Position numbers and translations under genes: made by a program. From NCBI GenBank assembly GCA_035528755.1, contig DATKXZ010000023.1:1-48637 (forward strand): 48,637 bases of DNA. The letters run 5' to 3'. Shown one piece after another: positions 1 through 48,637 of this stretch. This DNA is from Desulfobacteria bacterium. GTDB taxonomy: Archaea; Halobacteriota; Syntropharchaeia; Alkanophagales; Methanospirareceae. The stretch's first letter is position 1; every line of letters starts with the position of its first letter. The notes below the pieces were generated by a model. It made no database searches. It was not told where the DNA came from and was given only the letters and a program-made list of their open reading frames with translations.

Positions 1-1000
1 GACGACAGGATCCGTCTGCGTTGTATTCGTATAGCTCCACGTCCAGTTCGTTATGTTCCCATTTACATCTATATCATAAGAACACGAGCCATTGAACGAG
101 GCTACCAGGCTGCAGTTCGTCGCATTCGGCACGAAGCACGCTACTGGCGGTTGCCCCACCAGTACGTCCTGCCAAGTCGTATTTTCACACCCATCCTTAT
201 CCGTTACCTTCAGTGTGACGTTGTACGTGTCTCCTACCGGGAACGCGTAGTTATTTAACTCCTCGTCGTAGCCCATCAGTACCGATATCGTCGGTTGTGA
301 CGTGTTCGTATAGCTCCACGTCCAGTTTGTTATAGACCCATTTACATCTATATCATAAGAACACGAGCCATTGAACGAGGCTACCAGGCTGCAGTTCGTC
401 GCGTTATTAGTAAAGCACGCTACTGGTGTTTGGCCCACGGTCACGTTCTGCCATGTCGTATTTTCACATCCACCATTGTCAGTTACCTTCAGTGTGACAT
501 TATACGTGTCCCCTATCGGGAACGCGTAATTGTCCAACTGCTCACCATAACCCATGAGGACGACAGGATCCGTCTGCGTTGTATTCGTATAACTCCACGT
601 CCAGTTCGCTATAAACCCATTTACATCCATATCATATGAACACGAGCCGTTGAACGATGCGTTCAGACTGCAGTTCGTCGCATTCGGCACGAAGCACGCT
701 ACTGGGTTTTGACCCACGGTCACGTTCTCTGAATATGTAGCATTACAGCCATCGTTATCGGTTACCTCCAGCGTGACGTTGTAAGTGTCTCCGATCGAGA
801 AGACATAATATCCCACTCCATTTAATGGCTCTTCGTAGCCCATCAGCACCGGTGTCGGATTCGTTGTATTCGTATACGTCCACGTCCAGTTCACGATATT
901 ACCATCGGGATCAGAAGAACACGAAGCATTGAACGATGCGTTCAGACTACAATTTGTCGCTGTTGGCACGAAGCACGCCGTGGGACATATATATACCTGC
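1..1000. repeat. Tandem in-frame nucleotide repeats, period ~279 nt (93 codons), about 3.6 units. The array continues past the window start.
   Basis: The string ttcgtatagctccacgtccagtt recurs at 26, 305 and 584, with a diverged copy at 869. Positions 1-125 and 559-683 are near-identical. Confidence 0.85.
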
Positions 1001-2100
1001 GTTGCCGAGCTGGCATCCGTTGGCAGTGTTTCATTACTGTATATCCATGCGGTATTGTTAATCCATGTTCCAACACCAACCGTGTCATTTACGTTCACCG
1101 TTAGATAAACCGAATTACACGTTCCATTAACCACCGTATCGATGTTCCACGTAATGTTCTTTGTTGTAGAGTTATAGGTGCCTTCATCAGTTGCACTTAC
1201 AAAGGTCGTATTGTCAGGTAATGTATCGTTGATATACACGCCCGTTGCGTTTGTGTTGCCGGTATTACAGTAGGTGATATTATACGTGATATTCGAGTTG
1301 AGACACAGGCAGGTGTCTGATGGTGCCGACTTGGTAATGGTAAGGTTAGGGCTGTTGAGTTGTACCCATTCCGTCCAATCTTCGGGAATAGGATCATCGT
1401 TGGAACCTGCAGATGCCTGGAAAGATGCATTGTCGGGACTGCCGCCAAGCCATTTTGATACATTATCTACTGACATTTCCACAATAGGATTTGTCACATC
1501 GGCACCGCTTCCTCCTGTACTGCTTTTGTCGATGGATCCATTCGGAGAGACAGTTGTTACTAATGTTTGGTTGGGTAGATATCGTAGTCTTACACCGTCT
1601 ATGGAATAACGAATTTTAAAATCGGCATCTGCTGAACCCTGGTTGATCCAGGAAGTAGTTACATTCCCATCCCGATCAATCCAGATGGTGTATTGTTCCC
1701 CACCATCCACCCGTGATGCGTTGTTGTTAATATTTGTATCGTTTCCCGGATCATCATTTATTATATTAAGACGGAAGTAGAGCGTATCCTTTGTTACATC
1801 ATAGTAGCCCCAGAATCCCATGCCTGTGGAGTTGTTTATGACGTATCCGTCTGGTGGATACTGCGTCTGGTTAATATCGTCATGCTCCCACCTCGTATAA
1901 TCAGTCATATGCTGATACGGACTCCAATCACTCCGATCACCATCCACCGTTATCTCCGGTACACCCGCCGTCGGAATCACTGCTGTAAATACCGAAATCA
2001 GCATTATTGCCGCAAAAGCTATTCCTAACGCTTTTCTACTCTTTCCTGTCCTCCTCTTAGTCTCTCTTGTAAAGTCTAATTTTTTAAATGTATTGTTCAT
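1..2100 (-). CDS. Secreted surface protein with an N-terminal signal/TM segment, a DUF11-like conserved-repeat region and tandem PKD-like domains. Partial: the C-terminus lies beyond the window start.
   Basis: Not in the ORF track because it has no stop in the window. The reverse complement of 2100 downward reads MNNTFKKLDFTRETKRRTGKSRKALGIAFAAIMLISVFTAV..., open to position 1. An ATG at 2100-2098 is preceded by AGGAGGTGA. The distal part reads as repeated ~93-aa units (VACF.PNATNCSL.ASFNGSCSYD.DVNG.I.NWTWSYTNT...GDTYNVTLKVTD..GC), typical of PKD domains. Confidence 0.75.
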   Translation of the reverse strand, partial: MNNTFKKLDFTRETKRRTGKSRKALGIAFAAIMLISVFTAVIPTAGVPEITVDGDRSDWSPYQHMTDYTRWEHDDINQTQYPPDGYVINNSTGMGFWGYYDVTKDTLYFRLNIINDDPGNDTNINNNASRVDGGEQYTIWIDRDGNVTTSWINQGSADADFKIRYSIDGVRLRYLPNQTLVTTVSPNGSIDKSSTGGSGADVTNPIVEMSVDNVSKWLGGSPDNASFQASAGSNDDPIPEDWTEWVQLNSPNLTITKSAPSDTCLCLNSNITYNITYCNTGNTNATGVYINDTLPDNTTFVSATDEGTYNSTTKNITWNIDTVVNGTCNSVYLTVNVNDTVGVGTWINNTAWIYSNETLPTDASSATQVYICPTACFVPTATNCSLNASFNASCSSDPDGNIVNWTWTYTNTTNPTPVLMGYEEPLNGVGYYVFSIGDTYNVTLEVTDNDGCNATYSENVTVGQNPVACFVPNATNCSLNASFNGSCSYDMDVNGFIANWTWSYTNTTQTDPVVLMGYGEQLDNYAFPIGDTYNVTLKVTDNGGCENTTWQNVTVGQTPVACFTNNATNCSLVASFNGSCSYDIDVNGSITNWTWSYTNTSQPTISVLMGYDEELNNYAFPVGDTYNVTLKVTDKDGCENTTWQDVLVGQPPVACFVPNATNCSLVASFNGSCSYDIDVNGNITNWTWSYTNTTQTDPVV

Positions 2101-2272
2101 CTTTTTTTCTTTTCACCTCCTATTTTTTTATAGTACATACAAAAAGGGGAATATGAAACATAAGCGTCAACTTCACTTCTATCGCTGGCCAGCTGATACT
2201 TTTTCCTTCTCCCCTTTCCTTATATGCTATTTAGTAGGTATTTAAAGGTTTCGATTATTCTCACTTCCTTTT

Positions 2273-2281
2273 AAAAAAAAA
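2273..2281 (-). terminator. Oligo-T run (T9 on the minus strand) downstream of the 2369..2965 gene.
   Basis: An A9 run on the plus strand lies ~90 nt after the stop codon. Archaeal termination commonly uses oligo-T tracts. Confidence 0.3.
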
Positions 2282-2368
2282 TCTTCCGCCTTGCGCGCTC
2301 AACGAGTCGCACGCGACGGCGTGAGGAAGTGAAATACGTTGGGCGGCGACATTAATGAAGTGGCGTAG

Positions 2369-2965
2369 TCAACCGTGTAAGGCCTTCTCGCCTCTAAAAA
2401 ACTCCTGATAGCAGATCACGAACCAGATACCAAAGACCACGGCGAGACCGATAACCCCCAGTGAATCGACCACGAGCGTCGCAAACCCCAGACGGTGCAG
2501 ATAATGGAGTTCGATGAAATAGGGGAGATGCGCCACGATATCGAGCACATGCAAAAGGAACAGAATCGGTACGCCGATCGCCAGCATCTCCAGTCGACGC
2601 CGCACCACCAACTTCGGCGTTGCTACTGCTAACGCAAGTAACGGCACCAAATTGAAATTCACAAGGTATGCACCGGAGAAATCCATCCCGGAGATCTGTG
2701 CAGGAGTATAACCCATGAGCAGTAAAATCAGTCTGGCGACGAAGAAAACGGCAGCCTGATAAAACTCACCGATATAATACCACACGCCTAAGAAGACCGC
2801 GGAGACCAGCATGAATTCCAGTAAAAAGAGCACAATCTGCCGGTCACTTAAGCCAAAGAGGAGTGGCTTTTCTTTTTCTTCTTCTTCTTTTTCTTTTACT
2901 CTCTCGGCGCCTTCCGACTTCTTCTTTGCCTTCGCTTTCCGCTTTTCGTTCGCTTTTACGGTCAT
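2369..2965 (-). CDS. Polytopic membrane protein with a Lys/Glu-rich cytoplasmic N-terminal tail. Possibly a Cys-less paralogue of the neighbouring archaeosortase-like protein.
   Basis: 198-aa ORF. The N-terminus reads KANEKRKAKAKKKSEGAERVKEKEEEEKEK and is followed by about five hydrophobic helices. It has the same overall architecture as 3035..3793 but no Cys in the equivalent segment. Confidence 0.6.
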   Translation of the reverse strand: MTVKANEKRKAKAKKKSEGAERVKEKEEEEKEKPLLFGLSDRQIVLFLLEFMLVSAVFLGVWYYIGEFYQAAVFFVARLILLLMGYTPAQISGMDFSGAYLVNFNLVPLLALAVATPKLVVRRRLEMLAIGVPILFLLHVLDIVAHLPYFIELHYLHRLGFATLVVDSLGVIGLAVVFGIWFVICYQEFFRGEKALHG

Positions 2966-3004
2966 TTTTAACCGGGCTACACTTAACGCGTGTTTTTGAG
3001 TGGT

Positions 3005-3034
3005 GTAAAGTAAAGTAAAGTAAAGTAAAGTAAA
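3005..3034. repeat. Perfect pentanucleotide microsatellite (GTAAA)x6.
   Basis: Read directly as gtaaagtaaagtaaagtaaagtaaagtaaa. It abuts the stop codon (3035-3037) of the archaeosortase-like gene and lies upstream of the 2369..2965 gene. Confidence 0.95.
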
Positions 3035-3793
3035 TTATTTCACTATCAGTTTGAGCCAGAGTAGAAATATCACCACCACAAAGATAATGAACGATGCCTG
3101 CCAGAGATACACGTGCACAAACTCGAACAGATGCGGTGCGGAGAGGCCAACGAGTGTTATGACGCTGAGGCGGACCATATTGATCGCATAGAGCGAGGGC
3201 ACGCCGAAGGCGACGCCCAGGCCTTTATTCTTTAACGTGGTGGGGTATGCAAGGATGCACGCGGAATAAACAATCGAGGAAAATACAGCCGTGCATTCGT
3301 CTATTATCTCCAGTGAGAAACCGTTGATCGTTACCACCGCTCCATCGACTACCACACGCGCACCTCCTACCGAGAAGAGTGCCCCCAAAATACTCGCGGT
3401 GATCGTATTCACGTGCGCCAGTGCAGTGGAACCGCTACTCGCAAAATAATAATACAGAAGATAAAAGGCGAGACAAAAGGATAAAAAAAGAGCAACGTAC
3501 TGGAGCGTTTCTCTGTTCTCCCTTGCCCGTTCCAACACGGGGGTTGCGACAGTTCGCCGAACAGGTGTCACCGCTTTAGTTCTCTCTTCTACCTTCTTCG
3601 CCTTCTTGCTTGTGCTTTTGCTGCTCCGTTTACCCTTCCCTTCTGCTTTTGCTTTTTTACTCATATGATCGAGCGGTGTAGTTGTTTCACTTCGATTAAT
3701 CCTAACGTTGTCTATCGGTGACTTATTATAGATTTGTTTTACGCTAACGTATGTATCGCGGGCGATGGATAAAGCCACAGCACAGCAAGCCAC
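3035..3793 (-). CDS. Exosortase/archaeosortase-family transpeptidase (short form) with a Lys-rich N-terminal tail.
   Basis: Contains LEIIDECTAVFSSIVYS (candidate catalytic Cys), AINMVRLSVI (Asn..Arg motif) and HLFEFVHVYLW (His) within a multi-TM core. It lies adjacent to a PGF-CTERM substrate gene. An internal ATG at 3664 (MSKKAKAEGK...) is an alternative start. Confidence 0.65.
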   Translation of the reverse strand: MACCAVALSIARDTYVSVKQIYNKSPIDNVRINRSETTTPLDHMSKKAKAEGKGKRSSKSTSKKAKKVEERTKAVTPVRRTVATPVLERARENRETLQYVALFLSFCLAFYLLYYYFASSGSTALAHVNTITASILGALFSVGGARVVVDGAVVTINGFSLEIIDECTAVFSSIVYSACILAYPTTLKNKGLGVAFGVPSLYAINMVRLSVITLVGLSAPHLFEFVHVYLWQASFIIFVVVIFLLWLKLIVK

Positions 3794-3900
3794 GACGACA
3801 AGTCACAAGAGTTCACACCGCTATCGGCGACCCATCACCTAGCATAAACCCGTCACCATGCATGCACAGCGTGAAAAAAATAAAAAAATGTGCGATTTGG

Positions 3901-4644
3901 TTACTCGTTCCGTCTCCACATCAGCAGATAGGCAACTGCTAACAAGCCTGCAATGGCGAACCCTGCTCCGAAGCCAGGTTCCTCAGGCGTTGGTGTTGCT
4001 GTTGGCCCAGGCGTTGTGCCCGGTGTTACCGTCGGTACAGGTGTTCCCGTTGCACCGGATGTCGGACTTGGTGTTCCCGTTGCACCTGCTGTTGATGTCG
4101 GCGTCGGTGTTATACCCGGCGATGTCGTTCCCGTTGGTGTCGGTGTTGACGTAGTGCCGCCGTTGCCTCCGCTTGAGCCGCCGCCGTTACCATTACCTCC
4201 GTCTCCAAGCGCAGTAAGGTTAACCGTGGTGGTATTGGTTACGACGAGATCAACCAGATCCGCTTCCGCTGTAATTGTTGCCACGCCCGGTTCCGTGCCT
4301 GCGGTTAATGTAGCAGTTGCCACAAGCGTTTGATTATCCACCACTGCGAATTCCGTTATCGTTCCTAACGTGGTATCAAAAGTGACATTCACCAGTGGCG
4401 TGTACCACACCCACTCGCTGCCCTCATTGAATGGCTCCCATACGTGCGCGGTAATTATCGCGGTAGAACTCCCATCTGCCGGGATATAAGTTGGATTCGC
4501 TGTCAGTTCTATATATGGTACCTCCTCCGGCGGTGGCGGTGGTCCTTGAGCAACTACGGGGACTACAGAAGCAAATGCCACTGCTGAAATCACTATAGCC
4601 AGCATGAATCCCAATCCTGCCAATTTCTCCTTCATTCGTCTCAC
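3901..4644 (-). CDS. Secreted Ig-like-domain glycoprotein with a Thr/Pro-rich linker and a PGF-CTERM archaeosortase sorting signal.
   Basis: Has a signal peptide (LAGLGFMLAIVISAVAFASVVPVVAQG), a Big-like domain and a TPTPTGTTSPG...PTATPTPEE linker. The C-terminus is PGFGAGFAIAGLLAVAYLLMWRRNE. The track start is GTG at 4644, with an ATG at 4635. AAGGAGGTGA lies upstream. Confidence 0.85.
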   Translation of the reverse strand: MRRMKEKLAGLGFMLAIVISAVAFASVVPVVAQGPPPPPEEVPYIELTANPTYIPADGSSTAIITAHVWEPFNEGSEWVWYTPLVNVTFDTTLGTITEFAVVDNQTLVATATLTAGTEPGVATITAEADLVDLVVTNTTTVNLTALGDGGNGNGGGSSGGNGGTTSTPTPTGTTSPGITPTPTSTAGATGTPSPTSGATGTPVPTVTPGTTPGPTATPTPEEPGFGAGFAIAGLLAVAYLLMWRRNE

Positions 4645-4775
4645 TTCTTAACTCTTCACCTCCTTAATATTTATACCTTTATTTTTCCGCATACCTCAAG
4701 TTCATCCCAGTAGTATTTAAAACTGTACTGATTTTTGTGTTTTTCTACTCACTTCACATAAGAGAGGTCGCAGCG

Positions 4776-4821
4776 AAAATAAAAAAAGTCGTAAGTGGGA
4801 ATAAAAAAGGCATTCCCACTT
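4776..4821 (-). terminator. Hairpin plus T-run after the large surface protein gene.
   Basis: A perfect 10-bp inverted repeat pairs aagtgggaat (4793-4802) with attcccactt (4812-4821) around a 9-nt loop. On the minus strand it is followed by TTTTTTTATTTT (4776-4787), 45-90 nt downstream of the stop at 4867. Confidence 0.5.
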
Positions 4822-4866
4822 CCATCTTATAAATTTTAGTTTTGCCTCGTTAGTTAGTTGGTTGGT

Positions 4867-7800
4867 CTATACCACCATTCTCCAGTATCCTCTGGTTTGC
4901 TTCAGATCATAGGTACCTACGTACCCGAAGCCATTCCACCAGTAAGACTTGTATGATACGGTTTGATCCGAGTAGCCGACACCGAATAAGTACCACCTGT
5001 TAAAGCCAGGTGTCATCCAGGCGTCATCGAACGGTGCAGCCGTGCCGACTAGCTCTACGACATCTCCATCTGGTAGCGGACAGTAGATAAAGTAGCCGCG
5101 CTTGGGGTCGAGTGTATCACTCGGGCCTAACGTATCCCAGCTCTGCAAAGCCTCATCCCAGGTCCACACCACGTCGACCCAGTCATAGTCCATTGGGTCG
5201 AATATTGTGCTCACATTGTCTGTGGTGTTCACATTGGCGGAGAACTGGTTCCAGCCGTTACTGAGTACAAGCCGACAGCAATCGCTGCTGACGTTTACCG
5301 TATGCGTCTTCGTACCGGTGTTCCCGTAGATATCCCGTGCAGTCACTGTTATAGTGTATGGCCCGTTTAAGAGATACGAATGCGTGAAGCAGACAGGCGA
5401 TCCCGCATCCGACATGATTTGGGTTGGCGCGGTCTCTCCATCTCCCCAGGTCACCCAGATCTCAAGCCCCTGCGACATCTGGTCATCAGTTGTTCCATCC
5501 GTGCATACGGTAACATCCTGGCATCCCGTGACATTGGTTGGTGTGTCAGGCGTGACGTTAATATTCACAGTAGGGTCTAAACCCGTGATCGTTGGCGGTG
5601 TCTCGTCAATCTCGTTGATGTAAATGCCCTCCATGTTAAATACATCGTACACAAAGGCTACTCTGAATTCATCTGGGTATGTGATATCCGCGAGAGAGTA
5701 CTCCGCATTTGGCGCTAAGAACGACGTGGTTACCAGATAATCATTGTGCAAGGTACTACTTCCAGACTTCCATTCGCTCTCGTTGAAGTCCCAGCGAGCA
5801 TTATCACCAGGCAGCACGAACTCCGTGAACTGGTCTGGTAATGTCCGAACGTCGTATTGCGTCCAGTCCTCGTCAGGTTCGTCGGAACCAAGGTATAGTG
5901 TCTCGTTCAGTATCTGCAAGAGGTTCGTTGAGTACCGTGGCTCAATGACTTCTGCGATGTAGAAGATCTCCAGTGCGGGAATACCCTCAAGGATGCGCTC
6001 CCTCACCGTGTAATCATCCTCATCCCCGGCATCGATGTCGTCCACAATAGCATGCGTCCCACAGAATGGCGGGTTCAACGGTAGAATCGTCTTGTTCGGC
6101 CATCGGTCAACCCACTGCGATGTCGGCAGATCTTCCTCGAAATCACCCGTTCCTTTTGGTAATGGTGTTCGTATTGTTATATACGTGAATTTATCCGAAA
6201 AGGTATCACCGTTGGTATCTTTAACCTCGATAGCGGACACATCGTACCGTATACCCTCCACGTAGAAGATATCACCTGCTTGTAGTTCCTTACCCACGGT
6301 TATCATTGACTTGTTATAGCCAGGGATGTCAGCTTCGTATCGTGCATACCAGGTTCTGTATGGATGATCTGGTGTGGACGCCTCGACATAGTGCATATCG
6401 AAGAATTTCTCCGTAGGTTCTATGGTTGCACCTGCAGGAGTCCAGGATCCTCCACTTCCTGATTCGTTATTTCCGACGTACGTTAGAACGACAGAAGCAT
6501 TCTTGTAGTGCAGAACCGGATCCTCAGTATACCAATTGTATTTCAGCTTGAAGTCCATGAACTGGATTTCCTCGCCCTCATCTAACGTGTACGTCTTCTC
6601 TATCCGTATCGTGCCGTTCAGCGTCTTGTTGTTGGTCAGGACGGATCCGTTAACATAACTCAGAGTAACTACATTTTCTCTCATAGGATCGCTGGTCGGG
6701 TTCTCGAAGAGGTCAAGTCCTGCCGGTGCTGTAGTGAAGTTGGAAGCTATGGGGAACACAAAGAAGGTTCCTTTAAGTACGCCTCCCGGTAAAGGATCGA
6801 AGTCCACGTTGTCTACAAGCATGTACGTTGACTCCACTTCGATGGTCGCTTCTGGGCCTGTCGGTGTCTTGTCATCTGAGAAGTTATGCGCTGGCTCATA
6901 CCAAATCCTCAAGAACTTCTTCACTGCCGCGTTTAGGCCGTCCGAAACAATTGGATAGTCTGCACTCCGCTCCACAATTGCGGGGTTGAAGGTTATTGAG
7001 TCCTTCCTTAACGCCGCGGGATTGAATGGATATTGATAGTTGCTGTAGATCCATGACCCGTTACCTAAGGTGTAAGCATTTACGGGTCCCCGGTCATCTT
7101 CGCCATAGATGCGCAGCCGGGAATAATAATCGCCATAGCTGTTTACGTAGATGTCCATCTCGTCACCCATCAGCGTATCCGTTCCCAGCACATCATCTTC
7201 CGGCTCAACGTCATACGCGAATGCAACTCGCGGCATCTCTGATGATCGGTTCATCTCCGAAAGTCCCATCGAATTCGGTGCGTAGAATGAGCTTACAAGC
7301 AGATAATCGCCGCTCTTGTTCACTGGTGGCGTCGGCACATCCCAAAGCGTGGGTAGTGCAAACGCTGTGTAATGGTCTGGTTCCGTTTCAATGTCAAAGT
7401 GGGTCCAGCTATCTACCGGTGGAGGCGTACTGAAATTTTCTAACAGTATCTCGTACAGCTCAGTGTCAAATCTCGGCTCTACGGCCTCTTCAATGTATGC
7501 GAACACCAACGGTTCCACTTTGCTTGGGGATATTCGCTCCTCGGTATCATTCAATATCCAATTACCATCATTATCTGGATCCATCGGCGTCCAGCCTAAA
7601 CCTGATGGTGGATTCGGCATCGTCAGGTAGCGCTCTTCTAATCCGGTTAGAGGATATGTATCGGGCTCCCACAGCACGACGTTTATGTCATCGACGATGT
7701 AATGATCCGCATTGAACGGCGGGTTCAACGGTATTGTCTCTTCAGGGGCAATCGCATCGAGCCACTGTGATGACACGATCTTGTCATCAATGAAGCTCCT

Positions 7801-8940
7801 TGTGCCATCAGTATCCTTTGGTAGCGGCGTCCTCAGCGTGATATATTTGAAGGCATCTCCAACTGTATCGCCACTTGTATCTATTACCTCAATCGCGGGC
7901 ACGTCGTATCGAACGCCATTCACGTAGAACGTATCTCCTGCTGTAATGCGTTTACCCACGACGATCTGAGCAAAGCCACCTCCGAACGCGTCGAATCGCG
8001 CATACCAGGTTCTCTCAGGATGGCTATAGGTGTTATACCTCACGTTATGTCTGTCAAACCAGGTATTCCCGTCTGGATCATCAGCCGCGCCATTATCGTA
8101 TCTTCCCAAAAGGCACCCCACAAACGTGTCATCTTCCACATTGCCCGCATACGACATTCTTACCTTGGCAAACGTATTGCCCGTGACCGGATGCGTAACC
8201 GTATAGAGATACTGTAGTTTGTGGTCTAAGAATTGTACTTTATCGTCCGGAGCCATAGAATATCCCTTTTCAATCTGTATCGTTCCACTCGTGGTCTTAT
8301 TGAAGCTAACCGTCAAGTCTTCCGATGTTACATCCACAAGCTTGACAGTGTTATTCGTCGCTAAATAAGTTTCGATCCCTACATCATTTGCGAATGAGCC
8401 AAGCCCGGTTTGATTCAGCTTCTCTGCTATCGGGAAGACGAATTGCGAGTTGTTCCTTCCTGATACGGGCATTATATTAACTGCGTCTACCAGCATATAG
8501 GTCGTTTCAACTTCGATGGTTGGGTAGTGGTAATCGGTGGAGCTGTAGTAATGGTGTGGCTCGTACCAGAGTCTGAGGTACTTCTTGACGTCTATGTCAC
8601 GGTTGCCATCGCTAGTATTTGCAAACATGGCGTCATATTCACCGTCCTTTACAATTGCAGGGTTGAAGACCAGCACATCCTTTTGCAGTGCAGTTGGGTC
8701 AAAGGCGTCCGCATAGTTGGGGTAGACAAATTGCCCCTGAGAATCATAGACCGTAACCGCAGGGCCCTCGTCGAGTTCACCGTACACGCGCAGCGTTGCC
8801 TTATAAAGCGAGACGTTACCTATTCCCTCATTACCTTCTGGCGGTCCTGGTGGTTGTGAAGCGACTGGTAATACCGTAAATATCGAAGCAATCATTATAA
8901 GCGCTAGTGTTATTCCTATTATATTCTTTTTAGTATTCAT
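4867..8940 (-). CDS. Very large secreted cell-surface protein (S-layer-like candidate): two tandem ~500-aa homologous modules, one PKD domain and a Trp/Tyr-rich C-terminal domain.
   Basis: The track ORF is 4867..8955, starting at a GTG inside the SD sequence. The ATG at 8940 (MNTKKNIIGITLALIMIASIFTVLPVASQ) lies 11 nt after GGAGGTGA and is the likelier start. The internal duplication is visible in LRVYGELDEGP/LRIYGEDDRGP, KKYLRLWYEP/KKFLRIWYEP, TIEVETTYMLVD/TIEVESTYMLVD, RTWYARFDA/RTWYARYEA and YITLRTPLPK/YITIRTPLPK. Confidence 0.85.
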   Translation of the reverse strand: MNTKKNIIGITLALIMIASIFTVLPVASQPPGPPEGNEGIGNVSLYKATLRVYGELDEGPAVTVYDSQGQFVYPNYADAFDPTALQKDVLVFNPAIVKDGEYDAMFANTSDGNRDIDVKKYLRLWYEPHHYYSSTDYHYPTIEVETTYMLVDAVNIMPVSGRNNSQFVFPIAEKLNQTGLGSFANDVGIETYLATNNTVKLVDVTSEDLTVSFNKTTSGTIQIEKGYSMAPDDKVQFLDHKLQYLYTVTHPVTGNTFAKVRMSYAGNVEDDTFVGCLLGRYDNGAADDPDGNTWFDRHNVRYNTYSHPERTWYARFDAFGGGFAQIVVGKRITAGDTFYVNGVRYDVPAIEVIDTSGDTVGDAFKYITLRTPLPKDTDGTRSFIDDKIVSSQWLDAIAPEETIPLNPPFNADHYIVDDINVVLWEPDTYPLTGLEERYLTMPNPPSGLGWTPMDPDNDGNWILNDTEERISPSKVEPLVFAYIEEAVEPRFDTELYEILLENFSTPPPVDSWTHFDIETEPDHYTAFALPTLWDVPTPPVNKSGDYLLVSSFYAPNSMGLSEMNRSSEMPRVAFAYDVEPEDDVLGTDTLMGDEMDIYVNSYGDYYSRLRIYGEDDRGPVNAYTLGNGSWIYSNYQYPFNPAALRKDSITFNPAIVERSADYPIVSDGLNAAVKKFLRIWYEPAHNFSDDKTPTGPEATIEVESTYMLVDNVDFDPLPGGVLKGTFFVFPIASNFTTAPAGLDLFENPTSDPMRENVVTLSYVNGSVLTNNKTLNGTIRIEKTYTLDEGEEIQFMDFKLKYNWYTEDPVLHYKNASVVLTYVGNNESGSGGSWTPAGATIEPTEKFFDMHYVEASTPDHPYRTWYARYEADIPGYNKSMITVGKELQAGDIFYVEGIRYDVSAIEVKDTNGDTFSDKFTYITIRTPLPKGTGDFEEDLPTSQWVDRWPNKTILPLNPPFCGTHAIVDDIDAGDEDDYTVRERILEGIPALEIFYIAEVIEPRYSTNLLQILNETLYLGSDEPDEDWTQYDVRTLPDQFTEFVLPGDNARWDFNESEWKSGSSTLHNDYLVTTSFLAPNAEYSLADITYPDEFRVAFVYDVFNMEGIYINEIDETPPTITGLDPTVNINVTPDTPTNVTGCQDVTVCTDGTTDDQMSQGLEIWVTWGDGETAPTQIMSDAGSPVCFTHSYLLNGPYTITVTARDIYGNTGTKTHTVNVSSDCCRLVLSNGWNQFSANVNTTDNVSTIFDPMDYDWVDVVWTWDEALQSWDTLGPSDTLDPKRGYFIYCPLPDGDVVELVGTAAPFDDAWMTPGFNRWYLFGVGYSDQTVSYKSYWWNGFGYVGTYDLKQTRGYWRMVV

Positions 8941-8982
8941 TTTTTTTCTTTTCACCTCCTAAATGCTTTGATTGCAAGGAAG

Positions 8983-8994
8983 AGTATATAAAGC
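8983..8994 (-). promoter_or_regulatory. TATA-box-like element for the large surface protein gene.
   Basis: The minus strand reads GCTTTATATACT about 45 nt upstream of the ATG at 8940, followed by a leader carrying AGGAGGTGA. Confidence 0.45.
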
Positions 8995-9217
8995 TTCCGC
9001 CTTTTTCACCCCTTCCTTATGCTACCGTTACATCTCCCCCTTCGCCTCCTTTCCTTTCTGACGATAGAGAGAGTGAACATCTTTTCTCTTTGTCTATTTA
9101 TAAAGTTTGCGGTTTATCTCCCCGTATCATGGCTGTGGAAGCGGCGTATTGCTGAAGTCAGGACGCGACCCCAAAACATTTAACCTGACAGTGCCTACCT
9201 ACGTTAAAACCTGAGCT

Positions 9218-10201
9218 ATGATAGCTATAACCGGGCAAGTGCTCCGGATTCTGCCCGTCCGGGAAATAACTGACGGAGATACCACTAAACGGGTCGTTGA
9301 CCTCATTATCGCGGATGAATTCGATTACCAGCGCGTATCTCTCTGGGACGACAAAGCAGAACTCGTCATGACCGGTGAAATAAAATTGGGCGATGTGCTC
9401 TCGATAAAGAACGCTTCGAGCTCTGAACCGCAAGCGGCTGGCGAGAAGCGAGTTCATGCCGGACGATACGCGCGCGTATCAAAAACCGCTGCAGATATCG
9501 CGCCGTTACGGCATACATCAGCCACGAAACTCACCGTGCTGGCGGTTGCGCGACCCGAACAGGGGCAGGTCTGCATTGCGGGCATCGCTGATAACGGCGA
9601 CTGGATACGGCCACAGGGCGTTTACGAACGCGAGATGATTACCGCAGGTATGCCGCTGTTCAAAAACCTCTGCGTCTCCACGCTCTATCTCGATACGTGG
9701 CGGGGCAGACGGCCAAGGAAGGAAGATCGGTTCTTCGTTTACAGTACGGGTGTAGAGAAAGAGCTGAACGAAACGGCGCAGCAAGATTTTTTGGATCGGC
9801 ATGTTGATGCGGCCGTGGACGACGTGTTCAAACGCAGCGGCAGGAGTTTGGGCTTGATAAAGCCACTTACCATTATGCAGGTGTACGAGGAAAAAGCGCG
9901 CACGAGGAAGGGCGAGAAGCGCTATGAGCGTTACATTCGGTTCAACTTCAAAGACGCTTCGGGCAGAATGTATCGACACTGGTCGTGCCGCTGCAACGCC
10001 TTTTACAACGCCTGGAACGCCCTGAAGGAGAAGCATCGGTGGACATACGGCTGGCGAATGCTCCGATACCTGCGGAAGAACGAAACGTACCTTGCCATCG
10101 GCCTTACGCATTCCGATTACGGTGTGAGTGGGCTGGAATACGGCGCGTACCCGCTGATCGTTGGGGTGCACGTTGTGCGTCGAAATGCGTACGTAGAATG
10201 A
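9218..10201 (+). CDS. OB-fold (RPA/tRNA-anticodon-like) nucleic-acid-binding domain fused to an uncharacterised C-terminal domain.
   Basis: The N-terminal ~90 aa (ITGQVLRILPVREIT..GDTTKRVVDLIIADEFDYQRVSLWDDKAELVMTGEIKLGDVLSIKNA) follow the classic OB pattern. I cannot assign the C-terminal ~220 aa. Confidence 0.55.
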   Translation: MIAITGQVLRILPVREITDGDTTKRVVDLIIADEFDYQRVSLWDDKAELVMTGEIKLGDVLSIKNASSSEPQAAGEKRVHAGRYARVSKTAADIAPLRHTSATKLTVLAVARPEQGQVCIAGIADNGDWIRPQGVYEREMITAGMPLFKNLCVSTLYLDTWRGRRPRKEDRFFVYSTGVEKELNETAQQDFLDRHVDAAVDDVFKRSGRSLGLIKPLTIMQVYEEKARTRKGEKRYERYIRFNFKDASGRMYRHWSCRCNAFYNAWNALKEKHRWTYGWRMLRYLRKNETYLAIGLTHSDYGVSGLEYGAYPLIVGVHVVRRNAYVE

Positions 10202-10247
10202 AGAGCTCACTCATCCAATCCATCCATCCATCAAGGAAGGAAGGAGG

Positions 10248-10872
10248 GGCGCTATATATACCGCGATGGATTATTACCGAACCGCGTTTGCTCACGGGTT
10301 CCTCCCTTCTTATCTCGGCTGTCCGGTGATTATCGCAGACGGTTTGAGCGACGACGGTGTGCAGGTAACGGAGCACGTGGAAATAGCGAAGGGCATATAC
10401 GATAGCGATGCGATGCTCCTCGTTTCACATGCCACCGGCCATTGCGCTTCCTCGTTCGGTGGTGCGATAAAGAACGTCGCAATGGGCTGCGTGACGAAGA
10501 AGACCAAGTTTTATCAGCACGAAGTGACGAGACCGGTGCGTTACAATGGCCGGAAGGGATGTCCGGGAAGCTGCAAAAGAGGCTTGCGGAAGTCGCGTAT
10601 GCCGTCCTTAGAAATCTGCCGTATTCCCGATTCCTCTTCCTCAATTTCCTCGTGGATATAACGCCGTTCTGCGATTGCGGTGAATTCGCGCCGGGCCGGA
10701 GTATATAAGCCCGGACATTGGCGTTGTAGCCTCTAACGATATCGTCGCCGTTGATCTGGCCACCGTAGAACTAATAGGTAAGCACGTCTTCGCGGGCGAC
10801 CCGACGATCCAGATGCGTGAAGCTCATGCGCTGGGCCTGGGTGAGCTGGAATACAAGCTGGTCCGGGTTTGA
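10248..10872 (+). pseudogene. Remnant of a COG2768/DUF362-type Fe-S protein gene. It is 5'-truncated, internally deleted and frameshifted.
   Basis: Family-typical segments lie in three different frames: TAFAHGF...PVIIADGL.DDGV...LVSHATGH..SFGGAIKNVAMGC..KKTKFYQH (10266 frame), LNFLVDITPFCDC (10442 frame), then PDIGVVASNDIVAVDLATVELI...EAHALGLGELEYKLV ending in TGA at 10870-10872. The boundaries are approximate. Confidence 0.55.
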
Positions 10873-10899
10873 AACGACTGACTAGGTTGAAGAAACAGC

Positions 10900-11202
10900 T
10901 TACTCCACCTTGACCTTCTCCTTCTTCTCCTCTTCTCCGGTTTCGAGGTCTTTCTTGTAAGTCTCTAACAAGGATATTTCCTTCTCTATGACATTAGTTA
11001 TTGTTTGCAGTGCGCTTATCCGCAGGTCAATAAGACGAGAAGCGAACTCTGATGGTTTCGGTATATAATTCTCAAGAGATTTAGCGATGTCGCCAGTAAT
11101 ATCCGCAGCAACCTTCAAGGGTACCGCCGCCGTTCCCGCAAGGACTTTGATCGCCTTTACTAAATCCTCTTCCTCCCTACTCATTTTCTTTCCTTCTTCC
11201 AT
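10900..11202 (-). CDS. Small acidic coiled-coil protein of unknown function, overlapping the 3' end of the ArsA-like gene.
   Basis: 100-aa ORF with no TM segment and a Glu/Lys-rich C-terminus. It overlaps the end of the ArsA-like gene by 22 nt on the same strand. Confidence 0.5.
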   Translation of the reverse strand: MEEGKKMSREEEDLVKAIKVLAGTAAVPLKVAADITGDIAKSLENYIPKPSEFASRLIDLRISALQTITNVIEKEISLLETYKKDLETGEEEKKEKVKVE

Positions 11203-12383
11203 CGTTCATCAGTAAAGTATATATGCAAATCCGCATTTAAAAGTTTCGCCTTATCGAGCTTCATCAAGTGTGCAATCGCGGGAAGCGGGATGAAGTTTCT
11301 CGCCTCCCCGATATCGGTTGAAATAACGACCGATAAGTCTTCACCCATCCGTTCGACCTCACATACCTCCTTGTATTTGCCGGCAGTAGGTAACGGAACG
11401 ATTACTTCTAATCCTCCCTCTATCTCCTCCACCCTAATTGCCTTACCCTCGTAGTAGATCTGGGCCGGATCTTCACCGTTGAACAATTCATCACCGACTG
11501 CAGAAAGGAGTTCCAAACCTTTAACTTCCGATTGAAAGAGCCTGAGCTTCTTCAGGGGCAGTGGATGGAATGCTGATTCTGATTCTGCCAGATATTTCTC
11601 TTGCGCCGCTTTCCACTCCTTAAAATACGCATCACTCACGTCGTCCGGGATTATCTTGTTCATTACAGCAAGATCAACGTTGATATCGTAGAGGTTGGCA
11701 AGGAGGTACGTCCTTTTCAGGTTCTGTATACTGAACGCCTCGGGATTTGCAATCAGCCGTAAACTGGTGACTTTACGGTCCGCTATGATAGTTTTAAGCT
11801 TGCTGAGCACTTCAAGGAGCTTAATGTCCTGTTTTATCACTTCTTTGCCCGGTGTTGGTATCCCGACGATGGGCTCTACCAGTTTCGCGATATTAGCAAG
11901 CGGAGCTACCAATTTGATTACTTTCGATGCGGTGGATCCAAGTATTGTGGGCAGGTAAATGTTCTTAAGCGCGTCCCCGGATGGCACGGTGTCAAGCACA
12001 ATGACATCGTAGCTGTTCGATTCCACGTACTCAACCAGCTTTAACAGCGATACGAACTCGGTCATGTTCGGCAATGCGGCGATTTCGTATGCGAGCACTT
12101 CATCAACCCCTCGCGATTTGAATAGATTAACGACGTATTCCTGTATCACGCCGTAGGACTCGCGCGCCTCCCGTATAGGGTCTATTTGAACCGCCCAGAG
12201 CTTGTCCACGATTGCCGTCGGCCTATGGTGCACCACGGTTTCAAGCGCATCCGAGAGCGTATGCGCCGGATCGGAAGAGATAATCAGAGTCTTGTAGCCC
12301 CTCTCAGATAGTTTCAAGGCTGTAGCACAGGAGATAACAGATTTACCCGCGCCGCCTTTACCGGTATAAAAGATAACTCTCAT
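11181..12383 (-). CDS. ArsA/GET3-family P-loop ATPase with a C-terminal HSP20-like domain.
   Basis: Deviant Walker A FYTGKGGAGKSVISCATA, then IISSDPAHTLSDAL, and a C-terminal beta-rich domain (IRVEEIEGGLEVIVPLP...DLSVVIS...ADLHIYF). Confidence 0.8.
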   Translation of the reverse strand: MRVIFYTGKGGAGKSVISCATALKLSERGYKTLIISSDPAHTLSDALETVVHHRPTAIVDKLWAVQIDPIREARESYGVIQEYVVNLFKSRGVDEVLAYEIAALPNMTEFVSLLKLVEYVESNSYDVIVLDTVPSGDALKNIYLPTILGSTASKVIKLVAPLANIAKLVEPIVGIPTPGKEVIKQDIKLLEVLSKLKTIIADRKVTSLRLIANPEAFSIQNLKRTYLLANLYDINVDLAVMNKIIPDDVSDAYFKEWKAAQEKYLAESESAFHPLPLKKLRLFQSEVKGLELLSAVGDELFNGEDPAQIYYEGKAIRVEEIEGGLEVIVPLPTAGKYKEVCEVERMGEDLSVVISTDIGEARNFIPLPAIAHLMKLDKAKLLNADLHIYFTDERWKKERK

Positions 12384-13120
12384 TTCCCGCTTCTCAAATG
12401 GAAGTGCAACGTTATAATTTTAGAGAACATGGAAGTGCTGTCATTGAATGCGTTCACTTTGGTGCCTGCAGCGCCCTTATCCGTCCATATCACCGGTATT
12501 TCCTTTACTCTGTACCCTCTCCTCTGGGCCCGTACAAGCAGCTCGGTATCCCAGAACCAGTGCTCATCCTCTATCTCGTCCACGATCTGCATCAAGGCCT
12601 CTTTGCGGAAGGACTTGAACCCGCATTGATGGTCCCGGAGCTTTGACCGTAAAATCACGCGAACAAGGAAATTAAAGGCCGTACTCAGTATATTCCGCTT
12701 CAAGGAGCGTTTCACGTCGCTCTCTTTCATCAGCCGTGAACCGGTTGCGAAATCGTACCGCTCCGCTCTTATTGCGTTTATCAACGGTTTTACATACGAC
12801 AGATCGGTGGAGAGGTCGACGTCCATGTACATCAAAATATCGCCGTGAGCGCTTTTAAACGCGCGATTAAGCGCTTTGCCTCTACCCAATCGCTCGTCGC
12901 TATGAATATGCCTGACGGCCGGGTCTTCGGCTGCTAGCCGACGTGCTAGGTCCGCCGTGCCGTCGGTGCTGCCGTCTTCTGCAATGAGTATCTCGTACGC
13001 AGCAGTGAATGCAGCTAACGCTTGCTTCGTCTGTTGTACTGCTGCTTCTATCTTGCTCGCTTCGTTATGCGCCGGAAGCACAACGGAGAGTTCTTTTTTT
13101 CCTTCCCCCGCTTCTTGCAT
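12380..13120 (-). CDS. Family-2 glycosyltransferase (dolichyl-phosphate hexosyltransferase-like).
   Basis: Reads LSVVLPAHNEA...EILIAEDGSTDGT...MDVDLS...; the stop overlaps the ArsA-like start (ATGA). Confidence 0.8.
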   Translation of the reverse strand: MQEAGEGKKELSVVLPAHNEASKIEAAVQQTKQALAAFTAAYEILIAEDGSTDGTADLARRLAAEDPAVRHIHSDERLGRGKALNRAFKSAHGDILMYMDVDLSTDLSYVKPLINAIRAERYDFATGSRLMKESDVKRSLKRNILSTAFNFLVRVILRSKLRDHQCGFKSFRKEALMQIVDEIEDEHWFWDTELLVRAQRRGYRVKEIPVIWTDKGAAGTKVNAFNDSTSMFSKIITLHFHLRSGK

Positions 13121-13216
13121 AGCGATTCACTTTGCACGTTAAGTAAAAGGATCGGTTACGGATATTTAAAAAAAAGCGGTAAGTTTTATTTCTGCCCGGA
13201 CGTAAAAGATAGAGCG

Positions 13217-13750
13217 ATGATCATGGTGGAGGATTGGAACGTCGTTGTAATAGGGGACGGCGATAGGGAGCAGGACCTATTAGAGTCGTTAGAAGAGGAC
13301 GGCGAGTTTGAACGTTCGGGATTTCGCGATGCCGTAATTGGAGACGTGGAAGACATCGTGGAATTCTTAGAGGATGCGGAGCAGAAGAAGTACCCGTACT
13401 TGAAGCGGGTGATCCCCATCGATGATGCGTTCTTGGTGTCTCCGGAGAGCTTAATAGATAAACTGAAGCAGCGAGTCGAGGGATATCTCGATGAGGTAGA
13501 GCCAGGTGAGACGTTCGGATTCCGTATTGAGCACAGAGGGTTGGAAGGGGGCATCAGCAGCAAGAAGGTAGAGCGCGAAGTGAGCGGCTATTTCTTCGCG
13601 CTGGTGGAGAAGGTTTACGGCAGGAAGCCGAAAGTGAACGTAAAGATGCCGGATAAGCTGATCGTCATAGCGATCTTGGGTAATAGATGCGGGATTGGCT
13701 TCATCACGCGCGAGCTGCTGGAGAAGTACAGCGTGATCAAAGTACGGTGA
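13217..13750 (+). CDS. THUMP-domain protein (putative RNA-binding).
   Basis: Begins at the ATG at 13217 (MIMVEDWNVVV...). It has a ferredoxin-like N-terminal part followed by F.FRIE.RG......SKKVEREVG and LIVIAILGNRCGIGF. The track start at 13022 would overlap the divergent GT2 gene. Confidence 0.65.
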   Translation: MIMVEDWNVVVIGDGDREQDLLESLEEDGEFERSGFRDAVIGDVEDIVEFLEDAEQKKYPYLKRVIPIDDAFLVSPESLIDKLKQRVEGYLDEVEPGETFGFRIEHRGLEGGISSKKVEREVSGYFFALVEKVYGRKPKVNVKMPDKLIVIAILGNRCGIGFITRELLEKYSVIKVR

Positions 13751-13818
13751 AGGGTACACCATATATGAGATAATATAGAGTTAACTGCAGCTATTCCTTT
13801 CTTCTAGCTAGTAGAGTA

Positions 13819-15180
13819 GTGAGCACGATGCGGAAAGCACGGAGGTTAATGACCATCGCGGGCTCGGACAGCAGCGGCGGCGCGGGGATACAGGCGGATA
13901 TAAAGACGTTCGCCGCGCTGGGCGTTTATGGCACCTCGGTCCTCACCGCCATTACCGCTCAGAACTCGTCCGGCGTGCACGAGGTGCATGAAGTACCCGG
14001 CGAAATTGTGGAAGCACAGATCGCCGCCATTATGGACGATGCCGGCCTTAACGCGGACTGTGCAAAAACCGGCATGTTGTATTCCGCGGAGATAATCGAA
14101 CTGGTGGCGAAGGCGCTCAAACGCTACACAATACCGTTTGTCTTAGACCCCGTAATGATAGCGGGCTCTGGCGGCGCGTTAATCGAAAACTCCGCTTTAA
14201 ATGCACTCATCACGCAGCTTTTACCGCTCTGCACGGTGGTAACGCCGAATGTACCGGAAGCACGCGTTATCTCCGGGATGGCGATCGTAACAAAGGACGA
14301 TACGAAAGAAGCAGCGCTTAAGATACACAAACTGGGCGCACCGGCAGTGATTATAAAAGGTGGGCATCTCGAAGAGGAATTGGCCGCGGGAAGAGCAACG
14401 GATTTGCTTTACGATGGCAACGACACTGGCGAATTCACAGAGATAAGCTCGCCTGTCGTAAAGACGGAGCGAACAATACACGGTGGCGGCTGCTCCTATT
14501 CCGCCGCGCTGGCTGCCGAACTGGCGAAGGGCAAACCGTTGCAGAAGGCGGCCGCATCGGCAAAAGGCTTTGTGTACGATGCCATCGTCGGTGGCGAAAC
14601 GGTATCCACAATGATCGCCGTAAACCAGGTGCGGCACGTGCGTAAAGACGCTGATAGATACTGGACCCTGGAAAACGTCAAGCAAGCGGTCAGAACGCTG
14701 AAAGCGATCGAAGGTTTTGAATCCGTTATTCCTGAGGTCGGCACAAACATCGGCATGGCCATCGAAACCGCAGCGAGCGAGCAGGACGTTGCAGCGGTGG
14801 ACGGCCGGATCGTGCGTACGAAAGAGGGGGTAACCGCAGGCTGCGTGGGATTCGGCGTGAGTAATCACGTTGCACGGCTGATACTGGCGATGATGGAGCT
14901 GGATGAAACGCGAAAAAGCGCAATGAACGTGAAATACTCACCGGAGATAGTTGAGGCTTGCAAGACGCTGGGCATGCGCGTTGCTTCCTTTGATCGCGCT
15001 AAAGAACCAACCGATGTGAAGACCATGGACTGGGGCGTGCAAGAAGCGAGCCGTGAATTCGTCCCTGAAGTGATCTTCGACCTCGGCGCGGTAGGAAAGG
15101 AGCCAATGGTGCGAATCTTCGGGAATACGGCAATGGAAGTCGCGGAAAAAGTGAAGGGAATCGCAGAGACTTTAGAGTAA
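13819..15180 (+). CDS. thiDN: Bifunctional ThiD (HMP/HMP-P kinase) fused to ThiN (archaeal thiamine-phosphate synthase).
   Basis: The N-terminal half reads [21 protein letters not shown]...GMLYS...LDPVM...TPN..EA...IKGGH...[10 protein letters not shown]. The C-terminal ~180 aa have the ThiN architecture. GTG at 13819 or ATG at 13828. Confidence 0.85.
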
Positions 15181-15199
15181 CGGATCTTTTTTCTTTAAC

Positions 15200-16483
15200 T
15201 TGACAAAACGTTCTTTTATAAAATCAGAAAGGCTGATGCCGAACGTAATACGAGACCCGCTGCATGGATATATAGAACTGGACGAACTTGCCAGCGCGAT
15301 CATAGATACCGCGGAGATGCAGCGGCTGAGGCGGATCAGACAGCTCGGCTTCTCTTATCTGGTCTATCCGGGCGCGAATCATACGCGGTTCGAGCATTCG
15401 CTCGGCACGTACCATCTGATGAATGTCTTGCTTAACCGGCTCGAAGTAGCGAAAGAGGAAGAGCAGGAGCTGCTCGTTGCGGCATTGATCCATGACGTGG
15501 GCCATGGCCCGTATTCGCACGTGACCGAGCCGCTCATAAAGCGGCTGACGGGAAAAGGCCATGAAGATCTCGAATCCGTGCTCTTTGCAGAGGAGAACGT
15601 GCGGGAAAAAGATGCCGAAACCGCAGCAGCACCGACCATAGCAGAAGTCGTGGAAGCGCATCATTTGGATATACGGAAGATCCTAGGTTACATAAAAGGC
15701 GAGAAAACAGAAGGTGTGCGAAAGCGGGATCTTTCACGGATATTAAACGGCGAAATCGACGTGGACAAGATGGACTATTTGGTTAGAGATTCGTATTATA
15801 CCGGCGTGGCTTACGGTGTCGTTGACAATATACGGCTCATCCAAGGGCTGAATTTCTTCGATGACGAGCTCGTTCTCACGGAGAAAGGAGTGCTGCCGGC
15901 AGAATATCTGCTCTTCTCCCGGTTCCTGATGCACCCTACCGTTTATAATCACCATACCGGTCGGATAGCGCAATTGATGCTTTTGAATGCACTTGACGCG
16001 TTCATCGAATCCTCAGCAGAATCGAAAGACTATGCAGCCGCATTACGAACAATGGACGATTCCGAGATAAACATCGCATTAAGGAATGCCGGGGGCTATC
16101 CAAACGAGATGATAACGCGGCTAAACGAGCGGCGATTGTTCAAACGGGCGATATACACAAACGTAAGCGAGCTGGATGCGAGTGCAGCAGAAGGTTTACG
16201 TGACGCACGACGGATGCAAGAAGTAGTAGCGGACATAAGCAAGCGCGCGGGCGTTGATAAGAAATATGTCTTACTGGATTATCAAAAGCCAAAAGGCAGG
16301 GAGTTAGAAGAAGGTGCGGCAAGGGTGGTTATCGGGAACGAGTTCAGGAGTCTGCGCGATGTGTCATCGCTCGTTGCCATGCTCAGTCGCGAATTCGAGC
16401 GGAATTATAAAATCGGGGTTTATACGCCGGAAGAACATAGAGCAAAAGTGAAAAAGGCTGCCGAAGAGATCTTGTGGAAGTGA
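15200..16483 (+). CDS. HD-domain metal-dependent phosphohydrolase (dNTP triphosphohydrolase/SAMHD1-like).
   Basis: Contains IRDPLHGYIEL, RLRRIRQLG, RFEHSLGT, HDVGHGPYSH and DVDKMDYLVRDSYYTG. The track start is TTG at 15200; the ATG at 15236 is more likely. Confidence 0.85.
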   Translation: MTKRSFIKSERLMPNVIRDPLHGYIELDELASAIIDTAEMQRLRRIRQLGFSYLVYPGANHTRFEHSLGTYHLMNVLLNRLEVAKEEEQELLVAALIHDVGHGPYSHVTEPLIKRLTGKGHEDLESVLFAEENVREKDAETAAAPTIAEVVEAHHLDIRKILGYIKGEKTEGVRKRDLSRILNGEIDVDKMDYLVRDSYYTGVAYGVVDNIRLIQGLNFFDDELVLTEKGVLPAEYLLFSRFLMHPTVYNHHTGRIAQLMLLNALDAFIESSAESKDYAAALRTMDDSEINIALRNAGGYPNEMITRLNERRLFKRAIYTNVSELDASAAEGLRDARRMQEVVADISKRAGVDKKYVLLDYQKPKGRELEEGAARVVIGNEFRSLRDVSSLVAMLSREFERNYKIGVYTPEEHRAKVKKAAEEILWK

Positions 16484-16540
16484 AAAAGTTATGTCCAGAT
16501 ATAAAAATCACAAAGTGTTGCAATACATGAGGATGTAGAA

Positions 16541-17428
16541 ATGTATAAAAGTTTCAAAATAATAGATGATTTTGTTAAAGAGATATACGGTTTTAATTTA
16601 ATTGGAGAACCAATTAATCATGATATTTCAAAAATAAAGGAGTTAAGAAAAGCTCATGAGACTATAAAAGAGATAACACAAAGGAAAAGAAAACCCTATT
16701 CAAATGAATTTATCAAATACGTGTATCCTCTATTAGAAATTTCATTGCAGTGGTCTGAGTTAAAGAAAGAAGGGAGTATAACTGAATATTTTTTAGAAAA
16801 ATGCAAGCAAAGAGTTAGAACTCCAAACAACTTTTATGGCACCATATTCGAGATAGATATGGCCTCTAGGTGTATTTTATCAAATTGGGATATTAAATTT
16901 TCAGAAGATTGCACTAAAGAAGGGAGGCAAATAGATTTTGTATTTTATAAACGTGATAATCATTGTAAAGTGATTGGTGTAGAATGTCATTCAAAAAGAA
17001 ATACACGTAATCTCACAATCCAAAAGATTAACAGAGCTATTAATGATAAGGCAAAGAAGTTTGAACAGGAATTTATAAATAAATTAGGCTTTAATCTAGA
17101 TGAGAAGTTGTTAATTATTGATATAACGACAGCTAACTATTCTTCGCCTAAGATTTTGGAAGATTTAGATAAAACCGAAATGAGTGGTAAATTAGACGCA
17201 GTAATTTTCACTTGGAGAGAAGATAAAATAGATGGCGAAAATCATAGTTTAGCAGTAAAGTATAAAGTCATTGGTGATTGTGATAAGAAATATTTTTCAA
17301 CAACATATGCCGCAGAACTTCGTAAAGGTCCCGTTTTCTTTGTGAGAAAATATATCGAGCCTGAACCTTGTGTTATCAAAGTAGAACCTGAAGAAAGAAC
17401 TCATAGGATTGGAAAGCAGAAGAGATAA
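16541..17428 (+). CDS. AT-rich orphan protein with a weak restriction-endonuclease-like (PD-(D/E)xK-like) motif pattern.
   Basis: 295-aa ORF, visibly AT-richer than its neighbours. FEIDM...QIDFVFY...VIGVECHSK is only suggestive of a nuclease core. Confidence 0.5.
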   Translation: MYKSFKIIDDFVKEIYGFNLIGEPINHDISKIKELRKAHETIKEITQRKRKPYSNEFIKYVYPLLEISLQWSELKKEGSITEYFLEKCKQRVRTPNNFYGTIFEIDMASRCILSNWDIKFSEDCTKEGRQIDFVFYKRDNHCKVIGVECHSKRNTRNLTIQKINRAINDKAKKFEQEFINKLGFNLDEKLLIIDITTANYSSPKILEDLDKTEMSGKLDAVIFTWREDKIDGENHSLAVKYKVIGDCDKKYFSTTYAAELRKGPVFFVRKYIEPEPCVIKVEPEERTHRIGKQKR

Positions 17429-17451
17429 AAAAAGTGATGTGATTTGCTCAA

Positions 17452-17576
17452 TCACGCCTCTTCCGCTTCCGCCTTCGCCAGAAGCTCCGCAAGCGACTTC
17501 TTGCCGTATTCCTTGACGGTTACATTGATCTGCGAGATTTCCGTGGAGATTTCGTTACCCCGCACGGATTTCCGGC
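17452..17576 (-). repeat. Detached duplicate of the 3' end of rps6e (last 41 codons plus stop): copy A of a 125-bp direct repeat.
   Basis: Matches 18416..18540 at 122 of 125 positions (3 substitutions). Would encode RKSVRGNEISTEISQINVTVKEYGKKSLAELLAKAEAEEA*. Confidence 0.95.
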
Positions 17577-17659
17577 TGCCCCAGAGGGCGGAAAAGTGGT
17601 CTACCATATTGTAGCCACAAAGGTAGTTATTTATATGCCTCCATACTATAACTCCATAT

Positions 17660-17899
17660 ATGGCAGGTACACAAAGTAAATACATTACGCTCTCCATCAA
17701 AGTTCGCAGAGAAATGAAGGAGAAACTCGAGCACGCGGGGATTAAGCCGAGCGAGGTGATGCGTACGGCGTTAAGTGATGCGCTCGAAGAGGCGGATAAG
17801 GAAGCATTATTAAACGAATGGAAGATTGTGCGCGGGATCTTCAAGAAAATTCCAGAAGAGCGTATAACGAGGGGCATCCGGGAAGATAGGGAGCGATAA
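17660..17899 (+). CDS. vapB: VapB-type antitoxin (small DNA-binding protein).
   Basis: 79 aa. Reads ITLSIKVRREMKEKLEHAGIKPSEVMRTAL. The stop is 1 nt before the PIN-gene start. Confidence 0.7.
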   Translation: MAGTQSKYITLSIKVRREMKEKLEHAGIKPSEVMRTALSDALEEADKEALLNEWKIVRGIFKKIPEERITRGIREDRER

Positions 17900-17900
17900 C

Positions 17901-18293
17901 ATGCTGTTTGATGCAAGTTCAATTTATCTTCTTGCTAAAGAAGGGCGTATCGAGATTCTTATAGGAAAGAGCACACTCTCACTCGCAATCTACGAACTCG
18001 GGAATGCGATCTTGAAGGATATTCGAATATTCAAGAGTATCTCACCTGAAGAAGGCATGAAAGCACTGAGTTTTTTAAGAAAAATCCTGGAGAAAATGGA
18101 GGTTCATGCGATAGGCAGGAACGAGGTTCAGATACTGAAGTTCGCGGGAGAGCAGGGTCTCACTTTTTACGATGCAGCCTATTTACAAATGGCGTTGGAG
18201 CTTGAAGCGCCACTCGTGACAGAGGATGAAAAGCTCAAACGCGTTACATCCGCCCTCGCCCTAACCGAGGTTTACTCTGCTCATGAGTTGTGA
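17901..18293 (+). CDS. vapC: PIN-domain ribonuclease toxin VapC.
   Basis: 130 aa. Reads MLFDASSIY (Asp4)...LTFYDAAYLQMALELEAPLVTEDEKL (conserved acidic residues). Confidence 0.8.
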   Translation: MLFDASSIYLLAKEGRIEILIGKSTLSLAIYELGNAILKDIRIFKSISPEEGMKALSFLRKILEKMEVHAIGRNEVQILKFAGEQGLTFYDAAYLQMALELEAPLVTEDEKLKRVTSALALTEVYSAHEL

Positions 18294-18415
18294 AACCACA
18301 CATTTTCGACATGGAGCCAGCGCTGCCGAGAAATAGGGATGTGAAGGGGTCAAAAATCGATGATGGTTTTAGGGTTCGCAATTCCCACGAGACCGTTCAA
18401 AGCTCACTCAACCTA

Positions 18416-18808
18416 TCACGCCTCTTCTGCTTCCGCCTTCACCAGAAGCTCCGCAAGCGACTTCTTGCCGTATTCCTTGACGGTTACATTGATCTGCGAG
18501 ATTTCCGTGGAGATTTCGTTACCACGCACGGATTTCCGGCGCCGTTTACCTTGCTCTTTTAGCTGGTACCCTGGGGGATCAGTGATTAATATCCGCTTCC
18601 GCGCCATACCCCCAACGTCTTTACGCATCGGCATACCCTGCTTGTCCGAGCCGCCGGTTATCTCGAGCGCATAGCCGCCCAGACCAAGAATATCCGCATC
18701 CACAACGTTGCCGACCCGTTTCCCGATGAACAGCGCATTCGCTTCTGCATCCTTGCCTTCCACTTTGTACGCCTTACCTGTTTTTGAATCGCTTATCACA
18801 ATCTGCAT
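18416..18808 (-). CDS. rps6e: 30S ribosomal protein S6e.
   Basis: Reads MQIVISDSKTGKAYKVE...GGYALEITGGSDKQGMPMRKDV...RKSVRGNEIS. The 3' 125 nt (18416-18540) form copy B of the direct repeat. Confidence 0.9.
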   Translation of the reverse strand: MQIVISDSKTGKAYKVEGKDAEANALFIGKRVGNVVDADILGLGGYALEITGGSDKQGMPMRKDVGGMARKRILITDPPGYQLKEQGKRRRKSVRGNEISTEISQINVTVKEYGKKSLAELLVKAEAEEA

Positions 18809-18841
18809 TTTGTTTTTGTGCTCCCTTCTCCTTCTATCTTA

Positions 18842-18850
18842 ATTTATAAA
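18842..18850 (-). promoter_or_regulatory. TATA box for rps6e.
   Basis: The minus strand reads GGTTTATAAATT, 34-42 nt upstream of the ATG at 18808. Confidence 0.45.
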
Positions 18851-19141
18851 CCTTCTTCTAATAAGTCTCTTTTTTCGTGCTCTTTATATTTTTTCATGGT
18901 TCACCGAGGACTCGCGGTTAAGAGCACTTTGAAGATTGATAGAGAAATATTCCCCTCATCAAACCTTTATTTGCATTAATGAACTCGTATAGAGAGTCTT
19001 CCGCAATCTCCCTTCTCAAGCACTCTATCCACCCCTCCATCTTGCCGCCTTTCACCGCTCTAATAAAGAATATATGAAAATGAGTTGTTACGTAATCTGG
19101 TTTTTTAAAACTTGGCGATGTAAGATGTATAGGGTTATAAA

Positions 19142-19642
19142 ATGTCAGAAGTAGAGACTTTGGAGGATTTATATAATTGGATAGAGGACGAATACGTCTC
19201 TGATTTTTTAGGTGCTGTTATGAATATACTGCATGACAGACCTAACGTGTGGGTTACAATAAGAGATATAGCTGCGATTTTAAACAAACAATTTGTTGAG
19301 ACCTACGCCAAGCAGATGACTTTGCTACTGTTTCCAATACGCTTCTTACCTGAAATAGAAAGTAAAGAAGACGAGGATGATGCATTATGGAGATTTAAAT
19401 ATAACCCTGATACAGAGAAGGAATTTAAGAAGACAGGTTTTGAGAGGTTATCAGATCGACAGATCTCCAAATGGGATATAATTGAGAAAGCTTACGCTAA
19501 AACTATAGATGATAACATAGGGTATTTCAAAGGCGAAAAACAGGAAAAGAACCTAAAAAGTGGGGATGACCAGTTAGAGGCTGCAAGGAGCCAACTAAGA
19601 AAAGCACAACTGGATGAACGGGAGGTAGGGAGGGATCTTTAA
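19142..19642 (+). CDS. AT-rich orphan protein (acidic, with a coiled-coil C-terminus).
   Basis: 166-aa ORF with no motif I recognise. Confidence 0.45.
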   Translation: MSEVETLEDLYNWIEDEYVSDFLGAVMNILHDRPNVWVTIRDIAAILNKQFVETYAKQMTLLLFPIRFLPEIESKEDEDDALWRFKYNPDTEKEFKKTGFERLSDRQISKWDIIEKAYAKTIDDNIGYFKGEKQEKNLKSGDDQLEAARSQLRKAQLDEREVGRDL

Positions 19643-19668
19643 AAAGTCTTGAGTTTAAAGCAGCTTGT

Positions 19669-20379
19669 CTACAAATCCTCATGGAGAGCAGCCGCAACAG
19701 ATGGAATGATAACTGAAGTTAGTGACTCGATATAACTCCTAGGATCGAATATTTTTTGAGAGGAACACCTAAAGGCTATTCTACTCTCGCGAAGAATATC
19801 GATAAACTCACCCTCGCTCCCTCTTAATCTCTCACCCACTACCGATATTTGATTATAGAGTATTTTTGCACTCCCGGCGCTCGTAAATTCCTCACCAATT
19901 ATTCTACTGTTGGCAAGTTGCAGGAATTTCTTAATGACTATCCGATAATCTGTGGGGATTTTATCCACTTTGACGAATACCTCAAAAGCCTCCTTAAACC
20001 TCTTAAAATATCTCTCCTCTAACTCCTCCAAGATATTCTCTTTTGTCCTATATACACTGTCCCATAGCTCTCGATCTTTAGATTGTTTGGTGCGGACACC
20101 GCAGCCCCACGGTTCTTCTGGGATGTATAACGAGGGATGTCTCGATTTTAATTCTTCATGATACTTGTTCTGAATTTTAACCATTGTATTTTTCACCTTA
20201 TCTAATCCCTCTGGAGATGATGTGCTAAAATAAACGGTGAGAATCTCAAGGGGAGTCGTAAAGGAGTCGCTAAAAAGACCGATGGAATAGCAAGGATGAA
20301 ATCTAAGATATAAAATCGCCAGATAAACAGCCATTGCTTCTTCATCACTCCCCATGAGATCGTCCAGCGAGATATTCAT
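19669..20379 (-). CDS. AT-rich orphan protein.
   Basis: 236-aa ORF, convergent with 19142..19642, with no motif I recognise. Confidence 0.45.
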   Translation of the reverse strand: MNISLDDLMGSDEEAMAVYLAILYLRFHPCYSIGLFSDSFTTPLEILTVYFSTSSPEGLDKVKNTMVKIQNKYHEELKSRHPSLYIPEEPWGCGVRTKQSKDRELWDSVYRTKENILEELEERYFKRFKEAFEVFVKVDKIPTDYRIVIKKFLQLANSRIIGEEFTSAGSAKILYNQISVVGERLRGSEGEFIDILRESRIAFRCSSQKIFDPRSYIESLTSVIIPSVAAALHEDL

Positions 20380-20655
20380 TTCTCATTCTCACCTCCTTCG
20401 TGTTACAATCTCCTTACTTACGTCCTCTTTCTTCTAAATGCAATTTTTTGGTAGTTATAGCCCATAGGTAGACGGAAATTTTCATACCCGTTTCTTCTCA
20501 TTTCTTCTATTATTTCATCGTCGCTCATATTTGGCCATGTCTTTCTTAAATCTTCCAGCAACGGTGCTTTAGGTTTATAGCCATAGTTTCGCGTCACTTT
20601 CTTCGCCCCTTCATGCAGTTTGATACTAATTTAAAATTGAATCTAAGCAAAAACG

Positions 20656-20916
20656 CTATCGCAGCAGCTTCTTTTTCTGCTCATTAAATTCCTCATCTGT
20701 GATAACTCCTTGATCATGTAACTCTGCTAATTTTTTAAGTTCGTCCGCTATTTCCGTCTGCTTCGGTTCTTCCTTTGGCTTCTCCTTCGCTGCTCTAATT
20801 ATAAACCTAATAGCAAGCAGGATCGCTGTTATTACAACAATAATCGCGATAGCAATTGGTACTAGTAGAGTTACTAGAATTCCTGTTTCTGTTGGTCCAA
20901 TCAAATCCACAATCAC
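20656..20916 (-). CDS. Small membrane protein with a C-terminal SHOCT domain.
   Basis: N-terminal TM segment (ILVTLLVPIAIAIIVVITAILLAI) plus ELKKLAELHDQGVITDEEFNEQKKKLL. Confidence 0.7.
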   Translation of the reverse strand: MIVDLIGPTETGILVTLLVPIAIAIIVVITAILLAIRFIIRAAKEKPKEEPKQTEIADELKKLAELHDQGVITDEEFNEQKKKLLR

Positions 20917-21000
20917 CCCCTGTGTTTTACACCATACCTTTCTATCTCACGGACCCATATAAAACTTTCGATGTATATATCCAAAACGTCGACATGCCAC

Positions 21001-22779
21001 TCACTCCTCCCTGATTTGCCTTTTACGTTTAATCTCCAACAATTCCTCCAGCACTTCCTCTTCATCTGGCGAGAGCACCCCACCATGCTTTTTCAGTTCC
21101 GCTATTTCCTCTTCGTTGAGGTTCGTGTACAAGACGTCATTTTCATTGATGTGCCGCCCGACCGTCGGTTTCCGCAGCGCGATTGCCACCTGCATGCCCT
21201 GCTCTGCACGCGATATATTCTCGCCTTTATCCTGTATCTCGTTGATCGAGCCGACATTCGCCCCGTCCGGTTTGATCAATTCCACACCCGTCCTTATCTT
21301 TCCCGCCAGGACTTCGACACCAACAATCGCCGGCTTGCTCAGTCTGAACAAGCAGCCGGGTAGTATCTTGATCTTCGCCGGCGTACTCACCCGTTCCAGA
21401 AGCTCTTTCTTCTCTTTTTCCTTCTCGGTCTTCACCCAGTCTCCGTAATCCTCGATCAACCGATAAATAACGTCACTCGTAAACACCGGAAGTTCTGCCT
21501 GTGCCGCCGCTTCTCTTGCATCCGGAAGAAAGCCAACGTTAAACCCGAAGATAACCCGTAAATAACGATCTGTAACCGTAGTAGCTTCCATCACGTCGCG
21601 TTTGGAGATGTTCCCGACGTCTGCGCGTTTGATCTCCTCGATACCCTGCTCCCTGAGCTCCTGGGCGAGCGCCTCGAGCGAGCCCATGGTATCTGCTCTT
21701 ATAATGATCCCTTCTGGAACTGTCTCCATCTTCAACTCTTCGATATCGCTCTTCACTTCGTCCATTACGCTTTCAAGCGCCGCTTCGTCCTTTACAACGC
21801 GCACCTGCGATCCGGGCAGCGCTGATTCCAGATTTGGCGCCACTATTTTCAGACCGGCAGCGGCATTCACCGTCTTTACTCGTTCGAATCGCTGCTCCAC
21901 ACGTATCTCCTGCAACGCACGTGGCTTTAACAACGCCTTCACCTTCGTTACGATCGGTTCCTCTTCCGTACTGCCCACGACAATCGTATCGCCCACGTTG
22001 AGCTTGCCATCGTATAAGATCGCGTCGATCGTGGTCCCGAGCCCTTTCTCCTCCTTCTTCTCCAGGATCGTGCCGACGCCCGCTTCCTCCAAATGCAGTT
22101 GCAAGGTTCGCTCGAAGTACCGCTGCGATAGCCCGATCAGCACGAGCAGCAAATCCGCAATGCCCTCGCCGGTCTTCGCGCTCACCGGTACGATAGCCAC
22201 GTTCTTCGAAAAATCCTTTATCCGGTCGTACCGCTCCGCCGAGAAGCCTTTATCGTAAAGATCGCCCACGACGCTGTATAGCCGCATATCCACCTCCTTC
22301 TGCGCGTATTCCGGCTGTTCGGTATAATTAATAAGGAACGGCTTCTTCTTCGAGTTCCACCCTTTTATACGATCGATTTTGTTCAATACAACGACAAACG
22401 GCGTTTTTAATAACCGTAACACGCTCAACGATTCGTACGTCTGCGGCTGAAAGCCCTCCATCACGTCAACCACGATAACCGCAACGTCAGCTAACGCACT
22501 GCCGCGTTTCCGCAAAGACGCAAAGGCATGATGTCCCGGGGTGTCAATAATAAGCAACCCTGGAATGTCTATGTCCGTCCAGTCGCGCTTCAACGGCTCG
22601 CAAATCTGCTTTATCGTGGTAATCGGAATTTCGGTTGCACCGATGTGCTGAGTAACGCGACCTGCTTCCTTCTCCGCCACCGCCGTGCCCCGTAGTGAAT
22701 CGAGCAACGTAGTCTTACCATGATCTATGTGCCCCACCACGGCGAGTATCGGAGTCCTGATGTCGCGCTTCTCGCCCAT
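21001..22779 (-). CDS. infB: Translation initiation factor aIF5B (IF-2).
   Basis: Reads RTPILAVVGHIDHGKTTLLD...DTPGH..F...NKID. 592 aa, no intein. Confidence 0.92.
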   Translation of the reverse strand: MGEKRDIRTPILAVVGHIDHGKTTLLDSLRGTAVAEKEAGRVTQHIGATEIPITTIKQICEPLKRDWTDIDIPGLLIIDTPGHHAFASLRKRGSALADVAVIVVDVMEGFQPQTYESLSVLRLLKTPFVVVLNKIDRIKGWNSKKKPFLINYTEQPEYAQKEVDMRLYSVVGDLYDKGFSAERYDRIKDFSKNVAIVPVSAKTGEGIADLLLVLIGLSQRYFERTLQLHLEEAGVGTILEKKEEKGLGTTIDAILYDGKLNVGDTIVVGSTEEEPIVTKVKALLKPRALQEIRVEQRFERVKTVNAAAGLKIVAPNLESALPGSQVRVVKDEAALESVMDEVKSDIEELKMETVPEGIIIRADTMGSLEALAQELREQGIEEIKRADVGNISKRDVMEATTVTDRYLRVIFGFNVGFLPDAREAAAQAELPVFTSDVIYRLIEDYGDWVKTEKEKEKKELLERVSTPAKIKILPGCLFRLSKPAIVGVEVLAGKIRTGVELIKPDGANVGSINEIQDKGENISRAEQGMQVAIALRKPTVGRHINENDVLYTNLNEEEIAELKKHGGVLSPDEEEVLEELLEIKRKRQIREE

Positions 22780-22821
22780 GCCTTTCGTTCGCCCCCTTCT
22801 TTTATACTATCTATCAAGTAA

Positions 22822-24081
22822 TCAGCCACTTTTACTTCTGCTTTTACTCCGCCAAGAGAAACTCTTCTTCTGCTTCCAGCCGCCCTCTTCTTGCTCTTGT
22901 CCTTGTCCTTGCCCCTGTTCCTCTTTATCAAATTCAGAGAGCAATTCTTTCTGCTTCTTGCTCAATTTTGTCGGCGTTACTACCTTCAACCGCACCACCA
23001 GGTTCCCTCTACCATAGCCCCTCAAATCAGGCATTCCCTTGTTCTTCAGCCGGAAGTTCGTGCCTGATTGCGTGCCCGCGGGAATTTTTATTCGCGCAGA
23101 GCCACCATCGATCGTGCTTATCTCGATCTCATCGCCAAATGCCGCTTGAGCAAAGCGAACCGGAACTTCACAGAACAGATCAGCCCCCGCACGTTTGAAA
23201 AATTCGTGCTCCTTTACATGCATTATCACGTACAAATCGCCCGGTGGTCCGCCTCGTTCCCCTGCACCACCTTCACCTGCAACCCGCAATCGACTCCCGG
23301 TATCCACACCCGGTGGGATCTTCACTGATAGTTGCTTCGTTACGCTAACCTTACCGGTGCCATTACAATTCTCGCATGGCTTCGTTATCACCCGGCCACG
23401 ACCGTCACAGCTAGGGCAGGCAGAGATGGAAATGAACTGGGCGAAGCCTTGCCTCTGCGCTCTTTGCACCTGCCCGGACCCGCCACACGCGGTACATGTC
23501 TCCAAGCCACCCGAAATCGCTCCCGTACCATTACAGGAGGTGCAAGCCTCTTTCTTCGTGATGGTTATCTCTTTCTCCATGCCCCTCGCTGCTTCTTCCA
23601 TGTCTATCTCAAGGTCATACCGAATGTCGCTTCCCCTCTCCGGTCTGTATCGATCATTCGCCCTTGTATAGCCACGGCCTCCACCGCCAAAGAACACGTC
23701 GAATGGAGAAGAACCTACACCAGCTTGAGTGGCTCTACTGCCACCGAATCCGAAATTACCGCCAAACAGATCCCTAATCAGATCACCAAAGATATCCTCT
23801 ACGTCGCTGCTTCGTGTGAAATTAGACCAATCAAATCCGCCAGGACCGAAATCAACACCCGCGTGCCCGAATCGATCGTAATTCGCACGCTTCTGCGGAT
23901 CTGATAGCACTTCATAAGCTTCAGAAAGCTCTTTAAACTTCTCCTCTGCCTCTTTCTGGTTATCCTTATTCAAATCGGGATGATGCTTCTTAGCTAATCT
24001 ACGATACGCATGTCTAATATCATCCTTCGATGCTTCTCTCTCCACACTTAAAACAGTGTAGTAATCTCTCTTCTCTGCCAA
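22822..24081 (-). CDS. dnaJ: Chaperone DnaJ (J domain, G/F region, 4x CxxCxGxG zinc-finger domain) with an unusual GQ/KS-rich C-terminal tail.
   Basis: Reads [10 protein letters not shown]...[39 protein letters not shown]. The tail is [33 protein letters not shown]. The start is TTG at 24081. Confidence 0.9.
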
Positions 24082-24226
24082 TTTCAGCTACGCCTCGCTA
24101 TCTAAATTCTATCTATTATGGTATGGTATAAAGTTTTTAACCGCCGCACGAGGTTCACTTAATAATTCGTTCGCTCCACCGGAAATACCGGCAAACACCC
24201 CATGTATTTATATATAACCTCCAATA

Positions 24227-24700
24227 ATGTTTCACTTATTCATTGAAAGGGGAGAAGGCGTGAAGGAAGAGGTAAAGGTGCGGGTGGAAGTAACGATCGG
24301 GGGGAGAGAGATAACCCTGCTGGAGAAAGTAGCTTACTCCGTAGCCGAAGCACTTGGCCCTCGTGCGATAAAAGAGGTCGAAAATTTCTTAGTGAATCAA
24401 CGTTTATCGCTCTCCACCAATTATCCCTACGATCTGGAAAGCGAAGATCTCACCATAAAGGAGCGGTTAGTCGGATTTTTACGCTTTGATGAACGTGCAC
24501 CTAAGGGGTGGTTCACTTCTTCACAGGTACGAAAAACATACGAAGAGGTATTCGATGAGAATGTGCGACTGAGCACCATCTCCACTTATCTGGCAAGCAT
24601 GCATTCTGACGGCACATTAGAGCGAAAAGGGAGCAGAGCGAAGAGAAGCTACCTATTGCATGCTGCAGATCACGCAAAAGCAGCAAGCGCAGTAGTATAA
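24227..24700 (+). CDS. Hypothetical protein with a C-terminal winged-helix-like segment.
   Basis: 157 aa. RLSTISTYLASMHSDGTLERKGSRAKRSYLL resembles a wHTH recognition helix plus wing. Confidence 0.5.
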   Translation: MFHLFIERGEGVKEEVKVRVEVTIGGREITLLEKVAYSVAEALGPRAIKEVENFLVNQRLSLSTNYPYDLESEDLTIKERLVGFLRFDERAPKGWFTSSQVRKTYEEVFDENVRLSTISTYLASMHSDGTLERKGSRAKRSYLLHAADHAKAASAVV

Positions 24701-24745
24701 GTACGTATCCAGCTGTGTATGTATCTATCGCGTCAGAAATCCCCT

Positions 24746-25327
24746 TCAAACTTGCGGATCTAAAATCCGTCTTATCTCTTTTTTAAACGAATCCAAAGAG
24801 CCCTCGTTCTTTACCACCTTATCTGCTTTTTCCATCGCTTCGCCCATTCCCCACCCCTTCTCTCGTTCCTCTCGCTCTTTGAATTCTTCGAGTGTTAGCG
24901 CGTCATCAGCCCGGCCACGTGCTTTTATCCGTTCGTAGCGGCGAATAAGCGGTGTATCAACCCTAACAAGCGTGAAATCGGGGCCGAACTCCTTCTTGAA
25001 GCGTTCTACCTCTGCCGTGCCTCTTATCCCGTCGATTACGACAACGGTCTTTTTCGCTTCGCCCCCCACGCTACCCAGTACGGCTCTTATACGTGGGATG
25101 CACCGCTTGGCGATTGCATCTAGTCCTTCCCGCTCACGTAGCTCGGTTGCAATTCTGCCCGCAGTTTCGTCACTTAACGGCAGACCTTGCCTCTTTAGCT
25201 CTCCTCGTATCACGTCTCCCATCGTGATGATCGGGAGGTCCATATCCTTTGCTACTGTTGCTGCAATGGTTTTACCCGCTGCGGGCGCGCCGACAAATGC
25301 TAATACCTGTATCTCTCGCGCAGCCAC
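24746..25327 (-). CDS. P-loop nucleotide kinase-like protein (archaeal UPF0200/adenylate-kinase-like family).
   Basis: Contains FVGAPAAGKT and VVIDGIRG..EVERFK. GTG start, overlapping the upstream ORF by 28 nt. Confidence 0.65.
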   Translation of the reverse strand: MAAREIQVLAFVGAPAAGKTIAATVAKDMDLPIITMGDVIRGELKRQGLPLSDETAGRIATELREREGLDAIAKRCIPRIRAVLGSVGGEAKKTVVVIDGIRGTAEVERFKKEFGPDFTLVRVDTPLIRRYERIKARGRADDALTLEEFKEREEREKGWGMGEAMEKADKVVKNEGSLDSFKKEIRRILDPQV

Positions 25328-25746
25328 TTCTCCGCAGCACCTCTCGCAAGCCTTCGCTCTATGGAGGCATAGAAGACGTTTACAACACAGAGTAATTCCC
25401 CTTTACCTACTTTACCATCAGATACAGGGTGAAAAATAACCTCTTTAAGAGTCCTCCTTTCCTCAACACTCATGGGCCTCCCCACAAATGCGATCGAAGC
25501 AACTATACCAAGTGCATGTCGCATTATGGGGCAAGGTAGGACTATCGCCTTCCTGGGCACCTCTACTTCTTCTATCTTTATGGTAACGAGTTCACCCTTC
25601 TTCACTTTTATGTCTTCCTTTGCAATGAGCATCTCCCATTCGCCATGCGGGCCGACCGTGAAGCCGTAGCTGAACGCCTCTGTTACCTGCCGCTCTATTT
25701 CGCCGCCGATTTTGTCCTTCCAGTAAACGTGTTCTATTCTTGCCAT
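25300..25746 (-). CDS. Conserved-looking hypothetical protein.
   Basis: 148-aa ORF in an operon-like arrangement between the radical SAM and kinase-like genes. Confidence 0.5.
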   Translation of the reverse strand: MARIEHVYWKDKIGGEIERQVTEAFSYGFTVGPHGEWEMLIAKEDIKVKKGELVTIKIEEVEVPRKAIVLPCPIMRHALGIVASIAFVGRPMSVEERRTLKEVIFHPVSDGKVGKGELLCVVNVFYASIERRLARGAAEKWLRERYRY

Positions 25747-25774
25747 GTTCTTGAATTATACCATAAACTCTTAT

Positions 25775-26122
25775 TTAAGTTTTCTTCTTTATACGTTCTA
25801 ACTGCTCGTCCCAATACTCGTCCATCGCTTTTGATTCTTCGGAATCCTCGAATACAAGCTCGGTTTCTTCCGCTTTCGAGATAACACCGATGTAATGCCA
25901 CATAATACTCTGCCATTCGTTCTCGGTCAGCCCCCGACCAATCGCCTCTTCGATAACTTCACGCCTCAGCACAAGTCTCTCTTCGCCCCGTATCCGGATC
26001 AGCATACCGAAGCAGACGAAAGTCGCATTGCTATCCTCGTTATCTTTACACAATGCTCTTGCGGCAAGCACGTTTGGCGGGATCGCATCAAGAAAAACGC
26101 TTACCATCTTTAGTTCCTCCAT
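25775..26122 (-). CDS. Hypothetical small acidic protein.
   Basis: 115-aa ORF. It overlaps the 3' end of the radical SAM gene by 35 nt; an internal ATG at 26107 reduces the overlap. Confidence 0.4.
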   Translation of the reverse strand: MEELKMVSVFLDAIPPNVLAARALCKDNEDSNATFVCFGMLIRIRGEERLVLRREVIEEAIGRGLTENEWQSIMWHYIGVISKAEETELVFEDSEESKAMDEYWDEQLERIKKKT

Positions 26123-26867
26123 AAATCACTTCTTCACCAGCTTCTCTGGTTCTAATTCTCACTTCTTTCAGGTGCGCGGTTTGATAAGCACCGAAAGCGA
26201 GTCCTTTCAGCTCCTCGTGGCTAAACGCGTCAGCTCCTCTTATCACTCCTTCTGGAACGAGTTCCGGTCGTCCCTGTTGTATGACAAATGGGCTGTCTGC
26301 GGCACCCGCCTCTTCGAATTCCACTGCGATCCGTTTCACTTCCTCCAAGCCAACGAAATTTTTGAAGACCGTTGTTACTATTTCGAGATCAATATCCGAA
26401 CGAATGCAAACCTCAAGTGTGCTTTTCACTCGCTCTGCCACACCCGAAGCTCTTGCTATGCCCTCATAAAGCTTCTCATCTGCCAGTGGCGCCTTAATGT
26501 CAAGGAAGATCTTATCGATGAGGTTTTTCTTGAGCATTGATTCGACAACTGAGGGATAAAACCCGCAGGTCTGCGCCGCAACGAGCAGCGCGTGCTTCTT
26601 GGCAAATCGCGCAATGGCTTCTACTGCGTGTGGTTGCATGAACGGTTCGCCGCCCGAGAGCACTACCGCGTCGATAAAATCTTTGCTCTTGGTTATCTCC
26701 GCCTCTATCTCTTCCGCGTCAACAGAGTTTGCCTCTTCCAGGAGTTGAGAATTCTGGCAATAAATGCAGCGGAGCGGGCAGCCACTGAGAAATATCACCA
26801 TCGCGGCTTTTCCGCGCCAGTCAATGGTAGAGAAGGAGACGATCCCGCCAAGGTTTACGGTTGCCAT
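26088..26867 (-). CDS. Radical SAM activating enzyme (NrdG/PflA-like activase family).
   Basis: Reads GGIVSFSTIDWRGKAAMVIFLSGCPLRCIYCQN (CxxxCxxC) ...VVLSGGEP. Confidence 0.8.
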   Translation of the reverse strand: MATVNLGGIVSFSTIDWRGKAAMVIFLSGCPLRCIYCQNSQLLEEANSVDAEEIEAEITKSKDFIDAVVLSGGEPFMQPHAVEAIARFAKKHALLVAAQTCGFYPSVVESMLKKNLIDKIFLDIKAPLADEKLYEGIARASGVAERVKSTLEVCIRSDIDLEIVTTVFKNFVGLEEVKRIAVEFEEAGAADSPFVIQQGRPELVPEGVIRGADAFSHEELKGLAFGAYQTAHLKEVRIRTREAGEEVIYGGTKDGKRFS

Positions 26868-26888
26868 ACGTTAGTTAGAGTTAGTTAG

Positions 26889-27935
26889 TCAGAAGTACTC
26901 GCCCACCAACTCGATCGCACGTGCAACGAGTTCCGCGCATTTGTCAAGGTCTTGCAAGCTTAACGACTCCACGGGCGTGTGGATATACCGAGTCGGGATG
27001 CTTATGATGCCGGTTGGTATGCCGCTTTTCGTGAGATGTATTATGCTCGCGTCGGTATTGCCGCCATCCGCCACGCTGAGCTGGTATTCGATGTTGCAAC
27101 GAGCTGCGGTCTCTTTCAGCCAAGTCAGTATCGAAGGCGGCGTTATAATGCCACGACCGGAAGCGTCGGAAACGGTAATTACCGGGCCTTTGCCTACTTC
27201 TACCGGTGCATCCTTCTTCTCCATTCCCGGGTGCCCGCCAGCTACGTCAACGTCGGTCGCAATTGCCACGTCAGGACTGAGCGCATACGCGGTAGTTCGC
27301 GCTCCTTTCAGCCCTACCTCTTCCTGCACTGTTCCTACTGCGTAGACCTCGAATTCCGTTTTTGTCCGTTTCAGTGCCTCTATCATCACGGCAACGCCTG
27401 CACGGTTGTCAAGGGCCTTGCAAGAAGCTCTGTCATTCCCGAGACTTACAAAGTGCCGGTCGATGGTGACCGGCGTTCCGATGGATATCCCCATCTGCTC
27501 CACTTCTTCTCTGCTGCGAGCGCCCACATCGATGAACATGTCTTCCGTTTTGATTACCTTCTCGCGCTCCTCCTTCTTCATTACATGCGGTGGCTTCGAG
27601 CCGATAACGCCGTACAAACCGCCTCCCTCCGCGTGCACGATCACCCGCTGATTGAGCAGCGTTTGAGCGAACCAGCCGCCTATGGTCGAGAACGTAATGA
27701 ACCCCTCGTCATTTATATACTTCACCATAAGTCCGATCTCATCGATATGCGCAGCAATCATAACAGAGGGTTTCTTACCGTGCTTCGTGGCTATCAGATT
27801 CCCTAACCGGTCGATTGTTATTTCGTCCACATACTCTTCTAACTCGGCCTCGATGATCGCCCTTATCTCGCCTTCGTAGCCCGAAAGGCCATGTGCCTCT
27901 GCCAGTTTCTTCAGCAGTTCTTTCAGTTCAGACAT
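26889..27935 (-). CDS. M42-family aminopeptidase (FrvX/'endoglucanase'-like).
   Basis: Reads GLSGYEGE...IAAHIDEIG...LDNRAG...VQEEVGL+GA...AIATDV. The start is moved to the ATG at 27935 because the track start (27977) overlaps the tRNA. Confidence 0.85.
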   Translation of the reverse strand: MSELKELLKKLAEAHGLSGYEGEIRAIIEAELEEYVDEITIDRLGNLIATKHGKKPSVMIAAHIDEIGLMVKYINDEGFITFSTIGGWFAQTLLNQRVIVHAEGGGLYGVIGSKPPHVMKKEEREKVIKTEDMFIDVGARSREEVEQMGISIGTPVTIDRHFVSLGNDRASCKALDNRAGVAVMIEALKRTKTEFEVYAVGTVQEEVGLKGARTTAYALSPDVAIATDVDVAGGHPGMEKKDAPVEVGKGPVITVSDASGRGIITPPSILTWLKETAARCNIEYQLSVADGGNTDASIIHLTKSGIPTGIISIPTRYIHTPVESLSLQDLDKCAELVARAIELVGEYF

Positions 27936-27944
27936 TTTGAAAAA

Positions 27945-28066
27945 TCCCGCCTCCCGGATTTGAACCGGGGACAGCACGGTATCCGCGCGCGGTAATAAGA
28001 TCTTCGGGAGGTGATCTAAAACGCCACACTACAGCCGCGCACTCTTCCAGTCTGAGTTAAGGCGGG
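27945..28066 (-). tRNA. tRNA-Tyr (anticodon GTA) with a ~48-nt intron at the canonical 37/38 position.
   Basis: Manual fold:
- acceptor CCCGCCT/AGGCGGG
- D arm ACTC-AGACTGGAA-GAGT
- anticodon stem CGCGG/CCGTG, loop CT-GTA-G[intron 27981-28028]A
- T arm CCCGG-TTCAAAT-CCGGG
- discriminator A, followed by TTTTT
The mature length is 74 nt. Confidence 0.85.
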
Positions 28067-28088
28067 ATGTTAGATAGATATATGGCGG

Positions 28089-28100
28089 TTAAATATAAAT
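28089..28100 (-). promoter_or_regulatory. TATA box for tRNA-Tyr.
   Basis: The minus strand reads ATTTATATTTAA, 23-34 nt upstream of the tRNA 5' end. Confidence 0.5.
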
Positions 28101-28163
28101 GTAGTGAAGTCAGTCCGTGGCAGTGCCGAGTTGCACACCCGGTGTAAACTTCCAATTGGTTTC

Positions 28164-29495
28164 TTAGCTGCGTGGTAGTTCGGTCAACAATACAACATCC
28201 ACCGGTTCCCCTTCTTCTATTATCTCCTTACCTTTTTCCATGAATAGGTAGCCATCGGCTTTTGACAGCGTTGTGATCGCGCCCGAGCCGGTGAGGATAG
28301 GATAAGCGAGGAATGCCGCGTCTTCCGCCTTTTCCGCCGGAGTGAGAGTGACAAGCACGTATTCGTTTCGGCCTTTATCAGAGAAGATTCGCATCGCAGC
28401 CTTTGCTTTTATTCCTTTTCCCGCTCTTCTCTTTGCGTCCTCATAATCCCGGGAGAGCCCTGATAGCACGCGAAGCAGCGGCGCGACGAACAGGTTGAAG
28501 GTGACTAATGCGGACGTCGGATTCCCGGGCAAGCCGAAGAAAGGCGTTTCGTGAATTGATCCGAAGATGAAGGGCTTTCCTGGTTTGATGTCAACGCCGT
28601 GTACGAGTATCTCGCCGCGCTCTTCTACTACCTTTGGCAGCAGGTCACCAACGCCGGCAGAGGTCCCTCCTGATGCAATAATAACGTCAACGCCCTTCTC
28701 TAACGGCTCCCTTAACTTCCCTGATAGCTCCTCGATAGTGTCACGTGCAATCCCGAGGAAATACGGTGTGCAGCCGCATTCACGGACCGAATCGCTGAGT
28801 GCCCGGGTATTAACGTCATATATCTTCGCGGGTTCGAGCGTTTCACCAGGCGCTGTGAGCTCGTTGCCCGTGGACATGAGCGCGACCATCGGCTTTCTAC
28901 GGACCATAACTTCGTTGAGACCGCACGCAGCCAGGACTCCGGTATCACGCGGTGTGAGCGTCGTGCCGCTCCGTATTAGTTGCTCTCCTCGCTTTATATC
29001 AGAGCCCGCACGCATGATATTCTCGCCAGGAGCGACGGGTTTGTAGATCTTTACCCTCGTTCGCTCTTCTCCTTCTATAACCTCGGTATACTCGGCGGTG
29101 TTCTCTACTTTTACCGTTGCGTCCGCGCCTTTGGGCAGCGGTGCACCGGTTGATATGCCACTACAATAGCCTGGCTCTACGGACTGTGACGGCAACTCGC
29201 CCGCAAAGATTAACCCGGTTACAATCAAGGAAGCGGGATTATCCTCATCGGCATAGAAGGTGTCTGAAGCTACAACTGCGTAGCCGTCCATGAGTGCTCG
29301 ATCAAACGGAGGAACATTAAGCGCTGAGAAGACGTCGGCAGCCGCAACTCTACCGAGCGCCTCGGCTACGTTCACCTTCTCCACCGATGCCTCTTCTGTT
29401 TGTGCGCGTGCCGTTACTACTTCTGCGGCAACGCGCGCGATTATCGCGTCTACTTCCCGCTTCTCGGTTATCTCTAAGAACTGCTCCCCCATCAA
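28164..29495 (-). CDS. moeA: Molybdopterin molybdenumtransferase MoeA.
   Basis: Reads PPFDRALMDGYAV...G...ISTGAP.P.GADA...MSTGNEL...IYD.N...IASGGTSAG..D. Confidence 0.88.
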   Translation of the reverse strand: MMGEQFLEITEKREVDAIIARVAAEVVTARAQTEEASVEKVNVAEALGRVAAADVFSALNVPPFDRALMDGYAVVASDTFYADEDNPASLIVTGLIFAGELPSQSVEPGYCSGISTGAPLPKGADATVKVENTAEYTEVIEGEERTRVKIYKPVAPGENIMRAGSDIKRGEQLIRSGTTLTPRDTGVLAACGLNEVMVRRKPMVALMSTGNELTAPGETLEPAKIYDVNTRALSDSVRECGCTPYFLGIARDTIEELSGKLREPLEKGVDVIIASGGTSAGVGDLLPKVVEERGEILVHGVDIKPGKPFIFGSIHETPFFGLPGNPTSALVTFNLFVAPLLRVLSGLSRDYEDAKRRAGKGIKAKAAMRIFSDKGRNEYVLVTLTPAEKAEDAAFLAYPILTGSGAITTLSKADGYLFMEKGKEIIEEGEPVDVVLLTELPRS

Positions 29496-29541
29496 ACTCT
29501 CTTAAAGAGAAAGGTTGATCGAAGAAAAAAGCTTCGGTCTC

Positions 29542-30333
29542 TTATTCCGATCTCTCCTTGGTCTCTTCTTTATCCTTGGAACGTGCCTCAGAGCGGTATC
29601 CCAGCGCCTCGAGCATCTCTATTGGGAACGGAATGATAACTGTGGTGGCCTTCTCCTCCGTCGCCTCCTTTATCGTTTGGAGCGTTCGAATGAACATCCC
29701 GCCTTTTTCTTTTTGCAGGACGTTCGCAGCTTCTGCAATCTTCTTCGCCGCCTGGAACTCGGCATCTGCGGAGATAATTCGTGCTCTTTTATTCCGCTCT
29801 GCTTCTGCCTGTGCTGCCATTGCACGCTGCATCTCTTTTGGCAGTTCTACATCCTTTATCTCCACTGAAGAGACCTTTATGCCCCACGGATCTGTCGCTT
29901 CGTCTATTATGACCTGCAATCGTTTATTGATCTTGTCTCGCTCGGAGAGTATTTCGTCCAGCTCCGCCTGTCCTATCACACCTCTTATTGTGGTCAGAGC
30001 GACTTGCGAGGTGGCATACTGGTATTGCTCTACCTCGGTTACCGCCTTCTCGGGGTCAAGCACGCGGTAATAAACGACCGCGTTCACTTTCGCGGTGACA
30101 TTATCTTTGGTTATGACCTCTTGCGGCGGGATATCGAAAACAGACACACGCAAGTCTATCTTTACCATGGACTCGAAGAGGGGTATAATCAAGAACAACC
30201 CCGGGCCTCTCGCACCGACCAAACGCCCGAGCCTGAAGATGACACCTCGTTCGTATTCCTTCACTACCTTTATCGACGACGCTAATACAATCACTGCAAA
30301 AAATAAAACTCCAATTAGCCATTCAAAAGCCAT
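29542..30333 (-). CDS. SPFH-domain protein (stomatin/prohibitin family).
   Basis: N-terminal TM segment, then VKEYERGVIFRLGRL...QEVITKDNV...AVVYYRV, and a coiled-coil AAQAEAERNKRARII. Confidence 0.88.
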   Translation of the reverse strand: MAFEWLIGVLFFAVIVLASSIKVVKEYERGVIFRLGRLVGARGPGLFLIIPLFESMVKIDLRVSVFDIPPQEVITKDNVTAKVNAVVYYRVLDPEKAVTEVEQYQYATSQVALTTIRGVIGQAELDEILSERDKINKRLQVIIDEATDPWGIKVSSVEIKDVELPKEMQRAMAAQAEAERNKRARIISADAEFQAAKKIAEAANVLQKEKGGMFIRTLQTIKEATEEKATTVIIPFPIEMLEALGYRSEARSKDKEETKERSE

Positions 30334-30668
30334 TTTTTATTTCATCGCCTCCTCTACTCTACAATATACTATGGTTCTAATTTATAATATAGGGCTATAG
30401 CTTTGTATCCCTTAGTGGGGTTTTTGGTCAAAAATGTCGTGATCTCCTCTATCAGCCGATAAAATCTGCCAAATAACATAAAAAAGGACAGCGAGATGAA
30501 TTTTGCCATAACGCCGATCGGTAACTAAACATGGCTGCATGAAACCCGGCTAACGTTCTTGCAAGATACTTCACTTCACATACCATCCCCACGATTATGG
30601 TCGGAACCGCTCATTCAAGGCCCCGCTTGATTTACAATATCTGCTTAAGCATTCCGGCGCAGGGTAGC

Positions 30669-32714
30669 TCACGTTGAAGCACGAGGGAAGTTATTGAGTT
30701 CTTCCTGTAATTCCTCAGGTAAGCCTTCACCACTGTAATCCTTGCCTTGGATCTTTGAAGCGAGTGCGTTCAAAAAAGCGCCAAAATAAAATTCCCGGTT
30801 AACTTCTTTGAGCGCCCCGATAAATTCAATTGTAGTATCCGCTTCCATCCTCTTCATTCTCTCAATTAAAAGGAAGATCGTTCTTGTATAAATCTTTGGA
30901 TTGAAAATTGCGGTTTTTAGCGCACGTAAATAGTATCCGTACTGAGCGTTATCGTGTTTCCTGACAATATCGCCAAGGAGCATATATGAACGGATTTCAA
31001 GTTCCTTAAAATTCCTCTGAATAGCATCAAAAGCACAGACTTTTGCCCTCTCCTCCGCCTCCAACAGCTCGTTGTTTTCCGCAAGCGTTTTCGCCAATTC
31101 TAAGTAGGTTCTGGCAAGCTCGTATCGTGCGCCAAGAGTTTGAAAAATGTCAATAGAGTGCGTAAAATAGCTCTTAGCTTTGTTTATGTTGCCGTATTTG
31201 AAATATACACTGCCCAGGTTTCGCAATGACAGTCCTTGATCCAATGGGCTCTGAAGGTCCTGTGCAAGTTTCAATGCGGATTCACAGTAATTTTTAGCCT
31301 GCTCAAGGCTTTTTAGGGAGTTGTTGGATTCAAAATCCATTAGATACGCTCTGCCGAATTTATTGAAAATCGTAACCTTTTTTGGACGCAATTCCAACTC
31401 AGATGCGATTTTAAGTGCTTTTTGGAATTCGGAAAAAGCCTCCTCGTACTGCTCCTCTACACTATCCAACTCGCCAAGATTCACAAGAGCATCAATTGCT
31501 CCCACGGGGGTGGTTCTCTCATACAGTTCGAGTGCTTTTTCGAGGTGCTTCCGTGCATCCTCCCATTCGCCTGATTTTATCTGTAACTCTCCAATATTTG
31601 AAAGGGTCTCGCCCTGTCTTGTCAGACTTTCTATCGTTTCAAATATCTCCAAGGCGTCGTTGAAGAGTTGCAGCGATTTATCCAAATCCCCAAGTACCAT
31701 ATTGGCTTCACCAAGACCTAAAAGCCATACCCCTTCACCCTGCCGGTCTCCGATTTCCCGGTCGATCGCAAGTGCCTGTTCATAGTATTCGATTGCCTTC
31801 TTTAACTCCCCCAGATTGGAATACGCATCCCCTAGGTTGCCGAGAGTGCTGCCTTCAAGCTGCTTGGATCCGATTTCCCGGTCGATCGCAAGTGCCTGCT
31901 CATAGTACTCGATTGCCTTCCTTAGCTCCCCCAGAGCGGAATATGTAGTCCCTAGGTTGCCAATCCAGATCCCTTCATTTATCTTATCTCCAATATCTCT
32001 CGCAATATCGATGGCATGTTCATAGAATTCGATAGCCTTCCTTAGCTCCCCCAGTGAAGAATATGCATTCCCTAGGTCGCCGAGAGCAGCACCTTCACCT
32101 CTCCTGTCTTCGATTGCTCGCGCGATCCCAAGTGCCTTTTCATAGTATTCGTTTGCCTTCCTTAGCTCCCCCAGTGAAGAATATGCATGCCCGAGGTTGC
32201 CGAGAGTATTACCTTCAAGCTGCTTGGATCCGATTTCACGGGCTATCGCAAGTGCCTTTTCATGGTATTCAATTGCCTTCCTTAGCTCCCCCAGTGAAGA
32301 ATATGCATGCCCGAGGTTGCCGAGATCAGCACCTTCACCGTCCCTGTCTCCGATCTCTCGCGAGATCGCAAGTGCCTTTTCGTGGTATTCAATCGCCTTC
32401 CTTAGCTCTCCCAGTGAAGAATATGTAAGCCCTAAGTTGCCGAGAGTATTACCTTCAAGTTGCTTGGATCCGATTGCCCGGGCGATTGCCAATGCCTCTT
32501 CATGGTATTCAATCGCCTTCCTTAGCTCTCCCAGATCGGAATATGCAAGCCCGAGGTTGGCGAGAGCAGCAGCTTCACCTTCCCTGTTTCCGATTTCCCG
32601 GGCGATCGCGAGTGCCTCTTCATAAAATCCGATTGCCTTTTTAAACTCGCTTCTTTTGTAAGCATTAATACCCTTTTCAAGTAAGTCCGATACCGACGAT
32701 GTATCAAACGCCAT
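30669..32714 (-). CDS. 681-aa all-TPR protein: about eight near-identical 40-aa units followed by a degenerate helical repeat region. No recognisable enzymatic domain.
   Basis: The unit LGNLG.AYSSLGELRKAIEY.EKALAIAREIG(SKQLEGNT/DR.GEGA) is repeated. The start overlaps the upstream stop (TAATG). Confidence 0.85.
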   Translation of the reverse strand: MAFDTSSVSDLLEKGINAYKRSEFKKAIGFYEEALAIAREIGNREGEAAALANLGLAYSDLGELRKAIEYHEEALAIARAIGSKQLEGNTLGNLGLTYSSLGELRKAIEYHEKALAISREIGDRDGEGADLGNLGHAYSSLGELRKAIEYHEKALAIAREIGSKQLEGNTLGNLGHAYSSLGELRKANEYYEKALGIARAIEDRRGEGAALGDLGNAYSSLGELRKAIEFYEHAIDIARDIGDKINEGIWIGNLGTTYSALGELRKAIEYYEQALAIDREIGSKQLEGSTLGNLGDAYSNLGELKKAIEYYEQALAIDREIGDRQGEGVWLLGLGEANMVLGDLDKSLQLFNDALEIFETIESLTRQGETLSNIGELQIKSGEWEDARKHLEKALELYERTTPVGAIDALVNLGELDSVEEQYEEAFSEFQKALKIASELELRPKKVTIFNKFGRAYLMDFESNNSLKSLEQAKNYCESALKLAQDLQSPLDQGLSLRNLGSVYFKYGNINKAKSYFTHSIDIFQTLGARYELARTYLELAKTLAENNELLEAEERAKVCAFDAIQRNFKELEIRSYMLLGDIVRKHDNAQYGYYLRALKTAIFNPKIYTRTIFLLIERMKRMEADTTIEFIGALKEVNREFYFGAFLNALASKIQGKDYSGEGLPEELQEELNNFPRAST
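31741..32640. repeat. In-frame tandem repeat array, period exactly 120 nt, about 7.5 units.
   Basis: cttagctcccccagtgaagaatatgca... recurs at 32041, 32161, 32281 and 32401, with variants at 31921 and 32521. Two alternating subtypes are visible. Confidence 0.95.
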
Positions 32715-33193
32715 TAAATCTCCTCCGTTTCCGCAGCTATTTTGCCAGCCGTGTACTCTTTAAGATCGAATTTGGTCTCGATACCCAGGTCTTTCATTAA
32801 GTTTTTTATTTCCCTCTTTATCTCGATTTCATTCTTGCATATCAATAGCAAGTCGCTCAATGCTTGGAAACAACTGGTTTGATCACCTTTTACAAATCCA
32901 ATTATTCGTGCCTTTCCGATAGATACTTTCCCCATGATAAATCCGAGCTTCCAGAAATCCATGTCCTCTGCTTCTTCTGAAGAACTGATAATGAGTGCAG
33001 TTTTCTCTGAAAAACCGTCCAGAAGACTCTTCAAATCCTTTACACCCATTTGTCGAAGGTCCGAAAGATTCACCACATGAACGTCCGCAGCAGGAGCATC
33101 GCTTTGAATAGTCAGTTTAAGGTCCACATTGTCGACTTTAATATCCTCCCCCGACCATGACAAAATACAGAAGTCTTTTTTCTCTCCGTTCAT
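32714..33193 (-). CDS. 159-aa cytoplasmic protein of unknown function. A faint Rossmannoid/TIR-like strand-helix pattern is visible.
   Basis: The ORF is coupled on both sides, by ATGA at 33190-33193 and TAATG at 32712-32716. FCILSW...TALIISSSEE...FWKLGFIMGK...ARIIGFVKG alternates hydrophobic strands with helices. The domain assignment is speculative. Confidence 0.55.
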   Translation of the reverse strand: MNGEKKDFCILSWSGEDIKVDNVDLKLTIQSDAPAADVHVVNLSDLRQMGVKDLKSLLDGFSEKTALIISSSEEAEDMDFWKLGFIMGKVSIGKARIIGFVKGDQTSCFQALSDLLLICKNEIEIKREIKNLMKDLGIETKFDLKEYTAGKIAAETEEI

Positions 33194-33738
33194 ATTCTTT
33201 CTCCTTTCAAGGAGTTGTCCTTGCCTTCGCAGAACTCCTTCAGATTTTTCAGGTCCTTGTATAAGCCTTCAAATTCTCCAATTTTATCAAGTAATAAAGC
33301 ATCATCTCCGCTGTACGTTCTTTCCTTTGCATTTTTGAGCCATATTACCGCTTGTGACCAGTTACTAGTAACTGCTTTGTGATTTAAGTCAATAATCCGT
33401 TTTACCCTGAAAAATATACTCAAATAATCCTCTCCCGATTTTTTGTGTTTCCCTTTTAAATGCACTGCCGTGCCGTAGGACTGCATTATGTCGTTCAAAG
33501 GCTGGATCGCGGAATTAAAAAGCTCCTTGCCTCTCGGTTCATCTCCACCATATATGTCGATTTCGTCAAACAGCAGCAATAAATTGTAGCAGGCCAGCCA
33601 GAGGGGGTAGTATAACGTTGCTCTGAGTTCTTTTTTTCTGTTATACCACGCAACGAAAGTCCCTGCGCCTCCGACTAGGAGACCGACAATAAAATCTATT
33701 TTTTCATAGAGTAGTTGTGGAATTGGTGGTATGGCCAT
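33190..33738 (-). CDS. Single-pass membrane protein of unknown function, first gene of the TPR cassette.
   Basis: Begins at the ATG at 33738 (MAIPPIPQLLYEKIDFIVGLLVGGAGTFVAWY... TM segment); the track start is GTG at 33804. The C-terminal domain is helical. Confidence 0.5.
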   Translation of the reverse strand: MAIPPIPQLLYEKIDFIVGLLVGGAGTFVAWYNRKKELRATLYYPLWLACYNLLLLFDEIDIYGGDEPRGKELFNSAIQPLNDIMQSYGTAVHLKGKHKKSGEDYLSIFFRVKRIIDLNHKAVTSNWSQAVIWLKNAKERTYSGDDALLLDKIGEFEGLYKDLKNLKEFCEGKDNSLKGERI

Positions 33739-33835
33739 ATTATTAGCTAGGTATTCGTACGTATAAAAGGTTATCTCTTTACATGTTCTACACCGTTCGT
33801 GCACTTTAAGAAAATGGTTAAAATTTGAAGCACAA

Positions 33836-34384
33836 ATGGTAACTATGGAAGAAATAATGACCGTGCCGGCAAAGCATAAGAGCGGCGTGAAGCGACATTA
33901 CAAATGCGCGGTACTCACGATCAGCACCTCGAAATACTGGAAGCGCGAAAAAGGGGAGAGAGAGATCGACGATTTGTCCGGCGAAAGCGCACAGGAACTC
34001 GTGCGAGAAAACGGGCACGAGGTGGTGTATTATGACGTGCTGCCCGATGAGGAGGACAAAATAGCCGAAGGTATCGCAAACGCTTTGCGCACTGGTGCTG
34101 AGTTCATTATCACGTCCGGCGGCACGGGCTTGACGAAACACGACGTTACCATAGAGGTTGTCTCGAAGCTGCTGACGAAGGAGATAACGGGCTTTGGCGA
34201 GCTCTTCAGGCTGAAGAGCTATGAGGAGATAGGCACGGCAGCGGTATTAAGCCGTGCGATCGGTGGTGTGATCGATCAAAAAGCGATCTTCTGCCTGCCC
34301 GGCTCGCCCGCAGCAGTGCAATTAGCGCTCCAAGAGATAATCATGCCTGAGATCGCGCATATACTGAAGCACGTACGGGAATAA
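33836..34384 (+). CDS. moaB: Molybdenum cofactor biosynthesis protein MoaB/MogA family.
   Basis: Reads AVLTISTSKY...IITSGGTGLTKHDVT...G.....LPGSPAAV. Confidence 0.85.
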   Translation: MVTMEEIMTVPAKHKSGVKRHYKCAVLTISTSKYWKREKGEREIDDLSGESAQELVRENGHEVVYYDVLPDEEDKIAEGIANALRTGAEFIITSGGTGLTKHDVTIEVVSKLLTKEITGFGELFRLKSYEEIGTAAVLSRAIGGVIDQKAIFCLPGSPAAVQLALQEIIMPEIAHILKHVRE

Positions 34385-34397
34385 TTAAAAAATCCGA

Positions 34398-34471
34398 TGG
34401 GGTCGGTGCGATTCGAACGCACGATCGGCGAGTCTGGAGCCCGCTGCCCTTCCGGACTAGGCCACGACCCC
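34398..34471 (-). tRNA. tRNA-Trp (anticodon CCA), intron-less.
   Basis: Manual fold:
- acceptor GGGGTCG/CGACCCC
- D arm GCCT-AGTCCGGAA-GGGC
- anticodon stem GCGGG/CTCGC, loop CT-CCA-GA
- T arm GTGCG-TTCGAAT-CGCAC
- discriminator A, with a T6 run downstream
The length is 74 nt. Confidence 0.88.
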
Positions 34472-34514
34472 TTCTTTTACATCCTACTGTATGTTAGACT
34501 GGGTATTAAAATAA

Positions 34515-35732
34515 TTACTGATCTGTACTGATAACCTCGCCGCAAATTTCCCGCATCTTCGCCTCGCCCTCGCGTGGCCCACGCATGATGAGCAGATCGC
34601 CATTCCGTATCACCGCACTGCCCGCGGGGTTATACACCCATTTGCCGTCTCTTCTGCGAATCGCCAGTATGAACATCCCCGTTCGCGTATCTATTCTCAA
34701 CTCCTTGAGCGTCCTATCGAAGATATCCTCGTTCTTCACTCCCATCCGCAGGATGATCTCGTCGGACTCCTCGATCGAGGCTGAAAAGACCGGATGCAAG
34801 GGTATATCACGAAGCACCACGTCGGCGATCTCGTACGCCGCGTCCGATAGTATTTCCGAAGACCACGCGATATGCAGTAAGCCCCGGAACTCCGCGAAAT
34901 TGCTCCGTTTCGTTACCCCGCGTGCCGCCTCTATCACTAAGATCTCTAGCTCCTCCTTCATACGATCCATTGACTCTTCCATGTCTCGCACTTCCTGCGC
35001 TATCTCTTTGCTGTAAAACCTCACGGCGGAATACGAAAGCCCGACCATCAATTCTGACATATTCTTCATATCCGCAAGGAGATCTGCGATTTCTTCGGTG
35101 AGCCTCTTCCTTTTTATCCCTTCTTCTCGCTCATTCTCCCAGCCTTTGTACTCCTTACCTGTTGCAAATTTACAAAACGCCGGTATTCCCTCGGTCGGGC
35201 CTGACGTGATGATCAGGTCGTTTTCACGCAATTTCTCCTCTTTATCCGGCGAATAAATCCACTTCGAACCCCTTTTCAGCGCTAATACGTGCATTCCTGT
35301 CTCAGTTTCGAGCTTCAAGCTCTTCAGCGACTTGTTCTTTAAGACCGATGTGGGCTTAATCTTTACATTGAGTATCGCTTCCTCGAAATCCTCACGATCG
35401 AGATAGGCGGTGATATTGACCGAGGTGGCTATCTTCGCGATGTCGCCGGCTGCATTCGAGATCTTCTCCGCCGCGGAGGCGATCTGTAATATCCCCGCGA
35501 ATTCTATTGCATCCTCTACGTTCCGCGCCCCCAGCATGATCGCGATCCTCAATTTATACAAGAGCGAATGCATCGTCTGCTCCAATTTAAACACTTCGTT
35601 CGCTATCTCAGGATTGCTGTACAGAACTGCGGAATACGCGAGGTCCAGCATCGACCCTGAGATATCTTTCATCTCCACGAGCACTTCTTTCGCATTAAAA
35701 GCCCGTATCTCATCCTTCAAATCTTCGGTCAT
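34515..35732 (-). CDS. Duplicated PhoU-like plus TrkA-C (RCK_C) domain protein, a putative transport regulator.
   Basis: Two copies of a helical PhoU-like segment are each followed by a TrkA-C-like beta domain (L.ELRI.TRTGM.ILAIRR....VYNP......GD.LI..GP). Confidence 0.7.
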   Translation of the reverse strand: MTEDLKDEIRAFNAKEVLVEMKDISGSMLDLAYSAVLYSNPEIANEVFKLEQTMHSLLYKLRIAIMLGARNVEDAIEFAGILQIASAAEKISNAAGDIAKIATSVNITAYLDREDFEEAILNVKIKPTSVLKNKSLKSLKLETETGMHVLALKRGSKWIYSPDKEEKLRENDLIITSGPTEGIPAFCKFATGKEYKGWENEREEGIKRKRLTEEIADLLADMKNMSELMVGLSYSAVRFYSKEIAQEVRDMEESMDRMKEELEILVIEAARGVTKRSNFAEFRGLLHIAWSSEILSDAAYEIADVVLRDIPLHPVFSASIEESDEIILRMGVKNEDIFDRTLKELRIDTRTGMFILAIRRRDGKWVYNPAGSAVIRNGDLLIMRGPREGEAKMREICGEVISTDQ

Positions 35733-35757
35733 TTTCTTGGTTTTTGTTCTTCATACC

Positions 35758-37080
35758 CTACTCGATAGTGGTTATATCCGCTCCTAAATCGCGCATAGCC
35801 CTAAAGAAGCCAGGATAAGAGATATTAACACACTCAGTACCCTCAACGACCGTTTCGCCTCTGGTTGCAAGCGCCGCGATACACAACGACATCGCCAATC
35901 GGTGATCCTCGTGTGAATAGACCTTCGCCGCCGCGGTTAAGCCCTTCTCTTTCCGCCCTTCTAGCAACAACCCGTCCTCTCGCTCCTTTACTTGCACGCC
36001 CAGCTTCGGCAGCTCCTCTGCCAGGAACCGCAACCGATCGGTCTCTTTATATCTGAGATGCGCAACGCCGGTTATCTCCGTCGTGCCATCCGCAACGGCC
36101 GCTAAAACCGCGATTGTCGGCACTAAATCCGGATTCTCACGCATATCTACCGTGATTCCACTCAGACCCGTAGATTCAGCTCCGTTTACCTCTACAACCC
36201 CGCTCTCACGGTCCCAGCGTATAGCCGCACCCATAGCCTTTAATAGCTCCACGATCCGGGAATCGCCCTGCGCCGATGGGAACAGGTTCCTTACTTTCAG
36301 CTTTGAATCCGTAATTGCAGCTGCGGCTAAGAGATACGAGGCGGACGAAAAATCGCCCGGCACCGTAAACCTGCGTAAATCGTAACTCCGCCCACCTTCC
36401 ACGTGGAAATAATAATCATTTGAACCGCTCGAAGTAGAAAAAGAAACCTCAACACCTGCCTGCTCTAAGACCTCGGTTGTCATTCTCATATACGGTACTG
36501 AGCTAAGATTGTTCGCCCAAATATAAGAATCTTTCGGTGCAAGCGGGCAGGCAATGAGCAGTGCGGAAATGAACTGTGAACTGATGGATGCGTCTATCGC
36601 GGTCTCTCCACCGGTTAATCTGCCTTTTACTACTAATGGCGCGGTGCCGTCTCCTTTTGTAGAGTGCGCCTCTGCGCCAAGGTCGTTTAAGGCGTTCAGT
36701 AACGGCACATTCGGCCGCGTCCTCAACGACGCATCGCCGGTGAGCACAGTCGCACCTTCGCATAGCGCGGACACGGCGGTAAAGAATCGTAAAGTCGTGC
36801 CTGAGTTCTCGGCGTTGATCACATCCTCGGGCGTGACTGGGCTACCTTCAACGCCATCCACCTTTATTTTCTGCCCGTCTCCGTCCCGATCTACTATTAC
36901 CGCAGCACCTAAGCATCTCGCTGCGTTGATGGTCGCTTCGGTATCTCCGGAGAGAAGCGGATAGAAAATCTCGCTTTTCTTCGCCAACGAGGCTATCGTT
37001 ATGGCTCTATGCGTATAGCTCTTCGATGGTGGCGCGATTATTTCGCCTTCGATCCCTGACCTTCGCACCGTTACGTTCAT
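35758..37080 (-). CDS. aroA: 3-phosphoshikimate 1-carboxyvinyltransferase (EPSP synthase).
   Basis: Reads PPSKSYTHRA...ENSGTTLRF...GDASLRTRP...SSQF.SALL...DHRLAMS. Confidence 0.92.
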   Translation of the reverse strand: MNVTVRRSGIEGEIIAPPSKSYTHRAITIASLAKKSEIFYPLLSGDTEATINAARCLGAAVIVDRDGDGQKIKVDGVEGSPVTPEDVINAENSGTTLRFFTAVSALCEGATVLTGDASLRTRPNVPLLNALNDLGAEAHSTKGDGTAPLVVKGRLTGGETAIDASISSQFISALLIACPLAPKDSYIWANNLSSVPYMRMTTEVLEQAGVEVSFSTSSGSNDYYFHVEGGRSYDLRRFTVPGDFSSASYLLAAAAITDSKLKVRNLFPSAQGDSRIVELLKAMGAAIRWDRESGVVEVNGAESTGLSGITVDMRENPDLVPTIAVLAAVADGTTEITGVAHLRYKETDRLRFLAEELPKLGVQVKEREDGLLLEGRKEKGLTAAAKVYSHEDHRLAMSLCIAALATRGETVVEGTECVNISYPGFFRAMRDLGADITTIE

Positions 37081-37117
37081 AGCACAAAAACAATGCCGCT
37101 GCGATCCACGGTTACGT

Positions 37118-38280
<1,163 letters not shown>

Positions 38281-38284
<4 letters not shown>

Positions 38285-38832
38285 TTCGCCCTCTTATAGT
38301 TCGCCTCTTTCATATCCACGATAAAAGATTCTCCTGCTAAATGACATAATAAGTTCGCTTTTTCCACGTCAAGCCGCCCTGCTTCCTTCCAGAACTCGTC
38401 CTTCACTTCCGCAGTCACGACTCTTCCCGTTATCCAGATATGATCGCCCAATTCAACGGTATTTTCAAGTGTGCACTCCATCCACGCGAGCGCTTCTTTT
38501 ATCCTCGGCGGCTTTACCACCTTCGATTCTTCTTCCGTTAATCCCGCATGCGCTATCTCGTTATCCTCGTAGGGGTAGTCAGTTTCTAGAATATGCAAGA
38601 TTCCCGCGAGGTCTTTTCCCACTATGTTCACCACGAACTCGCCGTTCACCTGGATGTTCCGCCACGTATCGTGCGCAGGATTGCAGGAAAAGCCGTACAA
38701 AGGCGGTTCGAAGCTTATCGGCGAATTGAAGCTGAAAGGCGCGGCATTCGGTATACCTCGCTCCGAGATCGTTGTAATCACCACTGCTGTCCGAACAAGC
38801 AACTTCGGGAATGCTTTCGGTTCAAGTTCCAT
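38281..38832 (-). CDS. Flavin reductase-like (FMN-binding split-barrel) protein.
   Basis: Reads [32 protein letters not shown]. The stop overlaps the argG start (ATGA). Confidence 0.7.
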
Positions 38833-38946
38833 CTTTCAACACCCAGCCAGTATTCCAATCTAATTAAACCCTCAATTCGCGCGAGCGGTTATAAGCTTTC
38901 TGTTATTTCGCTTCCTCGGGAAATTTGTCTGATAAAAAACCGCAAA

Positions 38947-39468
38947 TTAGGCAGCCACCAACTCTTCGCCTTTATCAATAACAATCTTACACGGTGTCGG
39001 CAGCTTATAACTCGCCCGTTTCAGAGCTTCCTTCGCCTTGTCCACATTGTCCTCTTCGACCGTGACGGTGAGCATCTTCTGCCCTCTCTTCACCCTCGCT
39101 GCCGTTCCGATCGCTTTCCCAAACGCATGTCTCATGCCGCTCGATACACGATCTGCTCCTGCTCCAGTCGCTAATTTGTTCTCCCGCAGCACGTGGTGCG
39201 GATACAGCCGAATCTTCAAGTGAAAATTATTTCGCCCTACACCATTCACCAGATACCTATTCGCGAATATCCGTGCGGCTTCCAACGCATTGTGCCGTAT
39301 CTGACACGCCTCCTTTGCAACTAAGGATAAAGAGACCGGAAAATCCGCACTGAGATTGCCCATATCGAAGATGGTTATCTTGCTTCCCGGAACTCCACCC
39401 ATATATTTCCGTCGCACATACGCAGGTCCTGATACTTTCGTGTACATCCGAGCTGGCTTTCTACTCAT
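38947..39468 (-). CDS. rpl10e: 50S ribosomal protein L10e (uL16).
   Basis: Reads [31 protein letters not shown]...[13 protein letters not shown]. Confidence 0.9.
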
Positions 39469-39502
39469 GGTTTCTTACTATTTATTCAATCTAAGTTCCT
39501 GT

Positions 39503-40015
39503 TTAAAAACCTTTTTTCAAGATGAGCGAGGGATACCCCAAGTACGGGACTCGCGCTTTCGCTACGGCAACCACCCATTCGGGCTTCACCGGCTCCACAC
39601 CCAGCATTGGCTGGTCATAGCCGGAATTGTTATCGCCCTTCGTTATGTAGCCGGCGTGCGGAGCGGGTTTTCCATTAGGCATTGCCTCTCCTTGCTCCAC
39701 CCAATACATCGCCCGGTGTATTATCGGCGTTGCAGACGAGAGCCCATTCGGGCGGTATATAATCACGTTACCGTAATTGTTGAATGTTGTATAATCGAGC
39801 TGCTGCCCCTCTCCGTATGTTGTGATAGTAGTGCGGTGCGGTGCTTGCACGAAGATCAGATCGCCAACCTGCATATTCGGCTCCATGCTCCCTGACTCAA
39901 CCGCAAAGCCTATATGCCACGAGCCCGTGGCTGCGTATGCGACCGAAACGATAAGAACGACGATTACCAGCGCCTCCACCAGGCTCTTCCCCAGTTCTAT
40001 CAATGCTTTCTTCAT
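39503..40015 (-). CDS. Archaeal-type signal peptidase I (S26B).
   Basis: N-terminal TM segment, then VESGSMEPNMQVGDLIFV (catalytic Ser) and ...PIIHRAM. Confidence 0.8.
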   Translation of the reverse strand: MKKALIELGKSLVEALVIVVLIVSVAYAATGSWHIGFAVESGSMEPNMQVGDLIFVQAPHRTTITTYGEGQQLDYTTFNNYGNVIIYRPNGLSSATPIIHRAMYWVEQGEAMPNGKPAPHAGYITKGDNNSGYDQPMLGVEPVKPEWVVAVAKARVPYLGYPSLILKKGF

Positions 40016-40246
40016 CTCTCTTCTCCCAACTTTCGGTCAGTCGCTCGTTCGTTATATCATGTATATTGTAGATCCCAGTAATTAAAGAAAAGAGGAATGC
40101 AGTGCAATAGGAATGCCATCCTCTGGCCTCCACACCGACCTTGACTTTCGAGCCCGCTGAAACATAAATAAGGAAAGTTCCAAAAAGTTTATTACGCTTT
40201 GGTTCAGTTAACAATTCAATTTAACTTCTTACGTACGAAACGAAAG

Positions 40247-41326
40247 ATGAACGCTGCCACCGGATTTGTCTATCACGAGGATTACTTGCGACACGACACG
40301 GGGTACCACGAAGATTACGTGCCACATATCGACACGGGGTATCATCCTGAGAGTGCAGAACGGCTGATAAGCATAATGCGAGGTATGGAAGAGCGCAATC
40401 TAAAGAAGAAGATAGAAAGGATACTCCCCGTGCGAGCCTCACGCGAGCAAATAGAATACGTGCATACGGCCGCTTATGTGAAGAAAGTAGAAGCGCTCTG
40501 TAAGAGCGGCGGTGGCATGCTCGACCCCGATACGCCATTGTGCAGTGCTACGTACGATATTGCGTTACTCGCCGCGGGCGGGTTGATAAAAGCGGTCGAC
40601 GAAGTAATGGATGAATCGAACGAGCTGAGGCGTATATTTGCGCTGGTTCGGCCACCCGGGCATCATGCTAACTCGAATAGCGGACGGGGTTTCTGCATAT
40701 TTAACAACGTTGCGATTGCTGCTGAGCAATTAAAGCGGGAATACGGTGCTAAACGCATTTTGATTGTTGACTGGGATGTGCATCATGGCAATGGCACGCA
40801 GGAGGTGTTCTTCGAGGACCCTTCGGTTTTGTATTTCTCCACACATCAATATCCGCACTATCCCGGCACCGGATGGATAAATGAAGTAGGTAAAGGAGAT
40901 GGAGAGGGTTTCACCGTTAACGTCCCGCTGCCTATCGGTACGGGCGATGCGGGCTACGTATATGCACTCACCAGTATTTTAATGCCGATAGCCCGGGAGT
41001 TCCGTCCGGATTTTGTGCTCGTATCCTCGGGTTTTGATGCGCATGCTGCCGACCCGTTGGCCTCAATGGCCGTGACATCCAAGGGGTTTGGATTATTCAC
41101 GGACGTGGTAATGGCGATAGCGAACGAGCTGTGTAAGGGACGGGTCGTCATTGCATTGGAAGGGGGCTACGATCTGAACGGGATCGCTGAATCTGCTCTC
41201 GCCGTTTTCGATTCGCTTATAGCCGGCGACGGAGAATTGAAATCCCGTGTGGTTAGTGTGAGTGAGCGAGTGGTGGAAAGGATAAGGGAGATAAAGGAAG
41301 TCCAGAAGGATTATTGGAGCTTATGA
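40247..41326 (+). CDS. Histone deacetylase/acetoin-utilisation (AcuC) family deacetylase.
   Basis: Reads RPPGHHA......GFC.FNN.AIAA...DWDVHHGNGTQ...STHQYPHYPGTG...SSGFDAH..DPL. The ATG at 40247 is chosen over the track start at 40199. Confidence 0.88.
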   Translation: MNAATGFVYHEDYLRHDTGYHEDYVPHIDTGYHPESAERLISIMRGMEERNLKKKIERILPVRASREQIEYVHTAAYVKKVEALCKSGGGMLDPDTPLCSATYDIALLAAGGLIKAVDEVMDESNELRRIFALVRPPGHHANSNSGRGFCIFNNVAIAAEQLKREYGAKRILIVDWDVHHGNGTQEVFFEDPSVLYFSTHQYPHYPGTGWINEVGKGDGEGFTVNVPLPIGTGDAGYVYALTSILMPIAREFRPDFVLVSSGFDAHAADPLASMAVTSKGFGLFTDVVMAIANELCKGRVVIALEGGYDLNGIAESALAVFDSLIAGDGELKSRVVSVSERVVERIREIKEVQKDYWSL

Positions 41327-41341
41327 CTGAGTATTCAGACC

Positions 41342-42919
41342 ATGTTGAATCGACGGAGTGATGAGGGGGAGGTCCCAGAAATGAAGGATGATGAGGTGGA
41401 GGTAAGCAAAAAGGAAGGATGTGGAATCACGGGCATCGCGTTAACCCACGGAGATGTCGCCTTGCCCATCTATTATGCGCTCTACGCGTTACAACATCGG
41501 GGGCAGGAATCGGCAGGTATAGCAGTGAGTAACGGTGCACACACCGGGATAGAAAGCGAGATAAAGGAAACGGAGCAGGAGGATATAAGACTGACAAAGG
41601 CTATGGGGTACGTTTATGAAGTGTTCTCGCCAAAACGATTAGAATCGCTGAAGGGCTCTATTGGCATCGGCCATGTTCGGTATTCCACGGTAGGTGCGTC
41701 AAAAGCCGAGAATACCGAACCTCTGCTCGTCAATTACAAGAAAGGAAAGATGGCTATAGCGTTTAACGGCAGTCTGGTCAACGCGGAGGCGTTACGACGC
41801 TCGTTAGAGAAGGAGGGTCGGATATCCCATTCTGATACCGACACGGAGGTGATAGCACAGCTCCTCGCGAAGGAATTGATGAGACGTAATCCAATAGAAG
41901 CGATCAAGGAAGTGATGAAATGCGTGATAGGGTCCTATTCGTTGGTTATTCTGATGAATAATACGGTAATAGCGGTGAGGGACCCGTTGGGCATTAAACC
42001 GCTGTGCTTCGGCGAGCTAAAAGACGGAAATGGCGGAACAACTAATTCCGGGTATATAATAGCCTCAGAAAGTCCTGCGATAGATACGTTAGGCGGGACT
42101 TTGATACGCGATGTGCGACCCGGTGAAGTACTGATGATTAACCCCCAGCAGGGCTTACCAAATCGTGGAACTGCGCCCAAAAACGTCGTTACTTTCGATT
42201 CTCAGCAGTTATACCGTGGAGTCAATAGTGCCCATTGTGTTTTTGAATATGTCTATTTCGCGAGGCCGGATTCCGTATTAGACGGGCGATTGGTCTATGA
42301 TGTGCGGTTGAAGATAGGAGAGCGCCTGGCAGAGGAGCATGGCGTTGACGCGGACATCGTATCGCCCGTTCCTGATTCTGGCATAACGTACGCTATCGGC
42401 TACGCGAAACGCTCCGGAATCGATTATATGGAGGGTTTTATAAAGAACCGCTACGTAGGCAGGACGTTTATCATGCCGGAGCAAACGTCTCGTGATCTTG
42501 CCGTGCGACTGAAATTAAACGTCGTGCGAGCGAACGTAGAAGGAAAACGAGTTGTGCTGGTGGATGACAGCATCGTCCGGGGGACCACCTCGAGGAGAAT
42601 CGTGGACTATGTGAAGAAGAAAGGCGCGAAGGAAGTGCATCTGCGAATCGGGAGTTCACCCATAATAGCGCCGTGCTACCTTGGCATTGACACGCCGACG
42701 CGTAAGGATTTAGTAGCCTGGGAGAGGAGCCTCGATGAGATAGCGGCATTTTTGAACGCCGATTCGGTACGGTATGTAAGCATGGAAGGATTGATGGATG
42801 CTGTTGGTATAGACGCGAACAATCTGTGCCTTGGTTGTCTCACGGGCAAGTATCCCGTGGAAATACCCGGTGAAACGTGCATAGCGCGACAGTTGAGACT
42901 CACGCAATTCGAGCGATAG
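41342..42919 (+). CDS. purF: Amidophosphoribosyltransferase (glutamine PRPP amidotransferase) with an N-terminal propeptide.
   Basis: Has CGITGI (Ntn Cys after the propeptide), LQHRGQESAGI, GIGHVRYST, VLVDDSIVRGTT and C-terminal Cys ligands. An alternative ATG lies at 41381. Confidence 0.9.
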   Translation: MLNRRSDEGEVPEMKDDEVEVSKKEGCGITGIALTHGDVALPIYYALYALQHRGQESAGIAVSNGAHTGIESEIKETEQEDIRLTKAMGYVYEVFSPKRLESLKGSIGIGHVRYSTVGASKAENTEPLLVNYKKGKMAIAFNGSLVNAEALRRSLEKEGRISHSDTDTEVIAQLLAKELMRRNPIEAIKEVMKCVIGSYSLVILMNNTVIAVRDPLGIKPLCFGELKDGNGGTTNSGYIIASESPAIDTLGGTLIRDVRPGEVLMINPQQGLPNRGTAPKNVVTFDSQQLYRGVNSAHCVFEYVYFARPDSVLDGRLVYDVRLKIGERLAEEHGVDADIVSPVPDSGITYAIGYAKRSGIDYMEGFIKNRYVGRTFIMPEQTSRDLAVRLKLNVVRANVEGKRVVLVDDSIVRGTTSRRIVDYVKKKGAKEVHLRIGSSPIIAPCYLGIDTPTRKDLVAWERSLDEIAAFLNADSVRYVSMEGLMDAVGIDANNLCLGCLTGKYPVEIPGETCIARQLRLTQFER

Positions 42920-42969
42920 TTTTATATGCTATAAGTGAATAATGCTATTAGTAGAGGGGAGAGAGAAGA

Positions 42970-44115
42970 GTGGGGTCTAAAACTAAGATACTTATCATTT
43001 GTGTAGACCGCGATAATGACATCGGAGAGAAAGCTGGTTTAGAGACACCCATTATAGGCAGAGAGGCACTTGTATCTGCGGCAACGAATTTGGCTCTCGC
43101 TGATTCCGAAGAGTCGGACATCAATGCGATATTTGAAGCGGTTCGAATTTATGAACGGCTAACCGCAAGTGAAGAAGACGCTGAGGTAGAAGTCGTTTTA
43201 ATCGCAGGCGATAAGATTGTCGGCGTAGAGTCCGATAGGAGAATAGGACAACGACTTGATGACGTTCTCTCCAAATTCAGGGCGGAATCTGCAATTCTCG
43301 TGAGTGATGGTGCAGAGGACGAATGGATTATCCCCATTATCCAGTCGCGCGTGCGGATTGACTCTGTCCGGCGAGTGGTGGTAAAGCAGAGTGAACCTTT
43401 GGAGAACACGTTTTATGTGTTCAAGCGGTTGTTAGAGGATCCAAAGTTTTCGCGCACCTTTTTGCCACCAATAGGCCTTATCATGTTCCTTTTAGCCGTT
43501 TCGCTACTGCTGAACCTCTCAGGTAAAGCGCTGGGACTGATCCTTGGTGTGATAGGCATATACACCCTGTTAAAGGGTTTGGGACGTGAGAATCTGATAA
43601 TGGAGTTCGCGGAAAGCGTGAAACAGTCCTTATATAGCGGTAAGATCTCGTTCGTCACGTACATAGTGGCAATTGTGCTCTTCTTAGCCGGCACCTATCA
43701 AGGAATTGTCGGCTATACCCAACCGGAAGGCGAAATAGAAAAACAGATCGTGTTGGGTTTGGTGAACTACGTTAAGTTCAGTATCTGGTGGTATATCGGA
43801 GCTGCACTCGCTCCGCTCATTGGCAAGATGATGAGCATGCTGATAGAAGGCGAAAAAATAGTGCGGCATTGGGCGATAGTATTTTCTGTCATTGCTTCTG
43901 GGGTGATTCTCTGGGGGGGAAGCGACGCTATAATCTGGTTAAGCAAGGATAATCCCCCTATGGGTTATATCACGCTCTTCTTCTCCATCCTCGGCGCTGT
44001 CTTTCTATCGTTTATAGGCGTGAAGATTTCGTTATATATGAAAGGTACGACAATAAAAGACGATAAAGAGGGCGAGACGCGAATAGAACCCGAGGAGAGC
44101 GTGATACGAGATTGA
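42970..44115 (+). CDS. Archaeal integral membrane protein with a cytoplasmic N-terminal domain (DUF373-like).
   Basis: Reads KILIICVDRDNDIGEKAG..TPIIGR...A.NLALADSEESD.NAIF.A, followed by about six TM helices. GTG start. Confidence 0.6.
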   Translation: MGSKTKILIICVDRDNDIGEKAGLETPIIGREALVSAATNLALADSEESDINAIFEAVRIYERLTASEEDAEVEVVLIAGDKIVGVESDRRIGQRLDDVLSKFRAESAILVSDGAEDEWIIPIIQSRVRIDSVRRVVVKQSEPLENTFYVFKRLLEDPKFSRTFLPPIGLIMFLLAVSLLLNLSGKALGLILGVIGIYTLLKGLGRENLIMEFAESVKQSLYSGKISFVTYIVAIVLFLAGTYQGIVGYTQPEGEIEKQIVLGLVNYVKFSIWWYIGAALAPLIGKMMSMLIEGEKIVRHWAIVFSVIASGVILWGGSDAIIWLSKDNPPMGYITLFFSILGAVFLSFIGVKISLYMKGTTIKDDKEGETRIEPEESVIRD

Positions 44116-44188
44116 TGAGCGTGCATTGTTAGACGAAAATGACATTAGGGCATTAATTGGCTTCTAAGCTAAGGTTATTGTGGAGAAT

Positions 44189-45184
44189 ATGATATTTCTG
44201 GTAATGGGTGCCGGAGCGCTTGGTGGGCAGCGCATTTGGCGGTATGTTAGCCAGTGCAGGACATGACGTTACGCTCATTGGCAGAGAGCGATACATGCGG
44301 CCTATAAGATAAGAGATCGCGGCCTCAGAATCACCGGGATATGTATGGGGCACGCACGTCGTCAAAGACCTACGAGCGTTGTCAGAACGCGAAGGAGTGG
44401 ATTACGAACCTGAGGTGATTTTTTTTGTTAACCACAAAGTCGTTTGATACAAAACCTGCGATGACGGCGCTGCAGCCGCTTATTTCTGACGCTACGGATT
44501 CGGTAGTTATCAGCTTGCAGAATGGGATAGGCAATGAAGAGCGGATAGCACGGTACGTTGGATAGGCCCGTACACTTGGGCGGGATGTGCTGTGCATAAC
44601 CGGTTTTGAGATACCGCAGCCGGGCACGGTGGAAGTGACCGTTGCTGCGGATACCACGAAAATCGGTGAACTCAACAACAAAATCACGCCGCGATTGCGA
44701 GAAATTGTTACGGTTTTCAACGAGGCGGGGATACCCTCAAATGCCGTGGATAATATTCAGATGTACATCTAGGGTAAAGCCTTCCTAGTACAGTGCCGCG
44801 TTAAATCCACTCAGTGCGATCTCCCGAGTGCCTTATGGCGAATTAGCGCAGCCCCAGGCCTTTGCGATTGTTGAGGCTTTAGTAATGCACGAGGCTTTTG
44901 CCGTTGCCGATGCGGAGAACGTAACACTATTTTGGGAGCGGGCAGAAGAATACCTGGAGTATCTACGACGTAAACATATACCTGATACTGGAAAGCACCA
45001 CTCCTCAATGCTCAATGACATCGAACGGGGAAGAAAGACCGAGATAGATTTTGTAAACGGAAATTTTGTAGAGCTTGGGAAGAAGCATCAGATACCGACA
45101 CCCGTAAACGATACCATCGTCAGATTGATTAAATTTTTGGAAGCACGGGGGGGGGAGATAAACGATAGGACCGCCAAGTCATAG
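44189..45184 (+). pseudogene. panE: 2-dehydropantoate 2-reductase (PanE/ApbA) pseudogene with several frameshifts and two in-frame TAG codons.
   Basis: Family segments are scattered over all three frames: MIFLVMGAGALGG | SAFGGMLASAGHDVTLIGRE | DRGLRITGI | TTKSFDTKPAMTALQPLISDATDSVVISLQNGIGNEERIARYVG*ARTLGG...IQMYI*GKAF | VPYGELAQPQAF...KHHSSMLNDIERGRKTEIDFVNG...PTPVND. The second TAG replaces the conserved Trp. Confidence 0.85.
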
Positions 45185-45338
45185 AAGCAAAATCATACGC
45201 CCGAACGCCCGCCAATCCACAACGGTCATCCTATTGTGCGATCGGTTCGTGATATTACGAAATGTTCGATAGTTATGTAATATTAAAATTAGAAGCTTAT
45301 ATATATTACGTCAGGCATTATTTATTACAGAATGTAAG

Positions 45339-45923
45339 ATGAAAGCGGAGGGAAACAAGATGGATGCGTACTTGGAAGCACGGTCTTATGAGCGTGAGGC
45401 GCGAGAGGAAGAGAAGAAGAGCAGTTATGAGGGTGCAATCGCACTGTGGAGAAGATATGCTGAGATAAAGGAGAGTAAGGGCAGCTACTTCTTGTGTATG
45501 TACGGCTATTTCAATGCCGCTCGGATTTGCGATACGATCCAGCGCTGGAAGGACGCAGCAGAGCTTTTTGAGCGTGCATCCGCGTTCGCAGAGCGACTCG
45601 GTGAGCGCTCGCTATGGGCGTTCTTTATGAACATGGCATGTCAGATGCATGAGAAGGAGGGGGACTATGAGGCTTGCAAGGACCGTTACGAGACCATTGG
45701 TAATTTCTTCTTTGCGCAGGATAACTTCTTCGGCGCTGCAGATGCGTACGAACATGCCGCGGAGGTTATGTCGCTCGCCGGTGAAGACATCTCGGATTAT
45801 GACGTGCCCGTAGATGCGTGGCGAAAGAACTATGAATATTGGAAAGAGCAAGGCGAGATGGACGACGCCGAGTGGAGTTTAAAGCGAATAGACACGTATC
45901 GCACCATCCAAAACAAAGTTTAA
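45339..45923 (+). CDS. Hypothetical all-helical (TPR/SNAP-like) protein.
   Basis: 194-aa ORF with repeating A..Y..AA helical-hairpin patterns. An AT-rich TATA-containing leader lies upstream. Confidence 0.5.
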   Translation: MKAEGNKMDAYLEARSYEREAREEEKKSSYEGAIALWRRYAEIKESKGSYFLCMYGYFNAARICDTIQRWKDAAELFERASAFAERLGERSLWAFFMNMACQMHEKEGDYEACKDRYETIGNFFFAQDNFFGAADAYEHAAEVMSLAGEDISDYDVPVDAWRKNYEYWKEQGEMDDAEWSLKRIDTYRTIQNKV

Positions 45924-45960
45924 AATTAGAACTCAAGTAGGCCAAAATCCCGAGCGCGGG

Positions 45961-46899
45961 CTATTTAACAACGGCCTCATCTATTAGCGTATCGAATTTG
46001 AGCTTCTTATCCCATCCCGCACGCTCAAAGATGTTCATGAACCCCACGCCGATGACTTTCGGTTTCTTCTCTCCGGATAGCTCTTCAATCAAACGAGTGA
46101 CATCCTCTGGCGAGCATCCAAACTTTGGCAGCGCCAGCCCGCCAAGCACCACAATCGCATCAGGATTTTTCGGATCCGCCTTTTCATCTACAACGCTATA
46201 CCCTATGTGTTCTATCTCCTTTATCCGCCTTGCCTCATTCGCATCAGCTCTCGGCACATATAACATCTTAAAACCCCGATCTCTTACCGTGTAAGCGAGC
46301 AATTCGATAAATGGTGTGCATACTGCTACAGAACCTGTAAACACCACTTTAGACCCATAGTTTAGGTCTGCTATGCTATTTCTAAATGCTCCCGTGAAAT
46401 CTACTATCCCGTTTCTCTCTCTCATTTCCTCCCCGGTTATCGCACGTGTGTTTATATCCTCGATTATACTGGAGAAGACAAGAACCATAGGATTTAATTT
46501 CTCATATTCGTTTATGAGCTCACAGCAAGTGTTTTTCACTTTTGCGTTCTCTATCTTATCCATGTTTTCCGAGAGCAGTGCAATCACCGGTTTTATGTTA
46601 TCCTCGAAAAACCGCCTCGAAAACGTGCCAAAAGCATCAGTTAAAGAGGTATTAACAAAATAACGCTTATCCCCACCCATAGAGGTTTCATTAATCATAT
46701 TCGCCATCTTCAATTTCTGCACGTTTATAGTGATCAACCCGCTGCTGTAGCCCGTGCCTTCCTCTATTTCCTTCTGTGATACGGGACAGGAATGGAGCAG
46801 TATCCAGCCCCAGACACGCCACACGGATTCTCCTAATTCCCACTGCCCCCCTATTTTCGATAACGCGTCTAATACTTCTGGCATTACAACTTCGCTCAT
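45961..46899 (-). CDS. Winged-helix (MarR/GbsR-like) N-terminal domain fused to an uncharacterised alpha/beta C-terminal domain.
   Basis: The N-terminus VWRVWGWILLHSCPVSQKEIEEGTGYSSGLITINVQKLKMANMI fits a wHTH. I cannot assign the C-terminal ~170 aa. Confidence 0.55.
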   Translation of the reverse strand: MSEVVMPEVLDALSKIGGQWELGESVWRVWGWILLHSCPVSQKEIEEGTGYSSGLITINVQKLKMANMINETSMGGDKRYFVNTSLTDAFGTFSRRFFEDNIKPVIALLSENMDKIENAKVKNTCCELINEYEKLNPMVLVFSSIIEDINTRAITGEEMRERNGIVDFTGAFRNSIADLNYGSKVVFTGSVAVCTPFIELLAYTVRDRGFKMLYVPRADANEARRIKEIEHIGYSVVDEKADPKNPDAIVVLGGLALPKFGCSPEDVTRLIEELSGEKKPKVIGVGFMNIFERAGWDKKLKFDTLIDEAVVK

Positions 46900-46992
46900 T
46901 TTTTCACCTTTTCATTGTTATTACTGAATTTGATTTAAATAGTGTGTAAATGTTATATCCTCAATCGCGTTTGTGGATGCAATTCACGTATC

Positions 46993-48348
46993 TCATCGAG
47001 AGGCCCAATCATGGAGGTTTTTCTGGTTGTTCATATTTTGTTTACAATAAGGGCAGAATTTCCACGATGCCGCAATCGAGGAATTACAGTTCGGGCATTT
47101 TTTGACCCCTATATCTGATCCACAGTGAGGGCATACATTCCAGTTCTGATCGAGATTGCTACCGCAGGAAGGGCATTTGTAAACGCTGCCATTATTATTC
47201 GTTATGCCGACTCGTGCTAAATACTCTTTGATTCGCTCATCTATCTCCTCTTTCTGTGGTGGCTTCTCGAGTACCTGTTTAATGCTCAAGGCAGGATATG
47301 CCTTCACATACGCCGCTTTTAGCCGGTTTACCGTTGCTCTCATGTACGCACTATCATACGGAAGCTTATGTCCCAGCATCTCTTCTACGTAATCCGGAGG
47401 GGCACCTTGATCCCTGAGGATAGTGGAGAACGAGGCACGTAAGGCATGTATTCCCGCAGTGTTTATTGTTCTCCCTTTTTCTTCCTCACTTATCAGCCCT
47501 GCCTTCAGTGCTACTGCTTGCATAGCTCTATTAATGCCACTTTCATAAGCCCTCACACGCTCTTTCCTGCGGCGGTTGGATTCTGATATGAAGAGAGGAG
47601 AATCTTTCTTTATGTCTTCGGGATCCAGATATCGCGACCCCTTTTTCCTGAGCTTGATATAACAGCTTAATGAATCTACCGCGTCTTCCCCTATGAAGGT
47701 ATAATATTCTATCCCCTCTTTCTCTCTCATGAGATGTAACGTAAGTGGAACTTCACCCTTTTCTAAGCCCTCAGCCACATCTCCATAGTTCAGCGAGATA
47801 AGTTCTTTCATCCCCAGCCCGCCCTGGAATGCGCACAGGATGATCGTTCTGTCCCGTAATCTCTCACAGACCGCTATCATCCGCTTCACATCTTGTGCCG
47901 ATAGGAACTTTCTGAAGTTTTCTTTTAGTTTCCGTGGTGTTGGCAAGTGCAAATTGCCAACGGGAATCTCGTTCTCTTTATAAAATACCCGTACGTCCTC
48001 AATGATCCGCCCCGCGGATCGTGGCGCCAGTCCCCGTTCTCCTTTTCTCCTCCCTCCTTTTTCGGGTATTACATAGTCAGTCCGGAGCCAGTCATAGAAC
48101 TCTTTTAACTTCAGCTCTGTCTCCTTCACGCTTACTCGTTTCGCTTCTTCTATCAGTTCGCCAGGGCTTCGCTCTCTCCAATTGCAGTATAACTTTATCA
48201 GTCGTGCGCGGTTTTCCCTGATTTTCCTGCCTCTTCCGACGATGGTTACCCGTACCTCTTTGATGTCGCTAAAAGCATAATTGTTTCTTTCGAGTTCTGC
48301 TTCTACCCGGTCCACTTCAATCGCTTTCTCAGTCACGTTGCTCATCAC
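46993..48348 (-). CDS. Tyrosine recombinase/integrase with an N-terminal SAM-like domain and a C-terminal double zinc ribbon.
   Basis: Catalytic-domain motifs: [14 protein letters not shown] (Arg-region context), HALRASFST (HxxR), [14 protein letters not shown] (His...Tyr). The C-terminus reads CPSCGS..x..CPHCGS...CPNCNS..x..CPYCKQ. GTG at 48348 or ATG at 48345. Confidence 0.85.
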
Positions 48349-48382
48349 CTATATGGATATCTGCCTATATAAAAAGGATTGG

Positions 48383-48637
48383 GTGAACAATGCTGCGATG
48401 CAGCAAATCTGGGATGATATGAGAAGGACCGTCATGCTCGGATTGGATGACGCGCACGCGATTCTGGAGACGAGATTGAGTAAGGAAGTCACACCAGATA
48501 CCATAAACAATTACATGGAAGTGGTGAACCACGCGTTACCTGGTGGTGCAACCATCCAGGAGCACATGGTGGAGACCAAGCCCGCATTAGTCTCGGATTC
48601 GTACGCGAAGTTATTCACGGGCGATGACGATCTTGCG
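48383..48637 (+). pseudogene. mcrA: Methyl-coenzyme M reductase alpha subunit (mcrA) sequence lacking its first ~90 codons. It runs off the window end.
   Basis: Translation reads [85 protein letters not shown]. This matches the conserved McrA stretch [16 protein letters not shown]...GKEVTPETI...[22 protein letters not shown]...KVFTGDD. Upstream in-frame codons ([10 protein letters not shown]) show no McrA similarity. Confidence 0.8.

Follow-up and report, generated by a model that had tools for sequence, protein, structure and literature searches.

The window analyzed here, the whole stretch of 48,637 nt, harbors a vapBC toxin–antitoxin pair enclosed by two nearly identical copies of the 3′ end of rps6e, the gene for ribosomal protein S6e. 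The resulting 964-bp unit is probably a discrete insertion/deletion cassette at the rps6e 3′ end, exchanged by recombination between the repeats and most likely by the homologous recombination of the host. A close relative carries an empty site with exactly matching boundaries, a genus-level sister clade shows the same gene order together with a decaying rps6e fragment, and the repeats in the window are young. The closest rps6e loci among species representatives belonged to uncultured archaea labelled Methanophagales/ANME-1, Methanosarcinales archaeon, Methanospirareceae and similar, and the host of the window is an uncultured ANME-1-related archaeon. The locus comprises the following features (window coordinates):

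16541–17428, plus strand: orf295, an orphan gene of low GC, flanked by the HD-domain gene and copy A
17427–17433, minus strand: T7 run, 18–24 nt downstream of the copy A stop codon and overlapping the orf295 stop codon
17451–17576, minus strand: copy A, a detached 3′ portion of rps6e (codons ~89–130 plus stop; repeat search, MAFFT, blastn)
17577–17659, plus strand: vapBC control region with a CTACC...GGTAG inverted repeat and GGTAGTyATTTATATGC
17660–17899, plus strand: vapB, predicted antitoxin of 79 aa (NCBIfam and PHROG matches)
17901–18293, plus strand: vapC, predicted PIN-domain toxin of 130 aa (Pfam PIN, conserved residues, PDB profile matches)
18294–18414, no strand: cassette spacer of 122 nt, from the vapC stop to the rps6e stop
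18415–18540, minus strand: copy B, the 3′-terminal part of the functional rps6e
18416–18808, minus strand: rps6e, ribosomal protein S6e, 130 aa, intact, Pfam PF01092 (Ribosomal_S6e) at 1.8e-41

The repeat search identified copies A and B as direct repeats of 126 nt with 98% identity, and alignment with MAFFT and blastn (E ~5e-59) placed their three mismatches at 17472, 17485 and 17567. This is in agreement with the first-pass annotation, which had described a 125-bp direct repeat with three differences and had taken copy B for the true 3′ end of rps6e; the Ribosomal_S6e match of the 130-aa ORF bears out the latter. The identity between the copies extends from 1 nt beyond the stop codon to about codon 89, with a perfect core of 81 nt inside the block. 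No third or degenerate copy was detected in the window by blastn, including the vicinity of the junction between the HD-domain gene and orf295. Orthologues of rps6e were collected from 35 related loci, and the region of copy A was itself called by JGI as a 77-aa ORF with a PF01092 match. The repeat is specific to the host lineage and includes the host's own rps6e tail KAEAEEA, a lineage-specific feature. Copy A adjoins orf295, the original downstream neighbor of rps6e, and the T7 run at 17427–17433, which was also found after the intact rps6e of a close relative (locus L120, described below), may represent the original rps6e terminator.

The repeat–cassette structure is not an assembly artefact. 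A JGI contig (3300031539, 50.8 kb) and an ENA contig (ERZ27256834, 48.6 kb, k141) matched the window at 100% identity over both copies. In short contigs of other samples, from Logan and JGI, the private SNPs of each copy were tied to its own flank: those of copy A at 17472 and 17485 were joined to orf295, and that at 17567 was joined to vapB. Such contigs also spanned copy B fully, and breaks occurred only within the 81-nt identical core. A collapse of the repeat on reassembly, which the first-pass annotation had named as evidence against its reading, was not seen; independent assemblies gave the same structure.

The interval between the copies measures 839 nt and consists of the 83-nt control region, vapB, vapC and the 122-nt spacer; the 964-bp cassette unit comprises one 126-nt repeat, the spacer, vapC, vapB and the promoter region. 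The earlier description of the interval as a TATA-like box and a vapB–vapC pair holds, with the spacer as the only further component. A conserved TATA box, TTTATATG, lies at 17630–17637, ~27 nt upstream of the vapB ATG. In alignments of 5–8 lineages the promoter GGTAGTyATTTATATGC was invariant and was abutted by the CTACC/GGTAG inverted repeat, which is a candidate VapB operator. VapB matched NCBIfam TA_anti_VapB_Sulfo at 4.8e-8, below the cut-off of that model, and a CopG-like PHROG at 0.0035; it is probably a ribbon-helix-helix protein. PDB matches of VapB to designed PPR proteins were rejected as low-complexity artefacts, no stretch of them being over threshold. The vapB stop codon precedes the vapC start by 1 nt, the order being antitoxin and then toxin, and vapB was co-conserved with vapC in all loci. 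Sequence analysis therefore predicts a small DNA-binding antitoxin gene directly upstream of vapC in one putative operon, as expected of a VapBC system. The Pfam PIN match of VapC (2e-4) fell just under the gathering cut-off (22.4 against 23.6 bits), and its homologues carry a precomputed PF01850 match. Among 16 homologues D4, E32 and D91 were invariant and D109 was nearly so. The family profile of VapC matched the PDB PIN proteins PAE2754 and PAE0151 (1v8p, 2fe1) at 1e-19 and 1e-13, and plasmid-borne relatives at 35% identity are annotated as VapC. The vapC product is hence a PIN-domain protein with four conserved acidic residues and a predicted toxin. Archaeal chromosomal type II vapBC loci with PIN toxins, e.g., Pyrobaculum PAE2754 and PAE0151, share with the cassette the antitoxin–toxin order, the 1-nt gap and the PIN acidic residues; unlike them, the cassette holds a fixed position behind rps6e in two clades and is bracketed by a duplication of the end of the neighboring gene.

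The minus strand of the spacer holds CGATTTTTG at 18351–18359. The spacer motif AAAAATCG was conserved in the window and in loci L049, L061, L116, L118 and L119, the remaining spacer having diverged. Since this motif reads CGATTTTT on the rps6e strand, the CGATTTTTG/CGATTTTT run is a plausible candidate for an archaeal oligo-T terminator of rps6e supplied by the cassette. An Rfam scan returned only tRNA-Trp.

An empty site was found in L120, a locus of a close relative (91–94% nucleotide identity) that was reached through P0045, an orf295 homologue with 86% identity. L120 aligned to window positions 16448–17580 (90.8%) and 18415–18895 (93.9%), and the two alignments share one 129-nt stretch, L120 positions 1026–1154. 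Its order is the end of the HD-domain gene, orf295, 55 nt and an intact rps6e with a single 126-nt copy, and no vapBC is present. This is the single-copy site in a related genome that the first-pass annotation had proposed to look for, and it makes the 964-bp unit an indel bounded exactly by the repeats. Flanking direct repeats and a relative with a one-copy empty site, the two marks of an att-type arrangement, are accordingly both present. The single copy in L120 has the outer, left flank of copy A (the orf295 side) on one side and the gene-body flank of copy B on the other. From this pattern it follows that the original 3′ end of the gene is copy A, now displaced, and that the cassette supplies its replacement. 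The presence of orf295 at the empty site places orf295 outside the cassette; orf295 and the orphan genes upstream of it gave no informative match in Pfam, NCBIfam, PADLOC or PHROGs.

The repeats in the window are younger than the split from L120. The dS between the window and L120 was 0.13–0.25, and a copy A as old as that split and evolving neutrally would be expected to carry ~8–13 changes. Polarization with L120, L118 and other relatives assigned two changes to copy A (Poisson P ~3e-4 to 0.01) and one to copy B. Copy A has thus accumulated too few changes for such an age, and the repeats must have been re-created or homogenised recently. They could have been refreshed either by a recent re-entry of the cassette from a very close relative, with the crossover in rps6e, or by gene conversion. 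No older, decayed rps6e homology was visible past the inner end of the 126-nt block toward vapB, which mildly favors reading this point as a true junction and not as the place where a conversion tract stopped. At 17472, 17485 and 17567 the states of L120 are A-like, B-like and B-like, respectively. This would fit one crossover between 17472 and 17485, during either excision or insertion, and would also fit plain mutation; on sequence grounds, both a gain in the window lineage and a loss in L120 appear compatible with the data.

The association of vapBC with rps6e is old, as judged from its distribution. Homologues of VapC were found at 69–80% identity. All those at 69% identity or above with readable context (P0002, P0004, P0005, P0007, P0008, P0010, P0011 and loci L060–L062) adjoin rps6e, between rps6e and the HD-domain gene and in the same orientation; homologues at 48% identity or below occur elsewhere, in unrelated contexts. 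Among distant members of the vapBC family, which were checked for bracketing by duplicated neighbor-gene ends, several (L074, L076, L078, L079 and L091) have flanking direct repeats, but these resemble dispersed repeats or IS (TnpB-like) remnants and not the ends of neighboring genes. A genus-level sister clade, referred to as clade Y (L049, L051–L058, L059, L060, L061, L116, L117 and L119), carries vapBC at the same place together with an rps6e 3′ fragment upstream of vapB. Between clade Y and the window, VapC is 70–76% and aIF5B ~81% identical; within clade Y aIF5B is 92–95% identical. The fragment matches the rps6e of its own genome at 88% over 95 nt in L049 and at 90–91% over 91 nt in L051–L058, and in L049 it ends 16 nt from the HD stop codon, which is the expected original gene end. 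The clade Y fragments have the derived changes GCGGcG and CAGcTC in common and retain the ancestral TAC at a position where the rps6e genes of L049 and L051 now read TTC, so that the fragment must be old there and must have remained unconverted since. They also contain an extra upstream piece of rps6e, set off by a microhomology-flanked deletion. Their decay is visible as an internal deletion in L061, the loss of the 3′ part in L119 and the absence of any fragment in L059, and by sequence comparison these fragments are orthologous, decaying relics. The inner junction lies at codon 89 in the window and at about codon 78 plus the internal deletion in clade Y, a difference that may reflect one event followed by remodelling or, equally, two events. 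The first-pass annotation had suggested a search for further copies of this vapBC flanked by rps6e-derived sequence, which clade Y provides, or for elements with the 125-bp repeat next to an integrase; no integrase lay within ~10 kb in the loci examined. A recent one-off capture is not borne out, given that the same vapBC occupies the same place in clade Y with a decaying fragment.

The vapBC of the window is 82.5% identical at the nucleotide level to its nearest known relative, L118, with a vapB dS of ~0.95. The distance of VapC from the window to clade Y is ~1.8 times the distance within clade Y, as against 3–3.8 times for host genes, and this low relative divergence is a hint of lateral transfer between diverged lineages. 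When the rps6e of the window was tested as a 5′/3′ mosaic, its 3′ part lost less identity toward clade Y than toward other clades; the effect was ~8 nt and was not significant, and a donor-derived 3′ end was not supported.

The gene order DnaJ–aIF5B–rps6e, facing HD-domain gene–ThiDN–THUMP–GT2, was conserved among the relatives, and the core of it (DnaJ–aIF5B–rps6e facing the HD-domain gene) is the ancestral synteny. The stop codons of rps6e and the HD-domain gene are separated by only 35–44 nt in L010, L011, L016 and L019; in the window 1.9 kb separates the two genes, accounted for by orf295, copy A, vapB and vapC. Self-blastn of rps6e revealed a duplication in none of 32 related species-representative loci, and the idea of rps6e as a recurrent att site was therefore abandoned. 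Nor was a relative seen in which the duplication occurs without vapBC, the arrangement that would have pointed to a simple local duplication according to the first-pass annotation.

The unit lies within the reading frame of rps6e, which it enters at about codon 89, and brings with it a replacement for the last 41 codons and the stop codon, probably together with a terminator. Owing to this cassette-borne 3′ end the essential rps6e stays intact, and the original 3′ end (copy A) is displaced by 964 bp while still abutting its original downstream neighbor. In the insertion/deletion model, a single crossover between the two copies would remove the cassette precisely, and insertion would follow when a circular copy recombines in the opposite sense with rps6e in a close relative. 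In clade Y the displaced fragment has decayed and the cassette is fixed; in the window lineage the young repeats derive from a recent re-insertion or from homogenisation by gene conversion. Since the cassette encodes no recombinase and has a long repeat peculiar to the host lineage, host homologous recombination is the most likely agent, and we infer a homologous rather than a site-specific process. Against a homologous route between diverged lineages, 126 nt at ~75% identity would be a poor substrate. Repeat-mediated "pop-out" deletion and Campbell-type single-crossover insertion have the same topology and exact indel boundaries as seen here, and a 126-nt repeat with an 81-nt perfect core is long enough for homologous recombination. 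The locus differs from such events in that part of an essential ribosomal protein gene, carried together with a selfish toxin–antitoxin pair, forms the homology arm, and in that the arrangement was either retained or formed again across a genus-level divergence.

It is also possible, though doubtful, that the cassette is an old and immobile resident which was inserted once in the common ancestor, with the present repeats arising from recent gene conversion of the relic by rps6e and with L120 having lost the cassette by repeat-mediated deletion. The presence of vapBC in the window, in L118 with its strongly diverged DNA and vapB dS, and in clade Y would fit long vertical residence; deletion between direct repeats yields exactly the structure of L120, and the decay of the fragment in clade Y is as expected for a relic. 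This explanation is weakened by the lack of older decayed rps6e homology toward vapB, where the conversion tract should end, and by the absence of conversion in clade Y since its radiation. Moreover, the closest relatives L034 and L008 are also without vapBC, so several losses would be needed.

A bolder form of the cassette model is rather unlikely. It holds that vapBC is a self-sufficient, integrase-free mobile cassette that uses the rps6e 3′ end as a portable homology arm, travels as a 964-bp circle and re-enters by a RadA-mediated single crossover that always restores rps6e. If true, the life cycle of such a portable arm would be visible at this locus, active in the window lineage (young repeats, empty-site relatives) and immobilised in clade Y (decayed fragment, fixed cassette).

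A site-specific integrative element or a remnant of the CIME type, in which the 126-nt copies would be attL and attR, attP would mimic the rps6e 3′ end and the tyrosine integrase would have been lost or would act in trans, is unlikely. The first-pass annotation had read the locus as the footprint of an integrative element, and part of that reading stands, namely, the geometry of the flanking direct repeats, the supplied replacement 3′ end and the exact empty site in L120. The occupation of the same site in two diverged clades, with unexpectedly low relative divergence, also agrees with it. Integration of archaeal elements into protein-coding genes is already documented (PMC8371274), which makes protein-coding targets credible and means that the class of target seen here is not new. 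The window encodes a single tyrosine recombinase, a non-Xer enzyme with zinc ribbons at 46993–48348, 28 kb away, which could act in trans. On the other side, no integrase, integrase fragment or other recombinase was found in the cassette or within ~10 kb of it in the window and in the loci of the relatives examined, which upholds the earlier statement that no integrase remains. The ends of the unit are the rps6e fragment and the rps6e gene and not the halves of a split integrase, as would mark a "suicidal" element of the SSV type, and the family searches matched no further ORF there. None of the 32 species representatives has an rps6e duplication, similarly bracketed cargo or a cognate integrase-bearing element at the same site. 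Close relatives of the cassette or of VapC were absent from IMG/VR viral contigs and from phages, and among plasmids none exceeded 37% identity; hence, neither a free form bearing attP nor the same element in other replicons or hosts was recovered from these sets, and all close copies, metagenomes included, lie only at the rps6e locus. The long repeat bearing the host tail KAEAEEA and the inner junction that differs between clades likewise argue against a site-specific element. Features of transposons and casposons were also lacking: the repeat search found no terminal inverted repeats pairing the cassette ends, the duplication is 126 nt long, and no transposase is present.

Compared with integrative elements that target gene 3′ ends (those of archaeal and bacterial tyrosine integrases with attB sites in tRNA or protein genes; PMC8371274), the cassette is alike in its bracketing direct repeats, its insert-borne replacement 3′ end and the one-copy empty site in a relative. 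It differs from them in having no integrase in or near it, in measuring 964 bp only with a toxin–antitoxin pair alone, and in a repeat that is 126 nt long and host-lineage specific instead of a short conserved core.

Cis-mobilisable elements (CIMEs) are att-flanked islets without recombination genes and have been described beside ICESt1/ICESt3 at the fda 3′ end in Streptococcus thermophilus. The cassette resembles them in being small, integrase-less and flanked by att-like repeats and in its location where a housekeeping protein gene ends, and would likewise be excisable if a recombinase acted on the repeats. It differs from the CIMEs in that no cognate integrase-bearing element of the same site was found in relatives, that its host is an archaeon, and that the recombination involved may be homologous.

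It is highly improbable, and largely refuted, that the rps6e 3′ end was simply duplicated in place, independently of how vapBC arrived, or that the repeat is a chimera of metagenome assembly. Short-read unitigs do break within the repeat, but the indel against L120 is bounded exactly by the repeats with the whole cassette inside. An identical structure, with copy-specific SNPs on the correct flanks, was obtained in several assemblies of different samples, two of which span both copies, and no relative has the duplication without vapBC.

The locus can be described as an islet that lies between repeats where a housekeeping gene ends and has no integrase, marked by its minimal size, its cargo of a toxin–antitoxin pair only and a repeat derived from a ribosomal protein gene. 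Toxin–antitoxin pairs are notoriously mobile; to our knowledge, there is little documentation, above all for archaea, of how naked toxin–antitoxin cassettes move without a recombinase of their own. The empty site in L120, the old association of vapBC with rps6e and the finding that the repeats of the window postdate the L120 split are new here. Together they form a natural series at one locus, from an empty site through an occupied site with young repeats to an old occupied site with a decaying repeat, and this series would represent the exchange of a toxin–antitoxin cassette at the end of an essential gene through recombination in a gene-derived repeat. The locus changes no concept, and its value is that of a clean, testable example.

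The interval between rps6e and the HD-domain gene is variable beyond the cassette-bearing lineages. Many of the 32 representative loci contain other, unrelated genes at this position; these inserts are ordinary genes without repeats, and neither integrases nor vapBC were found among them. They include a gene for a 725-aa secreted-type protein, one for a 333-aa protein with an N-terminal cysteine motif and a USP-like gene. In ANME-1-related genomes, rps6e has a flexible spot on either side.

Among related archaea, the interval between rps6e (the gene for ribosomal protein S6e) and the facing HD-domain gene was found to differ in gene content and to vary in length between 35 nt and 4.4 kb. Variation downstream of rps6e was seen at eight loci of these relatives, namely, L008 (6385-8420), L013, L015, L018, L027, L030, L031, and L034, the inserts including genes for a secreted-type protein of 725 aa and for a 333-aa protein that has a cysteine motif at its N-terminus, a USP-like gene, and, in L008, low-GC orphans. 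The interval is a general hotspot for changing gene content. The other side of rps6e and the gene bordering the detached rps6e 3' fragment in the window were also analyzed:

18809-21000, 2.2-kb low-GC block in the gap between rps6e and aIF5B
16541-17428, + strand, orf295, an orphan of low GC (about 30%)

The block, which contains orf166, orf236, orf59, and a SHOCT-like ORF of 84 aa, is common to the window and L034, and part of it is present in L012. It is absent from most relatives, in which the gap is 160 nt, and also from the close relative L120, in which it is 433 nt. Since the block is present or absent among relatives, rps6e is flexible on either side. In the G37ANME1 MAG, rps6e is present at two loci, L023 (PQXB01000002.1) and L039 (PQXB01000001.1), which lie on separate contigs in differing contexts. 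Paralogy, a copy borne on an element, or faulty binning could account for this.

Searches of orf295 against Pfam, NCBIfam, PADLOC, and PHROGs returned no matches. Its 74 homologues (42-99% identity), the majority on short contigs, are spread across Bacteria and Archaea, including Saganbacteria, Zixibacteria, Dehalococcoidia, and Methanobacterium, and the Methanophagales version is fused with DUF2341. It looks like a broadly transferred selfish or defence-type gene.

Direct repeats of 45-253 nt (82-93% identity) also flank vapBC in five loci with distant members of the window's vapBC family (L074, L076, L078, L079, and L091; VapC identity 37-44%). These repeats are TnpB-like zinc-ribbon remnants in L078 and hairpin repeats in L079. 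In this group, dispersed repeats often bracket toxin-antitoxin cassettes. The protein-search entry P0001, whose VapC is identical to that of the window, is labeled at NCBI as a 'Desulfobacteria bacterium' MAG. As its contig carries archaeal rps6e and aIF5B with ANME-1-like synteny, the label is probably a public-record error of binning or taxonomy.

Two further features of the window were noted:

34398-34471, - strand, tRNA-Trp (CCA), the sole RNA gene detected in the window
46993-48348, - strand, tyrosine recombinase of 451 aa (PF00589, 1.5e-13)

Neither a repeat nor an integrase adjoins the tRNA gene. The recombinase was ruled out as a XerA equivalog (69 bits vs. the 220-bit cut-off). It bears double zinc ribbons at its C-terminal end and may be part of a different integrated element extending past the window end.

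Follow-up and report, generated by a model that had tools for sequence, protein, structure and literature searches.

LapB (YciM) is a non-enzymatic adaptor in which one N-terminal TM helix fixes a TPR platform to the cytoplasmic face of the membrane. Conflict systems with TPR scaffolds are defined by an NTPase core, and MoxR-vWA ternary systems by a MoxR AAA+ ATPase and a vWA protein encoded together with a third component, TPR and Band7 domains being scaffolding parts of vWA-MoxR systems (PMC7159879). Here we analyse a three-gene cassette (genes A, B and C) on the minus strand of the window (the whole 48,637-nt stretch of DNA analysed; GCA_035528755.1, DATKXZ010000023.1:1-48637). The cassette is a real, tightly coupled three-gene operon of uncharacterised proteins, which ANME-2-type methane-oxidising archaea alone inherit as a unit; no relevant account of it was found in the literature on ANME. 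Marine methane flux is under the control of ANME-2 archaea, which have yet to be cultured and whose genomes contain numerous lineage-specific genes without a known role. The reading that we tentatively favour, and that in our estimation falls just short of being probable, is that the cassette constitutes one transcription unit encoding a non-enzymatic, membrane-tethered TPR adaptor/sensor complex whose products would cooperate in fixed proportion.

Architecture and conservation of the operon

The three chained minus-strand ORFs reported in the preliminary description are all present: gene A (33190-33738; 182 aa, ATG start), gene B (32714-33193; 159 aa) and gene C (30669-32714; 681 aa). Direct reading of the sequence shows how they are joined. 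The stop codon TGA of A (33192-33190) shares bases with the ATG of B (33193-33191) in an ATGA overlap at 33190-33193, and the stop codon TAA of B (32716-32714) shares one base with the ATG of C (32714-32712) in a TAATG overlap at 32712-32716. Shine-Dalgarno-like motifs on the same strand were read ahead of B (AAGGAG, 33201-33206) and C (GGAGGAG, 32720-32726). No such motif was read ahead of A, where there is instead a TTTATA box (minus strand, 33762-33767; sequence reading and hexamer scan), 24 nt upstream of the ATG at 33738. Most related loci have a comparable A/T box 25-40 nt ahead of A, and the one in the window is a candidate archaeal promoter for what would be a leaderless or very short-leader mRNA. 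Together, the overlaps, the Shine-Dalgarno-like motifs ahead of B and C, and the TATA box without such a motif ahead of A argue for operon coupling. The length of the first protein, given earlier as 182-204 aa, can be narrowed to 182 aa: every homologue starts at the corresponding MxIP... residues, so that translation starts at the ATG at 33738 rather than at the GTG at 33804, which would yield 204 aa.

Outside the unit, the 335-bp non-coding gap noted earlier between C and the stomatin gene is real (30334-30668, no strand assigned) and probably carries the stomatin promoter. A hidden RNA or a fourth gene in this gap or downstream was considered and rejected, as an Rfam search of the spacer gave no match, its fold is no better than that of shuffled sequence (z = +0.83), and cross-locus comparison found nothing conserved downstream of C.

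The genes co-occur elsewhere in the same order, as anticipated for a genuine system. A abuts B in all 18 independent loci, and a C-type gene follows B in 14 of the 15 informative ones, down to ~42% identity. The 4-nt A/B overlap is identical in 12 of the 18 loci, with the remainder overlapping or separated by a few nucleotides, and a 1-nt B/C overlap of the TAATG kind is found in 11 of the 15 loci having downstream sequence. These overlaps exceed chance, because they are kept in other loci despite diverged (dS 0.47-0.82) or saturated synonymous sites. Across the three genes, dN/dS ranges from 0.15 to 0.34 (0.23-0.34 for A, 0.15-0.27 for B). Small ORFs lacking homologues or a coding signal would have refuted the preliminary description; A and B, however, have homologues and evolve under purifying selection. 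The identity series of A, B and the C-terminal module of C match one another (~63-79% in one clade, 41-51% in the other), which, together with similar dN, dS and dN/dS among the three genes, indicates that A, B and C co-evolve as a unit. A genome scan recovered a single cassette locus in each of two genomes.

Two orphan protein families

Profile and fold searches, proposed in the preliminary description as a check, assigned neither A nor B to a known family or fold: neither protein has a match in Pfam, NCBIfam, PADLOC, PHROG, PDB or Foldseek. The earlier observation that none of the three proteins carries a recognisable enzymatic motif is borne out by the domain libraries, which show no enzymatic domain in A, B or C.

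The 182-aa product of gene A is a single-pass membrane protein, in which a short acidic N-terminus is followed by one predicted TM helix and a ~145-aa all-helical domain (AF2 model, pLDDT 81); its family comprises 56 clusters, each at least 43% identical. The TM helix, predicted from the Kyte-Doolittle profile at residues ~14-32 (IDFIVGLLVGGAGTFVAWY; 33643-33699, minus strand; 19-residue maximum of 1.6 at residue 14), contains an invariant G19 and a nearly invariant G23, which form a GxxxG-like motif in the family alignment, and is followed by a basic R-K-K-E-L-R stretch. By the positive-inside rule, the protein would adopt an N-out/C-in topology with a cytoplasmic domain. The single hydrophobic segment followed by a basic stretch, along with the confident helical model, suggests that A is an anchor. 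A second hydrophobic helix, at residues 40-58 (KD 1.13), could alter the topology. Two functional readings of A were considered and rejected. The match to the holin family Phage_holin_2_3 (E = 0.044) is sub-threshold, at 14.2 bits against a cut-off of 28.8, and limited to the TM segment; the HEPN motif (Rx4-6H) fails because its histidine is not conserved, R114-x5-H120 being found only in the window protein and its nearest relative, with Gln at that position in most others.

Gene B encodes an acidic, soluble protein of 159 aa (pI 4.8) that has no TM segment. Its family is tiny: an exhaustive profile search of 1.84e9 proteins yielded 12 representatives, 11 of them at E<=1e-10. Family alignments reveal two invariant motifs, ILxWSxEDI and DFWKLGFxMG. 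The AF2 model contains four beta-alpha units but has a pLDDT of 56, and makes an alternating beta/alpha core with C-terminal helices probable. Of the earlier guess that B adopts a Rossmannoid or TIR-like fold, this alternating topology, in a low-confidence model, is what survives; the TIR or Rossmann assignment is not supported. A Pfam scan of 16 family members at E<=10 gave no match, TIR included; a PDB sequence/profile search was equally empty, and B is unmatched in PADLOC, which includes TIR defence proteins. When the low-confidence model (pLDDT 56) was compared with PDB by Foldseek, the best E-value was 0.12 and there were no TIR chains among the 50 matches listed, although so weak a model says little against the flavodoxin-like, five-stranded parallel sheet of TIR domains. 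Alignment by hhalign with the TIR domains of MyD88, RPV1, Roq1 and RUN1 returned probabilities of 0.1-0.3%, the level of the negative control, in a comparison of limited sensitivity whose positive control reached only 17%. On tentative inspection by eye, F85 lies four residues beyond the invariant W81, where NADase-type TIRs would have their catalytic Glu (alpha-C region). A CheY receiver-like reading of the acidic beta-strand ends of B, also made by eye, was set aside; Pfam gave no Response_reg match.

A TPR protein with a variable array and a fixed module

The product of gene C, previously described as made only of TPR-type repeats, is a cytoplasmic TPR protein that does contain such an array, but its last ~150 aa hold no Pfam-detectable repeat. 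Pfam matches include TPR_12 (2.6e-91), TPR_1 (1.5e-71) and TPR_2 (2.5e-57), as well as TPR_7, TPR_8, TPR_10 and TPR_MalT, with no domain beyond TPR and no NTPase. The TPR superfamily is marked by a conserved pattern of small and large residues at positions 4, 7, 8, 11, 20, 24 and 27; column-to-position mapping finds L7, G8, Y11, A20, Y24 and A27 conserved in C, which, with the profile matches, belongs to this superfamily. TRF and unit dissection delimit a variable N-terminal array (residues 42-361; 31632-32591, minus strand) of eight in-register 40-aa TPR_12-type units, which the DNA shows as tandem repeats of 120 bp (31732-32639; 7.6 copies, 76% matches). Orthologues have 10, 7, 7, 6, 5 and 3 detected TPR units, and the array preceding the anchor measures 378, 265, 217 or 138 aa. 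The array thus varies in steps of roughly 40 aa, whereas the C-terminal module defined by alignment (residues 379-681; 30672-31580, minus strand) stays fixed, being exactly 303 aa in four loci and 46-79% identical across loci. In this module, degenerate TPR-like helices give way to ~150 aa without a detectable family; it has no PDB relative, and near its end it carries a conserved acidic-aromatic C-terminal tail (LPEELQEELNNF; 30687-30722, minus strand) with the family motif LPxELxxELxxF. The strength of the TPR_12 match, the fixed 303-aa module and the stepwise variation of the array point to a scaffold role for C. Membership of C among TPR-S sensors was rejected: the whole protein scores 29.0 bits against a cut-off of 27.6, no single stretch passes, and only 15.6 bits fall on the conserved module alone, so that the match reflects generic TPR similarity.

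Sequence variation within the array is concentrated at particular positions. In six hypervariable columns of the window protein, 103 codon differences are non-synonymous and 2 synonymous, compared with 157 and 151, respectively, in the remaining columns. Family-wide, the most variable columns correspond to TPR positions 2, 9, 12, 13 and 33, which are concave-face ligand positions (PMC1261162); within the protein, the overlap between variable columns and these positions has a hypergeometric P of 0.018. The non-synonymous excess and the variability on the concave face suggest a ligand groove in C. It should be noted that such variability is expected of any ligand-binding TPR and does not indicate the identity of the ligand.

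A ~90-aa accessory domain is fused to the C-terminus of A in one locus (L021) and inserted just before the tail of C in another (L018). The two copies are homologous (38% identity, E = 9e-14), and their occurrence on both proteins suggests that A and C physically associate. The same shuffling, together with the lineage-dependent number of TPR units and the hypervariable groove, would also suit an anti-virus or conflict system in which C would detect an invader protein through its array and A, freed or activated via B, would disrupt the membrane as an abortive-infection effector; small TM proteins are common as defence effectors. The narrow, patchy distribution of the cassette is a further point in its favour. 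We nevertheless regard a defence role as quite unlikely, as PADLOC-DB 2.0 contains no family matching A or B at E<=1 and matches C only through generic TPR models that hit its repeated stretches, the cassette encodes no NTPase, nuclease or effector domain, and the dN/dS values are ordinary.

Genomic context and base composition

The surroundings of the cassette bear on the same question. Its neighbours within ~10 kb are all housekeeping genes (aIF5B, DnaJ, MoeA, MoaB, AroA and ArgG), with no defence, integrase or transposase gene over this distance; the only integrase nearby, at 46993-48348, is ~13 kb away. The cassette is not bordered by notable direct or inverted repeats, and no match to it was found in IMG/VR or in phage and plasmid collections. 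On these grounds, mobile insertion was rejected. The preliminary description had allowed that the cassette might simply belong to a conserved housekeeping neighbourhood, but the neighbourhood differs across deep lineages: six genomic contexts were distinguished, with stable placement within lineages. The diversity of contexts counts in favour of a defence role; the housekeeping neighbours, the stability of placement within lineages, the lack of viral, phage or plasmid copies and the single locus in each of the two scanned genomes speak against it, as does one locus (L017) in which the cassette begins just 12 nt after the housekeeping gene VitK2_biosynth.

The cassette is AT-richer than its flanks, as claimed, although "visibly" overstates a shift that is modest in the window: its GC content of 0.447 (A 0.412, B 0.410, C 0.464) ranks at the 10.7th percentile among windows of equal size and compares with 0.487 across the window and with 0.532, 0.497 and 0.544 for the flanking moaB, stomatin and moeA genes. 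Foreign composition was rejected, since GC3 (0.45-0.47, against 0.549 +/- 0.088 in 23 other genes) is just ~1.1 SD low and codon usage is typical. The shift recurs in four of five related loci (cassette/flank GC of 0.40/0.48-0.51, 0.39/0.44, 0.33/0.44 and 0.31/0.40-0.46), a recurrence that can be counted in favour of defence. Much more AT-rich stretches exist elsewhere in the window, at 16.5-17.5 kb (GC ~0.30).

A housekeeping environment in every lineage is also compatible with a lineage-specific factor that assists the assembly or quality control of a housekeeping membrane complex in ANME/Methanosarcinales; its TPR array would hold a client during insertion or maturation, by analogy with the TPR factors Ycf3 and PilF/PilW and membrane-anchored LapB. 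In L017, the cassette lies in one same-strand run with genes for L15e, an RNA-binding protein and VitK2_biosynth, near Fpo-like genes. Single-copy occurrence, stable placement within lineages and purifying selection fit such a factor, and C has weak, generic NCBIfam similarity to Ycf3, PilW and LapB, far below the cut-offs. However, variation in repeat number and groove hypervariability between close lineages would be unusual for one conserved client, the repeated AT shift hints at a set of accessory genes, and no candidate client gene is consistently adjacent. We therefore view this possibility as unlikely.

In L003, MoxR-DUF58 and a BatA-like vWA gene flank the cassette, with all of them on the same strand; DUF58 also directly precedes it in L021. 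The window has a Band7/stomatin gene on the strand of the cassette, 335 bp downstream. These arrangements, and the scaffolding part played by TPR and Band7 domains in vWA-MoxR systems, raise the prospect that the cassette is an add-on TPR platform for MoxR-DUF58-vWA (Bat-like) or stomatin/Band7 membrane scaffolds. This we find highly improbable, because L003 and L021 represent one lineage (DUF58 89% identical), tblastn with MoxR, DUF58 and vWA finds no relative in the window, stomatin adjoins the cassette only there, and in L001, L013, L017 and L018 none of these genes is beside the cassette. Furthermore, the L003 cassette keeps its own promoter-like box.

A proposed membrane-tethered TPR complex

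In the adaptor/sensor complex that we propose, A would be the anchor, with a short N-terminus outside and its ~145-aa helical bundle at the cytoplasmic face; its GxxxG-type TM helix would probably self-associate. B, the small acidic alpha/beta subunit, might bridge or regulate, a role that is a guess given its poor model. C would provide the scaffold, its invariant 303-aa module docking onto A and/or B, and its array of 3-10 near-identical 40-aa TPR units presenting a concave groove that may bind a protein or peptide ligand, with specificity positions differing from unit to unit and from lineage to lineage. The LPxELxxELxxF tail is a plausible self-ligand that could fill the groove until displaced by a partner, by analogy with the acidic C-terminal peptides bound by Hop TPR domains, which it presumably resembles. 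Instead of catalysing a reaction, the complex would recruit its ligand to the membrane or sequester it there. A bolder reading, in which a diversifying TPR sensor acts via the orphan adaptor B on the orphan membrane protein A, as an NTPase-independent recognition system not recognised before and peculiar to consortium-forming ANME-2, would have the cassette serve a novel type of abortive-infection defence or the recognition of partners or kin at the envelope of cells in methane-oxidising consortia; it seems to us rather doubtful.

As an orphan operon, the cassette is clearly bounded and open to test, but it is not a surprise. Its contribution is two protein families, A and B, to which neither curated libraries nor solved structures offer a relative, both fixed in one conserved operon beside a TPR protein whose ligand groove and repeat number diversify by lineage. 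If the complex binds a specific partner at the membrane, it could offer an entry point to envelope and consortium biology, or to an NTPase-free defence logic. For annotation, the gains are a corrected start codon, family boundaries and a module architecture, and the TIR and defence labels are removed before being propagated.

Comparison with known systems

C resembles TPR_12 (kinesin-light-chain-type) arrays and Hop TPR1/TPR2A in its TPR_12 match and in the scaffold positions L7, G8, Y11, A20, aromatic 24 and A27, and its variability falls, as in Hop-type ligand binding, at concave positions 2, 9, 12, 13 and 33 (PMC1261162). It differs from them in having 40-aa units of lineage-variable number, a 303-aa C-terminal module without a detectable relative, and two orphan proteins as partners instead of a motor or chaperone.

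With the STAND/NLR TPR sensors (AfsR, MalT and the TPR-bearing conflict systems of Kaur et al. 2020, PMC7159879), C shares a long TPR array with variable specificity positions, and it is weakly similar to the TPR_MalT, AfsR and TPR-S models, the AfsR/MalT matches being confined to TPR regions and far below cut-off. Unlike these sensors, the cassette has no NTPase (NB-ARC, NACHT, AAA+ or MoxR) and no effector domain among the Pfam and NCBIfam matches of A, B and C, which sets it outside STAND/NLR. Bat-like MoxR-DUF58-vWA-TPR operons are likewise same-strand and combine a TPR protein with membrane-anchored partners, and the cassette is embedded among such genes in L003 and L021. However, A and B are unrelated to the BatA-E, DUF58 and vWA families, and MoxR and vWA stand beside the cassette in that one lineage only, so it does not belong to the MoxR-vWA ternary or Bat-like systems. 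Nor is it a stomatin-NfeD operon, as A, B and C have no NfeD match and stomatin is adjacent only in the window.

The overall logic of the cassette is that of LapB (YciM), to whose NCBIfam model C is weakly similar (42.9 bits against a cut-off of 363). In contrast to LapB, the cassette is archaeal and has no rubredoxin-type domain, and its anchor and TPR scaffold are separate polypeptides accompanied by a third subunit.

Structure and conservation of the cassette

The chain of three minus-strand ORFs with overlapping stop and start codons reported in the preliminary description was confirmed at both junctions. On the reverse strand, the junction between gene A, encoding a membrane protein, and gene B (32714-33193; 159 aa in the ORF listing) reads ...AGAATATGAACGG..., with the stop codon of A (TGA, 33192-33190) lying inside an ATGA overlap that contains the ATG of B (33193-33191). 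The junction between B and the TPR-encoding gene C (30669-32714; 681 aa in the same listing) reads ...GAGATTTAATGGCG..., where the TAA of B (32716-32714) overlaps the ATG of C (32714-32712). SD-like motifs precede B (AAGGAG, 33206-33201, minus strand) and C (GGAGGAG, 32726-32720, minus strand); none was seen in the reverse-strand sequence ahead of A, which has a TTTATA box (33767-33762, minus strand) 24 nt upstream of its ATG at 33738. The length of A, previously given as 182-204 aa, could be narrowed down: the listed ORF (33190-33804) gives 204 aa if counted from a GTG, but in alignments all homologues have residues equivalent to MxIP... as their N-terminus, so the GTG extension is unsupported and the product is the 182-aa form starting at the ATG (33190-33738, minus strand). 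The 335-bp gap between the cassette and the stomatin gene does exist (30334-30668); it matches no Rfam family, and its folding is no more stable than that of shuffled sequence.

Searching 5.8 billion proteins, we found 19 clusters of the B family (47-100% identity), and an exhaustive HMMER search of 1.84 billion representatives with the B profile retrieved 12 proteins (11 with E<=1e-10), all being ~160-175 aa long or fragments. The A family comprises 56 clusters, each at least 43% identical and ~180-200 aa long, with no other architecture except a single fusion (locus L021). In a tblastn-based junction table of 18 independent loci, including the window, B directly abuts A in every locus, the ATGA overlap is identical in 12, and a C-type N-terminus begins at or overlaps the stop codon of B in 14 of the 15 loci with downstream sequence. 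The sole exception, L012, where B is truncated, appears decayed. The triad persists even in the most divergent members (L013-L018; 41-51% identity), and the identities of A, B and the C-terminal module of C rise and fall together across loci. Values of dS are similar among the three, and dN/dS lies at 0.23-0.34 in A, 0.15-0.27 in B and 0.21-0.26 in the C module. Co-occurrence in the same order elsewhere, raised earlier only as a check, is thus borne out, and both small ORFs have homologues and a coding signal. A, B and C are real genes that are inherited and translated together, as one unit on which purifying selection acts. One reading of such a unit, a housekeeping role as an assembly factor, we consider unlikely.

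Several copies look irregular. In L012 (897-1639), B stops short at ~70 aa and the next 515 nt contain no C, and in L010 (835-1316) B is frameshifted; both give the impression of decay or mis-assembly. In L001, gene A is broken into pieces of 80 aa and 118/129 aa, through either a frameshift or an assembly error.

Proteins A and B

A single hydrophobic segment (residues ~14-32; KD maximum 1.6), with conserved glycines, occurs in protein A, flanked by an acidic N-terminus before it and a basic R-K-K-E-L-R stretch after it. From the positive-inside rule, an N-out/C-in topology is predicted, which would place the remaining ~145 aa in the cytoplasm. The AF2 model of A is confident and all-helical (pLDDT 81, pTM 0.75); a Foldseek comparison with the PDB returned only generic helical bundles (best E-value 0.25), and a profile search of the PDB found nothing. 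Protein B is acidic (pI 4.8), lacks a TM segment and contains the motifs ILxWSxEDI and DFWKLGFxMG, invariant in the family alignments. Its weak AF2 model (pLDDT 56) consists of four beta-alpha units followed by three helices and has no significant Foldseek match (best E-value 0.12); a profile search of the PDB yielded nothing, and a Pfam scan of 16 B members at E<=10 revealed no recurrent family. Neither A nor B matches PADLOC, NCBIfam or PHROGs, and both are orphan families.

The earlier guess that B has a TIR-like fold found no backing in these library and fold searches. When the B family was aligned with hhalign to verified TIR sequences, namely MyD88 (7l6w), RPV1 (5ku7), Roq1 (7jlu) and RUN1 (6o0w), the probabilities (0.1-0.3%) were those of the negative control, but the positive control, itself with a thin profile, reached no more than 17%, which leaves a very remote kinship conceivable.

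Variable and constant parts of protein C

The Pfam matches of C are confined to TPR families (TPR_12 at 2.6e-91). Past the conserved anchor IKSGEWEDA, the proteins of the window, L001, L003 and L013 all have exactly 303 aa, whereas the segment ahead of it measures 378, 138, 217 and 265 aa, respectively; a unit HMM counted 10, 7, 7, 6, 5 and 3 TPR units in six orthologues. The C-terminal module is strongly conserved in the alignment and ends in an acidic-aromatic tail, LPxELxxELxxF; for its last ~150 aa, neither Pfam nor the PDB offers a relative.

Read as DNA, the array of the window protein is a tandem repeat of 120 bp, present in 7.6 copies with 76% matches. Its first seven 40-aa units contain six hypervariable columns, at which we counted 103 non-synonymous versus 2 synonymous codon differences, compared with 157 versus 151 at the remaining unit columns. 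With the TPR register fixed by the scaffold residues L7, G8, Y11, A20, Y24 and A27, the most variable columns family-wide are positions -2, 2, 3, 9, 13, 12, 29 and 33. TPR positions 2, 5, 9, 12, 13, 33 and 34 form the concave face and determine specificity (PMC1261162); the hypervariable columns of the within-protein set overlap with them (hypergeometric P 0.018).

A beta-rich accessory domain of ~90 aa (FSWD...GKLNI) is inserted just ahead of the C tail in L018 (3901-4188), and in L021 (1092-1361) the C-terminus of A carries a homologous domain (38% identity, E = 9e-14) as a fusion. It has no Pfam or PDB relative. Its attachment close to the C-terminus of either protein indirectly suggests that these ends of A and C would lie together in one assembly.

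Composition and genomic context

The cassette had been described as visibly AT-richer than its flanks, which holds in direction rather than in degree. Its GC content is 0.447 against 0.487 for the whole window (10.7th percentile among same-size windows), and that of A and B is ~0.41 against 0.50-0.54 for the flanking moaB, stomatin and moeA. The shift is real yet mild, since GC3 of the cassette genes is 0.45-0.47 versus 0.549 +/- 0.088 for the 23 other window genes, and codon usage is typical. An offset of this kind is seen again in most related genomes (0.40 vs 0.48-0.51 in L001, 0.39 vs 0.44 in L003, 0.33 vs 0.44 in L017 and 0.31 vs 0.40-0.46 in L018); on the short contig of L013 there is no real offset from the left flank (0.297 vs 0.300). 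The AT shift is therefore a recurrent property of the cassette, not a sign of recent import into the window genome. A far stronger outlier in the window is the stretch 16500-21000, where GC drops to 0.30-0.40. It contains three orphan ORFs, at 16541-17428 (295 aa, GC 0.302, GC3 0.243), 19142-19642 and 19669-20379, none with a Pfam or NCBIfam match, lies just downstream of an HD/HD_assoc_2 gene (15200-16483), and may be a foreign island.

The window is archaeal, because its aIF5B exceeds the cut-off of the archaeal equivalog TIGR00491 (725 vs 554.75 bits); other archaeal-type genes are also present. Homologues with a named source come from Ca. Methanogaster (ANME-2c) and from a MAG labelled 'uncultured Halobacteria archaeon'. 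A protein identical to the window B (P0001) is deposited at NCBI as HUV02146.1, 'Desulfobacteria bacterium', a label that probably reflects mis-binning from an ANME-SRB consortium.

Neighbors of the cassette differ among deep lineages. In the window, they are stomatin and moeA on one side and moaB, tRNA-Trp, a PhoU/TrkA-C gene, aroA and argG on the other; in L001, DJ-1/PfpI upstream and CooT, GAPDH and TrkA downstream; in L017, L15e, an RNA-binding protein and a VitK2_biosynth gene upstream and a Big_1-like gene, then DUF2240 and RpoL downstream. MoxR and DUF58 lie upstream in L003 and L021, with a vWA gene downstream in L003, and L013 and L018 have yet other neighbors. A role as an add-on for MoxR-vWA or stomatin scaffolds, either of which adjoins only some of these copies, seems very unlikely. 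Within lineages, position is kept: the moaB side of the window is common to L007, the upstream region of L001 to L006 and L008, and the DUF58 of L003 to L021. Nothing downstream of C is conserved across the loci compared.

Further features of these loci deserve mention. Stomatin/Band7 (29542-30333, minus strand), without an adjacent NfeD-type partner, lies between the cassette and moeA (28164-29495, minus strand); with moaB on the far side, the two Moco genes are split by stomatin and the cassette. The tRNA-Trp (CCA; 34398-34471, minus strand), between moaB and the PhoU/TrkA-C gene, is ~660 bp from the promoter side of the cassette, with no att-like repeat joining the two. A 451-aa tyrosine recombinase (46993-48348, minus strand), ~13 kb away, combines a Phage_integrase domain with a C-terminal double zinc-ribbon extension and has a XerA-like score of 69 bits, far under the 220-bit cut-off. 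A second helical-repeat protein (45339-45923, plus strand; 194 aa), with weak, below-cut-off SNAP/TPR-like similarity (E = 1e-4), is unrelated to the cassette by tblastn. The 1362-aa ORF at 4867-8955 (minus strand), with sub-threshold PKD similarity only (near residues 1141-1222) and no NCBIfam match, may encode a large surface protein. Upstream of the L001 cassette (Ca. Methanogaster PQXF01000008.1, 5182-10357), duplicated copies of the DJ-1/PfpI gene and a tRNA-synt_1b fragment surround a PIN-domain (VapC-like) pair.

We found no att-like repeats flanking the cassette, no copy of it in IMG/VR, phage and plasmid collections, and no defence or mobile genes within ~10 kb of it in the window. 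These results bear on the conflict-system role initially proposed. A diversifying TPR array, a recurrent AT shift, scattered genomic contexts and a shuffled accessory domain all lend such a role some support, with membrane protein A as a possible effector, but every positive marker tested is absent, and the cassette lacks the NTPase core by which the TPR-scaffold conflict systems described in PMC7159879 are defined; we regard this role as improbable. A recognition or defence system that works without an NTPase and is confined to consortium-forming ANME-2 archaea appears similarly improbable.

Discussion

The reading with the best support, which we hold with slightly less than even confidence, is that the cassette encodes a TPR complex tethered to the membrane and acting, without enzymatic activity, as an adaptor or sensor. 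The gene-level facts are established; the assembly, topology and ligand of the complex are inferred. In this complex, A would be the membrane anchor, the fixed C-terminal module of C, probably together with B, would form a constant core, and the variable TPR array would bind a ligand, either protein or peptide. The acidic-aromatic tail of C may serve as a self-ligand. Our literature search found no described counterpart of the A-B-C architecture; as a general kind, systems pairing a TPR scaffold with small partners at the membrane are already familiar.

Follow-up and report, generated by a model that had tools for sequence, protein, structure and literature searches.

The right end of the window, as we call the whole stretch of 48,637 nucleotides analyzed here, raises the question of why an mcrA sequence lacking its beginning should lie directly against a divergent recombinase gene. 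MCR makes or consumes nearly all biological methane, and mcrA is the standard marker for counting and classification. The sequence-only reading of this DNA had suggested that the central gene of methane metabolism was cut here, either by an integrative element for which mcrA serves as attachment site or in the relic of a second mcr operon. Having compared the locus with its counterparts in related genomes, we consider it probable that the window ends in one part of a shufflon-like invertible cassette, which would swap mcrA 3' ends between a silent arm and an intact mcrBGA partner by means of a dedicated recombinase.

The truncated mcrA copy and its junction

The McrA segment that had been read from the plus strand up to the window end was confirmed by a profile match and by alignment with solved chains. 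Residues 10-95 of the translation of 48353-48637(+) corresponded to positions 89-174 of the 269 positions of the Pfam model MCR_alpha_N (E 4.5e-46), and the same residues aligned to 3sqg_A, the MCR alpha chain of ANME-1, at residues 95-180 (E 3e-44), while alignment to the remaining solved McrA chains began at residues 87-106. Since these alignments start so far into the solved chains, the motif normally sits about 90 residues from the N-terminus, as the sequence-only reading had stated for characterized McrA proteins. The start of MCR_alpha_N (the N-terminal ~90 residues) is absent from the window copy, and the codons upstream in frame consist of promoter and antisense-recombinase sequence. 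Alignment with intact ANME-1 mcrA (L085) placed the homology boundary between 48379 and 48380, before the TGG codon of Trp94/95 (48380-48382) and just ahead of the VNN codons. The similarity is thus as abrupt as had been described, but it ends one codon earlier than at VNN itself. Tblastn searches of the 48.6 kb window found no McrA N-terminus, mcrG or mcrB encoded anywhere in it, in agreement with the earlier statement that the first ~90 codons and the upstream mcrG are missing.

Although the window terminates inside the copy, at codon ~180, the remainder could be followed in relatives. On contig L169, from the window's lineage, protein P0193 represents a complete truncated copy of 477 aa (PF02745 and PF02249) that reaches the natural stop and whose first 95 aa are identical to the window copy. 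The rest of MCR_alpha_N and the MCR_alpha C-terminal domain, open to the stop, were also present in L011 and L015, and the truncated reading frame was unbroken at every locus where the entire copy had been assembled. The window's lineage possesses a full-length McrA as well (P0180 on L170, 563 aa). Over the stretch shared by P0193 and P0180, 48 of 1410 nt differ, with 41 synonymous and 4 non-synonymous codon differences. These two proteins were recovered by a protein search with the McrA of L104 as query; the 95-aa McrA fragment used as query returned four partial proteins only, which led to L003, L004 and L085.

Table 1. Coordinates of the features discussed in the window and in the related contig L104.
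Feature	Coordinates	Strand	Basis or remark
Window, 5'-truncated second mcrA copy, first 258 nt (codons ~94/95 to ~180)	48380..48637	+	Pfam, 3sqg_A, intact-mcrA alignment
Window, conserved junction GCCTATATAAAAAGGATTGG; TATA-like box plus homology boundary; candidate recombination hot-spot or site	48363..48382	.	motif recurrence, exchange start, inversion breakpoint
Window, tyrosine recombinase, 450 aa; N-terminal extension, catalytic domain, C-terminal double zinc ribbon	46993..48345 (alternative GTG 48348)	-	PF00589, DZR + Zn_ribbon
Window, 312-aa protein; N-terminal domain and C-terminal DUF2124/COG4090	45961..46899	-	PF09897 E 4.4e-41
L104, mcrB	685-2004		same contig as truncated mcrA
L104, mcrG	2021-2857		same contig as truncated mcrA
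L104, mcrA, full-length	2876-4567	+
L104, spacer, ~4 kb			CoA-disulfide-reductase-like gene and atwA (MCR activation component A2)
L104, truncated mcrA	8550-9956	-
L104, recombinase	10001-11359	+	followed by DUF2124 gene

The interval of about 35 bp between the two genes carries the TATA-like sequence TTTTTATATA at 48366-48375 on the minus strand, ~20-30 nt upstream of the recombinase start codon. A spacing of ~20-30 nt between TATA box and start fits a leaderless archaeal promoter, and the TATA-like box that had been assigned to a divergent integrase starting at 48348/48345 was borne out, the gene being a PF00589 recombinase. The junction, GCCTRTATAAAAAGGATTGG directly followed by RTNAAYAATGC, was found on more than 30 independent ANME-1 (Methanophagales) contigs. 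This tally comprises ~17 metagenome contigs and 14 contigs of GTDB species-representative genomes, among which L014 has a flank 100% identical to that of L003. The ~20-nt motif directly precedes the truncated copy in L003-L018 and L086-L104, and the junction occurred in every ANME-1 lineage sampled, with no patchiness in its distribution. The distance between the recombinase start and the boundary amounts to 35-45 bp in more than 30 loci, and in all loci the truncated copy begins exactly where the repeat described below begins.

Like most of the related contigs, the window breaks off within mcrA, which is what a mis-assembled join of recombinase flank and mcrA at a contig end would look like. 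Many of them end 127-145 nt past the boundary, a length close to the largest k-mer sizes commonly used by such assemblers; such ends are expected if the same sequence sits in two contexts. However, the junction recurs in independent assemblies made from different samples with different assemblers, among recombinases of 76-100% identity, and L011, L015, L087, L092, L104 and L169 read through it with several kb on either side. An assembly chimera can thus practically be dismissed. Around the boundary, the two putative sites showed no shared motif on their outer sides (CTGCAC before TGG in one, AAGGAT before TGG in the other), no convincing dyad symmetry was detected at it, and nucleotide conservation inside the arm did not exceed the level imposed by the protein.

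We also considered whether the copy might be expressed independently as a short McrA with its own role, from the GTG/ATG after the Trp codon or from an in-frame ATG further upstream. The frame is open to its natural stop and the arm sequence is constrained at the protein level; moreover, an in-frame ATG lies nine codons upstream in the window and in L104, and an ATG stands straight after TGG in the THS genomes. Nevertheless, the start codon is not conserved (the post-TGG codon is GTG, ATA, ATC or ATG by lineage), in L011 the stretch from the recombinase gene to the arm contains no ATG in frame, and the copy has no apparent promoter of its own, the one TATA box that is conserved being placed for the recombinase. 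Since, in addition, every solved MCR alpha chain has the ~94 residues that are missing here, independent expression appears very unlikely. A LYKKDW-like N-terminus, which the sequence-only reading had envisaged as a possible genuine McrA start in close relatives, was indeed seen, but in these same truncated copies, read into the integrase promoter, and it is thus no genuine start of McrA.

Locus architecture in related ANME-1 genomes

The complete arrangement can be read on contig L104, from the nearest relative with a full assembly of the locus (Table 1). Its two arms, 3161-4566 and 8551-9956, are 1406 nt long, 94% complementary and inverted, and the sequence at the window end corresponds to the outer end of one arm of this inverted repeat of ~1.4-1.55 kb, in which the intact mcrA supplies the other arm with its 3' part. 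The arms of L106/L096 measure 1555 nt and are 98.3% identical, and those of the THS genomes are identical over at least 107 nt bar one base. The right flank of L104 is syntenic with the window (DUF2124, DUF373, HDAC, L10e, argG, aroA). As assembled in these contigs, the inverted-repeat architecture is conserved across ANME-1.

This type of locus was published in March 2026 in ISME Commun (PMC13109099). ANME-1-GMV and other ANME-1 MAGs were described there as carrying a second, isolated 5'-truncated mcrA by XerD-like tyrosine integrases and COG4090/DUF2124, with the intact mcrBGA on the same scaffold and the opposite strand, and the scaffold coordinates in Table S8 of that study agree with this (PMC13109099). 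The authors read the architecture as the product of a duplication that a mobile element or virus had probably brought about, with no known function, and reported that the full-length and truncated mcrA of one genome cluster together (PMC13109099). Two of their examples are L011 (WJOV01000082.1) and L015 (RXIE01000134.1) of our set. The window adds another lineage with the same locus type, and its recombinase shares 76-85% identity with those of the other lineages. New relative to that study are the nucleotide-exact junction, the inverted-repeat and flip reading, the two orientations, the swapping of arms in near-identical strains, and the selection analyses.

These comparisons change the picture of a central methane gene that has been cut. 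Intact mcrBGA lies ~4 kb beyond the truncated copy in L104, and P0180 is full-length in the window's own lineage. The idea of a relic of a second mcr operon survives in part: there is a second copy, limited to mcrA codons ~95 to stop, but it is not decaying, since its frame is intact and its differences are mostly synonymous. An extra 5'-truncated mcrA was found in every ANME-1 lineage recovered and, if this is general, mcrA copy counts, amplicon diversity and MAG completeness calls would be affected. Contigs break at the arm, and many MAGs seem to hold the truncated mcrA only.

An active integrative element inserted in mcrA at codon ~94 as attB, with the mcrA 5' part and mcrG at its far end, would place an integrase-family gene exactly at the break, as is observed, and archaeal integrases normally lie beside their own att site (PMC8371274). 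We regard such an element as highly improbable. Neither an mcrA 5' part nor mcrG nor a junction repeat, and hence no second att copy, is present in the 48 kb to the left; the genes there (aIF5B, DnaJ, MoeA, ThiD/N, argG, aroA, L10e) are housekeeping genes syntenic with L104, and no mobile-element genes were found near the recombinase. Furthermore, the partner mcrA sequence is inverted rather than direct, the junction is common to all the ANME-1 lineages sampled, and an intact mcrA coexists in the window's lineage. The sole tRNA gene in the window, tRNA-Trp at 34398-34471, is 12.5 kb from the recombinase and therefore does not point to a tRNA-type att. The nifD element with XisA and the sigK skin element likewise present a key enzyme gene that is seemingly interrupted and has a recombinase gene immediately within the interruption. 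In those systems, excision between direct repeats restores one split gene, whereas at mcrA the repeats are inverted, the intact gene coexists and no 5' fragment lies at the element end; a nifD/XisA-like excision was accordingly rejected.

The recombinase and its neighbors

The recombinase matched PF00589 with 51.3 bits against a cutoff of 27.1 (E 1.5e-13) and PHROG integrase families at E 3e-16, and its closest solved relative was P. abyssi XerA (4a8e, E 7e-11). Identity with archaeal XerA, the chromosome-dimer resolvase, was rejected: NF040815 scored 69 bits against a cutoff of 220, and the protein has 450 aa with an N-terminal extension and double zinc ribbon, versus ~280 aa and no extra domains. 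It belongs to an ANME-1-specific orthologue group, 76-85% identical, which is always found beside the truncated mcrA. The identical protein occurs on six contigs from separate assemblies; an exact look-up gave no match with the GTG start, while the ATG-start version was matched. With dN/dS of 0.13-0.18 at dS 0.37-0.8 and an ORF that is intact in all lineages, the recombinase is, as judged from these substitution ratios, under purifying selection.

Alignment with XerA 4a8e and 13 relatives showed K209, H300, R303, H326 and Y334 to be invariant. In all ANME-1 orthologues, Gly178 takes the place of XerA R135 (Arg-I), with an invariant R164 nearby. Since glycine stands at the canonical Arg-I position, recombinase activity is not assured. 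Active recombinases that lack the canonical Arg-I exist, IntDOT being one example. The wider integrase family comprises 43 representatives at E<=1e-30, in which this position is mostly D, S or G, and R in P0008. Phage and plasmid collections yielded no close relatives, only integrases of ~25% identity such as psiM2, and a mobile-element origin of the recombinase was thus not traceable in them. The paralogous recombinases P0159 and P0160 adjoin MCP/PAS genes, and no inverted repeats were found within 10 kb of them, so the inverton idea could not be extended to these paralogues.

The DUF2124 gene lies downstream of the recombinase gene in almost all loci. The similarity of the window to L169 ends at window position 45945, which leaves DUF2124, recombinase and arm as the module common to both. 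The N-terminal domain of the DUF2124 protein gave only a sub-threshold match to MarR_2 (E 0.047); speculatively, the protein may be an accessory or regulatory factor.

Inversion, arm exchange and their interpretation

Evidence on rearrangement came from closely related contigs. The flanks of L087 are 95.6% identical to those of L104, and both contigs belong to one species-level group. A single 4.9 kb block of L104, 3161-8059 (arm plus spacer), matches L087 5682-814 in reverse, and the inverted block begins exactly at the outer arm boundary. The contigs thus display both block orientations within one species-level group. L086, whose flank is 99.9% identical to that of L104, carries beside its recombinase the arm that is fused to the mcrA 5' part in L104 (100% over 98 nt); against the silent arm of L104 it has 11 differences, and L006 carries the same arrangement as L104 in this comparison. 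Alternative arms beside the recombinase were seen in four more lineages with flanks 98-100% identical, and there the mismatch density jumps +8 to +23 nt past the boundary. Compared with L002, the window has no mismatch over 1512 nt to the left of the boundary, but 2 within the 258-nt arm. The evidence for orientation and arm swapping consists of contig comparison only, and short-read assemblers can mis-thread long near-identical inverted repeats, so that mosaic arms, e.g. L006 versus L104, could be partly artefactual. Mis-threading cannot, however, account for the sequences in L086 and L087 that span the junction between the recombinase and arm alpha.

The two arms of a locus differ by 4-23 amino acids (1-5% of residues), all conservative, and arm-to-arm mismatches are patchy. 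Between arms alpha and beta of L104, dN/dS was 0.135, with 23 of 71 differing codons non-synonymous. By these counts, in which most differences are synonymous, both arms are under constraint at the protein level.

The arrangement can be understood in terms of an invertible cassette as follows. The window would end in a silent, promoter-less mcrA copy (codons ~95 to stop) that forms one inverted-repeat arm, with the recombinase promoter making up the junction at its outer end. The partner arm would be the 3' part of the intact mcrA in the mcrBGA operon a few kb on, lying tail-to-tail with it across the spacer. The whole arm-spacer-arm block would be flipped by recombination that takes place at the outer boundary of the arm, the Trp94/95 codon, or adjacent to it. 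The silent arm would then join mcrBG-mcrA(1-94) and become expressed, while the previously expressed arm would be parked beside the recombinase. Homologous exchange and gene conversion within the arms may add mosaicism and keep the arms alike. The adjacent recombinase would be the catalyst of inversion, switching may proceed within populations at an appreciable rate, and the few amino-acid differences between arms may be physiologically relevant. An mcrA on/off switch was rejected, since in the geometry of L104 and L087 a flip of the block restores a full-length gene either way.

Gene-altering programmed inversions have been recognized by criteria that include the asymmetry of a 5'-less copy (PMC9881135). 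The ANME-1 loci conform to these hallmarks in that they present paired inverted coding sequences, a 5'-less copy that extends up to the repeat, an adjacent recombinase gene and intra-species variants. Gene conversion running to the end of homology, together with ordinary homologous inversion, could nevertheless give the same patterns with no recombinase involved. That ANME-1 archaea use a programmed, recombinase-catalyzed inversion to swap the 3' 83% of mcrA between expressed and silent states, in a block that also carries atwA, is a tentative proposal, which we regard as possible rather than probable.

The remaining alternative is a passive relic, essentially the hypothesis of PMC13109099: an ancient partial duplication brought about by a mobile element or virus would have left a dead copy that is overwritten by gene conversion and homologous flip-flop, with a recombinase uninvolved at this locus and kept for an unrelated reason. 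Besides the reading of the same architecture by those authors, the clustering of full-length and truncated copies of a genome (PMC13109099) speaks for it, as do the near-identity of the THS arms over 107 nt and the patchy inter-arm mismatches, which resemble conversion tracts. A 1.4 kb inverted repeat is also an ample substrate for RadA-type recombination, and the recombinase both lacks the canonical Arg-I and falls within a wider integrase family. However, neutral drift predicts many non-synonymous differences, whereas 4 of 45 and 23 of 71 differing codons were non-synonymous in the two arm pairs analyzed. The recombinase ORF has stayed intact at low dN/dS and abuts the arm exactly in more than 30 loci, and no mobile-element genes lie close by. 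Moreover, exchange begins 8-23 nt from the homology boundary in five lineages, and the L104/L087 breakpoint is at the boundary itself. Such a position is not easily reached by homologous crossovers, which depend on flanking homology. We therefore find the passive relic unlikely, though it retains appreciable weight, and continue with the invertible cassette.

Several known systems resemble such a cassette. Shufflons of the R64 type, in which Rci acts on PilV C-terminal segments, share the constant 5' gene part, the inverted promoter-less 3' segments and the adjacent tyrosine recombinase. Shufflon sfx sites are conserved on one side only, and the mcrA boundary, with its similarity on a single side, would be a parallel to this. 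Shufflons differ in the short length of their sfx sites (~19 bp), in having several segments and in serving a plasmid surface adhesin, whereas the mcrA locus has two 1.4 kb arms, a core catabolic enzyme and a place on an archaeal chromosome. No relationship between an archaeal recombinase and Rci appears in the network of a published review (PMC8371274). The hsdS invertons (S. pneumoniae ivr, PsrA/CreX) likewise combine a full operon, inverted 5'-truncated silent copies and a tyrosine recombinase beside them (PMC9881135, PMC4948785, PMC7096588). As at mcrA, the inverted repeats lie within coding sequence and variants occur within species, and longer repeats in such systems can also recombine without the recombinase; unlike mcrA, hsdS invertons are bacterial and swap target-recognition domains for specificity. 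The pTN3 integrase of Thermococcus is an archaeal tyrosine recombinase that brings about inversions between chromosomal segments identical over ~100 bp or more (PMC8371274). A similar action on the 1.4 kb mcrA arms is possible and would explain their mosaicism, but the pTN3 enzyme is plasmid-borne, 'suicidal' and active at many sites, while the mcrA recombinase is chromosomal, confined to a single locus, equipped with zinc ribbons and from a different sequence family.

The systematic survey of inversions explicitly left archaea out (PMC9881135), and the inversion targets reported in the studies consulted include no comparable metabolic enzyme (PMC9881135, PMC4948785, PMC7096588). If the cassette operates as proposed, it would be the first gene-altering inverton found in the literature for Archaea, and the first on a central methane-metabolism enzyme rather than a surface or specificity protein. 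Genome-encoded variation of this mode is known to date from surface and restriction-specificity genes of bacteria and has not been reported from the core metabolism of archaea. ANME-1 would then actively keep two versions of the catalytic subunit that can replace one another, whether to provide alternative isoforms or to have a template for repair within the genome, and populations could alternate between two McrA isoforms or repair and homogenize them. One organism with two MCR alpha versions is familiar from the MCR isoenzymes I and II (mcr/mrt) of Methanobacteriales and Methanococcales. Those are complete, separately transcribed operons with ~70% identity, whereas in ANME-1 only the 3' 83% of one subunit is doubled, at 94-99% identity, and the second arm, unlike mrt, would be expressible only after a DNA rearrangement.

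The truncated mcrA and its recombinase in the window

From position 48353 to the window end, the plus strand reads into McrA, ending FTGDDDLA. Residues 10-95 of this translated segment matched positions 89-174 of Pfam MCR_alpha_N (E 4.5e-46) and residues 95-180 of the ANME-1 MCR alpha chain 3sqg_A. Alignment against the intact ANME-1 mcrA of L085, a contig with mcrB-mcrG-mcrA used as the reference for the boundary, placed the start of homology at a Trp codon, TGG, at 48380-48382. The window nowhere encodes an McrA N-terminus, mcrG or mcrB, bearing out the sequence-only reading of an mcrA segment that lacks its 5' part, diverges from an integrase and has no mcrG upstream. That reading also took mcrA to have apparently been cut, which two contigs of the same lineage do not support. 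In L169, which shares 94.7% nucleotide identity with window 45945-48637, DUF2124 and the recombinase are accompanied by a complete truncated copy (P0193, 477 aa) whose first 95 residues are those of the window, and L170 encodes a full-length McrA (P0180, 563 aa). The central gene has therefore not been destroyed, and the window just ends 258 nt into a silent arm, the arm being the 3' part of mcrA from about codon 95 to the stop. The remainder of the window is ordinary chromosome (aIF5B, DnaJ, MoeA, ThiD/N, ArsA, argG, aroA, L10e, purF-like, HDAC, DUF373).

The product of the divergent gene (46993-48345, minus strand) is a tyrosine recombinase of 450 aa whose C-terminal part carries a double zinc ribbon. 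TTTTTATATA lies in the intergenic stretch about 20-30 nt upstream of its start, a spacing typical for a leaderless archaeal promoter. The best solved relative is Pyrococcus abyssi XerA (4a8e, E 7e-11), but the protein is not itself XerA, scoring 69 bits on NF040815, whose cutoff is 220. Among 1.84 billion representatives searched, the mcrA-linked orthologues formed one 50%-identity cluster, with the next relatives at most 43% identical, and no close relatives were found in phage and plasmid collections. Residues K209, H300, R303, H326 and Y334 are invariant. At the position of the canonical Arg-I, all orthologues have Gly178 and most members of the wider family also lack Arg, so that activity is plausible and catalysis putative. 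The dN/dS of 0.13-0.18 at dS 0.37-0.81 between lineages indicates that purifying selection acts on the recombinase.

Locus architecture and recurrence in ANME-1

An identical recombinase protein was present on six contigs of separate assemblies, ending 285-331 nt beyond the recombinase start. Partial proteins resembling the fragment led to L003 and L004, contigs of other Methanophagales MAGs with the same divergent recombinase (81-83% identical to the window's) and junction. Scans built on the alignment of these recombinases recovered 17 full-length relatives (76-85% identity) among GTDB species-representative genome contigs and about 20 among JGI metagenome contigs. Wherever upstream DNA was present, GCCTRTATAAAAAGGATTGG directly preceded RTNAAYAATGC..., the mcrA sequence from codon ~95 onward, and on eight contigs (L011, L015, L006, L087, L092, L096, L104, L169) the entire truncated gene could be read to its natural stop and beyond. 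From these sequence comparisons, we conclude that the junction is neither an artefact nor an insertion into a sole mcrA.

The full locus is seen in L104 (Ga0307378_10003659, 22.3 kb), whose recombinase is 84% identical to the window's and whose far flank is syntenic with the window. The 3' parts of its two mcrA copies pair as an inverted repeat (1406 nt, 94%; arms 3161-4566 and 8551-9956), and pairing extends ~50 nt past the stop codon.

Features of two related mcrA loci
Contig	Feature	Coordinates	Strand	Remark
L104	mcrB	685-2004	+	
L104	mcrG	2021-2857	+	
L104	full-length mcrA	2876-4567	+	
L104	CoA-disulfide-reductase-like gene	4806-6206	+	
L104	atwA	6388-8031	+	TIGR03269 (MCR component A2), 655 bits vs cutoff 517
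L104	truncated mcrA	8550-9956	-	
L104	recombinase	10001-11359	+	
L104	DUF2124 gene	11443-12381	+	
L087	mcrA 3' end	36-581	+	
L087	atwA	845-2485	-	
L087	reductase gene	2643-4025	-	
L087	truncated mcrA	4282-5682	-	
L087	recombinase	from 5727		

A paper of March 2026 describes this architecture (ISME Commun 6:ycag072, PMC13109099), so the raw observation was already known. In ANME-1-GMV, one scaffold carries a truncated mcrA (15712-17100, plus), with XerD-like integrase and COG4090 genes on its flanks, together with a full mcrA-mcrG-mcrB (25771-29651, minus); similar truncated copies were reported in other MAGs, L011 and L015 among them, and the authors proposed duplication mediated by a mobile element or virus, leaving function open (PMC13109099). 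Our analyses of arm exchange by inversion, selection and the recombinase go beyond that report (PMC13109099).

Probable arm exchange by inversion, and selection on the arms

L087 is 95.6% identical to L104 in its flanks and has the opposite spacer orientation. By BLASTN, L104 3161-8059, comprising the arm fused to the mcrA 5' end and the spacer, is one collinear 4.9 kb block against L087 5682-814, reversed, and this block begins exactly at the outer arm boundary. Consistently, the expressed arm of L104 is closer to the silent arm of L087 (95.5%) than to its own silent arm (93.6%). The recombinase-side flanks of L104, L006 and L086 are 99.9-100% identical over 2.4 kb; the arm beside the recombinase in L086 matches the arm fused to the mcrA 5' end in L104 (100% over 98 nt) and differs from the L104 silent arm at 11 positions, the first 8 nt from the boundary. 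A jump of this kind recurs in other lineages: L003/L092 had 4 flank mismatches (per 1300 nt) and 7 arm mismatches in the first 65 nt, and the corresponding counts were 6 and 5 in 189 for L004/L090, 4 and 18 in 690 for L096/L097, and 26 and 15 in 127 for L099/L101. L099 and L106 share an identical arm, which lies beside the recombinase in L099 and is fused to the mcrA 5' end in L106, and the window and L002 differ by just two mismatches in 1770 nt, both in the arm. Many contigs stop after 127-145 nt of the arm, a length near that of the largest k-mers commonly used by such assemblers. Breaks of this kind are expected where one arm sequence follows two different upstream contexts.

A homologous crossover cannot easily fall 8-23 nt from the homology boundary because homology is needed on both sides; the data are most simply explained if the boundary is the site of a break or of site-specific exchange. 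Mosaic arms show that internal homologous exchange or conversion occurs too, and part of the mosaicism could instead be an assembly artefact. Architecture and arm exchange are both visible at contig level, and the comparative evidence supports an invertible mcrA 3' cassette as a more specific mechanism. The locus is a conserved feature of ANME-1, and we consider it probable that its truncated mcrA is the silent arm of such a cassette; that the inversion is programmed and recombinase-catalysed is a more tentative proposal, somewhat short of an even chance. We infer catalysis by the adjoining recombinase, and any physiological pay-off.

Codon differences between arms are mainly synonymous (48 synonymous and 23 non-synonymous in L104, dN/dS 0.135; 41 and 4 in L169/L170), a pattern that fits arms each expressed part of the time. 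Were the silent copy drifting neutrally between conversions, many more replacements than those seen should result; the differences could also have been imported from other functional alleles. Independent translation of the truncated copy is unlikely because no start codon is conserved at its head.

Hallmarks for recognising bacterial gene-altering programmed inversions come from a survey that left out archaea (PMC9881135). The mcrA locus shares with such systems paired inverted coding parts, one copy without its 5' end up to the repeat, an adjoining recombinase and variants within a species. Shufflons and the hsdS invertons of phase-variable type I restriction systems are similar, but the mcrA locus is archaeal, targets a core catabolic enzyme, has 1.4 kb arms that are 94-99% identical, and has a zinc-ribbon recombinase without canonical Arg-I. 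We found no report of such an inversion system on mcrA in the literature; in archaea, the pTN3 integrase offers a precedent for inversion driven by a recombinase between long segments that are identical.

Variation around the locus

In the L104 flipping block (4806-8031), the reductase-like gene and atwA are co-directional with mcrBGA in one orientation and antisense in the other, so inversion might also alter their expression. A 100-nt direct repeat (4684-4783 and 5163-5262, 84%), a partial reductase-gene duplication directly after the mcrA arm end, has an equivalent in L087 and may be the scar of an earlier rearrangement at the inner arm boundary. In one lineage, the spacer holds a partial, internally deleted recombinase copy (L106 3154-3650), ~0.75 kb downstream of full-length mcrA, which shares 95-98% nucleotide identity with the real recombinase gene of L096.

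Besides the mcrA-linked enzyme, ANME-1 genomes carry at least two other zinc-ribbon tyrosine recombinases that share about 43% identity with it. Those of GCA_017883965.1, the MAG of L008 (L166 10001-11356; L167 9656-11311), are each divergently paired with a methyl-accepting-chemotaxis/PAS-type gene in modules that share ~85% identity; a search within 10 kb gave no inverted repeats. Some contigs with the ANME-1 locus (e.g. L006, L014) were deposited in MAGs labelled Bathyarchaeia, Syntrophoarchaeum, Halobacteria or Methanosarcinales; because the L014 flank is 100% identical to that of ANME-1 contig L003, errors of binning or naming seem to lie behind these labels.

Elsewhere in the window, a ketopantoate-reductase-like (ApbA_C) gene at 44400-45184 (plus), a region missing from syntenic L104, appears fragmented into several short ORFs (44425-44565, 44587-44772, 44828-45184) and is probably a pseudogene, and two neighbouring ORFs (4867-8955, minus, 1362 aa; 9218-10201, plus, 327 aa) matched no Pfam family at E<=1e-5. 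A split DUF2124 gene is seen in L011 (1151-1624 and 7141-7635), L003, L014, L092 and L095, with its N-terminal half adjoining the recombinase, the DUF2124 domain beyond the truncated mcrA and an atwA-like ABC ATPase on the recombinase side, which suggests further rearrangements around the locus. Just downstream of its truncated mcrA, L169 has a second, DUF2124-only paralogue (8724-9278, 184 aa; 83% nucleotide identity to window 45988-46431), in agreement with the published 'two COG4090 genes' (PMC13109099). Similarity between L169 1-4643 and the window upstream of 45945 ends right after the DUF2124 gene, beyond which L169 has DUF772 transposase, DsrE-like and Nitro_FeMo-Co genes and the window TPR-like and DUF373 genes; the module conserved between the two is DUF2124-recombinase-arm only.
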